Source: Alphaproteobacteria bacterium (GTDB lineage Bacteria > Pseudomonadota > Alphaproteobacteria > RF32 > CAG-239). From it: a stretch of 64,000 nt of DNA. Shown one piece after another: positions 1 through 64,000 of the stretch. The notes under the pieces were generated by a model. It was given only the letters and a program-made list of their open reading frames with translations, ran no database searches and was not told the DNA's origin. The position numbers and the translations under genes were made by a program. The stretch's first letter is position 1. Each line of letters opens with the position of its first letter. The stretch covers positions 5,882 through 69,881 of the forward strand of contig JAGBHO010000016.1 in assembly GCA_017935485.1 (NCBI GenBank), in the 5' to 3' direction.

Positions 1-724
1 CGCCGGAAGTGCAGTCTTTACAGTAATAGCACTGCGTTCCGCATTCGGTTTTTCCGGCTTTGCTTCCGGAATAATATTTTTCCGAGCGTCCCGGACAGGT
101 GTCGTCACAACATTTGTAACAAGTGTATCCGCAAGTGTCTTTGCCATTGGCGCCGCCGGTACAGGATACGCCGTAATTGGACGGACAACCAGCCGAAGGC
201 GAAGCCGTACAACAAGTACCATAAGAAGAATCCCATTGACAGAGTTTGGACCCTTTATACAACCGCCCCGGAGAACAGGAGTTGACATAACCGGCTTCGC
301 GGCAGGCACGAGGCCTGTCTTCTTTACATTGTTTGTAATAAGGTTTTCCGTTCGGACACTGTCCGTCAACAAAGGACGGCAATGAACAGGTCTGTGTGTT
401 ATACCCATTTTGCTTACACCAAGTTACGGCATCACATTTAAGATAATAGTCGTCTCTTTTACACTTACCGACCTGTGCCTGATACTGCGGACATTTGCCG
501 GAAGCATAATAAGTATAACCCCTATTTTCGCACCATTCGGTGTCAGGATTCGGGTTAGGCGGAATATCGCCGGCCAATTTATCATCGCCACAGTCAGGCA
601 GGAAACAAACGCCTGCAAAAGCATTGGAAGGCGGGAGGAGAACCGAGAAAGCGGCGGCAACAGCAAAGACTGACACCGCAGAGTTTAGTTTCATGTGTAG
701 CATATTTTTGTTAATATTCTTCAT
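1..724 (-). CDS. Cys-rich secreted protein (partial, runs off the window start; absent from the ORF track)
   Basis: ATG at 724 preceded by GGGAGG; open frame MKNINKNMLHMKLNSAVSVFAVAAAFSVLLPPSNAFA-GVCFLPDC... to position 1; signal peptide and ~26 Cys in ~241 aa. Confidence 0.85.
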   Translation of the reverse strand, partial: MKNINKNMLHMKLNSAVSVFAVAAAFSVLLPPSNAFAGVCFLPDCGDDKLAGDIPPNPNPDTEWCENRGYTYYASGKCPQYQAQVGKCKRDDYYLKCDAVTWCKQNGYNTQTCSLPSFVDGQCPNGKPYYKQCKEDRPRACREAGYVNSCSPGRLYKGSKLCQWDSSYGTCCTASPSAGCPSNYGVSCTGGANGKDTCGYTCYKCCDDTCPGRSEKYYSGSKAGKTECGTQCYYCKDCTSG

Positions 725-841
725 CGGCTTCCTCCCTTAATAAAAATTCTTTCCTTGTTGTCATTCAAAGCACGTTCTTCGTCATATTTCAGTCGAAGCA
801 TCGCGGTCTCTAAAGCAGAGAGCTGACAACCTGCCGTGCAG

Positions 842-931
842 GTCATTCTCGGGCTTGACCCGAGAATCCATCTCACAACCGGCACGTTGCTTATTTCTTT
901 ATGGATTGCCGGATCGAAGTCCGGCAATGAC
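842..931. repeat. REP-like inverted doublet
   Basis: GTCATTCTCGGGCTTGACCCGAGAATCCAT ... ATGGATTGCCGGATCGAAGTCCGGCAATGAC; near-identical copy at 28337-28427. Confidence 0.85.
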
Positions 932-1556
932 ATTGTTAATACTATACCACAATAAAACGCAAGAGTCAATACATAATGAAAAGTTGGATGGAGATTTTGG
1001 ACAGAGGATAGGAAAAGCAGAGGAGATTTTGGCTAATCAGAAAAGACTAAATTACAAACTTTCCGGATGTAATCTCCTAAAGCACCATGCCTCCGTCCGG
1101 CACGGTTGGAATACCCTTTGCGAATAGCCCTAAACAAAGCACTGTCACACCCCCTCTCATGAGTGAGAGGGTTGGGGAGAATTGATTTGCCCTTTAACGA
1201 GTACTTCTTAGTCTTGGTGAAAAAGAGGAAATTAAAAGCACATTGTGTCTTCTTGCCGTCTTAGCCTTGTGCTTAGACGGCCTGAACTTTTTCACGAAGA
1301 CTTAGAAAACGAGTTCAGGGCTAGCTTTTTTGTGCTACTTTTGTAGCATGACAAAAGTAGCGAAAAGAAAATCCCAACTTTATGCAGAAAACAAAATCCG
1401 AAAATAAAAAAAGGAAAATGAGAAAAAGGAGCGAGCGGTGGAGGGAGAGCGAGAGTGGAAAAGAAAGAGCGGAAAACAAAAGGGACAAGGGTGAGGGAGA
1501 AAAAGGCTGGAAGAGACAGAGACAGAGAGAAAGAAAGGAAAATTCATAAAAAAATA

Positions 1557-3617
1557 TTATTCCTGATGGCAGTTCCACATTCTGCACCCGATAAAATCGC
1601 GGATCGTACGAACTTGAATATCATCGCCGTTGAAATATAACGCTGCACCCAAAGAAGCAGGAACGTCAAATGTTTTGCCATCAATCTCAAGCCCTTTGCC
1701 TTTAATATACTTAACCCGGGAACGGTAGACGCAACTTTCTTTATCACATGTCAAATCAATCCAATCGGTATCCTTTTCTTTCCCTTTATAAATTGCTTTA
1801 AGCTTCTCATAAGTTTCTTCATCCGGTTTATGAGAAGCCGTGCGTTCCAGCCAAATTTGCTTATCAAAATAATTTCCGCGGCTTGGCAAAATCACCAGTT
1901 CGCCCTGCTTGTCTTTCACCGCCATCAAATCGGCATCGGCATTAATCATCACATCAGGCACTTTGGTTGCAAAAATGCTCAACCCGCCGCAGACAATGCC
2001 AATCAAACCCCATCGGCGCCATTTACGCTCCCACAAACACAGCCACAAGCCGCCAAAAACAATCAACAACAATCCCCACAACGGCATTGACAAAACCTGA
2101 TATCCGGCATTCGGCCACGAAGCAACCCATGCCGTAATCTGATTAACCAGTTCCACGCCCCAACCGGTAACTTTCAAAGTCCAGACATCCAAGCCAAACG
2201 GCATCAACAACATGGAAAGCAGCATAAAAGGCATAATCACCAAACCGATAACCGGCCCCGCCAAAAAATTTCCGGCCGTGGTATAAACGGCAATCCGGTT
2301 AAAATGATAAACCGCAAACGGCAGTGTTGCCAGACTTGCCACCAAATCAGACACTACAATTCCGGCAATATAAACCCAAACCAGCTTTACAATTGCCGCC
2401 ATTCTGCTCTGCTGACGTTTACCGTCGCCGCATAAAAAACGATTCAAACGGCCGGCATATTTTTCATAAAACGCAATCAAAGCCACAACCGCGGCAAAAG
2501 ACATCTGAAAACTGGCCCCGATAAGCGCCTGCGGAGAAATCACCAAAACCAGCAACGCCGCCAGCGCTATCGTCCGCATAGAAATCGCCCGCCGGTCAAA
2601 CAAAACGCCGAGCAACACAATAAAGGTCATAATAAAAGCCCTCTGCGTCGGCACTTCCGCTCCCGAAATCAACAAATAAAACGCACTGAGAAAAATGGCA
2701 AAAACCGCCGAAATCTTTTTGGCATCATAACGCAGAGCCAACGGCGGAATTAAAGCGGCAACCAAACGGATAAAAAAGAACATCAGCCCCGCCAGCATAC
2801 TCATATGCAAACCGGAGATTGAAAGAAAATGCGCCAGCCCAGCATCACGATAATCATGGGTAATCTTTTGTCGGATTCCGGAACGGTCACCGGCCATAAT
2901 CGCCGCCGTAATTCCGGCCTCGTCTCCGGGCAAAACGGCCTTGACATGGGCGACCATTTTTTGCCTGATGTCATTAATCCGACTGTCAAACCATAAGCCG
3001 ATTCCCGCTTTTTCATCGCAATCCAGCGGCTGCACCGAAGCCACGGCATAACCGTTCCCTTTGATGCCGGCATAAAAAGCCTTGCGGTCGAACTGATACC
3101 CGCCGACAATAGCCGGCTTGGGCAAAGACATAATCTTCGCCACGGTTTCCACACATTGCCCGGCCTTCCATTCCTGCATTTTGTCCCGCAGCGTAATCTT
3201 GACCGGCCCCGCAATTTCCGCACCGTCAAAATTTTTGATGCTGTCAAGAACCAAACGGGGCTTTCCTTTCATATTATGTTCCACCCGCACAATCCGTCCG
3301 CGGATGTAATCTGTCTGCTCTTCGGCAATCACCGGCTGCCGCGCCAAATACAAAGTCTTCATCTGAATATTGATAAACCCCAGAACTGCCAAAGCAAGAC
3401 CAAGCAAAAACCACAACCGCCCGGGTTTGAACCGCCAGATCCACGCCGACAGCAAAATCAGCTCGAACACGGCCAGTGACCACCATTTTGACGGCTCATA
3501 AGGCAATGCAAAATACAGCCCGATTCCGAGCGCAAACAAAACCGGCGTCCACAAAAACCAGCGGCTTTGCTCTTCCGTCAGATTTTCAACCCAGTAATTT
3601 TGACGATGCTGCAGCAT
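1557..3617 (-). CDS. comEC: ComEC/Rec2 family DNA uptake channel
   Basis: Multi-TM protein with GLAHFLSISGLH, QRAFIM and SFQMSFAAV competence-domain motifs. Confidence 0.93.
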   Translation of the reverse strand: MLQHRQNYWVENLTEEQSRWFLWTPVLFALGIGLYFALPYEPSKWWSLAVFELILLSAWIWRFKPGRLWFLLGLALAVLGFINIQMKTLYLARQPVIAEEQTDYIRGRIVRVEHNMKGKPRLVLDSIKNFDGAEIAGPVKITLRDKMQEWKAGQCVETVAKIMSLPKPAIVGGYQFDRKAFYAGIKGNGYAVASVQPLDCDEKAGIGLWFDSRINDIRQKMVAHVKAVLPGDEAGITAAIMAGDRSGIRQKITHDYRDAGLAHFLSISGLHMSMLAGLMFFFIRLVAALIPPLALRYDAKKISAVFAIFLSAFYLLISGAEVPTQRAFIMTFIVLLGVLFDRRAISMRTIALAALLVLVISPQALIGASFQMSFAAVVALIAFYEKYAGRLNRFLCGDGKRQQSRMAAIVKLVWVYIAGIVVSDLVASLATLPFAVYHFNRIAVYTTAGNFLAGPVIGLVIMPFMLLSMLLMPFGLDVWTLKVTGWGVELVNQITAWVASWPNAGYQVLSMPLWGLLLIVFGGLWLCLWERKWRRWGLIGIVCGGLSIFATKVPDVMINADADLMAVKDKQGELVILPSRGNYFDKQIWLERTASHKPDEETYEKLKAIYKGKEKDTDWIDLTCDKESCVYRSRVKYIKGKGLEIDGKTFDVPASLGAALYFNGDDIQVRTIRDFIGCRMWNCHQE

Positions 3618-3699
3618 AATTTTCCCTTTCGCTTTATTTGTAATATATTAATCTTTTTGTGTCATCATCAAAATAAAAGATATTTAATGAGGAAAAATC

Positions 3700-4104
3700 A
3701 TGAAAAAAATAACATTGGCTCTTTTTTGCTCTTTAGTCCTGTTTTCCGCTCCTCTTCATGCCGAAGTCAAAAGCATTGTCGACTGGGACGGCGGAAACAA
3801 CCCTTACAAACCGGGCAAAGACACCATTGCCGGGACGGATAATCCGGCAAACCTCAAAACAACCTGTTCTTCCAGCTGTCCCAAGCCTTACAGCATCACC
3901 ACGACATCTTGTCCGGAAGGGCAGATTCTGGTTCATTGTCCGGCACGCGGCTGCGGTTATTATAACCTGTGCCGCAACAAAAAGAACAAAGACGAAGAAG
4001 CTCCCAATGACATTTGGGACATCAATAAAAACGAAATTAATCTGCCGGAACTTCTGGACGAGATTGATACTTACCAATACAATCAGGAACAGGAACAACA
4101 ATAA
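3700..4104 (+). CDS. small secreted Cys-containing protein
   Basis: GAGGA RBS; signal peptide MKKITLALFCSLVLFSAPLHA; six-Cys cluster; acidic tail. Confidence 0.75.
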   Translation: MKKITLALFCSLVLFSAPLHAEVKSIVDWDGGNNPYKPGKDTIAGTDNPANLKTTCSSSCPKPYSITTTSCPEGQILVHCPARGCGYYNLCRNKKNKDEEAPNDIWDINKNEINLPELLDEIDTYQYNQEQEQQ

Positions 4105-4107
4105 CAC

Positions 4108-4138
4108 AAAAGGCTGCCACAAACTGACAGCCTTTTTT
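4108..4138. terminator. bidirectional intrinsic terminator
   Basis: AAAAGGCTG...CAGCCTTTTTT between convergent genes. Confidence 0.7.
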
Positions 4139-4143
4139 AATTA

Positions 4144-4515
4144 CTAAAAATCATCACACACTTTCAACGGAGGAAATATCCAGTCGCACATTTTTCCCGT
4201 ATCCGGTTCAAAGCTCTTTTTATATACCAGCTCATAGGCACACAACCTGAATTTCTCCCCGTCAGGAAACTCAATTTTCATTCCTTTTTGGTTCAAAACC
4301 GCAAAATCGCCGGCATCCGGAAACTTAATGATTTCGCCGCTGCGGAATTTATAATAAATTTCCCTGCCGCTTTCGGTCAAAACATACCAAACCGGAACTT
4401 TTCTTGCCGAAGCCGGAGACGTCAAAATACCGGGATTAACGTTATAATAATGCGCGCTTTCACCTTTCTTCGCCAACAGCTCCATTACCATTGCTTCATT
4501 TATCAATGTTTTCAT
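4144..4515 (-). CDS. hypothetical protein (putative small paralog family)
   Basis: ORF MKTLINEAM...KVPVWY; start set at ATG 4515. Confidence 0.65.
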   Translation of the reverse strand: MKTLINEAMVMELLAKKGESAHYYNVNPGILTSPASARKVPVWYVLTESGREIYYKFRSGEIIKFPDAGDFAVLNQKGMKIEFPDGEKFRLCAYELVYKKSFEPDTGKMCDWIFPPLKVCDDF

Positions 4516-4636
4516 GATTTTTATATTTTTAAGATTAATAATAAACAGATACATATTCCAATGGTCTTCAGAATATTATAATCATCAGAAAAAAGCAAGC
4601 TCCTTTTGCCATATTAAACAAAAAAATTGTCAAATC

Positions 4637-5044
4637 CTAAGATTTGACAATTTCTTCATACATCAACACATCATCGGCATCAATAATCCGCCGATAAACC
4701 ACCTTGACATTCCGGCCCAAATCAAACTCGATACTCCCTTCTTCCAGAGAATACCGGCTCAAGTTCAAATAGGTTCCGTCCTCAAACAAAAAACCCTCAA
4801 AAGCCTTAATATCGCGGCAGAAAGAATAAAACGGCTTGCAGATAAGTTCGGCCGTATCAGCCCGCAATAAGGCCAGATTCTTGCCTTTTATCTTCCAGCA
4901 GACCAGACAAAGGTTTGTTTTGTTCTTAATCCCCGTTCTGGCCAGCATTACCGGAAACACTTTTTCTTTCTCAACCGTAAAGCCCTTTGCGGCAAAAGCT
5001 TCCGCCGCCTGAGCATTGTTCATCAATAATATGTTCATACTCAA
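4637..5044 (-). CDS. hypothetical protein (putative small paralog family)
   Basis: 135-aa ORF ...MNNAQAAEAFAAKG...LVCWK...LRADTAELI. Confidence 0.65.
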   Translation of the reverse strand: MSMNILLMNNAQAAEAFAAKGFTVEKEKVFPVMLARTGIKNKTNLCLVCWKIKGKNLALLRADTAELICKPFYSFCRDIKAFEGFLFEDGTYLNLSRYSLEEGSIEFDLGRNVKVVYRRIIDADDVLMYEEIVKS

Positions 5045-5116
5045 TAATAATAAGTTTCACAAAAAAAAGTTGCCGTAAAACGACAACTTTTTGATTTTTT
5101 TGAAGAAGTGATGAGA

Positions 5117-5536
5117 TCAAGCTTCCCACCAGTTCTTTTTCTTAATCTCCTTAATGAAAGCGGGATTCACCTGCATATAAGACTTATCCGCTTCCTTACC
5201 GGAAACAAAAAATAACTCTCTTTTTCCGTACAAACCGCGGGTCAACAGGATTTGACACCCGTCGTCATAACGGAAATTGCTTCCGGAATGCAAATCCCAA
5301 ACAACAGTTCCTGTTGTAACAGGCTTGCCGTCCTTAACTGCAATCACACTTCCGTCAGGACATTTCCAAGCCGGAATAACAGCTGTAACGTTCGGACGGT
5401 GATATTCGTACAGGTTAACCTGTCCCGAATATCTGACTATTGCAACAGGTACTGCACCGGCAACCGGAGCCTTTAATACCATTGCGTTGTTCATTACTGT
5501 TGTTGCTGCACTCTGAGAAGAAACTTGTGTATTCAT
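5117..5536 (-). CDS. hypothetical protein (putative small paralog family)
   Basis: 139-aa ORF ...MNNAMVL...VIPAWK; upstream TTGACA-type promoter. Confidence 0.65.
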   Translation of the reverse strand: MNTQVSSQSAATTVMNNAMVLKAPVAGAVPVAIVRYSGQVNLYEYHRPNVTAVIPAWKCPDGSVIAVKDGKPVTTGTVVWDLHSGSNFRYDDGCQILLTRGLYGKRELFFVSGKEADKSYMQVNPAFIKEIKKKNWWEA

Positions 5537-5668
5537 AATCTTTTATTTTTTTAGCGCCCCTGTTGGGACAAAATTAATAATATCTTTTTAATTCTCTTAA
5601 CAGAAACCACTATATGACAAAATTTCCAAAATGTCAACATATTTTCTATAAAAAAATTAATTTTTTTT

Positions 5669-6166
5669 TTACAAACGCCTGTTCCTCATCTTTTGTGCAT
5701 ACTCGTCAATATTCACGCCCCGATGTTTCAGCTTGATTTTTTCTTCAATAAAATCAAATTTGTCAAAATCATTTATTGTTGTGATCAGATCATTCGCCAA
5801 CAGCGCTTTCACGCAAACGTCCACAAACTTTCCCTGCACATCCGCTCCATCCACAAATACCGTAACATTGCCGGATGCCGCGGCAATTCCTCTTTCCAGA
5901 AAAATCCGCCAAACTTCATCCCGCATTTGTTCTTCAAACTTTTCCGGTTCGTCAAAAAAGCCCAAAGACTCCAATGCCTCACCGCATTTTGTTTGTTCCA
6001 AAAGCAACTTGCCGTCATAGTCGGCAACAAAGTCCCAAGCTTTTCGTTTGTTCTCATCATTTTTCAAAAAGCTGATGCTGTACATAACCAAACCGTCTTT
6101 CGGGGTCGACACGTCAAAAGTCTCTGCAACGTTGTATACCCAATCACATAATTCTTGATTTTCCAT
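5669..6166 (-). CDS. ADP-ribosyl cyclase/NADase-fold (Tox-ARC-like) protein
   Basis: DVSTPKDGLVMYS...LLEQTKCG...VW...AAASGNVTVFVDG...KFVDVCVKALLAN follows the CD38/bacterial ARC motif order. Confidence 0.55.
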   Translation of the reverse strand: MENQELCDWVYNVAETFDVSTPKDGLVMYSISFLKNDENKRKAWDFVADYDGKLLLEQTKCGEALESLGFFDEPEKFEEQMRDEVWRIFLERGIAAASGNVTVFVDGADVQGKFVDVCVKALLANDLITTINDFDKFDFIEEKIKLKHRGVNIDEYAQKMRNRRL

Positions 6167-6325
6167 AATTTATAATAATAAAAATTAATAACTAAAAATT
6201 CCGGCGGTAATTTTAACTTGTCAAATCCTCTTGTCAAGACACAAAAAAACTGCCTAACCTCACGGCCAGACAGTTTTATCTCTCTGTTTAATTAAAAAAA
6301 TCTCCTCTTATGAGGGATATGTCTT

Positions 6326-6745
6326 TTATCCTACCTGAACGCGGGGAAGAACCATGCTTTCCCAATAGCGTCCACCGATATTTTCATAGGATATATCTTT
6401 CCAATAATATTTTCCGGCACTCTCTTCTTTTAATATTCTGAAAGAAAGCCCGTTTTTGACTTCGCTCAGAACACCTTGTTCCGGCAAGATTAAATTTACC
6501 CGATTGATTATTTTTTCAGGAATAAACTCCGCATTATCCATGCGAAGATATTTTTTTTGATTATCAACCGTGGTAATGGACCAACAGGGAACACGCATTT
6601 TCGTATTGAACATGTCCTCTGCTTTCTGCAAATCGGCAATATGCTTGGCACATACCGGCAGCAGATACAAAAACTTAATTCCTAATTCTTGGAGCAGACA
6701 AATCGCTTCGTCCATATTCCAAACTGACTTTATCTTTGTATCCAT
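6326..6745 (-). CDS. hypothetical protein (putative small paralog family)
   Basis: 139-aa ORF ...WNMDEAICLLQELG...RVPCWS...YLRMDNAEFI. Confidence 0.65.
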   Translation of the reverse strand: MDTKIKSVWNMDEAICLLQELGIKFLYLLPVCAKHIADLQKAEDMFNTKMRVPCWSITTVDNQKKYLRMDNAEFIPEKIINRVNLILPEQGVLSEVKNGLSFRILKEESAGKYYWKDISYENIGGRYWESMVLPRVQVG

Positions 6746-6887
6746 AATCTATAATTATTTTTATAATAGTGGCTAATTAACTGTTCCGTTATACCCGATT
6801 CCAGTATTTTTGTCAATATCTTTTATTTCGGAAAATGCAATTTTTCTAAAAAAATATCCGATATTGCAATTAATACCGGATATTTTT

Positions 6888-8387
6888 TTACAAAACCAGA
6901 TTCAAAACCCGCTCCGTCGCCTTAATCGCCGCCTTGACCTGATCGGAAGAAACCGCGTGCGTCACCATGCCGTTATCCCATTTGATTGTGGCTTCCACCA
7001 GCGAATTTGAACTTCCGCCGGGCGGTATGGTAATTTCAAAATCCAAAAGCTTCGGAATATCCACCTTCATTTTCGGCGCCAGTTTGCGCAAGGCATTCAT
7101 AAAGGCGTCATACCCGCCGGAACCTTGCGCCGTTTCTTCAAAAACCTCACCGCGGCATTCTACCTGAATATTGGCACTCGGCTTCATCTGCATTGTTGTT
7201 GTCACCACGCAGTTCGTCACCCGAAACAGCTTATAGCGCTGCCCGCCAAGCATATCAGCCACCAGAAAAGGCAAATCTTCCACCGTTACGTTCTTTTTCA
7301 AATCGCCGAGTTCGACAATCTTTTGCAGCAGCTTCCGCTTCTGATCATCATTCAGATGAATCCGCAGTTTGTCCAAATTCATTTCCAAACTGGCTTTGCC
7401 GGAAAGCTTGCCCAAAGCATAGGAACGATTGCGGTCAAACCTGTCAGGCGTCAGGCTGCTCACATACAAATTGCCTTTCTTGTCGCCGTCGGCATGAATC
7501 CCCGCCGTCTGCGTAAACACGTCACTGCCCAGAATCGGCATATTGCCGGCAATCCGCTTGCCGCTGAACGTTTCAACCAGAATGCTGATGTCTTTGAGCT
7601 TTTTCTCATTAATCTTACAAGCGGCATCGCTATGGTCGTTAATAGCCGCTGCAGCCTGCGCCAAATCCACATTGCCGGTACGCTCGCCCAAACCGTTAAC
7701 AGTCACATGCAGCCCGTTGATACCGGCTCTGACCGCCGCCAACGCATTGGCTGCTGCCATTCCGTAATCATTATGCGGATGAAATTCAAACTCTGCCTCC
7801 GGATAACGCCGAACCGTTTCTCTGATATAAGTCTCCGTTTCAAACGGATTCAAAACACCGAGCGTATCCGGCAGAATGATGCGCTTAAATCCTAAACCGG
7901 CATAGGCATCCAACATCTTCCAAACATAGTCGGAACTGTTTTTAATGCCGTTTGACCAGTCTTCCAGATAAACATTGCAAACAAAACCGTTATCCTGCGC
8001 ATAAACAACGGTTTTCTTCACATCAGCCAAATGCTCGTCCAATGTTTTTTTAAGCTGTAGTTCACAATGTTTCTGCGATCCTTTGGTCAAAAGATTAATC
8101 CGCCGGCAGCCTGTAGGCCTTAACCAGTCGATTGACTTGTTATAATCGGTAAAACTCAACACCTCAACGGCATTTTCAAAGCCGGCAGATTTCGCCCATT
8201 CCATAATTGCGCTCAACGCAACCTGCTCTTCTTTGCTGACCTTGGCACTCGCCACCTCGCAGCGGCTGACTCCGACATCGGCCAGCAACCGTTTGACAAT
8301 AACCAGTTTTTCTTCATGTTTGAACGATACGCCCTTGGTCTGCTCACCGTCTCGTACCGTTGTATCAACAATGTCAATAAATCTCAT
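6888..8387 (-). CDS. cimA: (R)-citramalate synthase (LeuA/CimA family, Leptospira/Bacteroidota type)
   Basis: DTTVRDGEQTKGVSF, NLLTKGS, VYLEDWSNG, FHPHNDYG, NGLGERTGN; C-terminal regulatory domain. Confidence 0.85.
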   Translation of the reverse strand: MRFIDIVDTTVRDGEQTKGVSFKHEEKLVIVKRLLADVGVSRCEVASAKVSKEEQVALSAIMEWAKSAGFENAVEVLSFTDYNKSIDWLRPTGCRRINLLTKGSQKHCELQLKKTLDEHLADVKKTVVYAQDNGFVCNVYLEDWSNGIKNSSDYVWKMLDAYAGLGFKRIILPDTLGVLNPFETETYIRETVRRYPEAEFEFHPHNDYGMAAANALAAVRAGINGLHVTVNGLGERTGNVDLAQAAAAINDHSDAACKINEKKLKDISILVETFSGKRIAGNMPILGSDVFTQTAGIHADGDKKGNLYVSSLTPDRFDRNRSYALGKLSGKASLEMNLDKLRIHLNDDQKRKLLQKIVELGDLKKNVTVEDLPFLVADMLGGQRYKLFRVTNCVVTTTMQMKPSANIQVECRGEVFEETAQGSGGYDAFMNALRKLAPKMKVDIPKLLDFEITIPPGGSSNSLVEATIKWDNGMVTHAVSSDQVKAAIKATERVLNLVL

Positions 8388-9545
8388 CTATTTCTTTTTC
8401 TCGCACAATTGCAAAACAATGTCTGCGGCATTTTCGCTCGGCGTCTGTTCTCCAAGCCCCAATACTTCGCGGACTTTTTTAAAACCGGCCATTTGTTTAT
8501 CATACAAATCGTCTTTTTGCAACAGCCCTTTGATATAACTGCGAATATTTCCGGACACGCAGCGCTCCTGCAGCAATTCCGGCACAATCTCGCGCCCCAG
8601 CAGAATATTGGACAAGTTTACAAACTGTATCTTCAAAAACTTGCGTGCCAACATTGCCGAGAAAGGCGAAACCTTATAAGCCACAATATGCGGCACGTCC
8701 AAAATCGCCAACTCCAGCGCCACCGTTCCGGAAGCAGCAATTGCCGCCGAAGAAGCCTTAAAAGCATTATAGCGGTCTTGCTGCGTTTCGGTCACCACAA
8801 CCGGCAGCCCGCTCTTTTTTGCCTCAAGCTTAACCGTTTCCGCCACGGTTTTGACTGTCGGAATGACAAAGAACAGATCATCATTTTGCTTGGACAACTC
8901 GCGCACGGCGTCAAAAAATACCGGCAGCAGCTTGCTGACTTCTGTCTTGCGCGATCCCGGAAGAACGGAAATCACCCTTTTGTCAGCCGGAACATTAAAT
9001 TTTTCTCGGAATTTTGCCCCGTCAGCGTGCAAAGCCTCGCTCTCAATCACCGGATGTCCGACAAAATCCGTCGGCAGGCGGTAAGGCGTAAAATATTTTG
9101 GCTCATACGGCAGCAGTGTCAACAAATGATCAATATATTTATACATTGTCCGTGCCCGTTTTTTCTTCCAAGCCCAAACTTGCGGCGCCACATAATGCAC
9201 TTGCGGAATGCCGGTTTTCTTCTTGCGCAGGGCTTTATGCACACGCGCCGAAAAACTCCAGCTGTCAATTGTAACAACCACATCGGGCTGCACCCGCACA
9301 ATGTCCTCGACCGTATTTTTAATATGCCTTAAGACTTTCGGAATACTCGGAATAACCTCCATAAGCCCCATAATCGACAAATCGGCAATATCAAACAAAG
9401 GCCTCAGGCCTTCTTCTTCCATCGTCTCTCCGCCCACACCGTAAAAAGCCACATCGCCGCCGGTCTTTTTTTTCAATGCCCGCATCAGGCGCGATCCGAG
9501 CAAATCTCCGGAAGGCTCTCCGGCAATCAGATAAATCTTTTTCAT
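8388..9545 (-). CDS. lpxB: lipid-A-disaccharide synthase
   Basis: IAGEPSGDLLG, HYVAPQVWAW, FVGHP, LPGSR, SGTVALE. Confidence 0.96.
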   Translation of the reverse strand: MKKIYLIAGEPSGDLLGSRLMRALKKKTGGDVAFYGVGGETMEEEGLRPLFDIADLSIMGLMEVIPSIPKVLRHIKNTVEDIVRVQPDVVVTIDSWSFSARVHKALRKKKTGIPQVHYVAPQVWAWKKKRARTMYKYIDHLLTLLPYEPKYFTPYRLPTDFVGHPVIESEALHADGAKFREKFNVPADKRVISVLPGSRKTEVSKLLPVFFDAVRELSKQNDDLFFVIPTVKTVAETVKLEAKKSGLPVVVTETQQDRYNAFKASSAAIAASGTVALELAILDVPHIVAYKVSPFSAMLARKFLKIQFVNLSNILLGREIVPELLQERCVSGNIRSYIKGLLQKDDLYDKQMAGFKKVREVLGLGEQTPSENAADIVLQLCEKKK

Positions 9546-10399
9546 TACGCCTCCTTCCACTTATCATCAGCCGGATTCACGCCGACAACAAAAAGCCCTA
9601 ACCTGTCTGCCAGTTTAATTGCCTCGGCTTCATCAACAATCAAACCGTTTCCGGCATGCAAAGCCACACCGCGCAGCCCTGACTTATGTGCATTTTCTAT
9701 TGTGCGCACGCCGAAAGTCGGCAAATCAATCCGCATATCCTGCTGCGGCTTGCGCAACTTGACCAAAACGCCGCCTGCGCCTTTGCGCCTGTAATCGCCG
9801 CAGCGCAAAAGCATCTTATCCGTCCCCTCAATCGCTTCCACGGCCAATACCAGCCCTTGCTGAACAACCGCGCCCTGCCCGATATCCAGCCGTCCGAGTT
9901 CCGTTACGACCTCAATTCCGCGCCGAATATCCGCCACAGCCTGTTTATCAGGCCTGATTTTGCCCAACACGCCTTCCTTCACCAACAGTTCGGGAATAAC
10001 TTCATGAATCCCCCGCACAATCATTCCCTCGGATTCGATCTCTTTAACCAGTGCCCGCAATATTCCGTCATCGCCCAAAGCCTTCATCCCGACCTTGGCA
10101 AAAAACGCCGTTGTTTTCCAATCCGGCACCAAATCAGAAAAACTCGGACGCCGGATGGTACCGATCATCACAACTTCCTGCACTTTTTCTTCGGCGAATT
10201 TTTTAAAACCGCTGCCGGCCTGCCCGATTCTGATCCAAAGATGCGGCACATCTCCGGTCATAATTTCTTTATCGGCATTTCCCTCAATCGCAAGCACAAA
10301 ATACGGCCGTCCGTTTTTGCGGCAATGCTCAATCAACATCTTCGGAATAGCCCCGCCGCCGGCAATAATCCCTAATTTTTTTGCATTCTCAGTCATCAT
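9545..10399 (-). CDS. lpxI: UDP-2,3-diacylglucosamine diphosphatase LpxI
   Basis: LGIIAGGG, DIGQGAVV, EAIEGTD, QDMRIDLPTFG; TAATG overlap with lpxB. Confidence 0.93.
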   Translation of the reverse strand: MMTENAKKLGIIAGGGAIPKMLIEHCRKNGRPYFVLAIEGNADKEIMTGDVPHLWIRIGQAGSGFKKFAEEKVQEVVMIGTIRRPSFSDLVPDWKTTAFFAKVGMKALGDDGILRALVKEIESEGMIVRGIHEVIPELLVKEGVLGKIRPDKQAVADIRRGIEVVTELGRLDIGQGAVVQQGLVLAVEAIEGTDKMLLRCGDYRRKGAGGVLVKLRKPQQDMRIDLPTFGVRTIENAHKSGLRGVALHAGNGLIVDEAEAIKLADRLGLFVVGVNPADDKWKEA

Positions 10400-10481
10400 A
10401 ATTCCAAATAAAAAGAAAGAATAACTCCTCTATAACATAGAAAAATTATTCTTTCATTAAAAATAAAAAAGAAATATGCGT

Positions 10482-11453
10482 TTACATTTCCCGTCCATAT
10501 AAAACATTCCGCCGGCAAACATTTCCCGATGATCTAGCTGCTTTTCTATGCTTTTCCGACTTCCGCCCCGATAAGACCTGCATTTTATCCAAAGCTTCTT
10601 TCCGTTTGTCTGCAGAAAAATCTTCCAACCTGTCTTCCACCATACCCAGCCTCTCCGGCTTTTCTTTTTCAAAATAAGAATACCACTCAGCCATTTTGTT
10701 CAAAAAATGATAATCCAATTCTTCCATAGACATTTTTTGTTTTGCTACCTCATTATAACTGTCCAGACATTCTCTGACAAAAGCTCTGCCATAACCGGAA
10801 TAAAGCGTCATAAAATCCTTGGCGGGAACATTCAGCCCCATTTCCCCCAAATCAAAAACCCCGTTTAACACACCGGCACTCTGCGCTTTATCATTCAGTG
10901 CCATATTACCGCCGTGAAAATCGTTATGACAGACCACCAGATTATCGTTTTTCTTGTCAGGAGAATGATAATCTATTCCCTTTTGGGCATAAAACGCCGC
11001 ATTTCGCTGTTGCAAATCAGGCAAAGTTTCAAACTGAAACCCTACCTGTTCGGAAACCTCAAAACCCTGAACCGGAAAATTGTGCAAATGTGCTAAAAAC
11101 TGTCCGACCTCAGAAGCCAGAATACTTTTTTGCAAGCCGGACAAATCTTCAAAATGAAGATTATCCCCACTGCGATCTTTGCCGTCAATACAGGTTTTTC
11201 CTTTCAATTCCAAGTGAACGGCTCCCTCAAATCCGTTTTCTTTTATATATTGCACATCCGGTAAAAGGGATTTCAAAAATTCATCATCAGAGCGTTGAAA
11301 TGTTTGAGAATATTCCGCCTCTTTCAAATACCCTCGTCTGGCCCGTTCCTGTATCGGAACCCGAATAATATAATCGCCGCTTTTATAAGCCGCAGAATTT
11401 TTCCCTTCTCCCAGTTTTTCAGCTCGTTCGATAATTTCCTTCCAGCTCTGCAT
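10482..11453 (-). CDS. aminoglycoside phosphotransferase (APH)-like kinase
   Basis: LGEGKNSAAY glycine loop, IIRVP, FLAHLH, VCHNDFHGGN catalytic loop, GVFDLGE. Confidence 0.8.
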   Translation of the reverse strand: MQSWKEIIERAEKLGEGKNSAAYKSGDYIIRVPIQERARRGYLKEAEYSQTFQRSDDEFLKSLLPDVQYIKENGFEGAVHLELKGKTCIDGKDRSGDNLHFEDLSGLQKSILASEVGQFLAHLHNFPVQGFEVSEQVGFQFETLPDLQQRNAAFYAQKGIDYHSPDKKNDNLVVCHNDFHGGNMALNDKAQSAGVLNGVFDLGEMGLNVPAKDFMTLYSGYGRAFVRECLDSYNEVAKQKMSMEELDYHFLNKMAEWYSYFEKEKPERLGMVEDRLEDFSADKRKEALDKMQVLSGRKSEKHRKAARSSGNVCRRNVLYGREM

Positions 11454-11562
11454 ATTAAAATCTCCTGTATTTTCTTAACAGTATATCTCATTCTCTTCAC
11501 TCTGCAAAGAAGATTATTTATCAAAAAAACCCATCACATTTCATTCTTACTAAAAAACAGAT

Positions 11563-12620
11563 AAAAAAAATCCGGCTAAGCACTTTATACATGCAACTGT
11601 TACCGGATTTTCCTTTTCTGGATCAGACGCCCATATTGCGCGTTTTTATTAAAAAGTTTGATAAGAGCTTGTGCTGCGCCGTCCTTTTTCGCCGACGTGT
11701 ACAACCAGCTACACGAGAAGAAAGAACAAGTATGAGCATCCCTTCAGGCCGCTGTAAAAACGCGATATAAGCGCTAAGCAAAAACAACCGCTGCTCCGGT
11801 TGTTTTTATCTGCAAGCTCTTTGGAACATCTTGGCAAGCAAGGAAAGCGTTAGCAACCGAAGCGAGCCTGGATGCCTAAGTCAGATAATAAGAAAAAAGA
11901 ATTTTAGCGACAGGCGTGTACATGGTGGTACATGACTTAGCTAAAATTCTTTTTTCTGTATCAGATGACCACAGAGCGCGTTTTTACTAAAAAGTTTGAT
12001 AAAGGCCGGGGCTATTTGTGGAGCAAAATTCGACATGTACAAAAAAGGTACATGAGAATTTTGAAACGCAAACTTGACCGACCACAAGCCGCTGTAAAAA
12101 TGGGGAGAACGAGAGAAATAATAAGATTTTAGGGTGAAGAAAGCAAGCGCTAAGCAAAAACAACCGCTGCTCCGGTTGTTTTTATCTGCAAGCTCTTTGG
12201 AACATCTTGGCAAGCGCGGGAAGCGTGAGCAACCACGGCGAGCCTAGATGCCTAAGGTACAAAGTAGTACATGAGCATTCCTTCAGGCCGCTGTAAAAAC
12301 GCGATAGAAGTGCTAAGTAAAAACAACCGCTGCTCCGGTTGTTTTTATCTGCAAGCTCTTTGGAACATCTTGGCAAGCAAGGAAAGCGTTAGCAACCGCA
12401 GCGAGCCTAGATGCCTAAGTCAGATAATAAGAAAAAGAAAATCCGGCGACAGGCGCGTACATAAACGTACGTAACTTAGCCGGATTTTCTAGGTGACCAC
12501 AGAGCGCGTTTTTACTAAAAAGTTTGATAAAGGCCGGTGCTGCGCTGTTTTTTTTCGACGACGTGTACAACAAAAGGTACACGAGGAGAAAAGAAACAAG
12601 CATGACCGGCCTTTTGCAAG
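11563..12620. repeat. cluster of modular palindromic (RPE-like) repeats
   Basis: ~270-bp direct repeats at 11732-12008 and 12271-12537, a partial third copy at 12145-12256, and recurring GTAC-N5/6-GTAC hairpins. Confidence 0.85.
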
Positions 12621-12624
12621 CTTT

Positions 12625-13455
12625 TTACTCTGCGGTGAGGAGATTACGCCGGTCATGCACCGCCATCTCAATAAACCTGATCTGCTCTTGAACAATGGCA
12701 TTGTCTTTGAATTTTTCTTTAGCCTGCGCAACACGTTCTTCCAAACGGCCTTCTTTGCCTTTGAAAATAAACATATAAGCACGGGTCGCCACTTTAACTT
12801 CCGCTTCCGACATTCCGCCGCGCTTCATGCCAATCTGGTTCAGTCCGCGCAGCTTACCGCGGTCACCGGTAACAATGGCAAACGGAATCACATCGCGCGC
12901 CACGCCGGTCATACCGCCGATCATCGCCTTGCGTCCGATACGGCAGAATTGGTGAACGGCAGAATTTCCGCCCAGGATACACCCGTCTCCCAACCGCGTA
13001 TGGCCGCCGATAACCGCATTATTGGTCATAATCACGCCGTTGCCGACCACACAGTCATGCGCCACGTGGGAATTTACCATAAACATTCCGTCATCACCGA
13101 CAATCGTAATCAGCTTCTGCGGCTCGGAACCGTCTTCCGGCGGCGTTTGTCCTTTCGGCGTGCCGCACTGCATCGTTACATTCTCGCGAATAACATTGCG
13201 CTTGCCGATAACCAGCTTTGCATCCGGCTGAAACTCGTTACCATGGTCTTGCGGCCCCCCGCCGAGAACAGCTCCCGGAAACACAACCGTTTCATCGCCG
13301 ATTGTGGTGTTCCCCAAAATTGTCACACGCGCAATCAAATTGACTTTTTCGCCGATAACGGCATTTCCGCTGATATAGCAAAACGGCCCGACAATTGCGC
13401 TGTCCGCAATTTTAGCACCTTTTTCGACCACTGCTGACGGATGGATATTAGACAT
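12625..13455 (-). CDS. lpxA: UDP-N-acetylglucosamine acyltransferase
   Basis: IHPSAVVE hexapeptide repeats, PQD, IRENVT, NSHVAHDC, AVHQFCRIG. Confidence 0.96.
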   Translation of the reverse strand: MSNIHPSAVVEKGAKIADSAIVGPFCYISGNAVIGEKVNLIARVTILGNTTIGDETVVFPGAVLGGGPQDHGNEFQPDAKLVIGKRNVIRENVTMQCGTPKGQTPPEDGSEPQKLITIVGDDGMFMVNSHVAHDCVVGNGVIMTNNAVIGGHTRLGDGCILGGNSAVHQFCRIGRKAMIGGMTGVARDVIPFAIVTGDRGKLRGLNQIGMKRGGMSEAEVKVATRAYMFIFKGKEGRLEERVAQAKEKFKDNAIVQEQIRFIEMAVHDRRNLLTAE

Positions 13456-13615
13456 TAAATTCCCTTTCAAAAAATTAGTTCATACTGCCATTATAAACAA
13501 TTCTTGCCTGACGTAAACACAACAAATCTTACAAATTATTACATATTGACAATTAGACAAAAATATGATACTCTGCTTTTGATAAAAAATTATTAACACT
13601 TATTAAAATAACGTT

Positions 13616-14884
13616 ATGGAAAAAAATCTGACTTTGTCACCCCAGGAATTAAAACTGTTTTTGAACAGTGTATCCAAAGATGAAGATTTCCGCAATGACT
13701 TGGAAATGGTTCTGAAAAAGGACTACAAAAAGTTTGACGAATGGCTTAAAACAATGCACCCGATGCACTTCATCATTGAAGATCTGCTGGTTGCCACCTG
13801 GCCGCCGGAGTTTATCCGAAGATATGTAGAAGTTATCAACATCGATGAGCGGCTGCGCAAAAAGCTGTTGCAATCCGCCGGAAAAAACATTGTTTCGGCA
13901 ATACTCAGCGAAACAAACCCTTCTGCCGATGAGAGCAACATCGTGCTCAACAGGCCGGACGGATTAGCATATATCGGCCGTTTACTGGAAGTTGGCGCCG
14001 ATCTTGACGCTGATGCCGAGAAAATCATCCTCACCCGCGGAACCGTTCAGAACAAAGAAAGATATTGTCAGGAATGTGACGCACTATACAACATTGACCT
14101 GTTGCTCAAAGACGAACAAAGCCGCCGGCTTTTGTTGCTTTACATCAATGACAATTGCAATTTTGAAGGATTCTGTGCGGATGAAGAAGCAAAACTTCTT
14201 CCCTATCCGGAACTGATGAAAGCCTACACCTCCCACTATAATGTAAGCTACCAACTGGTAAAGGATGATCCAAATCTTGCATCATACATCGGCGAAATCA
14301 CCATGTACGAATGCGACTGGGTTGACATTTGCGAAAATGAAGAATTGTTCGAAAAATTTGTGAAATCTGCGTTAAAAACGGATTCGCAAAAGGAATCACT
14401 AGGATTGGCAATAGACCTCTATCCTGACCAACTGGCGGTTCCGACAGCCGGAATGCTGCAAAAGCTAAACGACTTTGATGATAAACTGGTTCGGTCTTTG
14501 TTTAAAACGGCTAATGAAGAGGTCCTGAGATACATCCCGCAGAAATATTATTGTCTGGACGGATTGGTATTTTTTGCAGAAAGTAAAAAAGTCAACGGAA
14601 CAAAAACTCTTCTTCCTCATTTCAAAAATCTCGGATACAGAATAATGTTTATCCTATTGAGCATAAGAAATCCGGAAATCACACAAATGTTGATTGAAAA
14701 AGAAGAACTTCCCTCTGAATTGCAAAAGTCTCTTCTGGCATATCAGGAACCGGACAGAAAAGCCCTTGTTTTATATTACGGTCAAAAATACGGCTTTACG
14801 CATCCGGAAGGACAAAAGGCCTACCGCAAATACCGGCGGAAAGAAATTTGGCAAAAAGTCAAAAACTTTTTCGGACTCGGTTAA
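13616..14884 (+). CDS. hypothetical protein
   Basis: 422-aa ORF with an upstream TTGACA...TGATACTCT promoter; no recognisable motif. Confidence 0.75.
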   Translation: MEKNLTLSPQELKLFLNSVSKDEDFRNDLEMVLKKDYKKFDEWLKTMHPMHFIIEDLLVATWPPEFIRRYVEVINIDERLRKKLLQSAGKNIVSAILSETNPSADESNIVLNRPDGLAYIGRLLEVGADLDADAEKIILTRGTVQNKERYCQECDALYNIDLLLKDEQSRRLLLLYINDNCNFEGFCADEEAKLLPYPELMKAYTSHYNVSYQLVKDDPNLASYIGEITMYECDWVDICENEELFEKFVKSALKTDSQKESLGLAIDLYPDQLAVPTAGMLQKLNDFDDKLVRSLFKTANEEVLRYIPQKYYCLDGLVFFAESKKVNGTKTLLPHFKNLGYRIMFILLSIRNPEITQMLIEKEELPSELQKSLLAYQEPDRKALVLYYGQKYGFTHPEGQKAYRKYRRKEIWQKVKNFFGLG

Positions 14885-14930
14885 TTTCCATAATCAAAAA
14901 CGTCCCGTATGTCAAATATGCGGACATTAT

Positions 14931-14963
14931 AAAAAAGGATTGCTTTTCAGCAATCCTTTTTTT
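14931..14963. terminator. bidirectional intrinsic terminator
   Basis: AAAAAAGGATTGC-TTTTCA-GCAATCCTTTTTTT between convergent genes. Confidence 0.8.
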
Positions 14964-14969
14964 ATGGCC

Positions 14970-17360
14970 TCAGGCTCTTAATTCACCGCCGGTTTTCTTC
15001 TTGACCTCGTCAATCACCTTATTCATCAGCCCTTCAATATCTTTGTCGGTAAAGGTATTTTCAATCGGCTGGAAGGTCACGGACAAAGCCAGAGACTTTT
15101 TGCCCTCCGGCAGATTTTCGCCTTCATAGACGTCAAAAATCCGAACATCGGTAATATGAACACGATCGGCATTTTTGGCCGCGGCAATCACATCGCTGGC
15201 CTTCACGTCTTTGTTCATGACAAAAGCCAAATCCTTGTCCAGCGGCTGGAACTGATAAAGCTCAAGCTTTTTGCGGGCTTTGCCCTGAACCGCACGCGGC
15301 TCCGGAATATTGTCAAGGAAGACTTCAAAAGCCATTACGCGCGGTTTAATCCCCAGCTTTTTGGTTACTGCCGGATGAATCTCCCCAAAATAAGCCAGCA
15401 CGTTTTTGCCCAAACGCAAAGAACCGCTGCGCCCCGGGTGATAATATTCCGGCGCATCGCGGAACACCTGGGCATTTTCCCATGGCCCGTTGGCTGCCGC
15501 AATTGCCGCAATCGCATCGGCCTTGGCGTCAAAAACGTCATAAGCGCGCTCATCGCCTGTCCAAACCTTTTTAGATGTCATACCGCAACGTACGCCGCCG
15601 GCAGCCAATGCCTGTTCTTTCGGCTTACGCCCGAAAAACTGGGGCCCGACCTCAAACAAAGAAACATTGCCGTAACCTTTGGCAATATTGTTCTTTACTG
15701 CCAGAAGCAGATTCGGCAAAACCGACGGGCGCATCTCATCCAGATCTGACGCAATCGGATTAAACAACAGGACGGCTTCCTGTCCGGCCTTGCGGAACAT
15801 TTGCGCAACCTTTGAATCGGTAAAGCTCCAGGTCACCGTTTCCAGCATGCCGCGGGCTGCCAATTCATGCTTAACCGTCACATTGCGGCGCTGAACCGGC
15901 GTCAAAGTTTGACTCGGAAACTTGTCATGCGGCAGCGATTCTGCCGGAATTTCATCCAGCCCGATCATCCGTACGACTTCTTCCACCAAATCATGCTCGC
16001 CCTCAATATCTCCGCGCCAGGTCGGAGAAACAGCCTTGATTTTTCCGTTTTCTTCGGATGTTACAAAACCGAGCTTATTCAAAATATCAACAATCTTTTC
16101 TTTGGAAACTTCCAAACCGATAAGGCTTTTAATTCGTTCAGGACGCAGATAGGCAACCCGTTCGGCACAATCTTCGCAGCCGGCAATCTCAATTTCGGAA
16201 ACCTCGCCGCCGCAAATTTCGGTAATCAACTGTGTGGCATAATCCGAACCGAGAATATTGGACTTCGGATCAACCCAGCGCTCATAACGATAGCGTGAGT
16301 CGGAATCAATCTGAAACTTGCGTCCGGTACGGGCAATACAATCCGGTGCAAACAAAGCGCATTCCAGAAAAACGTTTTTCGTCTCTTCGCAGCAGCCTTT
16401 TTCTGCGCCGCCCATAATGCCGCCTAGACACTGAACGCCTTCGTCATCGCAAATTCCGAGCGATTGGCCGTCCAAAGCATATTCTTTTTCTTCCAGCGAA
16501 ACAAACTTCTCGCCGTCTTTTGCCATTCTGACCGTAATATTGCCTTTCAGCTTGTCGGCATCAAAAACGTGCAGCGGACGCGCCATATCATAATTGATAT
16601 AGTTGGTCACATCCACCAGCGGCGAAATCGAACGCAGCCCGATGGCACACAAACGGTCTTTCATCCATTTCGGCGTTTCGGCTTTGTTGTTAACGCCTTT
16701 AATATAGCGGCCGACATAAGTCGGGCAGGCTTCTTTGGCTTCAATTGATACCGTAACCGGACTTTTGAAGCTGCCTGCGATTTTTTTGACGTTCAACGGT
16801 TTCAAAGTACCGAGGCCGGCAGCCGCCAAATCTCTGGCCACGCCGCGTACGCCGAGACACTCGGCGCGGTTCGGCGTAATCGAAATTTCAAATACCGGAT
16901 CAATATTCAAAACTTGGGCGGCAGAAACCCCAATCGGCGTATCGGCCGGCAGTTCAATAATGCCGTTATGATCTTCGCCAATGCCAAGTTCTTTCTCGGA
17001 ACACATCATGCCGAAACTTTCCACGCCGCGGATCTTTCCCACTTTGAGTTTCTCGTTATAACACGGAATGGTAACGCCGACCTGCGCAAATATGCCGACC
17101 AGTCCCTGCTTGCAGTTCGGGGCGCCGCAGACGACCTGCAGCTTCTCCATTCCGGTATTGACGCACAATAAACCGAGATGGTCGGAATCCGGATGACGTT
17201 CATAAGTTTCGACTCTGGCTGTAATAAAATCTTTGAGAGCCGCTGCCGGATTAATAACCTCTTCCACTTCCAAACCAATCTTGGTCAGCATTTCGGCAAT
17301 CTCATCAACCGATGCCTTTGTGTCCAAATGTTCTTTTAACCACGATAATGTAAATTTCAT
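14970..17360 (-). CDS. pheT: phenylalanine--tRNA ligase beta subunit
   Basis: MKFTLSWLKEH, VVCGAPN, ITPNRAECLG, DLVEEVVR, FDVYEG. Confidence 0.98.
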   Translation of the reverse strand: MKFTLSWLKEHLDTKASVDEIAEMLTKIGLEVEEVINPAAALKDFITARVETYERHPDSDHLGLLCVNTGMEKLQVVCGAPNCKQGLVGIFAQVGVTIPCYNEKLKVGKIRGVESFGMMCSEKELGIGEDHNGIIELPADTPIGVSAAQVLNIDPVFEISITPNRAECLGVRGVARDLAAAGLGTLKPLNVKKIAGSFKSPVTVSIEAKEACPTYVGRYIKGVNNKAETPKWMKDRLCAIGLRSISPLVDVTNYINYDMARPLHVFDADKLKGNITVRMAKDGEKFVSLEEKEYALDGQSLGICDDEGVQCLGGIMGGAEKGCCEETKNVFLECALFAPDCIARTGRKFQIDSDSRYRYERWVDPKSNILGSDYATQLITEICGGEVSEIEIAGCEDCAERVAYLRPERIKSLIGLEVSKEKIVDILNKLGFVTSEENGKIKAVSPTWRGDIEGEHDLVEEVVRMIGLDEIPAESLPHDKFPSQTLTPVQRRNVTVKHELAARGMLETVTWSFTDSKVAQMFRKAGQEAVLLFNPIASDLDEMRPSVLPNLLLAVKNNIAKGYGNVSLFEVGPQFFGRKPKEQALAAGGVRCGMTSKKVWTGDERAYDVFDAKADAIAAIAAANGPWENAQVFRDAPEYYHPGRSGSLRLGKNVLAYFGEIHPAVTKKLGIKPRVMAFEVFLDNIPEPRAVQGKARKKLELYQFQPLDKDLAFVMNKDVKASDVIAAAKNADRVHITDVRIFDVYEGENLPEGKKSLALSVTFQPIENTFTDKDIEGLMNKVIDEVKKKTGGELRA

Positions 17361-18460
17361 CTTGCTGCTCCTCCGTTATTGCTCAGTCCTCCGGTCATTG
17401 AAGCTGAATCAAGCGGCACAAAGCCGTAATGCTTCAACCAACGCACATCCGATTCAAAGAAAGTGCGCAAATCGGGAATACCGTACTTCAGCATGGCCAG
17501 ACGGTCTATGCCGACACCAAATGCAAAACCCTGATACTCGTTCGGATCAATGCCGCCGGCTTCCAGAACCTTCGGGTGGACCATGCCGCACCCCAAAATC
17601 TCAAGCCAATCGGTACCGGCGCCGATTTTCAGTTCGGTCTTGGTTTTCAGACAACCGATATCCATTTCGGCAGACGGTTCGGTAAACGGAAAATACGACG
17701 GACGATAGCGTACCGGCACATCGTCAAGCTCAAAAAACGCCTTAACAAAGTCATACAAACAGCCTTTAAGGTGAGCCATGGTAATATTCTTGTCAATCAC
17801 CAAGCCTTCTACCTGATGAAACATCGGCGTATGCGTCGCGTCATAATCGGAACGATAAGTACGCCCCGGCGCAATAATGCGGATAGGCAGTTCTTTCTTT
17901 TCCATAGTACGGATCTGCACCGGCGACGTATGCGTCCGAACCACATAACTGTCATCAAAATCAGCACTGTCGGGATTGGGAATATAGAAAGTGTCCTGCA
18001 TCTGGCGCGCCGGATGGTTTGCCGGCATATTCAGGGCATTAAAGTTATGAAACTGGTCCTCAATATCCGGACCTTCGGCAACCGAAAAGCCCATCTGCCC
18101 GAAAATGGCCACAACTTCCTCATAAATTTGTGAAACCGGATGAATCCGCCCTTGGTTTTCCGGACGGACCGGCAGCGTGACGTCAACAATTTCCTTTGCC
18201 AGCTTATCATTCAGTTCTTTGGCCTCCAAAACGCTCTTGCGCTCGGTCAAAACCTGCTCAATCTCACCTTTCAGCAAATTCAGGCTCTTGCCCGTTTCAA
18301 TCTTTTGCTCCGGCGGCAAAGCGCCCAGCCCTTTCATCATTTCGGTAATCCGGCCCTTTTTTCCCAAAACGGCAACCCGGATTTCTTCCAGCGCTTTCAT
18401 ATCTCCGGCCTGATTAATTTCGGCCGTCAGTGACTTTTTTAACTCTTCAATATTTTCCAT
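17357..18460 (-). CDS. pheS: phenylalanine--tRNA ligase alpha subunit
   Basis: HPARQMQDTFY, RTHTSPVQ, FHQVEG, YFPFTEPS, GFAFGVGIDR. Confidence 0.98.
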   Translation of the reverse strand: MENIEELKKSLTAEINQAGDMKALEEIRVAVLGKKGRITEMMKGLGALPPEQKIETGKSLNLLKGEIEQVLTERKSVLEAKELNDKLAKEIVDVTLPVRPENQGRIHPVSQIYEEVVAIFGQMGFSVAEGPDIEDQFHNFNALNMPANHPARQMQDTFYIPNPDSADFDDSYVVRTHTSPVQIRTMEKKELPIRIIAPGRTYRSDYDATHTPMFHQVEGLVIDKNITMAHLKGCLYDFVKAFFELDDVPVRYRPSYFPFTEPSAEMDIGCLKTKTELKIGAGTDWLEILGCGMVHPKVLEAGGIDPNEYQGFAFGVGIDRLAMLKYGIPDLRTFFESDVRWLKHYGFVPLDSASMTGGLSNNGGAAR

Positions 18461-18492
18461 TTTTTCCTCAATCTCAGTGCATTTAAACTGCA

Positions 18493-18524
18493 AAAGAGCT
18501 AACCCGAAAACGAGTTAGCTCTTT
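18493..18524 (-). terminator. intrinsic terminator after rplT
   Basis: AAAGAGCTAAC...GTTAGCTCTTT hairpin. Confidence 0.7.
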
Positions 18525-18547
18525 CTCCATAGATTTTGCCCGACTAT

Positions 18548-18907
18548 TTATTTAGAGAGAGCGTTTTTGGCAGCTTCAACCAGTTTGGCGAAGTTTGCAG
18601 GCTCTTTCAAAGCAATATCGGCAAGGACTTTTCGGTCGAGTTCGATGCCGGCTTTGTTGAGCCCGCTCATAAATCGAGAATAAGTCATATCATTAAGACG
18701 AGTAGCAGCGTTGATTCTCTGAATCCACAAAGCGCGGAAACTTCTCTTTTTGGCTCTTCTGTCGCGATAAGCATATTGTAAAGCTTTTTCAACTTTTTCA
18801 ACGGCAACTCTGAATACATTTTTAGAACGACCTCTGTAACCTTTGGCCATATCAATAATTTTTTTGTGGCGTGCGTGAGCGGTCATACCTCTTTTAATAC
18901 GAGACAT
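18548..18907 (-). CDS. rplT: 50S ribosomal protein L20
   Basis: [31 protein letters not shown]. Confidence 0.98.
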
Positions 18908-18919
18908 ATCAAATTCCTC

Positions 18920-19117
18920 CTACAAATACGGCATAAATTGTTTAACAATCTGGACGTCCACATCAGCAACCAATGTAGTACCTCTGGCTTGTCTTTTCAT
19001 TTTCTGGGTTTTGCAGAAGAGACAGTGTCTCTTTTTGGCAAAATTTCTTTTCAATTTGCCGGTGCCGGTAGCGCTGAAACGCTTTTTAGCGGCACTTTTA
19101 GTTTTCAATTTAGGCAT
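18920..19117 (-). CDS. rpmI: 50S ribosomal protein L35
   Basis: MPKLKTKSAAKKRF; start trimmed to ATG 19117. Confidence 0.97.
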   Translation of the reverse strand: MPKLKTKSAAKKRFSATGTGKLKRNFAKKRHCLFCKTQKMKRQARGTTLVADVDVQIVKQFMPYL

Positions 19118-19309
19118 TTCAATCCCTTTCTTAATTAAAATATTTGGATTTTTCTTTGAGTCGTCAGGCATGCCAAAACGCCCGAACCACTCTGTTCACG
19201 AGGTTTTATACTATCAACTTTCCCAAATTGCAAGCACTTTTTCTCACAAGATACAAAAAAATGGTCTGATCGCATGATCAGACCGTTTTTCTTAAACAAA
19301 AGCGGAAAC

Positions 19310-19963
19310 TCAACTGTTTCGCTCAAAAACAAAGTTATGCCCGTCAAATTTTGCAACGGCATTTTGTTTTGTCAGAGGGATTGTCTGCGGTTCGTGCAGC
19401 TCGAAAAATATTTTTCCGGCCGCCCACTGGCAATTCAAACCGGTCAAAAGCCGCAGATACGAATTCTCAAACACGCCGTAAAACGGAAAATCATTAAACA
19501 GCCCCGGCTGCAGCCTCAATTCTCCGCGCCAGACCGCATCCCAATACGCACCGTCCTTCTCGGTCAGCAAAAAGGCCTGAGCTTTTTGCAGTGCCGCCTG
19601 TTCGTTCACCGGAAAAGTATAGTCTTCTTTATAATCCAGATAGAACCGGTAACAGCCCAGACGCTTTCTGATCGTAAAACGCAGAAACCCGTTTTCAACA
19701 TATTCCTTATCAAAAACCACAGGCCCTTTAGGCAACTGTTCGGCGCCGTCAATATAGGGAAGAACCTGCTTTTCGTTCGTATCCGGACGCCAGACCCAAA
19801 AAGACTTGCTGCCGTCAGACTTCATAACCTCAACCGCAAACACATAATACCCGTCCTTACGGAAAAGATTTAATTCCCCTGCCGTTTCAAACAAACCGTT
19901 TTGCTTGTTCTTTGCAAAAAATGCAATAAGGCTTTCTCTGATTTTTTCTGTACTCAGTTTCAT
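19310..19963 (-). CDS. hypothetical protein
   Basis: 217-aa ORF, no recognisable motif. Confidence 0.65.
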   Translation of the reverse strand: MKLSTEKIRESLIAFFAKNKQNGLFETAGELNLFRKDGYYVFAVEVMKSDGSKSFWVWRPDTNEKQVLPYIDGAEQLPKGPVVFDKEYVENGFLRFTIRKRLGCYRFYLDYKEDYTFPVNEQAALQKAQAFLLTEKDGAYWDAVWRGELRLQPGLFNDFPFYGVFENSYLRLLTGLNCQWAAGKIFFELHEPQTIPLTKQNAVAKFDGHNFVFERNS

Positions 19964-20073
19964 ATGTAAATAATTTAAATGATAATAAAATAATGTTCGG
20001 GAACTATAACATCTTTAATTCAAACGTCAAGTCTCCCGAACCGGTAACCTCAAACACATATTATAAACGATTG

Positions 20074-20931
20074 TTACAACCCCTGCCCTTCCGTTCCGTC
20101 AGACGCCTCGCTCCCCGCATTCCCGTCTTTCTCCTGCAGACCGTCGCCTTCCGGTGTTTTTTCTGCATTTGCGCCGGCATTTTCTCCGGCTCCGGCTTCA
20201 GCCTTCGTCATACTTCCGTCTTCCGCCGGTTCTTCATCCTCAGCGGGGCTGCTTTTGCCTTCCGCTTCGGCGGCATTATCCCTGCCTTCAGACTGCATAT
20301 CGTCTCCGCCGACCTCATCTGCAGAAACGCTTTCACTAGCCGGAGCGGTATTCTCTTCCGGATAATATTTTTCTTTCACCGCTTTAATTTTTTCCTCTTT
20401 TTCTGAAGAGGTTAAGGCCGGATTTTCGTTAATTTCCTTAACTTCGGCTTCCGCCGCCACTGCCTTTGCAATCATCTCGTCATGCAAGGCCTCCTGCTCC
20501 GGCGTTAACACCGGCAAAGGCTCGCCGTATTGTGCCACGTCAGGATTGCGGTCTTTTCTGGACGGCTCTTCGCGATAAGCCTGACGGGCATAATATTCCT
20601 GCAGTTCGGCGCTGTTAACCTTGCCGTCGCGATTGGTGTCCATTTCTTTAAACTGTTCTTCCGGCGTTTTGTAAGTTCCGTTTTTTTTGGCTGCGCGGAT
20701 TTCTTTTTCTTCCCGCCGGCTGAGCTTCAGATTTTTCAAATCGGAAAGCGTAAATTCCTTATCATCGCCGGAAATTCCCATCCGCCTCATCATGGACTTG
20801 GTTTCCCTGTCACCCAGACGCTGATATTTGTCTTCATAAGACTTGGAAAGATAACTCTTGGCAACGGCCTGCCCGAACAATGCTCCCGACAAAACCGCAC
20901 CGGCCGCCAACATCAGAAAAAATCTTTTCAT
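20074..20931 (-). CDS. secreted EF-hand protein with acidic low-complexity tail
   Basis: Signal peptide; FKEMDTNRDGKVNSAEL canonical EF-hand loop; E/D/G/A-rich C-terminus. Confidence 0.75.
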   Translation of the reverse strand: MKRFFLMLAAGAVLSGALFGQAVAKSYLSKSYEDKYQRLGDRETKSMMRRMGISGDDKEFTLSDLKNLKLSRREEKEIRAAKKNGTYKTPEEQFKEMDTNRDGKVNSAELQEYYARQAYREEPSRKDRNPDVAQYGEPLPVLTPEQEALHDEMIAKAVAAEAEVKEINENPALTSSEKEEKIKAVKEKYYPEENTAPASESVSADEVGGDDMQSEGRDNAAEAEGKSSPAEDEEPAEDGSMTKAEAGAGENAGANAEKTPEGDGLQEKDGNAGSEASDGTEGQGL

Positions 20932-20942
20932 TTTCTCTCCGC

Positions 20943-21665
20943 TTAATAAAAATTCTCGTTTTTGATAAAGCTTGACGCCCGCATATCAATCAGCTTGCCG
21001 TCTTTAAGGGTGACTTTCCGATCCATCTTGTCAGCCAGCTCAAAATTATGCGTTGCAATCAGCGCCGACAATTTTGTTTCTTTCACAATCGACAACAACT
21101 CCAGAAAAACCCCTTCCGACGTCCGCGGATCCAGATTTCCCGTCGGTTCGTCCGCCAACAGCAGTTTGGGAGAATTCGCCAAAGCCCGTGCAATCGCTAC
21201 CCGCTGCTGTTCTCCGCCGGAAAGCTCGCTCGGCCTGTGTGCCAGACGCCGGCCCAAACCCAACCGGTTCAACAGCCATTTGGCCTTTTCATTGGCCACT
21301 TTCTGCCCCACGCCTGCAATCAGCTGCGGAAGCGCCACATTTTCGGTCGCCGAAAAATCTCCGAGCAGGTTATGATACTGGTACACAAATCCCAGATAGT
21401 CCCGCCGCAAACCGGTACGGGCGTTATCGCCGAGCTTGCTGCATTTCTGCCCGTCCAGCCAAACATCGCCTTTTGTCGGCTTTTCCAACAGGCCGGCAAT
21501 CTGAAGCAGCGTCGACTTCCCGGAACCGGACGGCCCGATAAGCGCCACAATCTCCCCGGGAGCAATGGCAAAATCCACACCTTTCAAAACTTCCAGCTTG
21601 GCAGAACCCTGCTTAAAAGTTTTGACCACGTTTTTAAGTTCTAAAGTCGGCATTTGTTTATTCAT
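20943..21665 (-). CDS. lolD: lipoprotein-releasing ABC transporter ATPase
   Basis: [41 protein letters not shown]; follows lolC/E. Confidence 0.92.
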
Positions 21666-22905
21666 AACGCAGCGCCTCCACCGGATCAAATTTTGCGGCC
21701 CGATAAGCCGGATACAAGGTTGCCAGAAAAGACAACAACAAAGAGATTGACGCAACCACGGACACTTCCGTCACATCGACTTTTGCCGGCAGTTTTGACA
21801 AGAAATAAATCTCGGCCGAAAACAGCTCGCGTCCGGAAAGTCCTTCCAAAAACTGGCGGATGGTCTCAATATTATAACAAACCAGCAGCCCCAAAATCAC
21901 GCCCAAAATAGTCCCGACCACGCCGATGAACGCGCCGTCCAGAAAGAAAATCCGCATAATGGAACCTTTGCCGGCGCCCATCGTCCGCAAAACGGCAATA
22001 TCCCGCCCTTTGTCTTTCACCAGCATAATCAGTCCGGTAATAATGTTAAAAGCGGCCACCAGAATAATCATGGTCAAAATCAAAAACATCACGTTTCTTT
22101 CCACGTCAATGGCATTAAAGAAAGCGGCATTTGTCTGCTTCCAGTCAAAGACATAAGCCCCTCCGCCGATACTTTCCTCAATGGCACGCCTTACCGGCCG
22201 CAGCATATTTTCATCGTCCAGCGTCACGTCAATATGGCTGACGGCGCCTTTCATGCCAAAATAAGTCTGCGCGGTCTCCAAAGGCATAAAAATATAGTTG
22301 GCGTCATATTCAAACATTCCGACCTCAAACGTGCCGATCACCTTATAAGATTTCATCCGCGGCACGGTACCGAAAGCCGTCACTTTGCCGTTGGGAGAAA
22401 TCAGCGTAATTTCATCCCCCGGCACAATTCCCATTTTATTGGCCAAACGGGAACCGACAATCACGCTGTTGCCCTCAAATTCTTCCATATTCACCAGAGA
22501 AAGCGCCGTTTTCAACACCGGCCGCCGAAGCAGATCCTGCCGGCTGATTCCGCGCACCATAGCGCCCTCCGCCGCTTTTCCGGCTGAAACCAGCAGTTGG
22601 TTCTCAATCATCGGAATCACAAACTTCACATGCTCAAACTCGCCGATTTCCTTAACGGCCGTTTTGTAATTGTTAAAAGGATAGCCGGCCGGCGACATAA
22701 TTCCGATATGGCCGTTCAAACCGAGAATACGGGACAAAAGCTCCTGCCGGAAGCCGTTCATCACCGACATCACGATAATCAGCGTTGCCACCCCGAGCGC
22801 GATTCCGGTAAAAGCAAAACCGGTAATCACTGAAATAAAGCCCTCTTTGCGCTTGGCCCGCAAATACCTTTTGGCCACAAAACGTTCAAATTTTGAAAAA
22901 AGCAT
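21658..22905 (-). CDS. lolC: lipoprotein-releasing ABC transporter permease LolC/E
   Basis: [45 protein letters not shown]. Confidence 0.93.
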   Translation of the reverse strand: MLFSKFERFVAKRYLRAKRKEGFISVITGFAFTGIALGVATLIIVMSVMNGFRQELLSRILGLNGHIGIMSPAGYPFNNYKTAVKEIGEFEHVKFVIPMIENQLLVSAGKAAEGAMVRGISRQDLLRRPVLKTALSLVNMEEFEGNSVIVGSRLANKMGIVPGDEITLISPNGKVTAFGTVPRMKSYKVIGTFEVGMFEYDANYIFMPLETAQTYFGMKGAVSHIDVTLDDENMLRPVRRAIEESIGGGAYVFDWKQTNAAFFNAIDVERNVMFLILTMIILVAAFNIITGLIMLVKDKGRDIAVLRTMGAGKGSIMRIFFLDGAFIGVVGTILGVILGLLVCYNIETIRQFLEGLSGRELFSAEIYFLSKLPAKVDVTEVSVVASISLLLSFLATLYPAYRAAKFDPVEALRYE

Positions 22906-23061
22906 GCACAAATCTCTCCCTGAATCCTGCTTTATTTATAAGGACAATCTGCATCTTTTGCAACCACTCATCCGGCAATGTGTATAAAAATTCTCACTTT
23001 TAATACTTTTCTAAACATTCGTAACATAGAATAGTTTTATCTGGCTCAATAGGAAATAACA

Positions 23062-24534
23062 ATGGCAAAATATAAAAACATTCTGCTCACCACAGCATTT
23101 TTGTTTTTTCTGGGAATACAAGACGGCATCCTCGGACAAACGGTTTTAAAAACGGCTGACAACTTTTTCTTCTGGCTGATATCTGCTCTTGGCGCAATGT
23201 TTTGGGGGGCTTTGCTGTTCCTTCCGCGTTTTGCCTATATATTGCTTCTGCTTTTTCAATCCGTTCTTTTCGGCATCGTCTTCATCTGGCACAAATATTT
23301 CAAAGATGCCATGCCGTTTGAACTGTTATGGCAGCGTTTTTCGGTCGGTCTGGATTTTGCAAAAAAATCAACCGAAACATTCAGCTCTCCGGTTTTATGG
23401 CTGATTTTGGGCATGGGACTTGTAAATATTGCGGTTTACTTATTGTCATCCCGCCGCATTCGTAAAATCTATGCCGTTTATTTTCTCATTCCGCTAAGCT
23501 TATTCTATTTTTTCGTCTTCAACATTGCCGGCATTCTCCGCCCGATTGCCTTTGATGAAGATGCCTGCAAATATTTAGGCTACAAAACCTGCTGGCTTCA
23601 TGAGCTCGCCTGCAAAATAAAATACGAAAACAAAACGGAAGACATTATAAAACAACTAAACAAACTTCCGCCCGCAGTACCGGCAGCTCCGACGGCCAGC
23701 CGTCATGTTTATGTCATTCAGGTTGAAACTCTGGTATATGACGTGCTCAACAAAAGACTTCCGGACGGACGGGAAATCACACCCTATTTAAATCGCCTGT
23801 CACAAAACGGCAAAATTTATCACATAAAAGAATTCAAACACACCGCCAGCGCCAACACAGATTTTGCGGTCAACCTCGGCATGCCGATACCGGAAGGCTT
23901 TATCAACCACAATATATACAATGTTTTTTATGAACAAATTGCGCCGGAAGACATTTATCCTTATACGGAAACATTAGCGCAAAAAGCTCAAAAAAAAGGG
24001 TTTTCCACGTTCTTTTACCACAACTACCTCGGTACGTTTTTTAACCGCCGCCCTCACGTCACCGGCCAGGGATATGAGAACATATTTTTTTCCGAAGAGA
24101 TGGATAACCTGGGATATCAGGAAGAACTCTGGGGATATTCCGACAAAGACCTGACAGACTTTATTCTGAAAAAACAAAAAGGACAATCAGATAAAGCTCT
24201 GTTTACTTATATCATCACGGTCAGCTCGCACGCAGACTTCATCCTCTTGCACAACCCTGAGCCGTTACTGCCCAACGCCAAAGAGCCTGTCGAAAATTAT
24301 TACAACGCCATAAACTTCGTCGACAAGGCGCTAAAAAAATTGATAACAGAAAGCCCCGAAGATTCACTGTTCTTTATCTTCGGAGATCATGATTCGGAAC
24401 AAATATCAGCCAATTCTGTTCCGTTCATCATCTACAGCAAACAAAAGCGGCTGTCTGCACAAGGCGGAAAAATCACAACGGACCAAATGATTGCCCTTAT
24501 CCACGCCCAAGTAGAAAATGCTGACATAAAATAA
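23062..24534 (+). CDS. LTA synthase / sulfatase-like membrane phosphotransferase
   Basis: N-terminal TM helices; IQVET, TASANTDF, FFNR, TVSSH, FGDHD alkaline-phosphatase-superfamily motifs. Confidence 0.75.
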   Translation: MAKYKNILLTTAFLFFLGIQDGILGQTVLKTADNFFFWLISALGAMFWGALLFLPRFAYILLLLFQSVLFGIVFIWHKYFKDAMPFELLWQRFSVGLDFAKKSTETFSSPVLWLILGMGLVNIAVYLLSSRRIRKIYAVYFLIPLSLFYFFVFNIAGILRPIAFDEDACKYLGYKTCWLHELACKIKYENKTEDIIKQLNKLPPAVPAAPTASRHVYVIQVETLVYDVLNKRLPDGREITPYLNRLSQNGKIYHIKEFKHTASANTDFAVNLGMPIPEGFINHNIYNVFYEQIAPEDIYPYTETLAQKAQKKGFSTFFYHNYLGTFFNRRPHVTGQGYENIFFSEEMDNLGYQEELWGYSDKDLTDFILKKQKGQSDKALFTYIITVSSHADFILLHNPEPLLPNAKEPVENYYNAINFVDKALKKLITESPEDSLFFIFGDHDSEQISANSVPFIIYSKQKRLSAQGGKITTDQMIALIHAQVENADIK

Positions 24535-24536
24535 GC

Positions 24537-25433
24537 TTACCGGCCGCGGACCTGCTGCCAGAGGAACTGTCCGAAAAATTCGGCGGCATAATTTTTATTT
24601 TTGGCGGCATTTCGGGCAGAATCACGCATATGTTCTATCTTAGGCTCTTTAGAAGCTTCAAACATCTGCCGGTATGAAAGCTTGATATCGTCTATCATCG
24701 CATTATTGTAACGCACAAACTCCCTCATTTGCAAAATATCTGACATCAGGCGGAAAGCCTCGTTGTCTTTGCGATAGTACGGCCGGCTTCCCCAGTAACT
24801 GTCTTTGGCAGCAGACGGGATTTCTGCAATTCTGCGCTCCAAATCCGAGTCGGATTCATCCAAAAGGTTCGCTCGCTCTGTCCCGTAACGATAAGCCTGC
24901 CGCGCAACTTTTTCCACAACCAAATCACGAAAAATTTTTACATTGCGCAAATATCCCTCATCAGCATAAGCTGAAAGAGAATCCGCCAGCAAATCTTTCA
25001 TCTCATTGCATTTTTTGTCCAGAGAATCTCTTTCGACACGGGAAAAGCGGCGGTGTCCGGCTTTCCAACCGGCTGCCAGCTTTCGGGCATCAATACTTTT
25101 AGGCTCGCGCAGGCGGAATTTTTCAAAAGCAACCCCCGGATTATCCTCCAATCGGGCATTTCTGACCTTTTCAATCTCGCTGACTTTCAGTCCGGAGGCG
25201 TCATATTCGTAAAAACGAAACTTATTTGCCTTGATTTTAAGCAGCTTGATTTCTTCCTGATATTTGTTTTCTTTCTGCAAAAACTCGGTTTTTAGCCTGT
25301 CAATTTCATCCTGATAAGCCGAACGCTGGTGTCTGCAGCTGAATCCCCAGACCAAAGCCGTTGCCGCCGCCGTCAGCAGCAGACGCTTAAACTTAGGCTT
25401 TTTCAGCCTTTTGAAAATCTTTTGTTCAATCAT
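24537..25433 (-). CDS. hypothetical membrane-anchored coiled-coil protein
   Basis: Hydrophobic segment LLLTAAATALVWGFSC, helical body, basic C-terminus QQVRGR. Confidence 0.65.
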   Translation of the reverse strand: MIEQKIFKRLKKPKFKRLLLTAAATALVWGFSCRHQRSAYQDEIDRLKTEFLQKENKYQEEIKLLKIKANKFRFYEYDASGLKVSEIEKVRNARLEDNPGVAFEKFRLREPKSIDARKLAAGWKAGHRRFSRVERDSLDKKCNEMKDLLADSLSAYADEGYLRNVKIFRDLVVEKVARQAYRYGTERANLLDESDSDLERRIAEIPSAAKDSYWGSRPYYRKDNEAFRLMSDILQMREFVRYNNAMIDDIKLSYRQMFEASKEPKIEHMRDSARNAAKNKNYAAEFFGQFLWQQVRGR

Positions 25434-25785
25434 TGGAGCCTCTTTGCGATTCGTAATACCGTTACTATAACGCTTCCGACACAAAATTCAACAATTTTGT
25501 CACATAGAAGCAATGAAGAACCGTTTCTCTTCTTAATGGAAGATTAACAAAATTTTATATTTTTTATCGATTCGCATACTTTTTTCACTTGTCAGGAGTC
25601 CGGATTTATGGTATAAATAATATTGACAAAACATATTACTATATTTTCATACTATTTTGGAGCGAATGGTATTCTACATATCATTTCTTATTATTTTCAG
25701 TTAAAACTAAATTTTGAAATATCAATACCTTAGTTTATGCTCCTGACCGATTTCTCATCTGTTTAATTAAAAAAAATTTCATCTT

Positions 25786-27183
25786 ATGAATAAAAAAATT
25801 AATTTTACAGGGATTTTGGTCAGCATGCTGATCGCCCTGGTAGCTGTATTTTTCACATCTTGCGCAGACAGCGATGTTTACGGATTAGATGAAAAAATAA
25901 TAGAACAACCGGCTCAGCCTTCTGAACCGATTGCTCCGGTTGATACAATCGTATCTGTAACTATCGATGCAGACTATTCTTTAGTTTGTGTTGATTCAAC
26001 AGACTACGAAGCCGGCGCTTCCTTCAAATATGAAGGCAAAGGCTTCTGGTGGTTTGAATTAAAGGATGGTTCTTCCAAGAAAAGTGACGAGTTCTCTTGG
26101 AACTTCAACACAACTTTGTCTTGGACACCTGAGAGATTTATCATTCGCGAGAATGAGAAGATTTCTCTGCAGGGAGTAACTGTTAACCCGGTAAGCAACG
26201 GCATCAACGCTGTTGTTAATTTCGATCAGAACCTTAGCTTTGATGTTAAGGCTCGCACCGAAATGCCGGAAAATGTTAAAGTTGAAGGTTTTGAAGTTAC
26301 ATATCCCACAGTAAAATGTGTGGATATCAAGGTTTTGGAAGATGAAATCAGCTATACTGAGCTTGCTCAGGAAGCTGTCAGCGGTAAGTTGATGGATTGC
26401 TGGTTTGTAGAAATTCCGTGTTTGGCTATTTATGACAATGGTGATGCACATCGCTTTGTCATGACAGTTAAGATCGGTAAAGGTGCTTATGTTGAGCCTG
26501 ATCAGCCCAACGTACCCGATACCCCGGATCCTACTCCAACTCCCGAGGAACCTGAAACTCCGGTAACTCCTGAGGAACCTGAAACTCCGGTAACTCCCGA
26601 GGAACCCGAAACTCCGGTAACTCCTGAGGAACCTGAAACTCCGGTAACTCCCGAGGAACCTGAAACTCCGGTAACTCCTGAGGAACCTGAAACTCCGGTA
26701 ACTCCCGAGGAACCTGAAACTCCGGTAACTCCCGAGGAACCCGAAACTCCGGTAACTCCTGAAGAGCCCGAAACTCCGGCACAGCCAAGTATTGATGTTT
26801 ATGTTCCGTCTCAGATGGGCAGCATCATTTCAGCCGTTAAAACTATCGTTATTCGCGGTGGCGATGTAAAGAGTCAGACAACTTGTCTCTCTATCATTTG
26901 CGCAAACGGTGTTTACGCAAACATCGACGGTTCTTGGTATACATGGATGGGTACAAGCGCTATTTCTGCTACAAGCGGAAACGGTTCTTGGCAGCCGGCT
27001 GACATCCAGTGGTTCAACGGAAGCAATTCCAATGACGGCTGGTTGTATATGGGCAATGGTGCGACACAGGTATCCAAAGCAATGGTCATCACTTTCGCCA
27101 GCGGAACTCCGATGTTGGGTTCTTACAGCGGAAATGCTGACGGCACAATCACAATTGACGGTGTTGTTTACGGCATCCGTTAA
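25786..27183 (+). CDS. surface lipoprotein with Pro/Glu/Thr repeat stalk
   Basis: Lipobox FFTS-C followed by ADSDVYGL; (TPEEPETPV)n; C-terminal domain shared with 28820-32116. Confidence 0.85.
26539..26781 (+). repeat. 27-bp coding tandem repeat, 9 units
   Basis: ACTCCYGAGGAACCYGAAACTCCGGTA encoding TPEEPETPV (last unit TPEEPETPA). Confidence 0.97.
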
Positions 27184-27344
27184 TTGCTAATAAACTAAGA
27201 GCTGAGGGATTGGGGCTTTCCCGATCTTTCAGCCACAAGATATTTCTGCCGAGCACCCCTCGGCAACAAAAAAATTTAGTCTTTAATCCGCTTCACTCTC
27301 CTCTAAAAAAACACCTTGGAGGGTGGGGCACAAAAATTATTAAA

Positions 27345-28028
27345 ATGAGAACAAATAAAATTTTATTAGTAGTGATGATGGTAATGGCAGTAGTTAACTT
27401 CGTAAGTGCACAATCTCGTGCAACTTACCGCGACAGTCGTAAAATTACGACCACTGCGGAAAGAAGCTACCAAACCAATGGTGAAAGCCGCCGATATTTA
27501 AAAATCGATGGCAACACATCGTGGTACGGCAAAATTATCGGCGGATATGATCTGACCGATAAAGGCGCTCTTGGTGGCGCTGCCGTTGGTATCCGTATCA
27601 ATGCAGTTCGCATTGAAGCTGAGGGTACTTGGAGCCAGGAAAACCCGTCCGCTATGGGGCTGGTTAATGTTGACCTGATTAAAGGCCGCGTTATCCCGTT
27701 CTTAACAGCGGGTGCCGGTGCCGGAAAACAGTCAACTGGTTTCCAGTTGATTGAGAATGAAAGCACTGGAGAAATCCAGGGTGTAAACGTTCTCCGGAAG
27801 TTCCAGTTCCAGGCAACAGCCGGTGCTGGAGTTTCTTTCCGAGTTGCCCCGCATTGGCAGCTGGAAGCTTCTTACCGCTTCACGTTCTATCCAAGCGAGA
27901 AATCGTATAAAAACGATCGCCCCGCTTTGGTAGAAACAGTTGGAGAAAATGCCAAAAGAACCATTATGTCAGAAGAATTACACGACTTCGGACATAGCGT
28001 TCGCATAGCCCTTAGATATCACTTCTAA
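27345..28028 (+). CDS. small outer-membrane beta-barrel protein (OmpA/Opa-like)
   Basis: Signal peptide; VRIEAEG, PFLTAGAG, QATAGAGVSF, LEASYRF; C-terminal ALRYHF. Confidence 0.82.
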   Translation: MRTNKILLVVMMVMAVVNFVSAQSRATYRDSRKITTTAERSYQTNGESRRYLKIDGNTSWYGKIIGGYDLTDKGALGGAAVGIRINAVRIEAEGTWSQENPSAMGLVNVDLIKGRVIPFLTAGAGAGKQSTGFQLIENESTGEIQGVNVLRKFQFQATAGAGVSFRVAPHWQLEASYRFTFYPSEKSYKNDRPALVETVGENAKRTIMSEELHDFGHSVRIALRYHF

Positions 28029-28040
28029 GAGTTCTCTCAC

Positions 28041-28072
28041 AAAGAGTCGCAAACTACGGTTTGCGGCTCTTT
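28041..28072 (+). terminator. intrinsic terminator
   Basis: AAAGAGTCGCAAAC-TACG-GTTTGCGGCTCTTT. Confidence 0.75.
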
Positions 28073-28252
28073 CCATTTTAAACATCTTCATCTTCCCCCT
28101 CCTCCGCCATTTTCTCCCTTTTTTTCTTTTTCTCCTCCTTTTTTACCATTCTTTCCTTCCTCTTCTTTCACAACCTTTTTCTTCTCGCCCTCCTTTCCCC
28201 TCTTTTCCTTTCAGTCATCCTGCCTTTCCTGTCATCATCCTACCCTCTACTA

Positions 28253-28427
28253 TCATCCCGAGCGGAGCCGAGGGATCTATTAAAAAGATTTCTCCACACG
28301 CTCCGCTTAGTCGAAATGACGGTATGTTATAGCACTGTCATTCTCGGGCTGCGACCCGAGAATCCATAAAGAAACAGGCACTGTACCGGCTGTGAGATGG
28401 ATTGCCGGATCGAAGTCCGGCAATGAC
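28253..28427. repeat. two adjacent REP-like doublets
   Basis: TCATCCCGAGCGGAGCCGAGGGATCT...AGATTTCTCC...GTCGAAATGAC (28253-28320), then a copy of the 842-931 element (28337-28427). Confidence 0.8.
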
Positions 28428-28819
28428 AAATAAAGCTAATTTATTTGACTGAATTCTTCATTCCGTTCAGAATAACTGTCATTTTTCCTTCCTCTCTCCC
28501 CCTCTCTTCTCTTATTTTTCCGTCCCTTCTCCGACCTCTCCGCCCTCCTTTTCTCCAACTCGCCGCCCACAGATTCGCCAAAATTCCATATTGGACAAAT
28601 ATTTTACGTTTTCCTCAAAAAATTTGCATTTTTTACTTGCAAGTTACCGCAAAATGTACTATATTATAATTCAACAAAAAATTATTATGGGACAAAATTA
28701 TGATGGAATATTATTGAGCGGGAAATCTTTTCTTATAAAACAGAGATGAACACGCTAATATTTGTCCAAATTCCCAAATAATTTTTCAAAAGATTAATAA
28801 CCTCAAAAATTTATTAAAG

Positions 28820-31800
28820 ATGAGACAGAAAAATCTATTTCGGAACAGCATCACAATTTTGATGCTCGCCCTTTGGGCATGTGTGTTTAACGCCTGCGAA
28901 GACAGCGAAGTTTACGGTTTGGGAGACGGAAAATCCAACCCCGTAACCGACATTGAACTCGCTGAAGCCGATTGGAGCTTGAAAAACATCTCCATCGACT
29001 CCGTTGCCGGTGCTAAAAACTTCACCGATAAAGGTGAAGGGCGCGTAATCTTGCTGTATAAAGACGAGACCAGCAAAGATTCCTCTATCGTATGGAACCC
29101 GACAGCTTCCATTGAGTACCCGACCGATCCGGTTTGGTACGTTGATTCCAAAAACATCAGCCAGAAAAATGTCAACAAAGTCGAAAAAACCGACAGCGTT
29201 AACATGAAGTGGCAACAATACACCTTCAATTTTGAGAACGGCAAGAGCCTGACGCTCGACGCCAAATCAAGAATTAAGGTGCTTGAAGCCCACGGCAAAA
29301 AGCTCGAACTTCCGTACTTCGAATTCACAAAAGTTGAATTCAACGGCGTACAGGAATACAAAAAGCTTCCGCCGGAAGTGGTTGACGGCAAAGAAGTCGA
29401 AAGCTACAACGCGATTTTGCGCTTTTTGGCAACAAGAAGTGTAAAGCAGCTGGAAAACTCGGACAAGGTATATAAAGTATATATCCCTGTAAAACTGGTT
29501 ATCACCAAAGGCGGTGACACTCCTGTTGACCCGACATTGGATAAGATTGAGGCCGATCAGCAAAAATCCACGTTCACGCGTGAATATGACCGCCAGTCCA
29601 AATACATCAAGTATATCGATACTTGGAATTGGATTATCAATCAGTATTACAATGACGGTTCTGTAAAGCAGGACTCTAAGAAAGGTACCATCAACGCATG
29701 GTTTGAATTCCCGGGCAAACAGAAAGTATATCAGGAAAGCTTGGACTTTTCTTGCACCGGCTCCAGTTCGGAAAGCACAGGTTCAACGTCAAAGGACTTC
29801 AAGTTCACTTGCGGCGGCCAGAGTTTTACGATCAGCAGCTATTGGGAAAAGGCAACTTACAGCTTCGGCGGCCAGACAATTGAGCTTCCCTACCATTATT
29901 TCAACAACATCAGTTACAATACATATAAGGCTGAACGCCAGTATGAAAAAACTGAAAACGGAACAACTTATCAGGTTTATCTGGTAACAATTTCGATGAC
30001 TGCCAGCAACACCAGCGGCGAAAACGAACAGTTCAACGTTTTGTATGAAGTATGGAAAAAGAAAACTCCGATTGATCCGGATGATCCGAACAATCCTGAC
30101 GATCCGACAAAAGACGTCGATGCCTACATCAAAGAAAGTCACTTGGACGACAACAATAAGTCTCACGCTACCATTACTATCATAGATAACAAAGGCGGTG
30201 AAAGAGACACAACAGTCGCAATCCAATACAACATTTCTTGGTCGTTGGATACTGATTTCGATGTCACTAAGGCTGATAATTCTGTTTCTCATCAGAGCAT
30301 TTCTGACGGAACAAGCAATACTTCAACACGTACCAGCGGAGCATTTACGATCCAGACAATCAAGACCGTAAAAACTTCAAGCTTTAACGGCTTCTCTCAT
30401 AAAATCACTACGGTGAACGAGAAAGCAACAATTAAAGTTGCCGGCAAGGTGTTGACAATGCCTTCTTCTGATTTGGTTCCGGTTTATAAATCTTACACTC
30501 AGGATAATCCGACAACGGCTGACAACCTTGTTTCTTATCCGACCCATCTGAAGTATGACTGCTCTTACAACAATAAGACAACGTCAAAAACACAGAATGG
30601 CGTTATCAGAGTGAAGAAAGAAGATCCGAAACCAGACCCTGTTTATGATGAAGATGCCTGGATTAAATCTGACAACCTGACAGATGATGGTCTGGCTAGT
30701 GCAATCATCACAATTCGCAACAATAAAGGTGCGGAACGTGATTCTTCTGTACAAGTTCAGTACAACAATTCTTGGAGCTTGGACAATCCGTTTGACGTGA
30801 CAAAGAGTGACAATTCTGTTGTCTTCTCAAGTATCAGCAGCGGAACAACTTCCACCAGTACCAGAACGCAGGATGCATTCAGAATTACCAAGACCAAAAC
30901 AACGAAGACCGCTTCGTTCAATGGTTTCAGCCACAAGATTTATACTGAGGTTGAAAAAGCAACAATTACTGTTGCCGGTAAAGTGCTGACAATGCCTTCT
31001 GCCGATATGACGGTAAGTTACAAGGATTACAGTCAGGATAACGGCACGACCAGCAATGGCGTAACCAGCTATCCGACCAGACTGAACTATACCTGTTCAT
31101 ATAACACCGGTTCATCTTCCAAAACTCAGGAAGGTACAATCCGTGTTAAAGCTGACGAACCTGTAACCGATGTGAACGCTGAATTCAAAACTCGTAATTT
31201 GACAAATACCGGATTATCTTCTGCTACTGTGATTATCACAAACAGCAAAGGTGAAACCAGAGAAGAGAATTACGAAATCCAGTATCAGCTGAGTTGGAGT
31301 TTGGCAAATCCGTTTGAGGTTGACAAAGCCGACAACAGCGTTTCTCATACGGGAATCTCTCAAACCAACTCTTCTTCCTCAACCCGTACGGAAGGCAAGT
31401 TCACAGTGACAACAACGACAAAGACTTACAAGTCTTCATTCGATGGTTTCTCTCACCCCGTTACGACGGTAAATGAAACTGCCGTTCTGCACATTGCCGG
31501 AAAAGATTTGGAAATGTTGGCATCGGATTTGACCCCGTCATATGTCAATAATAATCAGGAAAGCGGAAGCACCAGCGGTAATACCACGAGCTATCTGACG
31601 CATCTGAATTATAGTTGTGCATATCATCAGGGTTCTTTGGGCAATAAGACTCAGGATGTTACCATCAAGGTAACCAAAAATGAGCCTCAGCAGCCGGATG
31701 TTGTTATTCCGAGCACTTTAGGCAAAATTATCGGCGCTCAGAAAACAATTGTTCTGAGAAACGGTAATGCCGGCGACAGAACAACTTGTCTGGCGATTAA

Positions 31801-32116
31801 ATGCGAAAAAGGTGTCTTTGCAGTAATAGATGGTACCGAGTATACATGGGTAGGTGCTTCAACATCCGGAGAAGTTTCTGCAACAAGCGGTGACAGCTCT
31901 TGGCATCCGGCAACAATTATTGCCAAAGGATGGGATAAAGAAAGTCTGGCTCAAGGTTGGCTCTATCAGTCATCTGACGGATCTGCATCACATTCGCAGA
32001 TGTCTGCAGCCAACTGCAACACCTATGGAGTATCCGATCCTCGTTTAGGATCATATAATACCAACAGCGATGGTACAATAACCATCGATGGTACGGTATA
32101 CGGTCCTGAATTATAG
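28820..32116 (+). CDS. large surface lipoprotein with three ~175-aa internal repeats
   Basis: Lipobox VFNA-C followed by EDSEVYGL; repeats start near 30113, 30647 and 31169 (QY..SWSL...FDV.K.DNSV); C-terminus ...[11 protein letters not shown] shared with 25786-27183. Confidence 0.85.
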   Translation: MRQKNLFRNSITILMLALWACVFNACEDSEVYGLGDGKSNPVTDIELAEADWSLKNISIDSVAGAKNFTDKGEGRVILLYKDETSKDSSIVWNPTASIEYPTDPVWYVDSKNISQKNVNKVEKTDSVNMKWQQYTFNFENGKSLTLDAKSRIKVLEAHGKKLELPYFEFTKVEFNGVQEYKKLPPEVVDGKEVESYNAILRFLATRSVKQLENSDKVYKVYIPVKLVITKGGDTPVDPTLDKIEADQQKSTFTREYDRQSKYIKYIDTWNWIINQYYNDGSVKQDSKKGTINAWFEFPGKQKVYQESLDFSCTGSSSESTGSTSKDFKFTCGGQSFTISSYWEKATYSFGGQTIELPYHYFNNISYNTYKAERQYEKTENGTTYQVYLVTISMTASNTSGENEQFNVLYEVWKKKTPIDPDDPNNPDDPTKDVDAYIKESHLDDNNKSHATITIIDNKGGERDTTVAIQYNISWSLDTDFDVTKADNSVSHQSISDGTSNTSTRTSGAFTIQTIKTVKTSSFNGFSHKITTVNEKATIKVAGKVLTMPSSDLVPVYKSYTQDNPTTADNLVSYPTHLKYDCSYNNKTTSKTQNGVIRVKKEDPKPDPVYDEDAWIKSDNLTDDGLASAIITIRNNKGAERDSSVQVQYNNSWSLDNPFDVTKSDNSVVFSSISSGTTSTSTRTQDAFRITKTKTTKTASFNGFSHKIYTEVEKATITVAGKVLTMPSADMTVSYKDYSQDNGTTSNGVTSYPTRLNYTCSYNTGSSSKTQEGTIRVKADEPVTDVNAEFKTRNLTNTGLSSATVIITNSKGETREENYEIQYQLSWSLANPFEVDKADNSVSHTGISQTNSSSSTRTEGKFTVTTTTKTYKSSFDGFSHPVTTVNETAVLHIAGKDLEMLASDLTPSYVNNNQESGSTSGNTTSYLTHLNYSCAYHQGSLGNKTQDVTIKVTKNEPQQPDVVIPSTLGKIIGAQKTIVLRNGNAGDRTTCLAIKCEKGVFAVIDGTEYTWVGASTSGEVSATSGDSSWHPATIIAKGWDKESLAQGWLYQSSDGSASHSQMSAANCNTYGVSDPRLGSYNTNSDGTITIDGTVYGPEL

Positions 32117-32133
32117 AATTCCCGATCAATAAG

Positions 32134-32168
32134 AAAAACCGGCAAGCTTCATGCTTGTCGGTTTTTTT
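32134..32168. terminator. bidirectional intrinsic terminator
   Basis: AAAAACCGGCAAGC-TTCAT-GCTTGTCGGTTTTTTT. Confidence 0.8.
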
Positions 32169-32172
32169 GTTT

Positions 32173-32625
32173 TTAATAATAACGCCGGACTTTCAAATTG
32201 GCAATCGGAGCTTTTCCGGACTTTTCTATACAAACCTCACGCCTTGAAAACAAAACTATGGCCTGCAATAGTTCTTCCTCACTGATTCTCCGAACATCAG
32301 TAAGAGCACCGGCCGGAATAACTTCAAGGTTTCCATGGCTTATCGTCAGCAAAAAACGCTCTTCCTGAGGATATTTCCGCAAAACTTCATCTCCCGCAGA
32401 CAAATGCTGACATGCAAGACTGCTCCTGTTTTCCTCTTGATAAATCCATCCAAGAAAAACACATTCATTGTCTTTTTTAGCTACGATGTACCCACATCCC
32501 TCAGCAACAGCCTGCCGGATAATCTCGCACATATTGCCGGACAAACCGCTGACATGGGATAACAAAAGAAAAGAACCGTAACCAAAGGAATAACCTTGCT
32601 CTTCATAAAACGTATTCATAACCAT
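32173..32625 (-). CDS. hypothetical protein
   Basis: 150-aa ORF ending at the terminator. Confidence 0.6.
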   Translation of the reverse strand: MVMNTFYEEQGYSFGYGSFLLLSHVSGLSGNMCEIIRQAVAEGCGYIVAKKDNECVFLGWIYQEENRSSLACQHLSAGDEVLRKYPQEERFLLTISHGNLEVIPAGALTDVRRISEEELLQAIVLFSRREVCIEKSGKAPIANLKVRRYY

Positions 32626-32683
32626 AAAAATTTAAAATAATAATCTGTTACCTATGGTTAAATTTACTGTAACGCTCAGGCTT

Positions 32684-32880
32684 TGTCTACAAAAAAAGTA
32701 CACGAGCAAGAAACCTTCAAGCTTGATGACGCTAATACTTAAAAGACAAGAAATTGTTATGCTGTGAAAAAGGTTTCAAGCGGCAAACACTAAATTCCGA
32801 AAAAGACTAATGCTGCGACGGAGATTTCGAGCGACGTGTACAAAAAAGTACACGAGCAAGAAATCTCCTAGCATGATTAG
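32684..32880. repeat. RPE-like palindromic elements
   Basis: TACAAAAAA(A)GTACACGAGCAAGAAA twice; GGAGATTTC...CGTGTAC-AAAAAA-GTACACG...GAAATCTCC hairpin; same family as 11563-12620. Confidence 0.75.
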
Positions 32881-32883
32881 CCT

Positions 32884-35800
32884 TTAGCGGGATTTAACAG
32901 TGGCTTCCTTTATAGTTTGGAACAACACATACAATAAAGGAATGACCAACAAACCGACAAAAGTACCCAATAACATTCCGTAAAATACCGGAACGCCAAT
33001 GGCAATACGGCTGCTGGCACCGGCGCCTGTCGCCACAATCATAGGCAAAACGCCCAAAATGAAGGTAAAGGCCGTCATCAGCACCGCGCGAAAACGCTCT
33101 TTGGTTCCGACCAACGCCGACCGGACGATTGATGTACCGCGTTCCTGCTCTTCTTTGGAAAATTCCACAATCAGAATAGCATTCTTACTGGCCAAACCGA
33201 CAAGCAGAATCAAACCCAGCTGGGCATAAATACTCAACGGCAGTCCGGTAATAAACAAACCGGCCAAAGCGCCAAGCATTGCCACGGAAACCGATGTCAA
33301 CACCGGCAGCGGCGTCAGCCAACTTTCATACTGCGCAACCAGAAACAAATAGCCGAAAGTAATCGCCAACGCCAAAAGATAGCCGATCTGGCCGCCGCTG
33401 GCTTTTTCCTGATAACTGATACCTGACCAGTCATACGTAAAGCCCCGCGGCAATCCTTTAGACAGCTGTTCCAGAGAAGCCATCGCTTCGCCGGTACTGA
33501 CGGAATTGTTCTGAACCGCCGTAATAGAAGCACTCGGATACTGGTTATAACGGGTAACCACACGCGGTGACAAAACCTTGCGCAACTTAACCACGCTGCC
33601 CAAAGGCACCATTTCGCCGTTTTTGTTCTGAACATGCAGATTGCTGATACTGTCAATGTCTTTACGGAACTTCCAGTCAGCCTGAATCATAACCTTGTTC
33701 ACCTGCGTACCGAAGTTAACGTCATTTATATAGCTTGACCCCAGATAATTCTGCAAAACGGCAAAAATATCACCGATTGCCACACCCATTGCCTCAGCTT
33801 TCTGCCGGTCAATATCCAGATAAATATTCGGCGTCTTGGCAGTATAAGTCGTATAAGCATAAGAAACTTCCGGCGCCTGATTAACCTGCAACAGCATATT
33901 CTGCAAAGCGGCTTCAATCTGCTGAGGATTATCCGTGTTGGTCGACAACAAACGATAATCCATACCGCCGCTCATACCAAGCCCCATAATCGCCGGCGGT
34001 TCAAACAACTGAACTTCGGCCTGCGGCTTATTGGCAAGTTTGGCGCGGATACGGTTCAAAATATTGGTTGAATACAACTCCTCGCCTTTGCGTTCATTCC
34101 ACGGACGCAGGGTAATAAAGCCCAGAGCGACGTTTTCGCCGGAACCGCCGATCATACTGACGCCGGCAACAATCATAACGCTGTCAACCCCCTGCTCTTC
34201 TTTCATCAACGGATAAACCTCATCAATAAACTTCTGCGTACGTTCGCGCGTTGCACCCTCAGGCAGCTGAATATTGACCATGATAACACCTTGATCCTCA
34301 TTCGGAATAAACGAAGTCTGGCTGATACTTAACAGCGCATAAACCCCGATAACAATCAAACCGAACAACAGGGCAATCACGGAAACCTTACGAGCCACAA
34401 TCGCCACAATCGCCACATACGTATCTCTGGTTTTGTTCAACGTCTGGTTAAACCAGAACAACGGGCCATGCGTAATCTTTTTCAGCGGACGCAGAATTGT
34501 TGCGCACAAAGCCGGAGACAAAGTCAGAGCATTCACTGATGAGAAGAAAACCGAGGTCGAAATCGTCACGGCAAACTGCTGATAGATTCGACCGGTAATC
34601 CCGCCCATAAATCCGACCGGAACAAAGATGGCAAGCAGCACCAGCGTTGTAGCGATAACGGCACTGGAAACCTGCTCCATCGCTTTAATCGTCGCTTCTT
34701 TCGGCGTGAGCTTTTCCGTTTCCATCAGATAAAGCACGCGTTCGACCACCACAATCGCATCATCCACCACCAGACCGATGGCCAGAACCAGACCGAACAG
34801 CGTCAGCATATTAATACTGTATCCCAACGCCAGCATCACGGCAAAAGTTGCAAAAATAGATACCGGAATGGTCAGGGTCGGCACCAACGTAGAGCGCCAG
34901 TCCTGCAAAAAGATATAACAAACCAACACCACCAGAGCAAAAGTCAAAATCAGAGTAAAGACAACTTCCTCGATTGAGGCCTCAATATATTCCGTTGAAT
35001 CATACCCGATCATATAAGTCATATCTTCGGGAAAATTCTGCGAAAGCTTCTCAATCTCAGCCTTAACGGCAGCCATGGCTTCAAGAGCATTGGCACCGGC
35101 CAGCTGATTAATGGCAATGGCAACGTTCGGTGCATTATTAAATTTGGAAGTCGCATGATAATTTTCTTCACCGATCTCGACGCGGGCAATGTCTTTCAGA
35201 CGCAGCAAACCGCCCTGCTCAGCCGTCCGGACAATAATGTTTTTAAAATCCTCCACCTCGTTAATACGCCCCAAAGTCTGCAGCGTATAAACCATTTGCT
35301 GATGTCCGTCTCCGGGCATGGCGCCGACGCTTCCGAGCGAAGGCTGGTAGTTTTGGCTTTCAATTGCCGCCGTCACGGCCGAAAGCGGCAGATTTAAAGC
35401 CGTAATTTTATCAGCATCCAGCCAAACCCGCATACTCAGGCGGGAAGAATAAACATTAACCTCACCCACGCCATAAACGCGCGCCAGATTGTTTTTAATG
35501 TTGTTCTGCACATAGTCGGCCAGTTCCAGAGTTGAGTGCGTTCCTTTCGGAGAACCGATGGTAATAAAGCCAAGAATATTGGAAGACCGGCTGCGAACCG
35601 TCAGGCCTTGGCGCGTCACTTCCGTCGGAAGTTTGGACTGAGCCTGTTGAATACGGTTTTGCACCTTGACCTGCGCCATATCGCGGTCAACGCCGACTTT
35701 AAAAGTAACGGTCAGGGAATAACTGGAGTTTTCGGATGAAGAACTCATATACAACATATCTTCCACGCCGTTGATTTCTTCTTCCAGCGGAATACCGATG

Positions 35801-35982
35801 GTCTTGGCCACAACTTCCGCACTGGCTCCGGGATAAGACGCCGAAACCACCACTTCCGGCGGCGTAATCTCGGGATAAAGAGCAATCGGCAAAGAGAAAA
35901 TGGAAATAACGCCCGCCAACGTCAAAACGATGGAAATAACCATCGCAAAACGCGGGCGCTCAATAAAGATTCTCGAAAACAT
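32884..35982 (-). CDS. RND efflux permease (AcrB/HAE1 family)
   Basis: FIERPRFA, LAIGLVVDDAIVVVE, SKNAILIVEF, RFRAVLMT. Confidence 0.95.
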   Translation of the reverse strand: MFSRIFIERPRFAMVISIVLTLAGVISIFSLPIALYPEITPPEVVVSASYPGASAEVVAKTIGIPLEEEINGVEDMLYMSSSSENSSYSLTVTFKVGVDRDMAQVKVQNRIQQAQSKLPTEVTRQGLTVRSRSSNILGFITIGSPKGTHSTLELADYVQNNIKNNLARVYGVGEVNVYSSRLSMRVWLDADKITALNLPLSAVTAAIESQNYQPSLGSVGAMPGDGHQQMVYTLQTLGRINEVEDFKNIIVRTAEQGGLLRLKDIARVEIGEENYHATSKFNNAPNVAIAINQLAGANALEAMAAVKAEIEKLSQNFPEDMTYMIGYDSTEYIEASIEEVVFTLILTFALVVLVCYIFLQDWRSTLVPTLTIPVSIFATFAVMLALGYSINMLTLFGLVLAIGLVVDDAIVVVERVLYLMETEKLTPKEATIKAMEQVSSAVIATTLVLLAIFVPVGFMGGITGRIYQQFAVTISTSVFFSSVNALTLSPALCATILRPLKKITHGPLFWFNQTLNKTRDTYVAIVAIVARKVSVIALLFGLIVIGVYALLSISQTSFIPNEDQGVIMVNIQLPEGATRERTQKFIDEVYPLMKEEQGVDSVMIVAGVSMIGGSGENVALGFITLRPWNERKGEELYSTNILNRIRAKLANKPQAEVQLFEPPAIMGLGMSGGMDYRLLSTNTDNPQQIEAALQNMLLQVNQAPEVSYAYTTYTAKTPNIYLDIDRQKAEAMGVAIGDIFAVLQNYLGSSYINDVNFGTQVNKVMIQADWKFRKDIDSISNLHVQNKNGEMVPLGSVVKLRKVLSPRVVTRYNQYPSASITAVQNNSVSTGEAMASLEQLSKGLPRGFTYDWSGISYQEKASGGQIGYLLALAITFGYLFLVAQYESWLTPLPVLTSVSVAMLGALAGLFITGLPLSIYAQLGLILLVGLASKNAILIVEFSKEEQERGTSIVRSALVGTKERFRAVLMTAFTFILGVLPMIVATGAGASSRIAIGVPVFYGMLLGTFVGLLVIPLLYVLFQTIKEATVKSR

Positions 35983-35985
35983 CTG

Positions 35986-37149
35986 TTACTTTACCTCCGC
36001 AGTATCAGAAACCAGCTGAGCATTCACTTTCTGCCCTTCCCGAACTTTTTGCAGGCCTTGGATAATAACTTTGTCATCAGAGCTCAGACCGTCCAGAACA
36101 ATTTGTTTATCCTCAAAAACATCTCCCAATTCAACACGTCTCTGCTCGGCAATTCCATCCTCATTCACGGTAAAGACGTAATTGCCGTGCTGATCCTGAG
36201 CCAAAGCGGCCTGAGGAACCAAAACAGCCAGTTGCTGCTGCTTTTCGCCGATGCGGATATCAACATAGTTTCCGGGAATCAGCAAATCTTGATCGTTTTT
36301 ATATTCGGCATAAACTGCAATCGTCGCTGTTTCCGTATTGACTTCATTATCGGTAAAACGGGACTGCAGATTATTAACCAAAACCGTTCCGTTGGAAAGC
36401 ACCAGCTCGGTCAACAGCTGGCTGGCCTTGCCGTCATACATCTGACGCATGTCAAGCATATCCCGGTCTGTTACGGAAAAAGCAACACGGATCGGGTTGG
36501 TCTGAACAATACGGGCCAAAGTCTGGGTCGCGGAAGACACATAGTTACCTTCGGTCACCAAAGCCTTACCGATACGGCCGCTGATCGGCGCCTTAATTTC
36601 GGTATAGCCTAAATCAATTTTTGCCAGATCAAGATTGGCCTTGGCCTGAGCAACGGCTGCCTTGGCCTGCAAATAACTGCTTTCGGCCGTGTCAAGCGTT
36701 GCTTTGGAAGCATAATTCTGCTTGCTCAGGGAAGACTGTCTTTTATAATCGCGCTCGGTTTTTACCAGATTCGCTTCCGCACTTTCCAGCTCGGCCTGAC
36801 GCAGCTCCACATTGGCAATATAACGTTCCTGCTCAATCACAAACAAAATGTCGCCTTCGTTCACAAAAGAGCCTTCTTCAAACAAAACCTTTTCCACATA
36901 ACCGGTAATCTGCGGCATGAGATTAACACTCTTAATCGGCTCGACATGGCCGATATAAGTCTTTTTCGGAGAAATATCCCGCGTCTCCAACTGCTGAATC
37001 AGAACATACGGAGTCCCGCCGCCCATTGCGGCCATATTAGCTGCCGGCGGCGTCAGACGACCCTTCAGATACCAGCCCGCCGCACCGCATAATAAAAAGA
37101 CAACCACTCTTTTTATAATTACTCTGTTTTTCAACTTACCAACTTGCAT
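35986..37149 (-). CDS. RND periplasmic adaptor (AcrA-like)
   Basis: FEEGSFVNEGDILF, YTEIKAPISGRIG, coiled-coil hairpin. Confidence 0.93.
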   Translation of the reverse strand: MQVGKLKNRVIIKRVVVFLLCGAAGWYLKGRLTPPAANMAAMGGGTPYVLIQQLETRDISPKKTYIGHVEPIKSVNLMPQITGYVEKVLFEEGSFVNEGDILFVIEQERYIANVELRQAELESAEANLVKTERDYKRQSSLSKQNYASKATLDTAESSYLQAKAAVAQAKANLDLAKIDLGYTEIKAPISGRIGKALVTEGNYVSSATQTLARIVQTNPIRVAFSVTDRDMLDMRQMYDGKASQLLTELVLSNGTVLVNNLQSRFTDNEVNTETATIAVYAEYKNDQDLLIPGNYVDIRIGEKQQQLAVLVPQAALAQDQHGNYVFTVNEDGIAEQRRVELGDVFEDKQIVLDGLSSDDKVIIQGLQKVREGQKVNAQLVSDTAEVK

Positions 37150-37153
37150 CTCA

Positions 37154-37774
37154 TTACCTCACGTTCTTAATACTCTTTATCATCAAACCAAAACTCTTTC
37201 TGACCATTGCGGGAAAACGAACCAGCTCGGAATCGTTGGAAAGCACTTCCGATAATATTCCCTGCCATAAAGACATCAAAATCAAAGCCAAATCGTCAAC
37301 ATCCAAATCGGGCCTTATTTCTCCACTTTTTTGAAAAGATGTCAACAATTCTTTTAATTCTTTCAGCGGGATATCCCTGATCTCCCTGACGGCATTGCCG
37401 ACAGTTTTCACAATCCCTTCTGACCATTCCATATGAAAACGGGCAAAAAACAAAAAGCGGCGGTAATTGGCATCGTCAACCACCATTTTTGCAATTTTGA
37501 CCTGAACTTCGCACAAATCTTCCAAACTTTTAACGTTATCTGCAAATTCTTTAATCTTACAATGATTGTCATAAAAATTCTGCTTGATAACTTCTATCAG
37601 CAAATCCGGTTTATTCTTAAAATGCCAGTAAACGGCACCTTTTGTCAGATTTATTTTTGCTGCAATATCATCAAAAGTTGTCCGTGCATACCCTTTTGTG
37701 CAAAAGACGTCCAATGCCGCCCCAAGAATGGCATTTCGGGTCTGCTCCGCTTCCTCTTTTGTTTTTCTTACCAT
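37154..37774 (-). CDS. TetR/AcrR family transcriptional regulator
   Basis: MVRKTKEEAEQTRNAIL...TKGAVYWHFKNK. Confidence 0.92.
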   Translation of the reverse strand: MVRKTKEEAEQTRNAILGAALDVFCTKGYARTTFDDIAAKINLTKGAVYWHFKNKPDLLIEVIKQNFYDNHCKIKEFADNVKSLEDLCEVQVKIAKMVVDDANYRRFLFFARFHMEWSEGIVKTVGNAVREIRDIPLKELKELLTSFQKSGEIRPDLDVDDLALILMSLWQGILSEVLSNDSELVRFPAMVRKSFGLMIKSIKNVR

Positions 37775-37794
37775 TACATCACCTGAAATTACGC

Positions 37795-37815
37795 ATACAT
37801 TCAAGCTGAATGTAT
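37795..37815. promoter_or_regulatory. putative AcrR-type operator
   Basis: ATACATTCA-AGC-TGAATGTAT palindrome 21 bp upstream of the TetR start codon. Confidence 0.7.
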
Positions 37816-37912
37816 AAAACAAAATTTTATAAAATCAAGCATTTTTATTAAATTTTGCAAAAAAAATCCTCCGGTTTATTATCCGGAGGATTTATTAAAA
37901 TAATATTTATTT

Positions 37913-38101
37913 TTAAAATTTTCTTATCAACTGCAAATTAGCCCGCAAAATAGCGTCTTGCTGTGCCTTAACTTTCTGCTTTCTGATTTGTTCAAGTTTG
38001 ATTACGTCCTCCCAGAGCTGGAGATTCTCCTCACGGACAACGCATTCGGGACGAATAAAATTATAAACTCCTGCCTCAGAACGTTTATCATTATAATCCA
38101 T
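37913..38101 (-). CDS. small hypothetical protein
   Basis: AAAGGAGG RBS, 62 aa, downstream hairpin. Confidence 0.6.
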   Translation of the reverse strand: MDYNDKRSEAGVYNFIRPECVVREENLQLWEDVIKLEQIRKQKVKAQQDAILRANLQLIRKF

Positions 38102-38322
38102 TCCGCCCTCCTTTCAATGTTGTTGAGTTATGATAATAATATAGCGCTTATATTTTGTTATACAAGCATAATAGCATAATAAACTTAACAATATGTTTAT
38201 AAAACGGAATGTTTAATTCTCCTAATATGCCTTCCTCCAGAAATACACAATTTTCTATTGTATCATCTGCCATGTTGTGCAATAATAAATATAAGATTAC
38301 TATAATTTTTAGGATGTAAATC

Positions 38323-39015
38323 ATGACAAAAAAATCTTTTGGAAAAAAATTAAAAAATCTGCTTATCAGCACTTTTGCTTTCGGCACACTTTTCAGCGGC
38401 AGCCCTGCTCAGGCACAAAAAAAGAACTGGGATGAAGAAGAATTCCGTAGAGAACAACAGGCAAATCGTACTGAATTTGAAGCTTATAAAAAACAACAAG
38501 AAATTGAATGGAAAAACTATAAAGACGGCAACAAAACTGAAAAAGCATCAACATATAAAAAAATCGCAACAGCACCGTCAAAACCGGTCATTACCAATTC
38601 TCCAATAAAAAACCCTGAACAATACAAAAAAATGTTAGGATTGTTACCCCAAATGCTTTACTTTATGGATGTTGTCGACAATAAGAATCTGAACATCAAA
38701 GTCGAAAGCAACAAAAGAATGTATTACGACAAAAAGGCAGAAATTTATGCCAACAAGTTCGGAACTTTAAACGACAATGACGCTGAAGATTTATTTGCAC
38801 AGGAATTTCAAGGAGTCCAAATTATTAAGACAAACGGACTGCGTTTTGTAAGCTACAAAGGCAAAGGATATGAAATCAAGCCCAACGGTCAGGCTTTATG
38901 GGATGCAGACTGTCGGCAGCTTGGTCCCAATTCTGATATAAAGACCAGAATTTCCAAAGCCATAGCGCTAAAACAAGAAAGAGCCAAAAGGCAATACAAC
39001 AAATTACGCCGCTAA
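38323..39015 (+). CDS. secreted hypothetical protein
   Basis: AGGA RBS; signal peptide ending PAQA; basic C-terminus. Confidence 0.7.
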   Translation: MTKKSFGKKLKNLLISTFAFGTLFSGSPAQAQKKNWDEEEFRREQQANRTEFEAYKKQQEIEWKNYKDGNKTEKASTYKKIATAPSKPVITNSPIKNPEQYKKMLGLLPQMLYFMDVVDNKNLNIKVESNKRMYYDKKAEIYANKFGTLNDNDAEDLFAQEFQGVQIIKTNGLRFVSYKGKGYEIKPNGQALWDADCRQLGPNSDIKTRISKAIALKQERAKRQYNKLRR

Positions 39016-39021
39016 AAAACG

Positions 39022-39939
39022 TTATACAACAATTTGCAAATAAGATTCCGCAGACGATAAAACTGCTGCTGCAATCTCATTACCCGATGATACGCATTCT
39101 TCAATCTCGGAGGCCCCAAGCAAACCACGAATAAAACCCGCGGCAAAAGCATCGCCGGCGCCATTGGCATTAACGATTTTTACATCAGGCTTTGCCGTAA
39201 ATCCCCGCCATTTTTCATTATGCCAAACCGCACAACCGGACGCCCCTTTGGTCATCACGCATAATGGCGGCAACAAACTCTCATCGCACGCCAGCTCGGC
39301 AAACTCCGCTTCATTGCCAAACAAAACATTACATTTCGGCAACATCTCCGACCATAAAGCCCTATTCTCCCGCACACAGGAGACATCGGCCAAAGTCAGA
39401 TAAATACGGCAACTGCGGCAGCAGGCTTCCGCAACAAGTTTTCTGATCAATTGCGGATTCTGGTCAAAAAGATATCCCTCAATAAATATAACACGGCATT
39501 GCCTCAACAAATTAAAATCAACATCTTTTTCCTCAAGCGTCTTTGCCGCCAGCGCTTTGGCGCAGATTGTCTTTTCACCGTCATCATGAATCAAAACCGC
39601 ACAAGAACCGCTGCGCCCACCCGGCACAACGCTCAAAACCGCTTCAACCCCGCAATCCTGCAAAGAATACCGAAAATACTCCCCTTCTCTGTCACATCCG
39701 TTTTTTCCGATAAAAGCGCATTTTGCCCCCAAACGCCCCAAATCACGAAGACTGTTGGCAACCGACCCACCGGCGCCGATGCTGAGTTCGGGAAAATCCG
39801 ACAGGGCATAAAAATCCTCATAACTCAGTCTGGCATAACGCCCTTTGTACGGCAAAACTTTTCGCATAACCGGACTTTCCGGCACAAATCGGATTCTCTT
39901 GTCGGTCATTGCCATACCAATCCCCAAAACATCATACAT
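39022..39939 (-). CDS. PfkB family (adenosine-kinase-like) carbohydrate kinase
   Basis: GAGGSVANS, FIEGY, FGNEAE, TKGASG, NANGAGDAFAAGF. Confidence 0.88.
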   Translation of the reverse strand: MYDVLGIGMAMTDKRIRFVPESPVMRKVLPYKGRYARLSYEDFYALSDFPELSIGAGGSVANSLRDLGRLGAKCAFIGKNGCDREGEYFRYSLQDCGVEAVLSVVPGGRSGSCAVLIHDDGEKTICAKALAAKTLEEKDVDFNLLRQCRVIFIEGYLFDQNPQLIRKLVAEACCRSCRIYLTLADVSCVRENRALWSEMLPKCNVLFGNEAEFAELACDESLLPPLCVMTKGASGCAVWHNEKWRGFTAKPDVKIVNANGAGDAFAAGFIRGLLGASEIEECVSSGNEIAAAVLSSAESYLQIVV

Positions 39940-40675
39940 TAGCGTCTTCCCATTGCAGTATTTTGCAGATAAAGTCACGCGCCTTATCCAGACTCATGCT
40001 TCCGTCCTCACCTTTTAAATGCCCTTCGGCATCCACATAAACAATTGCAGATAAAAGGTTGACGTCATTAATCTTATCAAGTTCGTTCTTAATATTTTCC
40101 GGCCCCAAACCGCCGGCATATCCCTGCAGCCGGTCTTCAAAGACAATTCCTTCGCGGCAAATCGGCATCACGCCTTCACCGAATGAGGAATCAAACAAAT
40201 TGTCAAACATCACGCCGCGCCGGTAGAGCTCCCGAATAATCGCCGCATTATTGGGATTATAAGAAAAAACAAAACGATGCGCGGGATAAGCCGCAACCAT
40301 TGCCGCCACGGTATCAATATCCGGCTCCCTTTCCCGCCCGATTTTAAAATTAAGCTGCAACCGCCTGAAAATCCTGCTGCCGTCAGCATAAGCCAATGCC
40401 ATAAATTCAGAAAGTTCGGGTGCAACCGCGCCGTTACAAAAATCCTCCACCCAGTCTTTATTAATATGCAACGCCAGCTGCACCGGTTTTGCAAGCTTCC
40501 GCGCCTCGGCTGCCACTTGTTTTATCCAATGATATCTGGGCATTCCGTTCCGGCACTTATCCGCCGAAATCTGGATTCCGGCTTCCGCCATCGGAAATTC
40601 GGACAGCAAATCAAGCAAACCGCCGACAGAAGTGTTTTCATTAGCACCGGAACAGGTAATTGTCTTTACGCGCAT
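39932..40675 (-). CDS. TrpF-like (PRAI-like) TIM-barrel protein of unknown function
   Basis: ITCSGAN, LQLNF, FDSSFGEG, GYAGGLGPEN, YVDAEG; lacks the canonical TrpF KICG N-terminus. Confidence 0.6.
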   Translation of the reverse strand: MRVKTITCSGANENTSVGGLLDLLSEFPMAEAGIQISADKCRNGMPRYHWIKQVAAEARKLAKPVQLALHINKDWVEDFCNGAVAPELSEFMALAYADGSRIFRRLQLNFKIGREREPDIDTVAAMVAAYPAHRFVFSYNPNNAAIIRELYRRGVMFDNLFDSSFGEGVMPICREGIVFEDRLQGYAGGLGPENIKNELDKINDVNLLSAIVYVDAEGHLKGEDGSMSLDKARDFICKILQWEDANV

Positions 40676-40743
40676 ATCTTATATCCTTAAAAAAAATTTT
40701 TTCTTTTATGTTATAAGCCGGCTCGGAAAATTGCAAACAACAT

Positions 40744-41769
40744 TTATCCTTTATTATCAAGGATTCTTCTGCCGGCGGCATAAACTTTTTTCATCAGTGT
40801 CGACATTGCAAAATCTTCCATTCTTTCCGGCAAAACAAACTGCCCGCTATACCAGGTTTCTTCCGTTTTCCAGATATAAATTCTCAAAACCAGCTTAAAA
40901 TGCGTAAAAACATGCGAAACTTCAATACCGGTATCCGTGGCGCCGCAGCAAACCTCCGCAGCTTCCTGCCACGGGAATTCATACAATCCGGACAGCAGCC
41001 CTTTTTCCGTCCGCTTACGGATCAAGATTTCTCCTGCCTGATTGCTGATTAAAAAAACCTTGCCGTACTTTTCTTTCTTCTCAGGCTTCTTACGCAAAGG
41101 AATTTTCTCCACGTCACTCTGTCCGGCCGACCGGCAAAATTTCTGCCATGGGCAAATCAGACACTTCGGACTTTTGGGCGTACAAACAATCGCCCCCAAG
41201 TCCATAATCGCCGAAGCATAATCTGCAGGATTGACAACATCGGTCAAAGCTTGCGCTTTCTTCTCAATTTCCTTTTCAATTTCCACCACCGGATCGCTCA
41301 AATGATACATCCGGCAGATAATCCGGATAACATTGCCGTCAACAACCGTCTCCGGCCGATTAAAAGCCAGCGCCAAAAAGCTGGATGCCGTATAATTCCC
41401 GATTCCTTTCAGCTTCAACACCTCGGATCGTATCTGCGGGAAATTTCCGTTAAAATCATGAACAATCATCTTTGCCGCAGCATGCAGCGACCTCGCGCGG
41501 GAATAATATCCCAATCCCTGCCAATAGCAATAAACATCATCCAAAGATGCCGCCGCCAAAGCCTGAATTGTCGGAAATCGTTCCATAAAACGGTAAAAAT
41601 ACGGAATAACGGTCTTAACCGTTGTCTGCTGCAACATCAGCTCGGAAACCAAAATAACATACGGATCAGGATGCGCCCCGCCTTTCACGCGCCACGGCAA
41701 ATCGCGCCCGTTCTGCTCATACCAGCCAAGCAAAAGCCGTCTCAACTCTTTTTCAACTTTGTTTGCCAT
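40744..41769 (-). CDS. mutY: A/G-specific adenine glycosylase
   Basis: RDLPWR, VSELMLQQT, WQGLGYYSRARSL, VDGNV, CTPKSPKCLICP Fe-S cluster, HVFTHF. Confidence 0.95.
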   Translation of the reverse strand: MANKVEKELRRLLLGWYEQNGRDLPWRVKGGAHPDPYVILVSELMLQQTTVKTVIPYFYRFMERFPTIQALAAASLDDVYCYWQGLGYYSRARSLHAAAKMIVHDFNGNFPQIRSEVLKLKGIGNYTASSFLALAFNRPETVVDGNVIRIICRMYHLSDPVVEIEKEIEKKAQALTDVVNPADYASAIMDLGAIVCTPKSPKCLICPWQKFCRSAGQSDVEKIPLRKKPEKKEKYGKVFLISNQAGEILIRKRTEKGLLSGLYEFPWQEAAEVCCGATDTGIEVSHVFTHFKLVLRIYIWKTEETWYSGQFVLPERMEDFAMSTLMKKVYAAGRRILDNKG

Positions 41770-42175
41770 ACACACTCCGTTTCTGCTTTCTTTTTACCCC
41801 GTCGTCGGTAAATGTCAAAACAATTTATCTTTTTGAAAAGATTATTCGGCATTTTAGAAAATACTTACTATATTTTTAAAACCGCCGGCTTTGCACATGA
41901 CGCTCCGACAACTGTAATAATAATCAAACAAATGCGGATTTTCTTAATATTTTTACTTTCAGTCTGGTTCAAAATGGATAAATTCTCCTTCCGCAAAGTC
42001 ATCGCCCTCGTCCTTGGCATTATTTCAGTCACAGGCATTTGCTTCAGTTAAAATATCCGCAAAAAAATCATACAAAAAAAATTGATTTTATAAAAAAAGA
42101 CATTATAATAAACGGAAAATTTAATTATTATTTCATTGAGATTTACAAAATATTATTAACTAAATCAATCAGGTT

Positions 42176-42373
42176 ATGGAAACAACTGTAAAAAAAGTAA
42201 CTTCAAAGGCTGCAAACGGGTATTTCGGCATCATTGCCCAAGACAACACAGGCGGAATGATACATTTTTGCTGCAAAAACAATGCAATGCCTAAAGCAGG
42301 AGATAAATTACACATTTTCTATCTCCGCGGACACCTCAGTTCTGTTGAATTTAACGGCCAAAGAATCCGTTAA
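42176..42373 (+). CDS. small hypothetical protein
   Basis: 65-aa ORF with an AT-rich leader, followed by the AAAATTTGTCCTT...AAGGACAAATTTT terminator. Confidence 0.55.
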   Translation: METTVKKVTSKAANGYFGIIAQDNTGGMIHFCCKNNAMPKAGDKLHIFYLRGHLSSVEFNGQRIR

Positions 42374-42544
42374 GCTCCTGACCTCTTACAAAAATTTGTC
42401 CTTAACTTTTAAGGACAAATTTTTTTATGCTTCACCGGCAACACAGCCTGCACTGACAAACGCAACCGCAGCGCGCCCTACATCTTTGACGGCATAGTCT
42501 TTCACAAGTTCAGCTTATCTGAGCTGAACGCCGTGTCCGGGCAT

Positions 42545-42576
42545 AAAAAAAAATCTCTCCGAAGAGAGATTTTTTT
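42545..42576 (-). terminator. displaced native terminator of tRNA-Leu
   Basis: AAAAAAAATCTCTC-CGAA-GAGAGATTTTTT directly abutting the left att core. Confidence 0.75.
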
Positions 42577-42723
42577 GGTGCACCAAAGTTGATGAATTGT
42601 TGAACTCGATTGTTGATGAAACAAGAAAAATAAATGAATGGCAATAATTAAAATATAATAACTTGCGGAGAATAATCATCATATTCTCCGCAAATTTTGC
42701 GTAGTTTATATTTGTGCTCTATA

Positions 42724-43122
42724 TTAATTGTGTGTATCTTTTTTTTCTTGTGCTTCAAGAGCCTCTCTTAAATTAGTAGCTTCCCTTAAATATTCCATAT
42801 ATTCATCACAAACATAGCTTAGTGTTTCTAGAAATGACGTTGGCTTATAAACAAGATTATCTCTCAATTCCAAAAACAGATAATATTCTGATTTTATCTT
42901 CACCGTCATTTCAGAAAATTCATTATCTCGTGAACGGACTAAAATATCTGTATAAAAAGGACCATAACCATCATCATCAACAAAAAAACGAGCCATTCTA
43001 TTACAATCATCCCATAATTCCAATAATTCATCACCTATTAAAGAGGTTGGAGCATTATTAATTTTATCAACCATATCGTTTATTTTTGCTTCAAATTCTT
43101 CTTGAGTTTTAATTTCAGACAT
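42724..43122 (-). CDS. acidic hypothetical protein
   Basis: AGGAG RBS, 132 aa; hairpin TTGCGGAGAATA...TATTCTCCGCAA downstream. Confidence 0.7.
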   Translation of the reverse strand: MSEIKTQEEFEAKINDMVDKINNAPTSLIGDELLELWDDCNRMARFFVDDDGYGPFYTDILVRSRDNEFSEMTVKIKSEYYLFLELRDNLVYKPTSFLETLSYVCDEYMEYLREATNLREALEAQEKKDTHN

Positions 43123-43323
43123 ATTTTTTCTCCTAATAAATAGTGTTATTTTATGTTTTGTATATTACATTATTTTAAGAGTATTTGCAAAAATAAAATC
43201 AAAAAAAATGATGCTTTTTTATAAAAATTTGTAATTTTTTTACGAATTTTAAATAAAAGTATTGATTTTTTTGCTTTTTATTTCTATATTTTGATTACAA
43301 ACAACAACTGCCGGAGCAAAAAA

Positions 43324-44604
43324 ATGGCTAAAGTAAATTTATTAAGAGTTAAATTTGCAAATATCTTGTCGTTTAAAGATGAACAGGAAATATTTTTTAC
43401 AGCGGAATCTAAATATAGCAATACCCCGACATCTTATATTAGAAGAGTTAATGCTATTGGAGATGATTTGATTACTCCTGTTACTGCATTTTATGGAGCC
43501 AATGCTTCCGGAAAGAGCAATATTGTTAAAGTGTTTAATGATATTGTCTTGCCTTTGTTAGGAAAAACAGATAGTAAACCATCATTTGAATTTTATAAGC
43601 CATTTTTATTAGATGACGAATCTGCATCAAGACCATCATCTATAGAAATAGACTTCTGTCTTGATGATATTAGATATATTTTATCATTTAGCTTTGATAA
43701 AACAGGAATACTGACAGAAAACTTAACAGAATATCAGAATAAAAATAAAAAAGTCATTTATGATAGAGTTGAAAGCAATATTTACAAACCATACAAAGAA
43801 ATTATATCAAAATTTGATATTAAATATATAGAAGATTCTTTAGGCAAAAGACAGGATTTACTTGTTCTTGATATTTTGGATACAAGAGGAATTTCTTATA
43901 TTCATAATATTTTTGAGGCCTTAAAAGATATTTGTAAGGTTACTTTTATAAATATCTTAGAAACAATGTTTAATATGGATAGCTTGGCAGAAAAGATTTA
44001 TCAGGACAAATCCTTGCATAAGAAAGTTGTTGAGTTAATTAAATATGCAGATTTGGGAATTACAGATATTAAAGTTGAAGAAGAAAAAGATTCATCTGCA
44101 CTACCTTTTACTACCTCTCCAACCGGAAAACATTATAAAATTAACTTTGAACATATTGGGGTAAACAATAAAAAGTATGAATTACCTATTTCTTCAGAAA
44201 GCTGGGGAACTGGGCAGTTTGCAAAATACTTGGTTATGTTTGTTCCAATTTTAGTTGGTGGTGGAATTTATATTATTGATGAGCTTGAAGAAAAGTTACA
44301 TCCGATGATGCTGGCTAAAATTGTTGAGATGTTTAATAACCCCAATATTAATATTGGTGGGGCACAGCTTATTTTTACCACTCATAATACTTCCATCCTT
44401 AAATCAAATATTCTCAAGAGAGATGAAATTTGGTTTGTTGAAAAGAATGAAGAAGGATGCTCTGAGGTTTATCCTCTAACTGAATTTAAGGCTATCAGAG
44501 AAGGCTTTAATTATGAAAAAGGCTATTTAGAGGGCAGATTCGGAGCAATTCCATATTTGGGAGATATTAATGAATTAGCTAATATTTTGGAAGCAAAGGA
44601 ATAG
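43324..44604 (+). CDS. RloA-like / AAA_21 ATPase
   Basis: FYGANASGKSN, ESWGT signature, IIDELEEKLHP, QLIFTTH, RDEIWFVEK, YLEGRFGAIP. Confidence 0.88.
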   Translation: MAKVNLLRVKFANILSFKDEQEIFFTAESKYSNTPTSYIRRVNAIGDDLITPVTAFYGANASGKSNIVKVFNDIVLPLLGKTDSKPSFEFYKPFLLDDESASRPSSIEIDFCLDDIRYILSFSFDKTGILTENLTEYQNKNKKVIYDRVESNIYKPYKEIISKFDIKYIEDSLGKRQDLLVLDILDTRGISYIHNIFEALKDICKVTFINILETMFNMDSLAEKIYQDKSLHKKVVELIKYADLGITDIKVEEEKDSSALPFTTSPTGKHYKINFEHIGVNNKKYELPISSESWGTGQFAKYLVMFVPILVGGGIYIIDELEEKLHPMMLAKIVEMFNNPNINIGGAQLIFTTHNTSILKSNILKRDEIWFVEKNEEGCSEVYPLTEFKAIREGFNYEKGYLEGRFGAIPYLGDINELANILEAKE

Positions 44605-44607
44605 CTA

Positions 44608-45264
44608 ATGGTTAGTTTAGATAGAAAAAATAGGCACAATAGAAAAGAAAGAAGTGCTGCCAAAATGGTTATTTTTACCGAAGGTGATGTAACTGAACCT
44701 CAATATTTAACTGATTGGATTAGAAATTTTGCTGCTAAAAATGGTGTAAATCATATTAAAGCTATGACTAAATTTGAAATTGTGGCTTCAAAATATGAAT
44801 CAGAACCCTTAAAAATTGTTGAAAATTTAATTGAAGCAAAGAATCCAGCAAAAAATTATTTAGATACTTTTTATGCTGTGTTTGATGAAGATGATAGAAG
44901 CATAGGAGGGAAAGATAAAGAGAATTTTGACAAGGCTTTTGAGGAAGCAAAAGACAATAATATCAAAGTTATTTGTTCCAATCGGTCTGTTGAATTATGG
45001 GCTTTGATGCATTTTTCAGATAAAACTCCAACCACAAAAAATGATTTGGAAAAAGAATTAAAAACATATCTTCCTCAATACAATGCAAAAACTAACAAAA
45101 AGTTTGATATAGCTTTGATGCTGGTTGATAATAATGAGGATAAAGCCATAGTAAGAGCTAAAAGGTTGAGAAAAAACAACTCCCAATTAGGTGATTGGAG
45201 AATAAGACCATCTACCAATTTTGATGAATTAATTGAAGCAATGAGAGATTTTGTTAGGAGGTAA
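44608..45264 (+). CDS. RloB-like (TOPRIM-fold) protein
   Basis: IFTEGDVTEPQYL, AVFDED, SNRSVELWALMHF, PSTNF; 3 bp downstream of the ATPase. Confidence 0.85.
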   Translation: MVSLDRKNRHNRKERSAAKMVIFTEGDVTEPQYLTDWIRNFAAKNGVNHIKAMTKFEIVASKYESEPLKIVENLIEAKNPAKNYLDTFYAVFDEDDRSIGGKDKENFDKAFEEAKDNNIKVICSNRSVELWALMHFSDKTPTTKNDLEKELKTYLPQYNAKTNKKFDIALMLVDNNEDKAIVRAKRLRKNNSQLGDWRIRPSTNFDELIEAMRDFVRR

Positions 45265-45285
45265 TAGGCTAACAACAACAGCCAT

Positions 45286-46887
45286 CTATAGCACAAAAGA
45301 AAATTCCTCAACTTTATTTAAAAACTCTGCAACATCATTAGGTGTAAGAATTTGGCAAGTTTTATGATAAGAATAATCTATTTTGTTAGTTTTTTCAAAA
45401 TCGTCGTATTTTCCTTTTTCTTGTTCTTTTAAGGTGGATGTAAATATAATTTGATTTGGAAGAGTATTAAATTTATCTATTACTTCTTTCTCTTTTGGTG
45501 TTGATAATTCACCATCTCTAAAAGCATCCATAACAATAGGAAAATTATGATTTAAAACTTTAGCTAAAGCATATAATTTTGACAAATAAAATTCTGCAGC
45601 TTCGCTGCCGGAATATACTTCGTTTTTAATGGTAAATAGCTGGTCAAATATTAGTTTTCCATCAATATCAATTTCCTTATAGAATTTATTCATCTCAGAT
45701 AATATTTTATTTAAAATCTCTCTTTTTGAGGAACTGTTTCCTTCCTGCTTAAGTTTAGCTGAGGATATAATATTTTTATAATTAGCAATGTTTTTATCGA
45801 TTTCTTCAATTCTTGCATCAACATCACTAACACTTACAAGCTCGGATTTATAAAGCAATAAATTTTCTAAACTTACATCTTCTTCTTGAAGTAAGACATT
45901 TAGTTCACTTTGCTTTTTTTTCAATTCAATATCTAATTTTATAATTTCTTCTTTATTTGTATCAATTCTAGCCTCAATAGATGCTAAAATATTTTTTCTT
46001 ATTTCTGCATCAGATGCATCAAAACTGATATCATTTTTCTTATTAAGATACCCAATATGACTAGAATTACAATCTAAACAAACAACACTACCTTCTGAAA
46101 AACTACGATTTAATGAACCAAGCTCTTCTAATAAACTTTCATTTTTAAGTTTTTTATTATAACATCTATTACGTTCTTTTTTTAATTCAATGATTTCATT
46201 TTTCTTGTTTTCTAGTTGAGAAATTTTTTTCAATAAAGCTTCCCTATCTTGAGTATAGCTGGCAGTTCTTATTGCAGGTATGTCTTTTTTTAAAATCTTA
46301 TTTTGTGTTATTAAAAGCTTTTTTTCTTCATTTAAAATATTTATTTTTTCTTTTAGCTTATCTTGGTCAATTTCTGATGGTTTATAACCACATCCCATAT
46401 ATGAATAAATCATATTTATGAAATCGTCCTTATTACAGTATGAGCTATTAAATATTTTGGAAGTATCTCGACCATCTTGTCCAACAAAAAATAACTGAAT
46501 GAATAAATCTAGTTCAGCTAATTTCTCTTTATTATCTTTAAAAATGATAGGAAGTTTGTATATATTTTTATCAAAAAATCTTTTAAAGTCTGAAACACTA
46601 TCATAAATATTAAAACTTTTACCTCTTTTAACAATAAATGTTTTATCCTTTCTACAAATAGAGAAGTTGTCATCATCAAGCTCTATATCTGCAATAAAAT
46701 AATAATTTTTATATTCAAATCCACTTGGAAAAATAGGTTCGTTACCTAAAACATAATATAATCCTTGAGCAACAATTGTTTTACCTTTATTATTATCATC
46801 ACTGAAAATGATATTTAATTTTGGTTCTAATTGCTTTTCAATATAAGCTTCTTTTTTGTTTCCTATGTATAATTTTTTAAATATCAT
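45286..46887 (-). CDS. SMC/Rad50-like ABC ATPase (Lamassu LmuB-like)
   Basis: SDDNNKGKT Walker A, FVGQD Q-loop, coiled coils with CLDC hook, SGSE signature, PIVMDAFRDGEL, QIIFTST. Confidence 0.75.
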   Translation of the reverse strand: MIFKKLYIGNKKEAYIEKQLEPKLNIIFSDDNNKGKTIVAQGLYYVLGNEPIFPSGFEYKNYYFIADIELDDDNFSICRKDKTFIVKRGKSFNIYDSVSDFKRFFDKNIYKLPIIFKDNKEKLAELDLFIQLFFVGQDGRDTSKIFNSSYCNKDDFINMIYSYMGCGYKPSEIDQDKLKEKINILNEEKKLLITQNKILKKDIPAIRTASYTQDREALLKKISQLENKKNEIIELKKERNRCYNKKLKNESLLEELGSLNRSFSEGSVVCLDCNSSHIGYLNKKNDISFDASDAEIRKNILASIEARIDTNKEEIIKLDIELKKKQSELNVLLQEEDVSLENLLLYKSELVSVSDVDARIEEIDKNIANYKNIISSAKLKQEGNSSSKREILNKILSEMNKFYKEIDIDGKLIFDQLFTIKNEVYSGSEAAEFYLSKLYALAKVLNHNFPIVMDAFRDGELSTPKEKEVIDKFNTLPNQIIFTSTLKEQEKGKYDDFEKTNKIDYSYHKTCQILTPNDVAEFLNKVEEFSFVL

Positions 46888-47918
46888 TCTTCCATCCAAT
46901 CTTTGACAAGAGCAATAAAAAACATTGTTGAGTTAAATGTTAAATGAGGTATTGCTTCAATTTTTTGCCTATCAATTAGGTCAAATATTTCCACTACACT
47001 GAAATTTTTATTATTAATAACTGCAGAATGAATTTCTTCAAACAAAATCCAATATGAAGATGCATTGGCTTTATCAAATAACATTCTAAAAATTTCATTC
47101 TTGCATTCTTCAATTATTTCTTTTCTATCACTTAACTCTCTTCCGTCTAAAACAGGCGAAAAACAATTTGGAGTTCCTTCTGCAATATTACTTCTGTGTA
47201 GAAGTCTGCTTAAAACTAACATTTTTATTTCATTTGATGTCACGTGACGATTATGTTTATCAAACTCTCTCATAATATTTATTGTTATGTTTTCCTTGTT
47301 TTCACATTTTTTTCCCGATTGATGCTTTTTAATTTCATCAAATATTTTATCTAAATATTCATTGTTAATTATAGTAGAAGATTTAATTTTTATTATTGAT
47401 TTAATATAATCTGACTTGTTTTTATTTTCACCTACAAATGTTACTTTTAATAAAAAATCATCTATGCTTTCGTTTGTTATTCTTGTTTCATCAATATATT
47501 TTTTTTCTATGCAAGCCTTTTTCAATCCTTCGATGATTGATTTTTTGGATTCTTCATTAAAATTTTCAATATTAAATGTTTTTATTGTATTATCTTTTAA
47601 TATTGTTGAGGCAAACCCTCCTGTAAATAAAATATAATTTACAAAATTTTTATTAAAATCTGATTGATAATTTTTATAGAGAGTTACTAAATATTCACCA
47701 ATTTGCTTTCCTCTTAAATTTTTACTTGCTTTTGATTGAATATCCCAAGCTCTATCTCCCATTCGATGAATACCAGTTACATCATTAAAAAAATCAATTA
47801 CAAAATAGAATATTTGGTCAGAATCTTTATGAAAATTCATAAGATAAAGTAATGCCTTAGTTTCCCCTTCAGAAGCAGATTGATTCGTTTTTTCTGTTGA
47901 TGTAACCACATATACCAT
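46884..47918 (-). CDS. Cap4-like PD-(D/E)xK nuclease effector (Lamassu LmuA-like)
   Basis: ASEGETKALLYL...DFFNDV...DIQSK; ATGA overlap with the SMC-like gene. Confidence 0.65.
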   Translation of the reverse strand: MVYVVTSTEKTNQSASEGETKALLYLMNFHKDSDQIFYFVIDFFNDVTGIHRMGDRAWDIQSKASKNLRGKQIGEYLVTLYKNYQSDFNKNFVNYILFTGGFASTILKDNTIKTFNIENFNEESKKSIIEGLKKACIEKKYIDETRITNESIDDFLLKVTFVGENKNKSDYIKSIIKIKSSTIINNEYLDKIFDEIKKHQSGKKCENKENITINIMREFDKHNRHVTSNEIKMLVLSRLLHRSNIAEGTPNCFSPVLDGRELSDRKEIIEECKNEIFRMLFDKANASSYWILFEEIHSAVINNKNFSVVEIFDLIDRQKIEAIPHLTFNSTMFFIALVKDWMEE

Positions 47919-48049
47919 TTATATACTCATATTATTTGTAATAACTACAAACGAGATTAAGCATAAAATAAAACAAATACAAGTAGAAAATGTTACTTTG
48001 ATATACTTATATGTTTTATTTCTTATATACTATAACATCAGAGCATACC

Positions 48050-48141
48050 CTATTTTTACATTTACAAAAGTGTAAAATCTAAATTATTTTGCTTGACGAT
48101 TTTACAGCTGTAAAATATATTCTTAAATATAGATTTTACAT
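48050..48141. promoter_or_regulatory. putative res site overlapping the resolvase promoter
   Basis: Repeated TTTACA/TGTAAA half-sites; perfect ATTTTACAGCTGTAAAAT (48099-48116) between TTGACG and TATATT. Confidence 0.7.
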
Positions 48142-48149
48142 CAAGGGGT

Positions 48150-48713
48150 ATGGCAATGATATTTAATTATATACGAGTCTCTTCAATTGAGCAAAGCACA
48201 GAACGACAACTAAAAGATGTCACTTGTGACAGAGTGTATGAAGAAAAAATTAGTGGTAAAGATACCAATCGTCCTCAGTTACAAGCAATGCTGGCAAATA
48301 TTAGAGCAAACGATATCATTAACATACACGAGATGAGTCGCTTGGCTCGTAACACTCGTGATTTATTAAATCTTGTAGAAGAAATAACCTCAAAAGGAGC
48401 TACTATCATTTTTCATAAAGAAAACCTGACTTTTAAGGGAAATGAAAAGCAAGACCCCTATCAAAAAATGATGATGGTTATGTTAGGAGCTGTTGCAGAG
48501 CTTGAAAGGGCTATTCTATTAGAAAGACAAAGAGAGGGTATTGCAATAGCAAAAGCTAAAGGGAAATACAAAGGTGGAAAAAACAAACTAAGTAGTGAGC
48601 AAATCACTGAATTAAATAATATGCATAATCAAGGAATGCCAATTTCTTGGATTGCAAAACAATTTAAAATCACTAGACCTACAGTTTACAGTTATTTGAA
48701 AAAAGATGGTTAA
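48150..48713 (+). CDS. resolvase-type small serine recombinase
   Basis: YIRVSSIEQSTERQ, EKISGKDTNRPQL, SRLARN, ERQREGI, C-terminal HTH. Confidence 0.93.
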   Translation: MAMIFNYIRVSSIEQSTERQLKDVTCDRVYEEKISGKDTNRPQLQAMLANIRANDIINIHEMSRLARNTRDLLNLVEEITSKGATIIFHKENLTFKGNEKQDPYQKMMMVMLGAVAELERAILLERQREGIAIAKAKGKYKGGKNKLSSEQITELNNMHNQGMPISWIAKQFKITRPTVYSYLKKDG

Positions 48714-48725
48714 TGCACTATTTCT

Positions 48726-49322
48726 CTAATCTTTATGTTGATTTATAAATCTTCTAATAGTGCTTCTATCAACCTTAAACATTCTGGCTATTTGGGTTTT
48801 AGGGATATTTTGTTCAGCAAGTTGTAGGATTCGTTCTTTGTTTTTCTTTAAATCATTGAATGCACTTTTACGACCAAAAGGACGACCAAGGTGCTTTCCT
48901 TCTGCCTTAACTCTTTTTAGAGCTTCTTTTGTTCTTTCAGAGATGAGCTGCCTTTCTATCTCTGCAGCTAAACTGAAAGCAAAAGCAAGAACTTTACTCT
49001 GGATATCTGAACCAAGACGATAGTTCTCTTTTAATGTCCATATTTGACACTCTCTTTCTAAACATTCTTTTAATATTCCCATAACTTCTAATAGATTTCT
49101 ACCAAGACGACTTAGTTCTGATGCAATTAAAACATCTCCTTTTTTTAATTTTTTGAGTAATTTGCCGAGTTTTCTTTCATTTAGAGGTTTTCTTGAAGAT
49201 ATTTTTTCTTCTACCCACTTATTAATTTCTATATCATTTGCTTCACAATATGTTGAAATTGCTAATTTTTGGTTTTCTAAGACCTGAGTTTGTGTGCTAA
49301 CCCTTATATATCCATATATCAT
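48726..49322 (-). CDS. Mpi-family DNA invertase (serine recombinase)
   Basis: MIYGYIRVST, SELSRLGRNL, YRLGSDIQSKVLAFAFSLAAEIERQLISERTKEAL resembling Bacteroides Mpi. Confidence 0.85.
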   Translation of the reverse strand: MIYGYIRVSTQTQVLENQKLAISTYCEANDIEINKWVEEKISSRKPLNERKLGKLLKKLKKGDVLIASELSRLGRNLLEVMGILKECLERECQIWTLKENYRLGSDIQSKVLAFAFSLAAEIERQLISERTKEALKRVKAEGKHLGRPFGRKSAFNDLKKNKERILQLAEQNIPKTQIARMFKVDRSTIRRFINQHKD

Positions 49323-49386
49323 ATTCAATCCTTTTAAAATATTTATCAGATTGAACAAAAATACATAAAAAAATAAGCGAGATAAT

Positions 49387-49544
49387 TAATTCACCAATTA
49401 ATTATCTCGCTTTTGATATCATACAAATTAATCTAAAATAATCAATTAGAATCTTATATTATGCTTTGAAAATAAGCATATTCTAGCAAAATTAATGTTT
49501 TAAATGAATATTCCCTAAAATAGGGTGGGTTAATTGGTGAATTA
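49387..49544. repeat. 15-bp inverted repeat pair (candidate invertible segment)
   Basis: TAATTCACCAATTAA at 49387-49401 and TTAATTGGTGAATTA at 49530-49544. Confidence 0.7.
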
Positions 49545-49549
49545 GCCCA

Positions 49550-50635
49550 TTGTTAGAATGTATAAATAATATATCACTATCAGAAAAAGAAATACCTTTA
49601 AATACTCAAGTAAAGGGATGGAATTTACATACTCAAATTTACAATTTAGAAGATTATAAAGAAGATATAACAGCATCAAATGATGAAAATATTGACATTT
49701 TAGAGCAAGATATTGAAAAACTTAGTCCTTTTTTATTAAAAATCTTGCTTCAAGATAAGACAACTGGAAAATACATTCGTTTTGCTTGTGATGAATATGC
49801 CAAATATGGAGAAGCCTATACTGCTGAAAAAGAAATACTTCCGGAACTTATTACCAAAGATAACACTAGAATAATCCAACCAAGAATATCAAAAACCAAA
49901 GATGAACAAATAAACAGAACTCGTAAATCGGCTGAGGTTTTTACTCCTTCTTGGATTTGTAATGAAATGAACAACCATTGTGATGAAGAATGGTTTGGTT
50001 ATTCCAATGTATTTAATACCCCAAATGGTCACGATTGGATACCAACAACAGAACCTATACAATTTGCAGAAGATAAGAAAAGCAAAAAAGAAGGTTGGAT
50101 GAAATATGTTGATTCAAAAAGATTAGAAATAACCTGTGGTGAAGCACCTTATCTTGTTTCCAGATATGACACAACTACCGGAGAGTTTTTGCCAATAGAG
50201 AAAAGAATTGGTCTTTTAGATAGAAAACTTCGCATAGTTAATGAAAATACAACAAATGAAACAGATTGGTTTAATTGGGCAAAACGAGCATATGAAGCCA
50301 CTTATGGCTATGAATACCAAGGAGATAACTTGCTTTTAGCAAGAGAAAATCTTCTTTGGACATTTATTGATAATTTTAAATTCAAACACAAAAAACAACC
50401 AACACTAACACAAATCAAACAAATAGCCAATGTAATTGCGTGGAACATTTGGCAGATGGATGGGCTTACAGATACAGCTCCTTTTAGCGATTCCAATGAA
50501 GATGACAGTCAATTAGAGCTTTTTAGCGATTTACCAAAAGTTTTAGAACCAATGCTTTGCAAAATAAAGGATTGGCGAAGCGATAAAGTTTTTTATTTCC
50601 AAGAAATAAAGAAAGGAAACAAAAATGAAATTTGA
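49550..50635 (+). CDS. R-M methyltransferase N-terminal half (SAM-binding part)
   Basis: AEVFTPSW, LEITCGEAPYL, YGYEYQGDNLLLAR, NIWQMDGL; TTG start uncertain. Confidence 0.78.
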   Translation: MLECINNISLSEKEIPLNTQVKGWNLHTQIYNLEDYKEDITASNDENIDILEQDIEKLSPFLLKILLQDKTTGKYIRFACDEYAKYGEAYTAEKEILPELITKDNTRIIQPRISKTKDEQINRTRKSAEVFTPSWICNEMNNHCDEEWFGYSNVFNTPNGHDWIPTTEPIQFAEDKKSKKEGWMKYVDSKRLEITCGEAPYLVSRYDTTTGEFLPIEKRIGLLDRKLRIVNENTTNETDWFNWAKRAYEATYGYEYQGDNLLLARENLLWTFIDNFKFKHKKQPTLTQIKQIANVIAWNIWQMDGLTDTAPFSDSNEDDSQLELFSDLPKVLEPMLCKIKDWRSDKVFYFQEIKKGNKNEI

Positions 50636-51638
50636 TGTAATTATAGGAAATCCACCATATCAGGAAACCAGAGAAAATACTTCTGATGGCCCAGTTTATG
50701 ATAGATATATGGATGAAGCATATAAATTAGCGAAAATTGTTGAGTTAATTACACCAGCAAGATTCTTATTTAATGCAGGACGAACTCATAAACATTGGAA
50801 CAAAAAAATGTTAAATGATGAATATTTTAATGTATTACGATATGAACCTGATAGTAAAAAAATATTTTCCAATACAGATATAAAAGGTGGAGTAATCATA
50901 TCTATAAGAAATAGCAAAAAGAAAGTTGGAAAAATTGAAGTTTTTACTTCTTATCAAAAATTAAACTCTATTTTACATAAAATGAAAAGAGAATCTTACG
51001 ACAGTCTATCTTCTATAATGTATCCTTATTCGACATATTCTCTTAATGAGGAATTATTTTGTGATTTTCCTGAACTTAAAAACATTCTCAGTAATTATAA
51101 AATAATAACAACCAATATATTTGACTTATTATCTATGCTTTTTGTTGATGAACCTAAAAATAAAGAAGAATTTTGCTGTTTATTAGGACGTCAAAACAAT
51201 CAAAGAGTTTTTAAGTATATAAATAAAAAATATATAAATACAGGAAATAATTATACTAAATATAAAGTAATTATTCCTAAATCTAATGGTTCAGGAACAT
51301 TTGGAGAAAATTTATCATCACCATTAATAGCTGAACCTTTTATAGGATATACTCAATCATTTTTAGGTATAGGTGCTTTAAATACAATATATGAAGCACA
51401 ATCACTAATCAAATATATTTCATCAAAATTTACACGAGCTTTGCTTGGTATATTAAAAAGCACTCAAGATAATCCTCCTGAAAAATGGAAATATGTCCCC
51501 CTTCAAGATTTTACTGAAAATTCTGATATTGATTGGTCTAAATCTATACACGAAATAGATTTACAGCTCTATAAAAAATATGGGTTATCAGAAGAAGAAA
51601 TTCAATTCATAGAAACAAAAGTTAAACCTATGGAGTAA
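50625..51638 (+). CDS. Eco57I-type N6-adenine MTase catalytic part plus target recognition domain
   Basis: MKFDVIIGNPPYQ, ITPARF, DIKGG; C-terminal VPLQDF...LYKKYGLS. Confidence 0.85.
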   Translation: MKFDVIIGNPPYQETRENTSDGPVYDRYMDEAYKLAKIVELITPARFLFNAGRTHKHWNKKMLNDEYFNVLRYEPDSKKIFSNTDIKGGVIISIRNSKKKVGKIEVFTSYQKLNSILHKMKRESYDSLSSIMYPYSTYSLNEELFCDFPELKNILSNYKIITTNIFDLLSMLFVDEPKNKEEFCCLLGRQNNQRVFKYINKKYINTGNNYTKYKVIIPKSNGSGTFGENLSSPLIAEPFIGYTQSFLGIGALNTIYEAQSLIKYISSKFTRALLGILKSTQDNPPEKWKYVPLQDFTENSDIDWSKSIHEIDLQLYKKYGLSEEEIQFIETKVKPME

Positions 51639-51643
51639 GAACT

Positions 51644-54600
51644 ATGGCTAAAATCAACATTAAGACAAGTAAAAAAGTAATACCTATGTGTTATGCCTAT
51701 ACTACTCCTCAAATAGCTAGCCACGAAGGTTGGACTAAGATAGGCTTTACAGAACAAGATGTTGAAACTCGTGTTAGGCAACAAACCCAAACTGCTGATA
51801 TAGAGTATAAAATAGAGTGGAAAGCCAATGCTATATATGATGATGGTTCAGGAGATATTTTTCACGATACTGATTTTCATTGTTATTTGAAAAAAATTGG
51901 AATTGAGAGAAAAATAGGAACAGAATGGTTTCATATCCTACCTCAAACATCCAAGCAACGATTCGATGAATTTAGGGCAAATAGAGGAATTGCTCAAACA
52001 GATGTTGTAATAGAATATAAATTAAGAACAGAACAGCAAAAAGCTGTGCAGCAAGCAAAATCATATTTTCAACAATATGCAGATGATGAGCCTGAGTTTT
52101 TATGGAATGCAAAACCTCGATTTGGTAAAACTCTTTCAGCATATGATTTATGTAAACAATTAGATGCTAAAACAGTTCTAATAGTTACACATCGTCCAGC
52201 TATTGCAACCTCGTGGTATAGTGATTATGAAAAATTTTTTGGAACTCAATCTGGTTACTTTTTTGTTAGTCAGGTTGATACACTAAAAAACAAACCTTGT
52301 GTTGTAAAAAGAGAAAATTTACCACCCTCAGCAAGAAAATATATAGAATTTATATCATTACAAGACCTTAAAGGTGCAATAGATTTTGGTGGAAAATATG
52401 ACAAATTAAAGCATATTGCCCAATTAAAATGGGATTTATTGATTATTGATGAGTCTCACGAAGGTATTGATACATATAGGGCAGATATTGCTTTTGATAA
52501 TATAAAAAGGAAATATACTCTTCATTTATCAGGAACTCCTTTTAGAGCTTTGGCTAATTCAAAATTTGAAGAAAAAGCTGTATATAACTGGACATATGCT
52601 GATGAACAAAAGGCAAAAAAAGAATGGGATGAAACAAAAGAAGAAGAAAATCCTTATTCTACTCTACCTCAATTAAATCTTTATACTTATCAAATGTCTG
52701 AAATCATTAGAGACAAGCTACAAAAAGGTGCTGATTTTGATGATGATGGAGAAACAGAAAGCTATGCATTTGATTTAAATGAGTTCTTCATCACTAATTC
52801 AAATGGCTCATTCAAATATGATGCTGATGTAGATAAATTTTTAGAAGCATTAACCACTCAAGCAAAATTTCCATTTTCAACAGAAGAACTTAGAAATGAA
52901 TTAAGACATACTTTTTGGTTATTAAATCGTGTTGATAGTGCCAAAGCATTAGCAAAGAAATTGAAAGAACATCCAATATTTAGGGAATATGAAATAGTCC
53001 TAGTTGCTGGTGATGGTAATTTAGATGAGGATACAGAAAATCAAAAGTCCTTTGATAAAGTTGTAAAGGCAATCAAAGAAAATGACAAGACAATTACAAT
53101 TTCTGTTGGACAATTAACAACAGGAGTTACTGTGCCGGAATGGACTGCTGTATTAATGCTAAGCAATGTAAAAAGTCCTGCTCTATATATGCAAGCTGCT
53201 TTTAGAGCTCAGAATCCTTGTTTATTTAAATATGGACAACTGCAATTTCGTAAAGAAAATGCTTATGTATTTGATTTTGACCCTGCTCGAACATTAGTTG
53301 TTTTTGAACAATTTGCTAATGATTTAAATACAACAACTTCTGCAGGTAAAGGAAACATAGATGAACGCAAGCAAAACATCAGGGAGCTAATCAACTTCTT
53401 TCCAGTGTATGGTGAAGATGATGAAGGAGAAATGATAACCCTTGATGCCGAAAAAATTCTTACCATTCCTCGTAAAATTTATGCAAAAGAAGTTGTTCGT
53501 AAGGGATTTATGTGTAATTTTTTATTCCAAAATATCAGTAATATTTTTAATGCACCCAAAGAAGTTATTGATATAATACAAAATTTCACTCCTCAAAAAG
53601 AGCCTATCGGTGTTACATACGAAACAAAAGATAAACTCAATATTAATACTGAGGGAGAAATCGAATTGTCATCGGAAATGGTTATTGGTAAAGCTGCTGA
53701 TATATTTGGAGAAAAATTATATAATAATATTGAAGATGAACTAGTTAAAACAGTTGAAACCATAAAAGATGAAATTCAAAGTAAAAAAGAAGTCGATGAA
53801 ATTAAAGAAGATTTGAAAGAAAAATTTCATATAGGAACTTCGGCAATGATTGAAATTGCTAAAAAAGAATATGGAAAGGATTTAAGTAAATCAGCTCAAA
53901 AGAAATTGGTTCAAACATTAAATGCTGATGCCGAAAGGACTTTTGAAAAACAATTTGGTTCCTATAAAATTGATATTGAAAGACTTGAACGAGACCGCAA
54001 AATAGAAATAAAACAAGCTAAAAATGAAAAAGAAATAGCTGCTATTAACCAAAAATTTGATACAACTAAATCTGTTGTTGAAAATAATCTAGCTGAAACA
54101 TTAAAGAATTCAATTAACCAAGTTGTTCACGAAGCTGGTAAGACCATTGTAGAAATAACAGAAACAGACATTAAACAAAGAGAAAAGCAAAGTATTGAAG
54201 AAGGTGTTCGAGACCATTTAAGAGGTTTTTCAAGAACAATACCATCGTTTTTAATGGCTTATGGAGACGAAAATACAACATTAGAGAATTTTGATACAAT
54301 TATTCCAAATGAAGTATTTAAGGAAGTTACCAGCATAACTCTTGATGAATTTAGATTTTTAAGAGATGGTGGGGATTATGTAGATGATAAAACAGGTGAA
54401 ACAAAACATTATGCTGGAAATTTATTTGACCCAGTAGTCTTTAATGATTCTGTAAAAGAATTTCTAAATTTAAGAACTAAATTAAGTAATTATTTTGATG
54501 AAGAACAGATAGAAGATATATTTGATTATATTCCACCGCAAAAAACAAACCAAATCTATACTCCTAAAAAAGTTGTAAAAGAAATGGTTGATAATTTAGA

Positions 54601-54937
54601 AAAAGAATGTCCTGAATGTTTTGAAAATTCAGATAGAACTTTTATTGATTTATATATGAAATCAGGTCTCTACATTACAGAAATTGTAAAAAGACTATTT
54701 AATAGCAGTAATTTGAAACAAAAATATCCAAATGAACAAGAAAGATTAGAACATATTTTTGCAAATCAAGTTTATGGTTTAGCTCCAACAGAAATTATCT
54801 ATCGTATTGCAACTGCTTATATTTTAGGTTTTGATGAGAAAATGAGTATTGATAAACATAATTTAAGATTATTTGACACTTTACCTTCTGTTCAAAAAGG
54901 AACTCTGGAAAAAGATTTAGATAAGGTTTTTAAGTAA
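51644..54937 (+). CDS. restriction subunit: GIY-YIG/T5orf172-like nuclease, SF2 helicase and partial MTase
   Basis: YAY..WTKIGFT..EWF; NAKPRFGKT, IIDESHEG, LSGTP, QAAFRAQ; C-terminal QIYTPK, DLYMKSG. Confidence 0.83.
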   Translation: MAKINIKTSKKVIPMCYAYTTPQIASHEGWTKIGFTEQDVETRVRQQTQTADIEYKIEWKANAIYDDGSGDIFHDTDFHCYLKKIGIERKIGTEWFHILPQTSKQRFDEFRANRGIAQTDVVIEYKLRTEQQKAVQQAKSYFQQYADDEPEFLWNAKPRFGKTLSAYDLCKQLDAKTVLIVTHRPAIATSWYSDYEKFFGTQSGYFFVSQVDTLKNKPCVVKRENLPPSARKYIEFISLQDLKGAIDFGGKYDKLKHIAQLKWDLLIIDESHEGIDTYRADIAFDNIKRKYTLHLSGTPFRALANSKFEEKAVYNWTYADEQKAKKEWDETKEEENPYSTLPQLNLYTYQMSEIIRDKLQKGADFDDDGETESYAFDLNEFFITNSNGSFKYDADVDKFLEALTTQAKFPFSTEELRNELRHTFWLLNRVDSAKALAKKLKEHPIFREYEIVLVAGDGNLDEDTENQKSFDKVVKAIKENDKTITISVGQLTTGVTVPEWTAVLMLSNVKSPALYMQAAFRAQNPCLFKYGQLQFRKENAYVFDFDPARTLVVFEQFANDLNTTTSAGKGNIDERKQNIRELINFFPVYGEDDEGEMITLDAEKILTIPRKIYAKEVVRKGFMCNFLFQNISNIFNAPKEVIDIIQNFTPQKEPIGVTYETKDKLNINTEGEIELSSEMVIGKAADIFGEKLYNNIEDELVKTVETIKDEIQSKKEVDEIKEDLKEKFHIGTSAMIEIAKKEYGKDLSKSAQKKLVQTLNADAERTFEKQFGSYKIDIERLERDRKIEIKQAKNEKEIAAINQKFDTTKSVVENNLAETLKNSINQVVHEAGKTIVEITETDIKQREKQSIEEGVRDHLRGFSRTIPSFLMAYGDENTTLENFDTIIPNEVFKEVTSITLDEFRFLRDGGDYVDDKTGETKHYAGNLFDPVVFNDSVKEFLNLRTKLSNYFDEEQIEDIFDYIPPQKTNQIYTPKKVVKEMVDNLEKECPECFENSDRTFIDLYMKSGLYITEIVKRLFNSSNLKQKYPNEQERLEHIFANQVYGLAPTEIIYRIATAYILGFDEKMSIDKHNLRLFDTLPSVQKGTLEKDLDKVFK

Positions 54938-54949
54938 AAAGGAACTATT

Positions 54950-55285
54950 ATGCTATTTGAAGTATTGGGAGAAGATTTACGCAAACAGCTGTCTCATATA
55001 ACTAAAAATTTAAGAGGTGGTAGAAAATCTACTCTTTATATTGAGATATATGAAGATAACATTATTTTCGTGTATAGAAACATTGAAATGCCAATAAGTG
55101 TCTTAAATCATATAAGTGAAGAACATAAATTAAGGGCAATATACACTATTTCGGATTATGCATTACTACATAAATTAATTAAAAAATTTAAGAATTGTGA
55201 TAGCTACTTACTAGATTTCTATCCAAATTCTATTAGAATTCAGATAGGTAGTGTAAAATTTGAAGTATCTGCAAATTTACAGTAA
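54950..55285 (+). CDS. hypothetical protein
   Basis: AAGGA RBS; last gene of the R-M operon, before the terminator. Confidence 0.65.
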   Translation: MLFEVLGEDLRKQLSHITKNLRGGRKSTLYIEIYEDNIIFVYRNIEMPISVLNHISEEHKLRAIYTISDYALLHKLIKKFKNCDSYLLDFYPNSIRIQIGSVKFEVSANLQ

Positions 55286-55289
55286 CATA

Positions 55290-55321
55290 AAAGCCTCAAG
55301 GTTGTTTAATCTTGAGGCTTT
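55290..55321. terminator. bidirectional intrinsic terminator
   Basis: AAAGCCTCAAG...CTTGAGGCTTT. Confidence 0.75.
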
Positions 55322-55345
55322 AATTTTATCAATTAAACAAATTCT

Positions 55346-55972
55346 CTAATCATTAAATTCAGTCATTAAATTTTCTACATTGAATCCGATTGATTCTCTT
55401 ATGATATCTTTAATACTCAAATTATTGATTTTTGTTTTAGCATTTATATCAGCACCATAATAAATTAGTAATGAGGATAGGTATATCATATCATTATACC
55501 CAGCAATCATTAAAGGTGTAACATTAAACTCATTACCAATATTGGGGTTTGCTTGATTTTCTAAAAGAAAAATAGAAATTTCTTTTAGGTTTCGTCTAAT
55601 ACTTTGATATAAAATTGTTTCTTTATTTTTATCTCTCCAATTTATATTAAAACCTAAATTTAGCATTTTCCTTAATACAATGATTTTTTGAAATTGTCGG
55701 AGATGTGGATTACAAACAACAGCAGATGCTAAAGAATATCCATTTCTCAAATTTTGATTTAACATTGCTTTGTTTAGCATTTGAAGAAGTAAATAATATG
55801 ATTTACTTGTTAAAAAAATGTTGAATATGTTATTTTCTCTTTCTTTATAAAAATAAGATAAATCATCTACATCAATTAACTCTAATTCATCTTCTAAATA
55901 TCCAATATCTTTTCTATCTTCCCTTACTGCATTATCTATAATTCTTCTTGTATAATCTTTACCTTCATTCAT
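55346..55972 (-). CDS. ankyrin repeat protein
   Basis: GFNINWRD..ETILY, LLENQANPN, TPLMIA, LLIYYGADINAK. Confidence 0.82.
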   Translation of the reverse strand: MNEGKDYTRRIIDNAVREDRKDIGYLEDELELIDVDDLSYFYKERENNIFNIFLTSKSYYLLLQMLNKAMLNQNLRNGYSLASAVVCNPHLRQFQKIIVLRKMLNLGFNINWRDKNKETILYQSIRRNLKEISIFLLENQANPNIGNEFNVTPLMIAGYNDMIYLSSLLIYYGADINAKTKINNLSIKDIIRESIGFNVENLMTEFND

Positions 55973-55974
55973 TT

Positions 55975-56247
55975 TTACTCCTTAATAATAGAATTTTTTA
56001 ATATACCTAGCAGTTTATTTTGCCAATTTGACATCTGTTTTTCCTGATTTAATTTAAGATATAAGGTTAAAATAGATGCTATACTTGGATATTTGTTTTG
56101 GTAAACTAATGTTCCAAGGTAATTACTGCATTTATTTAAATATTTGCAGCTAAATTCACGAAAACTATTTATTTTTCCTTCTTTGATTAAATTATTTGCT
56201 ACATCTATGACTAAATTAAGTTGGTTATTCATTGTTGATTTATTCAT
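55975..56247 (-). CDS. small HTH-like protein (DUF6626-like)
   Basis: INSFREFSCKYLNKCSNYL resembles the S..EFS..WLG.S.SY pattern; AAGGA RBS. Confidence 0.55.
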   Translation of the reverse strand: MNKSTMNNQLNLVIDVANNLIKEGKINSFREFSCKYLNKCSNYLGTLVYQNKYPSIASILTLYLKLNQEKQMSNWQNKLLGILKNSIIKE

Positions 56248-56289
56248 TTATTTCCTTATTTGTGATAAATGTATTTATCATATTCTTAA

Positions 56290-56814
56290 GCCAAAACTCA
56301 CTACGTTTCGTTTTAGCTAGAAACTTCGCAATCACAGATTGCTTGTTTTATTTTTTTTAATTTATTTTTTTAGATTAATTAATGTATTTCAGTATTTTCG
56401 TTAGATTTGCTCTTTTTACCCAACTTACGAGGGTAAAAAAATATAGCATTTTCGTTGAGTTTGCTTTCTTGTTTTGGTTATAGTAAATTTCTTTACAACT
56501 CATACACCGCCAATATGAGCCTTCCACCTGCTTTTTCGGTTGGCACATTGTAAAATCCAAACAAGAACTAAATTCTACAATGCCGAGGTTGTCAAGGAGC
56601 ACAGACAGAGCCTCATTTTTCTAACTGACATCATCAGCCGTGTCCTATTTATATTCCGCCGACCGTCTTTGGAGGAGTTACTTTGCGGTGCTTACACCAA
56701 TGGGCAAGTCTTCATAGGTTTTCAGTTTGTTCCCTGCTTGAGGGTGCTCATAAAAAAGCCTGTTTCCCCGTTTTTGTGGCACAGATTATGAAATCTGTGA
56801 TTGGTATGTCATTT
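56290..56814 (-). ncRNA. candidate structured ncRNA or long leader
   Basis: GC-richer stretch inside the AT-rich island; several hairpins need G-U pairs available only on the minus strand; promoter TTGCAT-N18-TACTAT at 56850-56821. Confidence 0.5.
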
Positions 56815-57078
56815 ATTCTTATAGTATCATATTTGATTTTCTATATGCAAAATTATTCTGCTAAATTTATTTATTAAAAATGCCAGAAAAATTTTTATTT
56901 TTTCAAATCAGAATAACACACTGTTTTTACTTAATAAAAAAAATTTGCAGAAATTTGACTTTTAAAAACTTTTAATATATTATCTCGTCATTCAATGAGG
57001 TGGTTTTATCCTCTAACCCTTAAATTACATATCCATAAAATAGCAATTATAGTTTCAACTTTCATTTGAAGGTGTGCT

Positions 57079-57195
57079 ATGGATTGCCTTAATTATCAAA
57101 ATAAAAACTCAAAAAAAATAACTGAAGTTGGGGATGATGTTTTCCAACTATTGTTGATATTATTAGAAATTGAAATGCATAAACAGGTAAATTAG
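57079..57195 (+). CDS. 38-aa ORF upstream of the integrase (candidate directionality factor)
   Basis: GAAGGTG RBS; MDCLNYQNKNSKKITEVGDDVFQLLLILLEIEMHKQVN; its stop codon overlaps the integrase RBS (TAGGAG). Confidence 0.5.
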   Translation: MDCLNYQNKNSKKITEVGDDVFQLLLILLEIEMHKQVN

Positions 57196-57199
57196 GAGA

Positions 57200-58753
57200 A
57201 TGGATATGAAAGCTGTTGTTCTAGCTCGTGTATCCACCGAAATGCAAGAGGATGGATTCTCTTTAGATGCTCAACTGGATAGATTACGAAACTATTGCTC
57301 AATCAAAGGTCTGGAAATAGCAAAAGAATTTACTTTTGTGGAAAGTTCTTTCCACGGAAAAAGGACTAAATTTTATGAAGCAGTCAATTACATCAAACAT
57401 CAGACCAAATTAACAGCTCTTGTAGTTGATACTGTTGATAGGCTTCAACGAACTTTTAATGAATTCCCAATGCTTTTAGAACTTGTGAAGAAAGGAAAAC
57501 TTGCTCTTCATTTCTTCAAAGAAGGACTTGTGATTGATAAGAACTTTAAGAGTTCTGATTTGGCAATGTGGCAAATGCAAATTTTATCTGCAAATATGTT
57601 TGTTAATTCAACCAGAGATAATGTAAGAAGGTCTGAGGAAAGAATGCTTAAAGAAGGTTTACTTCCCGGTCCTGCACCTATTGGTTATTTAAATGTGAGA
57701 GATGAAAAGGGAAAGAAAACAATTATTATTGACCCTGAAAGAGGACCTATAATAAAAAAATTGTTTGAGGAATACTCAACTGGGCTATTCTCAATGGATG
57801 AATTGGTTAAAAAATCTAAGCAATGGGGATTAAAAAATCGTAAGAGTGGAAACCCAATGACAAAATCACAATTTGCAAGTGTTTTGCAAAATCCATTCTA
57901 TTATGGTGTGATGTTTTACAATAAAACTTTTTTTCCTCATATCTATGAGAAGCTTATTTCTAAAGAGCTTTTTGACAAATGCACAGAAATAAGAACAGGA
58001 AAATTCAAAAGAACTTCAAAACATACTAAAGAACCCTATATTTTTAGAGGATTAGTCCGTTGCAAATATTGTGGTTGCTTACTTTCTCCATACACTAAAA
58101 AAGGTAAGTATGTTTATTTAAGACATACAGAACTGAAAGATTGTGAGCATTGCACCAATGTTAGTGAGCAAATTATCTTGAACGAAGTTCATAAATCTCT
58201 TTTATCCATTAGTTTTGATGATGATTTAAAGGCTAGCTTAGCAACTCGTTTGAAAAAACAATATGAGATAACTCACGGAAGAACAAGTTATCAATTAGAA
58301 AAAAGCAAAAATGAATTGTCTGATGTTGAACAAAAACAGAAGAAACTTTTAGACTTGTTAATTGCAGAAACTATATCTGCTGAAGTATATCGTAGTAAAA
58401 ATGCTGAATATGAAATGCAAAAGATTGACTTACAAAATAAAATTCAATCATTGCAAGCTCCTGATACTTCTGTGGAGAGAGCTATTGATAAGGTATTGAA
58501 TTTTAGTCAAAATTCTTATGAGATTTTCAAAAGTTCGCAAATTGAAGAAAAAAGACGAATTTTAAATATTGTTTTTGCGAACTTTTTTATGGAAGGGAAA
58601 AATCCAGTTATTTCAATGAGAAAAAACTTCAACCTCCTATCAAATTTAGGAGGTTGTCAAGATTGGTGCCCTGGAGAAGACTCGAACTTCCACTGGCTGA
58701 GCCAACATGCACCTGAAGCATGCGCGTCTACCAATTCCGCCACCAGGGCATAA
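57200..58753 (+). CDS. large serine recombinase (integrase)
   Basis: ARVSTEMQ, DRLQR, PAPIGY, LQNPFYYG recombinase domain, CKYCG zinc ribbon, coiled coil; 3' end reads antisense through tRNA-Leu. Confidence 0.93.
   Translation: MDMKAVVLARVSTEMQEDGFSLDAQLDRLRNYCSIKGLEIAKEFTFVESSFHGKRTKFYEAVNYIKHQTKLTALVVDTVDRLQRTFNEFPMLLELVKKGKLALHFFKEGLVIDKNFKSSDLAMWQMQILSANMFVNSTRDNVRRSEERMLKEGLLPGPAPIGYLNVRDEKGKKTIIIDPERGPIIKKLFEEYSTGLFSMDELVKKSKQWGLKNRKSGNPMTKSQFASVLQNPFYYGVMFYNKTFFPHIYEKLISKELFDKCTEIRTGKFKRTSKHTKEPYIFRGLVRCKYCGCLLSPYTKKGKYVYLRHTELKDCEHCTNVSEQIILNEVHKSLLSISFDDDLKASLATRLKKQYEITHGRTSYQLEKSKNELSDVEQKQKKLLDLLIAETISAEVYRSKNAEYEMQKIDLQNKIQSLQAPDTSVERAIDKVLNFSQNSYEIFKSSQIEEKRRILNIVFANFFMEGKNPVISMRKNFNLLSNLGGCQDWCPGEDSNFHWLSQHAPEACASTNSATRA
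58630..58657 (-). terminator. island-supplied terminator for tRNA-Leu
   Basis: CAACCTCCTA...TAGGAGGTTG hairpin followed by AAGTTTTTT on the minus strand, just after the CCA end. Confidence 0.6.
58664..58749 (-). tRNA. tRNA-Leu(CAG)
   Basis: GCCCTGG acceptor stem, CATGC-TTCAGGT-GCATG anticodon arm, long variable arm, TTCGAGT T-loop, encoded CCA; promoter TTGACT-N17-TATAAG upstream. Confidence 0.97.
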
Positions 58754-58778
58754 CCGTAATTCGAAAACACTTATAAAC

Positions 58779-59609
58779 TCATTTTTTTAATAAGTCAATA
58801 TATCCGTACGAATTTAATAACAAAATTGTACCTAAAATGACACGATATATTACAAACGGCAGAAAAGTTGACTTTTGCAGCCACCACATAATGATATAAA
58901 TGGCCACAATTGATGCAATAAACGAATAAGTCACACCGTCAACTGCCAAAATCATCTCCTGAAAATCGCGCGATTCGTACAATTCGAATCCAATCAGGCC
59001 GGCCGCCCCGACAATTGCAGGAATCGCCAGCAGCATTGAAAACTTGGCAGCTTCCTTCCGCTCCAAACCCAAAAAACGCGCCATCGTAATCGTAATGCCT
59101 GAACGGCTGGTACCGGGAATCAGAGCCAGACATTGTGCCAATCCGATCAGCAAGGCGTCAATAACCCCCAAATGCTCAACTTTTCGAATGGTCATACCGG
59201 TACGATCCGCCGCAAACAGAAGCAAACCGAAACCTAAAATCGTCCATCCGATGATACGTGATCCTTCTTCATCCCGAAACTCAATCCCCATACTGCGCAA
59301 AAACAAGCCGAACAAGACCACCGGAATTGTCCCGAGAAAAATCAGCCAAAACAGACGGTTCCCCGGATTTTTAAAATCCGGAATAAAAAAGGTCTTCAAT
59401 GTTCCTTTAATCACCATCCAGACATCGGACCAAAAATAAATCACCACAGCGATAATAGATCCGAGATGTACGGCCACGTCCAAAGCCAATCCCTGATCGG
59501 GAAATATTGTAAATTGCGAAAACAAAATCAAATGCCCGGAAGAACTGACCGGCAAAAACTCAGTCAGTCCCTGCAATACGGACAACAATACGATATGCAA
59601 ATCAGTCAC
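58779..59609 (-). CDS. uppP: undecaprenyl-diphosphate phosphatase
   Basis: QGLTEFLPVSSSGHL, ALIPGTSRSGIT, AAKFS. Confidence 0.96.
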   Translation of the reverse strand: MTDLHIVLLSVLQGLTEFLPVSSSGHLILFSQFTIFPDQGLALDVAVHLGSIIAVVIYFWSDVWMVIKGTLKTFFIPDFKNPGNRLFWLIFLGTIPVVLFGLFLRSMGIEFRDEEGSRIIGWTILGFGLLLFAADRTGMTIRKVEHLGVIDALLIGLAQCLALIPGTSRSGITITMARFLGLERKEAAKFSMLLAIPAIVGAAGLIGFELYESRDFQEMILAVDGVTYSFIASIVAIYIIMWWLQKSTFLPFVIYRVILGTILLLNSYGYIDLLKK

Positions 59610-59612
59610 GTC

Positions 59613-60038
59613 TTAAACTCTCTCTTGTTTAATTCCAAAAGCCGTACACAAACGCTTTTTCAAAGCCGACGGAGAAATCGGCTTTACCAGATACTCCTGT
59701 ATCCCGATATTTTTGGCATCCAGAACTGTTTTTTCCTTCGTGTCAACCGTCACCATAATAATCGGAATTTCTTTGTCTCCGGCCTCATGGTGAAGCTTCA
59801 GTTCTCTGGCAAAATCCAAACCTGTTTTCCCCGGCATCTGCTGGTCCAGCAAAATCACGTCAACCTTAAAATCCGCCAAAATCTCACGCGCTTCTTCCAC
59901 ATCAACCGCCTCGCGCACGGTCTTAATCCCGATCTGATGCAAAGCAGTTTTCATAAAAGTTCGGGAAAACTTGTCATCATCAACAATCAGACAATTAATT
60001 GCTTCCCATAACATACTCTTATTTGCATTTTCACTCAT
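59613..60038 (-). CDS. single-domain (CheY-like) response regulator
   Basis: LIVDDD, LLDQQMPGKTG, IIMVT, YLVKP. Confidence 0.9.
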   Translation of the reverse strand: MSENANKSMLWEAINCLIVDDDKFSRTFMKTALHQIGIKTVREAVDVEEAREILADFKVDVILLDQQMPGKTGLDFARELKLHHEAGDKEIPIIMVTVDTKEKTVLDAKNIGIQEYLVKPISPSALKKRLCTAFGIKQERV

Positions 60039-60075
60039 CTCAACTGCTCCCGTCAGTAGTATTAAATTTTATTTT

Positions 60076-60909
60076 CTATAAAATAAAACAAAATTCATTA
60101 TTATTCGTTAACGACAACAAAGACATCGGATTAAATTTAATCCCCTTAAGACTGGCTCCCCAATGCAAATGCGGACCCGTCACTCTTCCTGTCTTTCCGA
60201 CCTTGCCGATAATATCGCCTTTTTTCACTTTCTGCCCCACTTTAACGCTCATTTCGCTCAAATGGGCATAAATGGTGTGCAGCCCGTAGCCGTGATCCAA
60301 AACAATAACATTTCCGGAATAAAACAAATCATCGGCATTCAGCGTCACAACCGCATCTCCCGCAGCTCTGACTTCTGTTCCTTCGGGCGCGGCAATATCC
60401 ATTCCGGCATGCGGATTCATCTTTTTACCGTTCATAATCCGCTGCCCGCCGAAATGACCGCTGATACGCCCCTCTACCGGCTGAATAAAACCGTGCTTCC
60501 AATAAGATTTTTCCATATCTTTCGCCAAAGCGTCGCCAATCTTCCTGCGTTCGTCCAAAATCGCCGCTTCATCGGCTTTTGACGGCGTTACTTTTCGCTG
60601 CGGTACGCCTTTCAGATTCTGAACATCCCATGCCGTCTTGGCCAGCTTCAGATTAAACTTAACCGACTTGCCGTTCTCGCCTTTAATAACAATCTCCTGA
60701 TTTTCGGCGTCATCACGCCCAAAAGCCAGAATAAATTCGCCGTAAGGAGATACCCGGTGTGTTTTGCCGTTGCTGATAACCTTGGTAAAATAATCCGTAT
60801 GCCCGCGCAAAATCTCGCCCTGCGCCGCTTTGCCGCAAAGCTCGACTGCCTGTACATTACCGGTGCAAAGCAGTCCCAAACTAACCAAACAAATCCATTT
60901 GCAATTCAT
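60076..60909 (-). CDS. M23 family metallopeptidase
   Basis: [24 protein letters not shown]. Confidence 0.93.
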
Positions 60910-62212
60910 TTTTATCCACAACTACCTTTGTTTTAACTTTTCCGTCCGCAAAATTAATTTCCAAACCGGCGGCTTTTCTGGCCTGTTCGGCGGAGTAAAC
61001 CGTTTTCCGGCGGCTGTCTTGTACCCAGACAAACCCTCGCCGCAAAACGGATTCTATTGAAACTGCTTCCAATCTAACCGCTAAATTCTTTAAATTTTCT
61101 TGCTTTTTTTCAAAAATATTTAAAATATAATACGGGCGTAAAGCCGCCTGCGCCACCTGAGATTTTTTGCCCTCAGCCATCTGTCTGAACGCGTTTTTCA
61201 AACGTTCAAAACGGTCATCAAGCCTTTGCTGCTGTTCCAAAAGGATTTGCGAAAGCTTGGGAATTCCCCGCGCCAAACCGTCCACTTTGTTTTTGTTTTC
61301 CTGCAGAAAACGGAACATGCCGTTTTTAAGGCGATTCTGCAAATTCTCCGTCTGCATCAAAAGCTCTGCCCGTACCGGAACGGCAAATTCCGCGGCTCCC
61401 GTCGGCGTCGGCGCTCTCATATCGGAAACATAATCAATCAGCATCGTATCGGTCTCATGCCCCACCGCCGAAATCAACGGAATTTCCGAGGCATAAACCG
61501 CCCGTATGACAACCTCTTCATTAAAAGGCCAAAGATCCTCAAGGCTGCCGCCGCCGCGCGCCACAATCAAAACATCCGGCTTGGGAATTGGCCCATTCTC
61601 CGGCATGGCATTAAATCCGGCAATGGCTGCAGCAACTTTTTCCGCCGCCCCTTCTCCCTGAACCGGTGTCGGCCACAACAAAACATGCCGCGGAAAACGG
61701 TCGCGGATTCGGTGAATAATATCGCGGATAACTGCTCCGCTGGCCGACGTCACCACGCCGATGGTCTGCGGCAGATACGGGATTTTTTTCTTATGTGCCG
61801 CATCAAACAACCCTTCCGCAGCAAATTTTTGTTTTCTTTCCTCCAAAAGCTTCAACAACGCTCCGGTACCGGCAACCTCCATTTGCTCTATCACGAGCTG
61901 ATAAGACGACTTGCCGGCAAAAGTCGTGATTTTTCCGGTCGCCACGACTTCCAATCCGTCTTCGGGCTTAAGCGGCAGATGCATCGCCACGCCTTTCCAT
62001 ATCACTGCCGACAAAACGGCATTTTCATCCTTCAAAGAAAGATAATAATGACCGGAATCAGCTCTTTTGCAGCCAAAAATCTCGCCGCGCACCCTGACTT
62101 TGCTGAAATTTGTTTCAACAAAACGTTTGATTTCAAAAGATATCTCACTGACCGAAAATTCAGGAAGCTCTTTTTTTTGCGTTGCTTCAATATAATCTAT
62201 CAAATCTTCCAT
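60881..62212 (-). CDS. xseA: exodeoxyribonuclease VII large subunit
   Basis: [43 protein letters not shown]. Confidence 0.97.
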
Positions 62213-62214
62213 CT

Positions 62215-63132
62215 CTAATCCACGTCCAAAAGATTACGGGCAAAATCCGCCGCCCTGAATTCATCCAGATCGTCAATTCCTTCGCCGACGCCGATATAAT
62301 GAACCGGCGTGCCGGCTTCTTCGGCAATGGCAGCCAGAATTCCGCCCTTGGCCGAACCGTCAAGCTTTGTAACCACCAGCCCACTGACCTCTGTCATCTC
62401 TTTAAAAGCCAGAACCTGTGCCAACGCATTTTGTCCGGTCGTTGCATCAATCGTAAGCAATGTCGCCTGCGGCGCGTCCGGAAGAATCTTTTTAATCACC
62501 CGAACCACTTTTTTCAATTCTTCCATCAGGCCTGCTTTGTTTTGAAGTCGTCCGGCAGTATCTATAAAAACAACGTCATCACTTTGCTTAATTGCTTCCT
62601 GCAGCCCTTCATAAACTACGCTTGCGGCATCGGCGCCAATCTCTTTGGCAAAAACCCGTGCACCGCAACGCCCGCCCCAAACCTGCAATTGCTCAACCGC
62701 GGCAGCCCGAAAAGTATCTCCGGCAATCATTGAAACCTTTTTGCCTTGAGCAGACAGCTTGGATGCCAGTTTTCCGATTGTCGTTGTTTTGCCGGCACCG
62801 TTCACGCCGACCATCAAAATTACAAAAGGTTTTTGCACGGCATCAACAATCAGCGGCTTTTCCAGAGGGGTCAAAATCTGCTCGATCTCTGCCGCCAGCT
62901 CACGCCGGATGTCTTTGTCCTCAAGCTCCTTGTCAAAACGTTTTTTGCCAAAGGCTGTCACGATTTTTGCCGATGCTTTCACCCCCATGTCGGCCGTAAT
63001 CAAAAGCTCCTCGAGTTCTTCCAGCATCGCCGCTTCAATTTTTCTTTTGCCGAAAATATCGCTGATGCCGCCGGAAATTTTCTGAGAAGATTTTTTCAGA
63101 CCGATACCGAGCTTTGCCAACCATCCGCTCAC
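62215..63132 (-). CDS. ftsY: signal recognition particle receptor
   Basis: [39 protein letters not shown]. Confidence 0.97.
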
Positions 63133-64000
63133 TTTTTTTCTCCTTGCGTTTTCAAAACTTTTTCCGCAGCTTCGCCTTTTTCTCTCAGCCTCTTTGCCCT
63201 CTCACGCCGAACCTCGACCGGAACCTGAGGCATTAACGCCGCCGGCGTGCCGGAACGCTCCGAATACGGAAAGACATGCAGTTTTGACAAACCGGCTTCA
63301 TCCACCAGCTTTAACGTATTCTCAAACTGTTCTTCGGTTTCCGTCGGAAAACCGCAGATAAAATCAGCCCCGAAAACGGCTTCCGGCCGCAGCTTTCTGA
63401 TTCTTCCGCACAATGCAATAACGTCTTCCCTGCTGTGCCGGCGCTTCATCCGCTTCAAAACCATGTTGTCGCCTGATTGAACCGAGAAATGAAAATACGG
63501 ATGAATATTGGCATATTCCGTCAGCAGGCTGATAAAATTGTCATCAACCGCCGCCGGATCAAGCGAACCGAATTGCAAAGACGGCAAATCGGGAAAAGTT
63601 TGCAAAATTTTTCCCACCAGCCCGCTGAAAGAAGGCTGATACGAGCAGGCATCAACGCCAGTCAGACAAATCTCGTCAAAACCTTGCTTTCTGAGTTCTG
63701 CAATCTGCGACAAAATGTCAGCTTCCGCCACCGAACGGTTATTGCCGCGGGCATAAGGCACAATACAATAAGTACAGCGGTGATTGCACCCCTGCTGTAT
63801 CTGCACAAAGGCTCGCTGCCTACCTTCAAAGCCGGTAATCAGATATCTGTCATAACCGTCATAATCAAAAATATCGCCGACAACGGATTTTTCCGTCAAT
63901 TCCCCGCCGATATACTTTTCAATCTCGGCCTTTTCTTTATTTCCGAGTACCAGATCAACTTCGGGCATACGGGCATACTTCTGCGGCGCAATCTGAGCCG
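63129..64000 (-). CDS. mtaB: tRNA t6A37 methylthiotransferase (partial, 5' end outside the window)
   Basis: QQGCNHRCTYCIVP radical SAM motif, VQSGDNMVLKRMKRRH, HVFPYSER; upstream of ftsY. Confidence 0.88.
   Translation of the reverse strand, partial: AQIAPQKYARMPEVDLVLGNKEKAEIEKYIGGELTEKSVVGDIFDYDGYDRYLITGFEGRQRAFVQIQQGCNHRCTYCIVPYARGNNRSVAEADILSQIAELRKQGFDEICLTGVDACSYQPSFSGLVGKILQTFPDLPSLQFGSLDPAAVDDNFISLLTEYANIHPYFHFSVQSGDNMVLKRMKRRHSREDVIALCGRIRKLRPEAVFGADFICGFPTETEEQFENTLKLVDEAGLSKLHVFPYSERSGTPAALMPQVPVEVRRERAKRLREKGEAAEKVLKTQGEKK

Follow-up and report, generated by a model that had tools for sequence, protein, structure and literature searches.

An att site inside a large serine integrase gene: integration at the CCA end of tRNA-Leu exchanges the C-terminal tail of the enzyme

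A genomic island in the window (the whole stretch of 64,000 nucleotides analysed here) carries an integrase gene that contains the att site of the island, and integration exchanges the C-terminus of the encoded integrase. An earlier note, made from the DNA letters alone, had described this att-in-gene arrangement and tail swap; the observation was confirmed, and every sequence statement of that note holds. As to what the swap does, we give a probability of about one half to the following reading: the native (attP-side) tail would serve the enzyme produced from the free element, the integrated-state tail would be unselected, and the swap would tune the amount or stability of the enzyme, not the direction of the reaction.

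Insertion site and boundaries of the island

The sequence itself and ARAGORN both place the island at the 3′ (CCA) end of a tRNA-Leu(CAG) gene. This gene (58664–58749, minus strand), the sole tRNA gene in the window, is intact with its CCA end encoded, and a comparison by eye found its sequence to be that of the tRNA at an empty site in another genome (G001, described below). Two copies of an att core, TTGGTGC, were read from the sequence. One lies at the tail-side junction, between the host flank and the island (42575–42581), and the other at the integrase-side junction (58663–58669), where positions 58664–58669 are the antisense of the encoded tRNA 3′ end, GCACCA. The island body between them (42582–58662), as delimited by the empty-site comparison, has a GC content of about 28%, against about 46% in the flanks.

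The empty site was found in two genomes of the same genus, G001 and G010, in which the left flank (96% and 88% identical to the window, respectively), the core and the tRNA follow one another without interruption. The host hairpin that lies at 42545–42576 in the window passes, in both of these genomes, via TTGGTGC into the tRNA and then into the right flank. Because of these two sites, the insertion can be given as exactly 16,088 bp (one core copy counted), and the crossover can be assigned to the 7-bp core. In a third genome, G002, a different island occupies the same site and has a homologous in-frame tail. Related islands were also present in contigs of the runs X2, X5 and X10, from three other studies (mouse, chicken and bovine gut); their similarity to the window ends at 42570–42576, and the flanks beyond are unrelated. 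A further locus in the same genus (L004, G008:C31:1-1678) contains repeated decayed copies of the flank hairpin together with a few bases from the start of the tRNA, beyond which the DNA is unrelated. Such repeats look like scars at the same insertion site.

The island thus has the features of a tRNA-targeting genomic island, namely insertion at the 3′ end of a tRNA gene, regeneration of that gene and a direct repeat at the far end. Compared with such islands in general, it is unusual in using a serine recombinase and in having a minimal repeat, only 7 bp being identical between the two att copies. Serine integrases use short att sites in which the crossover spans 2 bp and is asymmetric, and their excision depends on a directionality factor; in the characterised enzymes, a palindromic central dinucleotide would give no polarity. 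When the attP arms were reconstructed (window positions 42575–42586 and 58652–58669), the best symmetry comprised 12 of 20 positions and was centred on GC. Despite this palindromic centre, the orientation of insertion was constant in every copy examined.

Two C-termini of one gene

In the integrated state, the integrase ORF spans 57200–58753 (plus strand, 517 aa), although the spacing to an AGGAG motif makes the ATG at 57206 the likelier start. The ORF reads GAT-TGG-TGC at 58661–58669, that is, D488-W489-C490, so that the frame crosses the core as D-W-C, just as the earlier note had read it. The frame then continues antisense through the entire tRNA-Leu gene, giving a tail of 27 codons, PGEDSNFHWLSQHAPEACASTNSATRA, and a stop (58670–58753, plus strand; stop codon at 58751–58753). 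If the island ends are joined at the core, the TGG-TGC frame leads into a different tail of 21 codons, TKVDELLNSIVDETRKINEWQ, and a stop (42582–42647, plus strand); the in-frame alternative that had been predicted is therefore real at the sequence level. This attP-side tail is fused to the integrase solely in the excised or tandem state. With the core inside the ORF and the exact empty sites in hand, the location of the att site within the integrase gene is borne out, and from this location it follows that integration necessarily swaps the C-terminal tail.

Among the homologous proteins, the integrated-state tails vary with the tRNA and the host flank, and therefore no specific integrated-state sequence appears to be selected. 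It also follows that, if the integrase gene is transcribed to its stop codon, the tRNA would be transcribed in antisense. Natural fusions of the integrase with the attP-side tail were found in P0031, P0052, L054, L060 and L061. The native tails end in ...EWQ, ...GWK or ...EKY, and inspection of them found no conserved alanine-rich C-terminal tag of the kind associated with mycobacteriophage BPs.

The integrase and its predicted fold

The Pfam domains identify the integrase as a large serine recombinase, not a tyrosine integrase; the earlier note had not named the class. The N-terminal catalytic domain is represented by PF00239 (Resolvase; E = 4.1e-16, residues 5–153), and the N-terminus has an ARVST motif, which we take to be the site of the nucleophile serine. 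PF07508 (Recombinase) matched with E = 3.9e-12. The Recombinase domain and the zinc ribbon with an inserted coiled coil can be recognised from PF07508 together with the AlphaFold2 model, which has long helices at residues 341–419, PF13408 (Zn_ribbon_recom) itself being sub-threshold (22.8 bits; cut-off, 25.3 bits). The model also matches full-length serine-integrase structures (9y66, 9dxh, Bxb1 9iu2, PhiC31 9rah and 4kis; E values from 1e-18 to 5e-12), among which is a Listeria LSR-DNA complex. The best NCBIfam matches are CcrB and XisF. Membership in either equivalog was rejected, the scores being 87.1 bits against a cut-off of 900 bits and 81.1 bits against a cut-off of 375 bits, respectively.

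The two C-termini were then compared in AlphaFold2 models. L060, a natural attP-form enzyme of 509 aa, has a mean pLDDT of 81.5 and a confident fold up to about residue 481, and its native tail is modelled as a single helix (residues 485–508, pLDDT 42–50). The integrated form of the window has a mean pLDDT of 79.7, and its residues 485–517 are below 50 and mostly coil. Both tails are thus low-confidence segments (pLDDT of about 33–50), and for this reason docking of the native tail onto the body is unsupported. In these models, the crossover falls just past the confidently folded body. Since the confident fold (to about residue 480) is wholly upstream of the core, the catalytic, recombinase, zinc-ribbon and coiled-coil parts are predicted to be retained in both isoforms.

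These models bear on the function proposed in the earlier note, which had the state-dependent isoforms control directionality or stability. Read as a directionality switch, the native tail would be needed for attP × attB recombination or would block excision, and the antisense tail would permit or favour attL × attR recombination; the gene would record the integration state and thereby bias the reaction. The tail directly follows the zinc-ribbon/coiled-coil region according to the fold match, and in large serine recombinases this region governs directionality. The clade-wide architecture and the constraint on the native tail (both described below) also agree with such a switch, and a precedent exists in myxophage Mx8, for which PMC6070905 describes an altered integrase with changed site usage. 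Nevertheless, we consider the switch unlikely. The structure models give no support for a tail-body contact, and no directionality factor was identified. Moreover, the integrated tails are not conserved among hosts, so that any effect on directionality would need to stem from the loss of the native tail alone.

The layout among related recombinases

The layout was examined in a set of 121 proteins, consisting of the query and 120 homologs among the matches listed, with identities down to about 39%. A tRNA-antisense C-terminal peptide, marked by a DSN-type signature, is present in 105 of them. This signature is the tRNA T-arm read in antisense, and several different tRNAs are involved. The remaining 16 proteins comprise four with an attP-type tail, four with a stop at most 8 residues from the core and eight that are truncated or chimeric. 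In six proteins (P0028, P0045, P0054, P0055, P0058 and P0109), the C-terminal half of the integrase is joined to unrelated N-terminal domains (PF01867, PF13707, PF20473 and PF14130); these fusions might have arisen by recombination within the gene, or they might be chimeras of the assembly.

A second recombinase in the same genome (L012, G000:C45:3925-5391), 36% identical to the first, reads antisense into tRNA-Glu(CTC), and there the CCA antisense lies in another codon phase than at the tRNA-Leu integrase. In three more complete islands of 21–25 kb, the integrase crosses the core into a tRNA-Leu gene (CAG, CAG and GAG), and a homologous tail lies at the far end. The same type of integrase-side junction was found in L063 and in the public record MT837677.1. 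The latter, the best phage record (72% identity), was considered as a source of the native C-terminus and rejected, being an integrated copy beside tRNA-Leu. The best plasmid match to the integrase has 36.6% identity. These data show that the att-in-gene layout belongs to the recombinase clade as a whole.

Search for the free form

Among the joints listed in the contigs of four of the 24 public runs considered, all of them available as contigs, neither a circle junction (back-joint) nor an empty site was found, rare forms being invisible in contigs, and the number of attP-type junctions in viral contigs was 0. Integrase/tail junctions were found in 19 metagenome contigs (L050–L068), none of which is a demonstrable circle. 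Eleven of the 19 are relic or tandem junctions, in which only about 75 integrase codons are joined, via the core, to the tail of an island that lies downstream and is complete; L063 is an example (1246–1564 and 6756–8324). All 11 have one common breakpoint (ILPLVSVGDNV...), which suggests tandem insertion at an occupied site and then deletion, fixed in one human-gut host lineage. Other candidates for a circle were rejected: L054 has an internally deleted integrase, L060 is a low-coverage contig of 3.5 kb with host-like genes about 600 bp past the tail, and the other remaining junctions are partial copies at contig ends.

It may be asked at this point whether the site has been assigned wrongly or the island is an immobile relic. 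The 7-bp repeat would then be coincidental and the crossover elsewhere, or the island would be dead, and the alternative tail would never be made. The two att copies do share merely 7 bp, the circle junction was not observed in contigs, and the arm symmetry is centred on a palindromic GC. However, this reading is largely refuted, and we regard it as very improbable, by the exact empty sites in G001 and G010, the identical boundary within unrelated host flanks in three other studies and the same layout at tRNA-Leu genes of other genomes. The integrase ORF is also intact, and all copies examined have the same orientation of insertion.

The attP-side tail as a coding segment

When one genome per species was scanned with a search pattern, 36 loci were obtained. 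Six of these (L018, L023, L029, L035, L041 and L046) belong to unrelated phyla, and their tails diverge directly after the pattern; they were regarded as chance matches and left out of all counts. The analysis used 35 junctions, including those of the window and G002, of which 33 are unique over 90 bases. All are of the host-flank/tail type except L043, whose upstream part is a frameshifted 3′ remnant of an integrase gene. In 29 of the 35 junctions, the integrase frame remains open over 21 codons or more; for each of the other forward frames, this count is 0 of 35.

Since six of the eight codons at the start of the tail were dictated by the search pattern (VDELLN), constraint was measured only on tail residues 9–20, which lie 27–62 bp from the core. 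In 24 unique sequences, the mean pairwise difference per site was 0.256, 0.302 and 0.508 at codon positions 1, 2 and 3, respectively. The pN/pS of these residues was 0.457, as compared with 0.61–1.46 in the other five frames; this value is only moderate and, since the sequences are mutually related, is given without formal significance. Examples found apart from the pattern (G002, P0031, P0052 and the X2/X5 variants) also have the tail, and the X2/X5 differences that were mapped to codons by hand are mostly synonymous third-position changes. P0061 and P0095, which belong to a distant branch, are identical at 10 of 18 tail residues, as compared with 48% identity overall. The earlier note had held that a lack of conservation of the attP-side tail in homologous islands would refute its proposal. 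The tail passed this test: in these comparisons it is conserved, with coding-type constraint.

This constraint has exceptions. A +1 frameshift is present in 6 of the 35 tails, the downstream DNA still being similar, and the length of the native tails ranges from 21 to 33 aa. The idea that tails stay intact where a genome has its cognate integrase (defined by at least 70% identity) was rejected as non-discriminating: in these incomplete MAGs, such an integrase was found in 4 of 10 genomes with an in-frame tail and in 1 of 4 with a frameshifted tail, and another of these four has only a broken fragment of it. Separately, one 19-kb contig (L048 and L042) has four successive units of terminator-like hairpin, core and tail, at 8713, 10689, 12316 and 16432. 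The units are spaced 1.6–4.1 kb apart, three of their tails are frameshifted, and the intervals contain no integrase. Either an array of mini-cassettes without integrases or repeated unequal recombination may explain them.

The tail could also be a neutral by-product. The attP site would simply overlap a dispensable gene end, both tails would be irrelevant, and the conservation would come from constraint on the DNA of the attP arm and from shared ancestry. Several observations accord with this. Both tails are of low confidence and outside the fold, the integrated tails vary freely with the tRNA and the flank, and the native tail varies in length and is frameshifted in the six cases above. In addition, the probable attP arm extends over roughly the first nine tail codons. 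VDELLNS, the best-conserved part, is within about 27 bp of the core, where the half-site of a serine integrase would be expected, and it prolongs the inverted repeat of the arms. We take neutrality to be a serious possibility, though less likely than not. Against it stand the codons at 27–62 bp from the core, where change is biased to third positions and pN/pS is the lowest of the six frames, the distant branch, which keeps 18 tail residues as well as it keeps the body, and the contrast in open frames between the integrase frame and the other forward frames.

Hairpins and terminators around the att cores

The host hairpin at 42545–42576 (minus strand), which lies between an A-run and a T-run, is found directly 3′ of the tRNA in G001 and G010, where it is the native terminator of tRNA-Leu at the empty site. 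The insertion puts 16 kb between this hairpin and the tRNA in the window. Another hairpin follows the stop codon of the attP-side tail: the terminator-like element at 42663–42699 (plus strand), detected by a hairpin scan, has a 12-bp stem and a T-rich tail, its hairpin part being 42663–42693. Four terminator-like sites occur in this 1-kb region, as compared with 0.3 expected from shuffles. The terminator hairpin that the earlier note placed after the tail is therefore present in the window. As a general feature it was rejected, since it was found in only 4 of 43 unique related junctions under a strict perfect-stem rule.

A third hairpin is embedded in the integrase gene itself. The minus-strand fold (58618–58656) has a 10-bp stem (58630–58656) and a T-run (58618–58629); it overlaps integrase codons 474–486 and lies, on the minus strand, directly downstream of the tRNA 3′ end. 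Across 11 distinct integrase 3′ ends, 98.2% of the cells pair, and the pairing falls to 28%–50% when the register is shifted. In two of the 10 pairs, both partners are substituted (A-U to G-C; C-G to G-C), and the covariation score was reached by 0 of 500 shuffles. The paired changes alter integrase residues, N/K/S at one position with G/A at the other. Given that integration moves the tRNA's own terminator 16 kb away, the embedded hairpin is probably a replacement tRNA-Leu terminator brought by the island and kept by compensatory changes. Alternatively, it may act as a DNA-level palindrome.

With this hairpin included, a wider proposal can be framed. This clade of large serine recombinases would have evolved a self-contained att-in-gene module for tRNA CCA ends; the element would record its free or integrated state in the C-terminus and 3′ flank of its recombinase gene, tune the enzyme in this way and have the last integrase codons dual-coded as a tRNA terminator. 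The dual coding would force the paired amino-acid changes (N/K/S with G/A). A possible route of tuning is that head-on transcription of the tRNA gene truncates the int transcripts, whose products would be tagged and degraded. We put this proposal forward tentatively and are rather doubtful of it as a whole.

Proposed function of the tail exchange

The attP site extends over the last 21 codons of the integrase gene, and the crossover falls directly past the confident fold, so that recombination exchanges only a short C-terminal appendage and the 3′ flank of the gene. In the excised or tandem state, the gene ends in the conserved tail (a low-confidence helix in the models) and, in this island, is followed by its own terminator. 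In the integrated state, it ends in the tRNA-antisense peptide, lacks its own terminator and converges on the tRNA gene. On our preferred reading, the native tail would be the selected form, serving the enzyme made from the free element, which performs integration, while the integrated-state tail would be an unselected by-product of read-through. The integrated enzyme would remain catalytically competent, because excision must be carried out by it. The swap would then tune the amount or stability of the enzyme via the new C-terminus, the lost 3′ end and head-on tRNA transcription. Directionality, for which serine integrases rely on the coiled coil and a directionality factor, would not be set by it.

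Comparison with known systems

Att sites inside integrase genes are already documented for tyrosine recombinases (Mx8 and the SSV type). The closest known system is the IntP/IntX pair of Mx8: according to PMC6070905, attP lies within int, and integration yields a recombinant int with a new 3′ end that is not inactivated. The likeness consists in a core inside the int ORF and an altered C-terminus on integration. The Mx8 target is also a tRNA gene. The Mx8 Int is a tyrosine recombinase, whereas the present enzyme is a large serine recombinase without tyrosine chemistry. The exchanged C-terminal portion of Mx8 is much larger; here, unlike in Mx8, the swap is confined to 21 codons past the fold, and the whole clade has this arrangement in common.

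In the SSV-type archaeal integrases, the site is inside the gene and integration disables the integrase, as stated in PMC8371274. These "suicidal" integrases are archaeal tyrosine recombinases whose gene is split and disabled by integration. Here, in contrast, the ORF stays open at 517 aa, and the entire confident fold lies upstream of the core. In mycobacteriophage BPs, attP is located inside the repressor gene (PMC4557955). The present system resembles it in that an attP in a coding gene makes the C-terminus dependent on the integration state. The free-phage form of the BPs repressor reportedly bears a C-terminal degradation tag that integration removes. Unlike in BPs, the gene concerned here is that of the recombinase itself, and the native tails are without an alanine-rich tag.

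Two other comparisons concern the surroundings of the gene. In lambda sib, int is controlled post-transcriptionally by what lies 3′ of it across attP, which is not the same in the free and the integrated state. The likeness is that the two states differ downstream of int; sib acts on RNA alone and leaves the protein as it is, whereas in the present system the protein tail changes along with the 3′ flank. SCC elements target the 3′ end of a conserved gene and also form tandem or relic junctions. The island shares these features with the Ccr/SCC system, but the SCC target is rlmH, while here it is a tRNA CCA end and a single recombinase gene is used. Our full-text literature search found no natural serine-integrase example of the att-in-gene layout and no serine-integrase clade aimed at tRNA CCA ends; literature beyond that searched, or the supplementary att-site tables of serine-integrase surveys, may list one.

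Cargo and spread of the island

The island carries AbiLi/AbiLii (43291–45264), PDC-M22B/A (45286–47918, minus strand), a type II/IIG-like methyltransferase and helicase module (49550–54937), an ankyrin protein (55346–55972) and DUF6626 (55975–56247). Judged from these genes, the cargo is anti-phage defence. Two small serine recombinases of the resolvase/invertase type (48150–48713, plus strand, and 48726–49358, minus strand) lie tail to tail just upstream of the split type II/IIG-like methyltransferase module (49550–51638), a layout that may be phase-variable or invertible.

The X2, X5 and X10 islands retain the AbiL module, the resolvase region and the ankyrin-to-integrase module, while other DNA replaces the PDC-M22 and restriction-modification segments (window 45250–48040 and 48750–55290); in X5, for example, the stretch between 48754 and 55289 is taken up by 4,920 letters of other DNA. 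Related islands thus seem to exchange defence cargo as modules. The holders amount to 20 runs, which belong to 10 studies and include gut metagenomes of mouse, chicken and bovine origin, and none of the runs is recorded as RNA.

Significance

The short, well-defined attP and attB sites at a universal type of target are of interest for genome-integration tools in gut Alphaproteobacteria. For annotation, it should be noted that gene callers systematically over-extend these integrase ORFs through tRNA genes. The dual-coded terminator, if it is one, clearly exemplifies how a protein sequence can be constrained by an RNA or DNA structure. The element spreads anti-phage defence cargo among animal-gut bacteria, and, if the tail swap affects the enzyme, it would provide a simple state-sensing control that acts on the recombinase itself.

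Follow-up and report, generated by a model that had tools for sequence, protein, structure and literature searches.

A conserved RNA-like element of elaborate structure, found in place of a probable HUH protein gene on islands of uncultured gut Alphaproteobacteria

Few bacterial RNAs reach the size and intricacy of the element described here, and those that do (RNase P, tmRNA, group I and II introns, OLE, ROOL and GOLLD among them) each opened a field. The nearest precedent for an RNA in the place of a Rep protein is found in ColE1 plasmids, where RNA II replaces the protein. ColE1/pMB1 RNA II is a ~500-nt sigma-70 transcript that runs towards an A+T-rich region, with a small helical protein gene downstream, and in these respects it is like the element that we propose at 56392-56810 of the window, by which we mean the whole 64,000-nt stretch of DNA that was analyzed. 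There is, however, no sequence or structural likeness between the two: the RNA here has pseudoknots and long invariant loops, its host is alphaproteobacterial, it lies on an integrated element, and its replication role is a proposal that rests on position. No Rfam model of RNA II was matched. The Rfam model RNAI, for antisense RNA I, was not matched in 55900-57300, and plus-strand promoter-like sites at 56455-56484 and 56801-56830 had no matching terminator. In 7 of the 35 loci with enough flank the RNA has no DUF6626 gene close by, which counts against an RNA-II-like role.

Other mobile elements offer partial likenesses. Satellite P4 immunity RNA acts through repeated complementary sequences; as our element may be, the P4 CI RNA is a mobile-element RNA from an early-operon leader with specificity conferred by short repeats. 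However, it is ~69 nt long, and the transcript that contains it also carries the repeats complementary to it; for our element no such complement turned up. The ARRPOF motif of Fusobacterium plasmids is likewise a large RNA-like motif in a region needed for replication, but it is in Rfam, where our element has no match, and its hosts are unrelated. The Ff phage intergenic origin and the single-strand origins of rolling-circle plasmids are ~500-nt non-coding blocks with many strand-specific hairpins, in elements served by G2P-type HUH initiators, and in both cases, as here, a hairpin and repeats occur close to A+T-rich sequence. Unlike such origins, which accompany a cognate HUH Rep gene, the block described here excludes the HUH gene, has its own conserved double-stranded promoter and contains pseudoknots; no partial RNA copy was present in HUH-bearing loci. 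ROOL, GOLLD and OLE (bioRxiv 10.1101/2024.12.08.627333), and similarly HEARO, are large ornate bacterial RNAs: they are several hundred nucleotides long, contain numerous covarying helices as well as pseudoknots, often lie on phages or mobile elements, and were obscure in function when discovered. In contrast to these, our element matches none of their Rfam models, occurs in different hosts (gut Alphaproteobacteria), and has a defined operon position and an operator-flanked promoter. The element does not fit the guide RNAs of mobile elements (bridge RNA, omega RNA or tracrRNA): no IS110, TnpB, IscB or Cas gene is adjacent and the host CRISPR repeat is unrelated. A word-level literature search found no published description of the RNA, which large RNA-candidate catalogues may list uncommented, and the literature searched held nothing in print on DUF6626; in eight supplementary files of one microbiome RNA-candidate catalogue (PMC8040213), four motifs and DUF6626 had 0 occurrences.

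The window belongs to a 1.77-Mb draft genome and contains an A+T-rich island (24–33% GC, vs roughly 35–52% in the host) extending from ~42.5 kb to 58.75 kb, with a boundary at a tRNA-Leu(CAG) gene at 58664-58749. Its gene content includes an AAA_21/RloB pair, two small resolvases, and a methylase with a ResIII helicase. Five ORFs, of 537, 344, 361, 132 and 111 aa, matched no Pfam family, and Pfam identified no Rep among the island ORFs. The RNA lies in a 950-nt gap separating the DUF6626 gene from the recombinase gene and ends 145 nt upstream of DUF6626 on the same strand:

55346-55972, minus strand: ankyrin-repeat gene, last gene of the presumed operon
55975-56247, minus strand: DUF6626 gene (90 aa; Pfam E 3.5e-9), probably a helix-turn-helix regulator
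56392-56810, minus strand: conserved RNA core, ~420 nt (alignment A2, 39 sequences)
57200-58753, plus strand: large serine recombinase gene, divergent from the RNA

BLASTN comparison with 61 relatives divided the gap into two modules, one (56821-57199) moving with the recombinase and the other (56348-56817) found separately. A near full-length copy of the RNA was present in 22 of 283 genomes of the order, one per genome, in 10 of 24 genera; copies were 100% identical across three genera. In the data searched, RNA-bearing genomes came from a single family of uncultured gut Alphaproteobacteria and from no other. No match was detected at BLASTN level in 400 other genomes sampled across the class, nor in phage, plasmid and viral collections. 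A gapped pattern recovered 26 metagenome loci, comprising 24 true homologs and 2 chance matches (43–48% identity). Twelve pattern matches were assigned to uncultured gut Alphaproteobacteria (9), a "proteobacterium" (1) and binned Clostridia or Eubacteriales (2). Alignment A2 holds 39 distinct sequences over 455 columns with 86% mean column identity; duplicates, the two chance matches and one locus truncated at its end are left out. Genes neighboring the RNA encode a serine or tyrosine recombinase, DUF6626 and ankyrin proteins. DUF6626 follows on the same strand in 28 of 39 loci and is absent in 7, a count judged from the ORFs that were tested (50 of the 90 listed ORFs, profiled with Pfam), while 4 lack enough flank. 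In one locus (L003) a 16-pair hairpin ends the RNA unit. Three small contigs inspected for a circular or plasmid form had no terminal overlap. The islands that carry the RNA, in single copy, are integrative and bear defense genes, and their hosts belong to one family of uncultured gut Alphaproteobacteria. The RNA marks a family of such islands in a poorly known, uncultured branch of the gut microbiota, and one version of the island is shared unchanged by three genera.

The original prediction was of a functional RNA of ~500 nt on the minus strand in a GC-richer, ORF-poor stretch, and the composition is as described: GC content is 0.45 at 56500-56799 vs 0.20–0.27 in the flanks, and no ORF in the region exceeds 83 aa. 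A conserved protein-coding signature, which would have spoken against that prediction, is absent. Variable sites among the 39 homologs are distributed over the codon phases without bias (80/81/72), the length of 32 of 36 distinct indel runs is not divisible by 3, and the longest antisense stop-free stretch varies from 51 to 128 aa and is not conserved; one locus (L004) has a 141-aa ORF on the strand opposite the RNA. We searched Rfam 15 (4227 models) with the whole window at gathering thresholds and recovered tRNA-Leu alone. At E up to 10, 55900-57300 gave 5 noise matches of 12–18 bits, and at E up to 1 five divergent homolog loci gave only MicC (34 bits, vs 90) and GEBRO (19.9, vs 284.7). The RNA is outside every Rfam family, which agrees with the suggestion of a possible new large ncRNA class.

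To describe the structure, we derived helices from covariation and tested them jointly, which gave a model of 15 helices and 90 pairs with three pseudoknots:

56696-56805, minus strand: helix 1, pseudoknot 1, between ACCAAU (56805-56800) and hairpin loop AUUGGU (56701-56696); 100% paired, A-U being replaced by U-A in 3 of the 39 sequences
56780-56799, minus strand: helix 2, 5′ hairpin of 7 pairs, 6 of them with both-sided change
56732-56759, minus strand: helices 3 and 4, two short hairpins (56759-56746 and 56744-56732), 3 pairs with both-sided change
56691-56708, minus strand: helix 5, hairpin whose loop forms pseudoknot 1, 4 of 5 pairs with both-sided change
56656-56688, minus strand: helix 6, CCGC/GCGG helix around a conserved 25-nt internal region
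56624-56638, minus strand: helix 7, hairpin GCUGA/UCAGU with a conserved UGAUG loop
56585-56614, minus strand: helices 8 and 9, two-part helix (GAGG/CCUC and UGUC/GACA) with an invariant loop within, 4 pairs with both-sided change
56546-56582, minus strand: helix 10, long hairpin of 14 pairs, 9 with both-sided change
56466-56567, minus strand: helix 11, pseudoknot 2, between loop UUCUUGUU (56567-56560) and AACAAGAA (56473-56466); 99.4% paired, 4 pairs with both-sided change
56476-56528, minus strand: helix 12, pseudoknot 3, between GGU (56528-56526) and ACC (56478-56476), 2 of 3 pairs with both-sided change
56483-56521, minus strand: helices 13 and 14, two adjacent hairpins (56521-56497 and 56496-56483, the latter with a GAAA loop here), 8 pairs with both-sided change
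56413-56439, minus strand: helix 15, U/A-armed hairpin of 9 pairs between the twin repeats

Over the 39 homologs, 98.7% of the 3461 cells of this model pair. Changes on both sides of a pair occur at 44 of the 90 pairs (274 cells), compared with 3–8 pairs and 4–21 cells when the partners are slid by 1–3 columns; the alignment was made with MAFFT and was not fitted to the structure, and the structure was derived from the same sequences, which favors the model over the slid controls. On percentage paired, pair count, cell count and covariation score, none of 500 column shuffles came up to the real alignment. The number of further pair types is unexceptional, being reached in 106 of 500 shuffles. 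Covariation among homologs was the check that had been proposed for this RNA, and most of the stems named in advance have a place in the model: 56542-56584 corresponds to helix 10, 56499-56519 to helix 13 (8 pairs, 4 changing on both sides), 56413-56439 to helix 15 and 56733-56744 to a 4-pair hairpin. The stem at 56687-56698 fell away, as its innermost pair is open in 25 of 39 sequences and none of its pairs changes on both sides; its bases are used instead by another hairpin and a pseudoknot. The stem at 56290-56317 lies beyond the conserved core, and as a hairpin it does recur, by eye, in relatives. Alignment A2 also contains long invariant unpaired runs within the RNA.

As to strand, folding of the single sequence gave a z-score of −1.79 for the minus strand, which is unexceptional (7 of 100 shuffles were equally good), and a better value, −3.56, for the plus strand. 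The Alifold energy of the alignment was −160.4 for minus vs −147.2 for plus, and read in the minus sense the helix model contains 275 G.U cells vs 17 A.C cells, bearing out over the whole model the minus-strand-specific G-U pairs first noticed in individual stems. The core at 56392-56810 is conserved and RNA-like, with an extensive structure of at least 15 helices including three pseudoknots, and that it is a real, selected and strand-specific structured element is as secure as comparison allows. We read the element as RNA because its promoter is shared with a protein-coding operon of sister islands, and we are highly confident that it is a real, functional structured RNA. Covariation, G.U strand bias, a conserved promoter, the lack of a coding signal and the lack of an Rfam match all favor the functional minus-strand RNA first predicted, possibly of a new large class.

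At its 3′ end, the core contains two direct repeats that flank the helix 15 hairpin, the loop of which is not conserved:

56446-56466, minus strand: direct repeat 1, AAGCAAACUCAACGAAAAUGC, 21 nt
56392-56412, minus strand: direct repeat 2, GAGCAAAUCUAACGAAAAUAC, 21 nt

Each repeat includes a variable 7-mer, of which six versions occur (CGAAAAU, CGGAAAU, CUGAAAU, CUUGGAU, CGGAUAU and CGAUAAU), and the 7-mer of repeat 1 equals that of repeat 2 in 36 of 39 sequences. The repeats also share a 1-nt length difference and an AAA-to-AGG change. In the 2.5 kb around each of 15 representative homologs we found neither a complement nor a further copy of the repeat. There were no repeat words of 9 or more bases beyond chance elsewhere in the 64-kb window, and no column covarying with the repeat by base pairing, save one isolated hairpin-loop column that builds no helix. 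By eye, repeat type is independent of DUF6626 type and recombinase type. The repeats were considered as DUF6626 operators and rejected, one repeat type occurring (by eye) with short and long DUF6626 proteins that are 25–43% identical; CRISPR-repeat mimicry was also rejected, the host repeat sharing just a 10-nt A+T-rich word with the linker that follows the repeats, a word that is not conserved in homologs.

Predicted control elements lie on both sides of the RNA:

56859-56876, just upstream of the −35: operator-like palindrome O1, TGCTAAAT-TT-ATTTATTA, 2 mismatches
56821-56850, minus strand: predicted promoter, −35 TTGCAT (56850-56845), 18-nt spacer and extended −10 TG-A-TACTAT, TGATACTAT (56829-56821), with a predicted start near 56814
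56344-56391, minus strand: A-rich linker, poorly conserved
56290-56343, minus strand: two hairpins of the 3′ part of the module (56343-56328 and 56317-56290)
56263-56280: operator-like palindrome O2, TGATAAAT-GT-ATTTATCA, perfect

The sigma70-like promoter had been proposed from the window sequence, was missed by a consensus scan, and is conserved: the extended −10 (TGnTAnnnT) is present in 34 of 39 homologs, 15 to 24 nt 5′ of the first conserved base, and in 30 of 39 it is accompanied by TTGCR 21 nt farther up at fixed spacing, with differing spacers. The extended −10 stands alone in 4 of 39, and 5 of 39 have another upstream sequence. In two sister loci (L005 and L006) the same promoter, in places letter for letter, precedes a 237-aa ORF that is probably of HUH type. 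As homology ends just past the −10, the promoter would drive a protein-coding operon in the sister island and read into the RNA here. Four public runs over 54500-58800 gave thin contigs of depth 2–6 scattered across the whole stretch; the only true metatranscriptome among them contributed 5 pieces, one of which (56770-57019) spans the predicted start. No intrinsic terminator in the sense of the RNA lies between it and the DUF6626 gene, and hairpins past the RNA score as terminators for the opposite strand only (56328-56342, plus). We rejected a short countertranscript on the plus strand, which would use an O2 promoter, the hairpin at 56290-56317 and the terminator at 56328-56342: both here and in a homologous locus (L020) the wobble pairs of the hairpin suit the minus sense, and the −10 is poor.

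O1 and O2 bracket the promoter and the RNA. The pattern TGATAAAT-NN-ATTTATCA with up to 2 mismatches matched twice in 64 kb, at O1 and O2, vs 0.07 expected, and O1 is a perfect palindrome at the equal position in three other loci (L002, L005 and L006). In its structure model (pLDDT 93.6), DUF6626 combines a helical domain with a long coiled-coil hairpin. Foldseek gave weak local matches to P22 c2 repressor and a designed DNA binder, with E above 1, and the results of a VIA fold search were all coiled-coil and so uninformative for the C-terminal domain. Together, the sequence pattern and the weak P22 c2 matches suggest that the helical domain is a Cro/CI-type helix-turn-helix, and O1 and O2 are probably the operators of this protein. 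We infer that the RNA is the first element of an operon, transcribed from the 56850-56821 promoter into the DUF6626 and ankyrin genes. A natural reading would be a repressor-controlled operon whose first element is either an HUH gene or the RNA, and for the island in the window we consider it likely that the RNA is indeed operon-first and repressor-controlled.

Comparison with sister islands showed what occupies this position when the RNA does not:

56281-56820, minus strand: swapped module of 540 nt, present in RNA islands and replaced by a probable HUH ORF in sister islands

Homology of the window to four sister loci (L005–L008) breaks at 56280 and returns at 56821; the module begins right past the extended −10, and 56280 is 33 nt before the start of DUF6626. 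PF20331 was found in 64 of 283 genomes. Among the matches listed there were 30 DUF6626 loci, and in the 27 analyzed the slot directly upstream of DUF6626 on the same strand held the RNA in 8, an HxH ORF in 17 and something else in 2, RNA and HUH ORF being mutually exclusive. The 17 ORFs are 129–234 aa long, and 18 of 19 slot ORFs carry an HxH-hydrophobic motif: these 18, which are the 17 census ORFs and the L006 ORF, form two BLASTP-linked clusters. In the family of the L006 ORF, HxH and YxxK are invariant (alignment A3). Four ORF types gave sub-threshold matches to PF23343 REP_ORF2-G2P (E 3.6e-4 to 0.074, below the curated cut-off), and in hhalign the HxH and GW..Y motifs came into alignment, with a best E of 2e-4 (L088). 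The model of the L006 ORF (pLDDT 73) had IS200/IS605 HUH transposases as its top Foldseek matches (E 4.5e-3). The HUH assignment is also an atlas lead, and PDB sequence searches with both protein profiles returned nothing relevant. We conclude that the slot ORFs are probably small HUH, rolling-circle Rep-like proteins, and it appears that sister islands which share the recombinase, promoter, operators and DUF6626 gene hold a small HUH ORF in the slot and not the RNA. No HUH-like ORF was detected in the genome of the window by tblastn with 19 queries, and HUH-bearing loci contained no RNA fragment or similar repeat.

In otherwise similar islands, then, the RNA is swapped junction-for-junction with a Rep-like gene under the same promoter and operators, which is a sharp functional clue. 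In mosaic mobile elements, modules at the same position under common control usually share a function, and for this reason we favor a replication or maintenance role for the excised island, which we put forward tentatively, as a possibility somewhat short of an even chance. The RNA would be a functional stand-in for the HUH initiator of the sister islands: upon derepression, transcription of the RNA would proceed in the direction of the twin repeats, their hairpin and the A+T-rich stretch at 56344-56466, and the RNA would provide or control a primer or origin function in replication and maintenance of the excised island. That the RNA represents a new class standing in for the island's replication initiator is, by the same token, a tentative proposal that we hold at a similar strength. 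It is directly testable because of the exact swap under shared promoter and operators. A primer for a Rep-less element was among the functions first suggested, and this idea gains circumstantial support from the HUH slot and from the lack of an HUH ORF in this genome, which is to say from position. The suggested antitoxin function gained no support: no toxin-like neighbor goes with the RNA in a conserved manner. To our knowledge, three pseudoknots and long invariant single-stranded runs exceed the needs of ColE1-type primers. A protein-free initiator, in which an ornate RNA replaces the HUH Rep of an integrative element, has in our view a slightly lower chance than that role, its two variants taken together: the RNA could serve an RNA-primed replicon of a novel type, distinct from the ColE1 family, or, in a bolder variant, the RNA itself could recognize and open the twin-repeat/hairpin site, with the co-evolving repeats as specificity determinants.

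The co-evolving twin repeats are unaccounted for by the replication model, and they bear on a different account, in which a stable trans-acting RNA, be it a regulator, an immunity factor or a scaffold for proteins, came to occupy the place vacated by a Rep gene and the identical, element-specific repeats form twin sites for a protein dimer or for an RNA or DNA target encoded elsewhere. The 7-mer identity in 36 of 39 sequences with the shared length and AAA-to-AGG changes would fit such an RNA, as would the 7 of 35 loci without DUF6626, according to which the RNA can stand alone, and the long invariant unpaired runs, which suit a conserved binding partner. Yet neither the surroundings of the 15 homologs (2.5 kb) nor the 64-kb window supplied a complement or third copy, no RNA column covaries with the repeat by pairing, repeat type does not by eye track DUF6626 or recombinase type, and the exact replacement of the HUH ORF is left unaccounted for; we hold this account to be only slightly less likely than the replication role. 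Lower still we place a cis-acting leader, that is, a very large riboswitch-like or sensor 5′ UTR for the DUF6626 and ankyrin genes. Of the 35 loci with sufficient flank, 28 have the RNA immediately 5′ of DUF6626 and in the same orientation, no own-sense terminator separates the RNA from the gene, and two identical segments are the product expected of alternative pairing with one expression-platform partner. On the other hand, ~420 nt and 15 helices far exceed known leaders, no terminator/antiterminator pair or repeat complement was found that could make up an expression platform, 7 of 35 loci have no DUF6626 after the RNA, the L003 unit is closed by its 16-pair hairpin, and sister islands use the same promoter for the same genes without the RNA, all of which makes a leader improbable.

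The strand asymmetry of the model would be equally produced by G.T wobble in single-stranded DNA, and a cis origin of a rolling-circle or filamentous-phage-like element, which would have lost its Rep and use one supplied in trans, was weighed on these grounds. The order of repeat, hairpin, repeat and A+T-rich stretch (56344-56466) resembles a Rep-binding and nick region, and relatives encode HUH proteins. Such an origin is nonetheless very improbable in our judgment: the conserved double-stranded promoter keeps a fixed distance, and sister islands use it to express a protein gene; HUH-bearing loci lack any comparable sequence or repeat, and this genome does not encode an HUH protein that could act in trans; three covarying pseudoknots would be uncommon in a DNA origin, and the loop of the inter-repeat hairpin is not conserved. 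A decaying protein gene or chance stems might be read from the 141-aa opposite-strand ORF of L004 and the modest single-sequence z-scores, but the ORF is not kept, the longest antisense stretch free of stops being anywhere between 51 and 128 aa in the 39 homologs; variable sites show no preference for a codon phase, most indels have lengths not divisible by 3, and covariation is far above controls. With the covariation and the absent coding signal, this reading is refuted as far as sequence comparison can do so, and we give it next to no weight. The replication or maintenance role is the reading that we prefer among these.

Two further pairings were examined in the alignment. A pairing of 56512-56510 with 56477-56475 was rejected, having one-sided changes only, and positions 56661 and 56584 (CG in 16, UA in 14 and UG in 6 sequences) may form a further long-range contact.

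The RNA module was 100% identical among three genera (genome G000, and genome and contig positions G134:C4:36164-36614 and G213:C4:68170-68620), and this identity suggests that the island type bearing it has spread horizontally very recently. Two further homologs, L014 and L016, came from contigs of only 7.2 and 12.9 kb in MAGs binned as Firmicutes, with records titled Clostridia or Eubacteriales, and represent either a mis-binned mobile element or transfer outside Alphaproteobacteria; a search of both contigs for terminal overlap, as a sign of circularity, found none. At L042 (G023:C50), positions 1501-1630 held a truncated copy (nhmmer E 6e-33) in which nothing remains beyond the initial ~130 nt of the RNA.

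On either side of the promoter and RNA, we found one copy of the palindrome TGATAAAT-NN-ATTTATCA, the only two copies in the 64 kb, where 0.07 were expected.

Palindrome copies flanking the promoter and RNA
56263-56280, TGATAAAT-NN-ATTTATCA
56859-56876, TGATAAAT-NN-ATTTATCA

Both look like operators of the protein encoded by the DUF6626 gene downstream of the RNA, and the junctions of the swap with HUH-bearing islands adjoin them. Immediately upstream of DUF6626, these sister islands encode small HxH-motif proteins of 129-237 aa that carry no annotation, fall into two clusters by BLASTP, and match Pfam (REP_ORF2-G2P) only below threshold.

HxH-motif ORFs of sister islands (five loci; further loci belong to the set)
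L006, 639-1352 (-), HxH-motif ORF
L072, 858-1268, HxH-motif ORF
L080, 1673-2221 (-), HxH-motif ORF
L088, 1939-2511 (-), HxH-motif ORF
L096, 1757-2461 (-), HxH-motif ORF

Within the RNA, the twin direct repeats (56392-56412 and 56446-56466) have evolved in concert across elements: a 7-mer variant was identical between both repeats in 36 of the 39 distinct homologs aligned, and a 1-nt length change was common to both. No partner of the repeats was found within 2.5 kb of 15 representative homologs, in the 64-kb window (words of 9 or more bases, beyond chance) or by base-pair covariation with the other columns of the RNA. Directly 3′ of the RNA, a hairpin (56328-56358) has its T-run on the opposite strand and scores as a terminator of incoming antisense transcription, not of the RNA; the 16-pair hairpin at 1467-1512 of the related locus L003 likewise scores as an antisense-direction terminator rather than the RNA's own. 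In the single true metatranscriptome compared, a 250-nt contig with 5 differences spanned the promoter and predicted transcription start (56770-57019), and may represent DNA carry-over or a relative's transcript from either strand.

Over its final ~29 codons, the ORF of the large serine recombinase (57200-58753, +) runs antisense to tRNA-Leu(CAG) (58664-58749, -; overlap region 58664-58753). The island thus appears to have its attachment site within the 3′ end of the gene that encodes its own recombinase. The island's cargo (43291-45264 and 48150-54937) looks like defence: it includes an AAA_21 ATPase with an RloB-like protein, and two small serine resolvases, neighbouring on opposite strands, followed by a 361-aa ORF, an Eco57I-type methylase fragment and a 1097-aa ResIII helicase.
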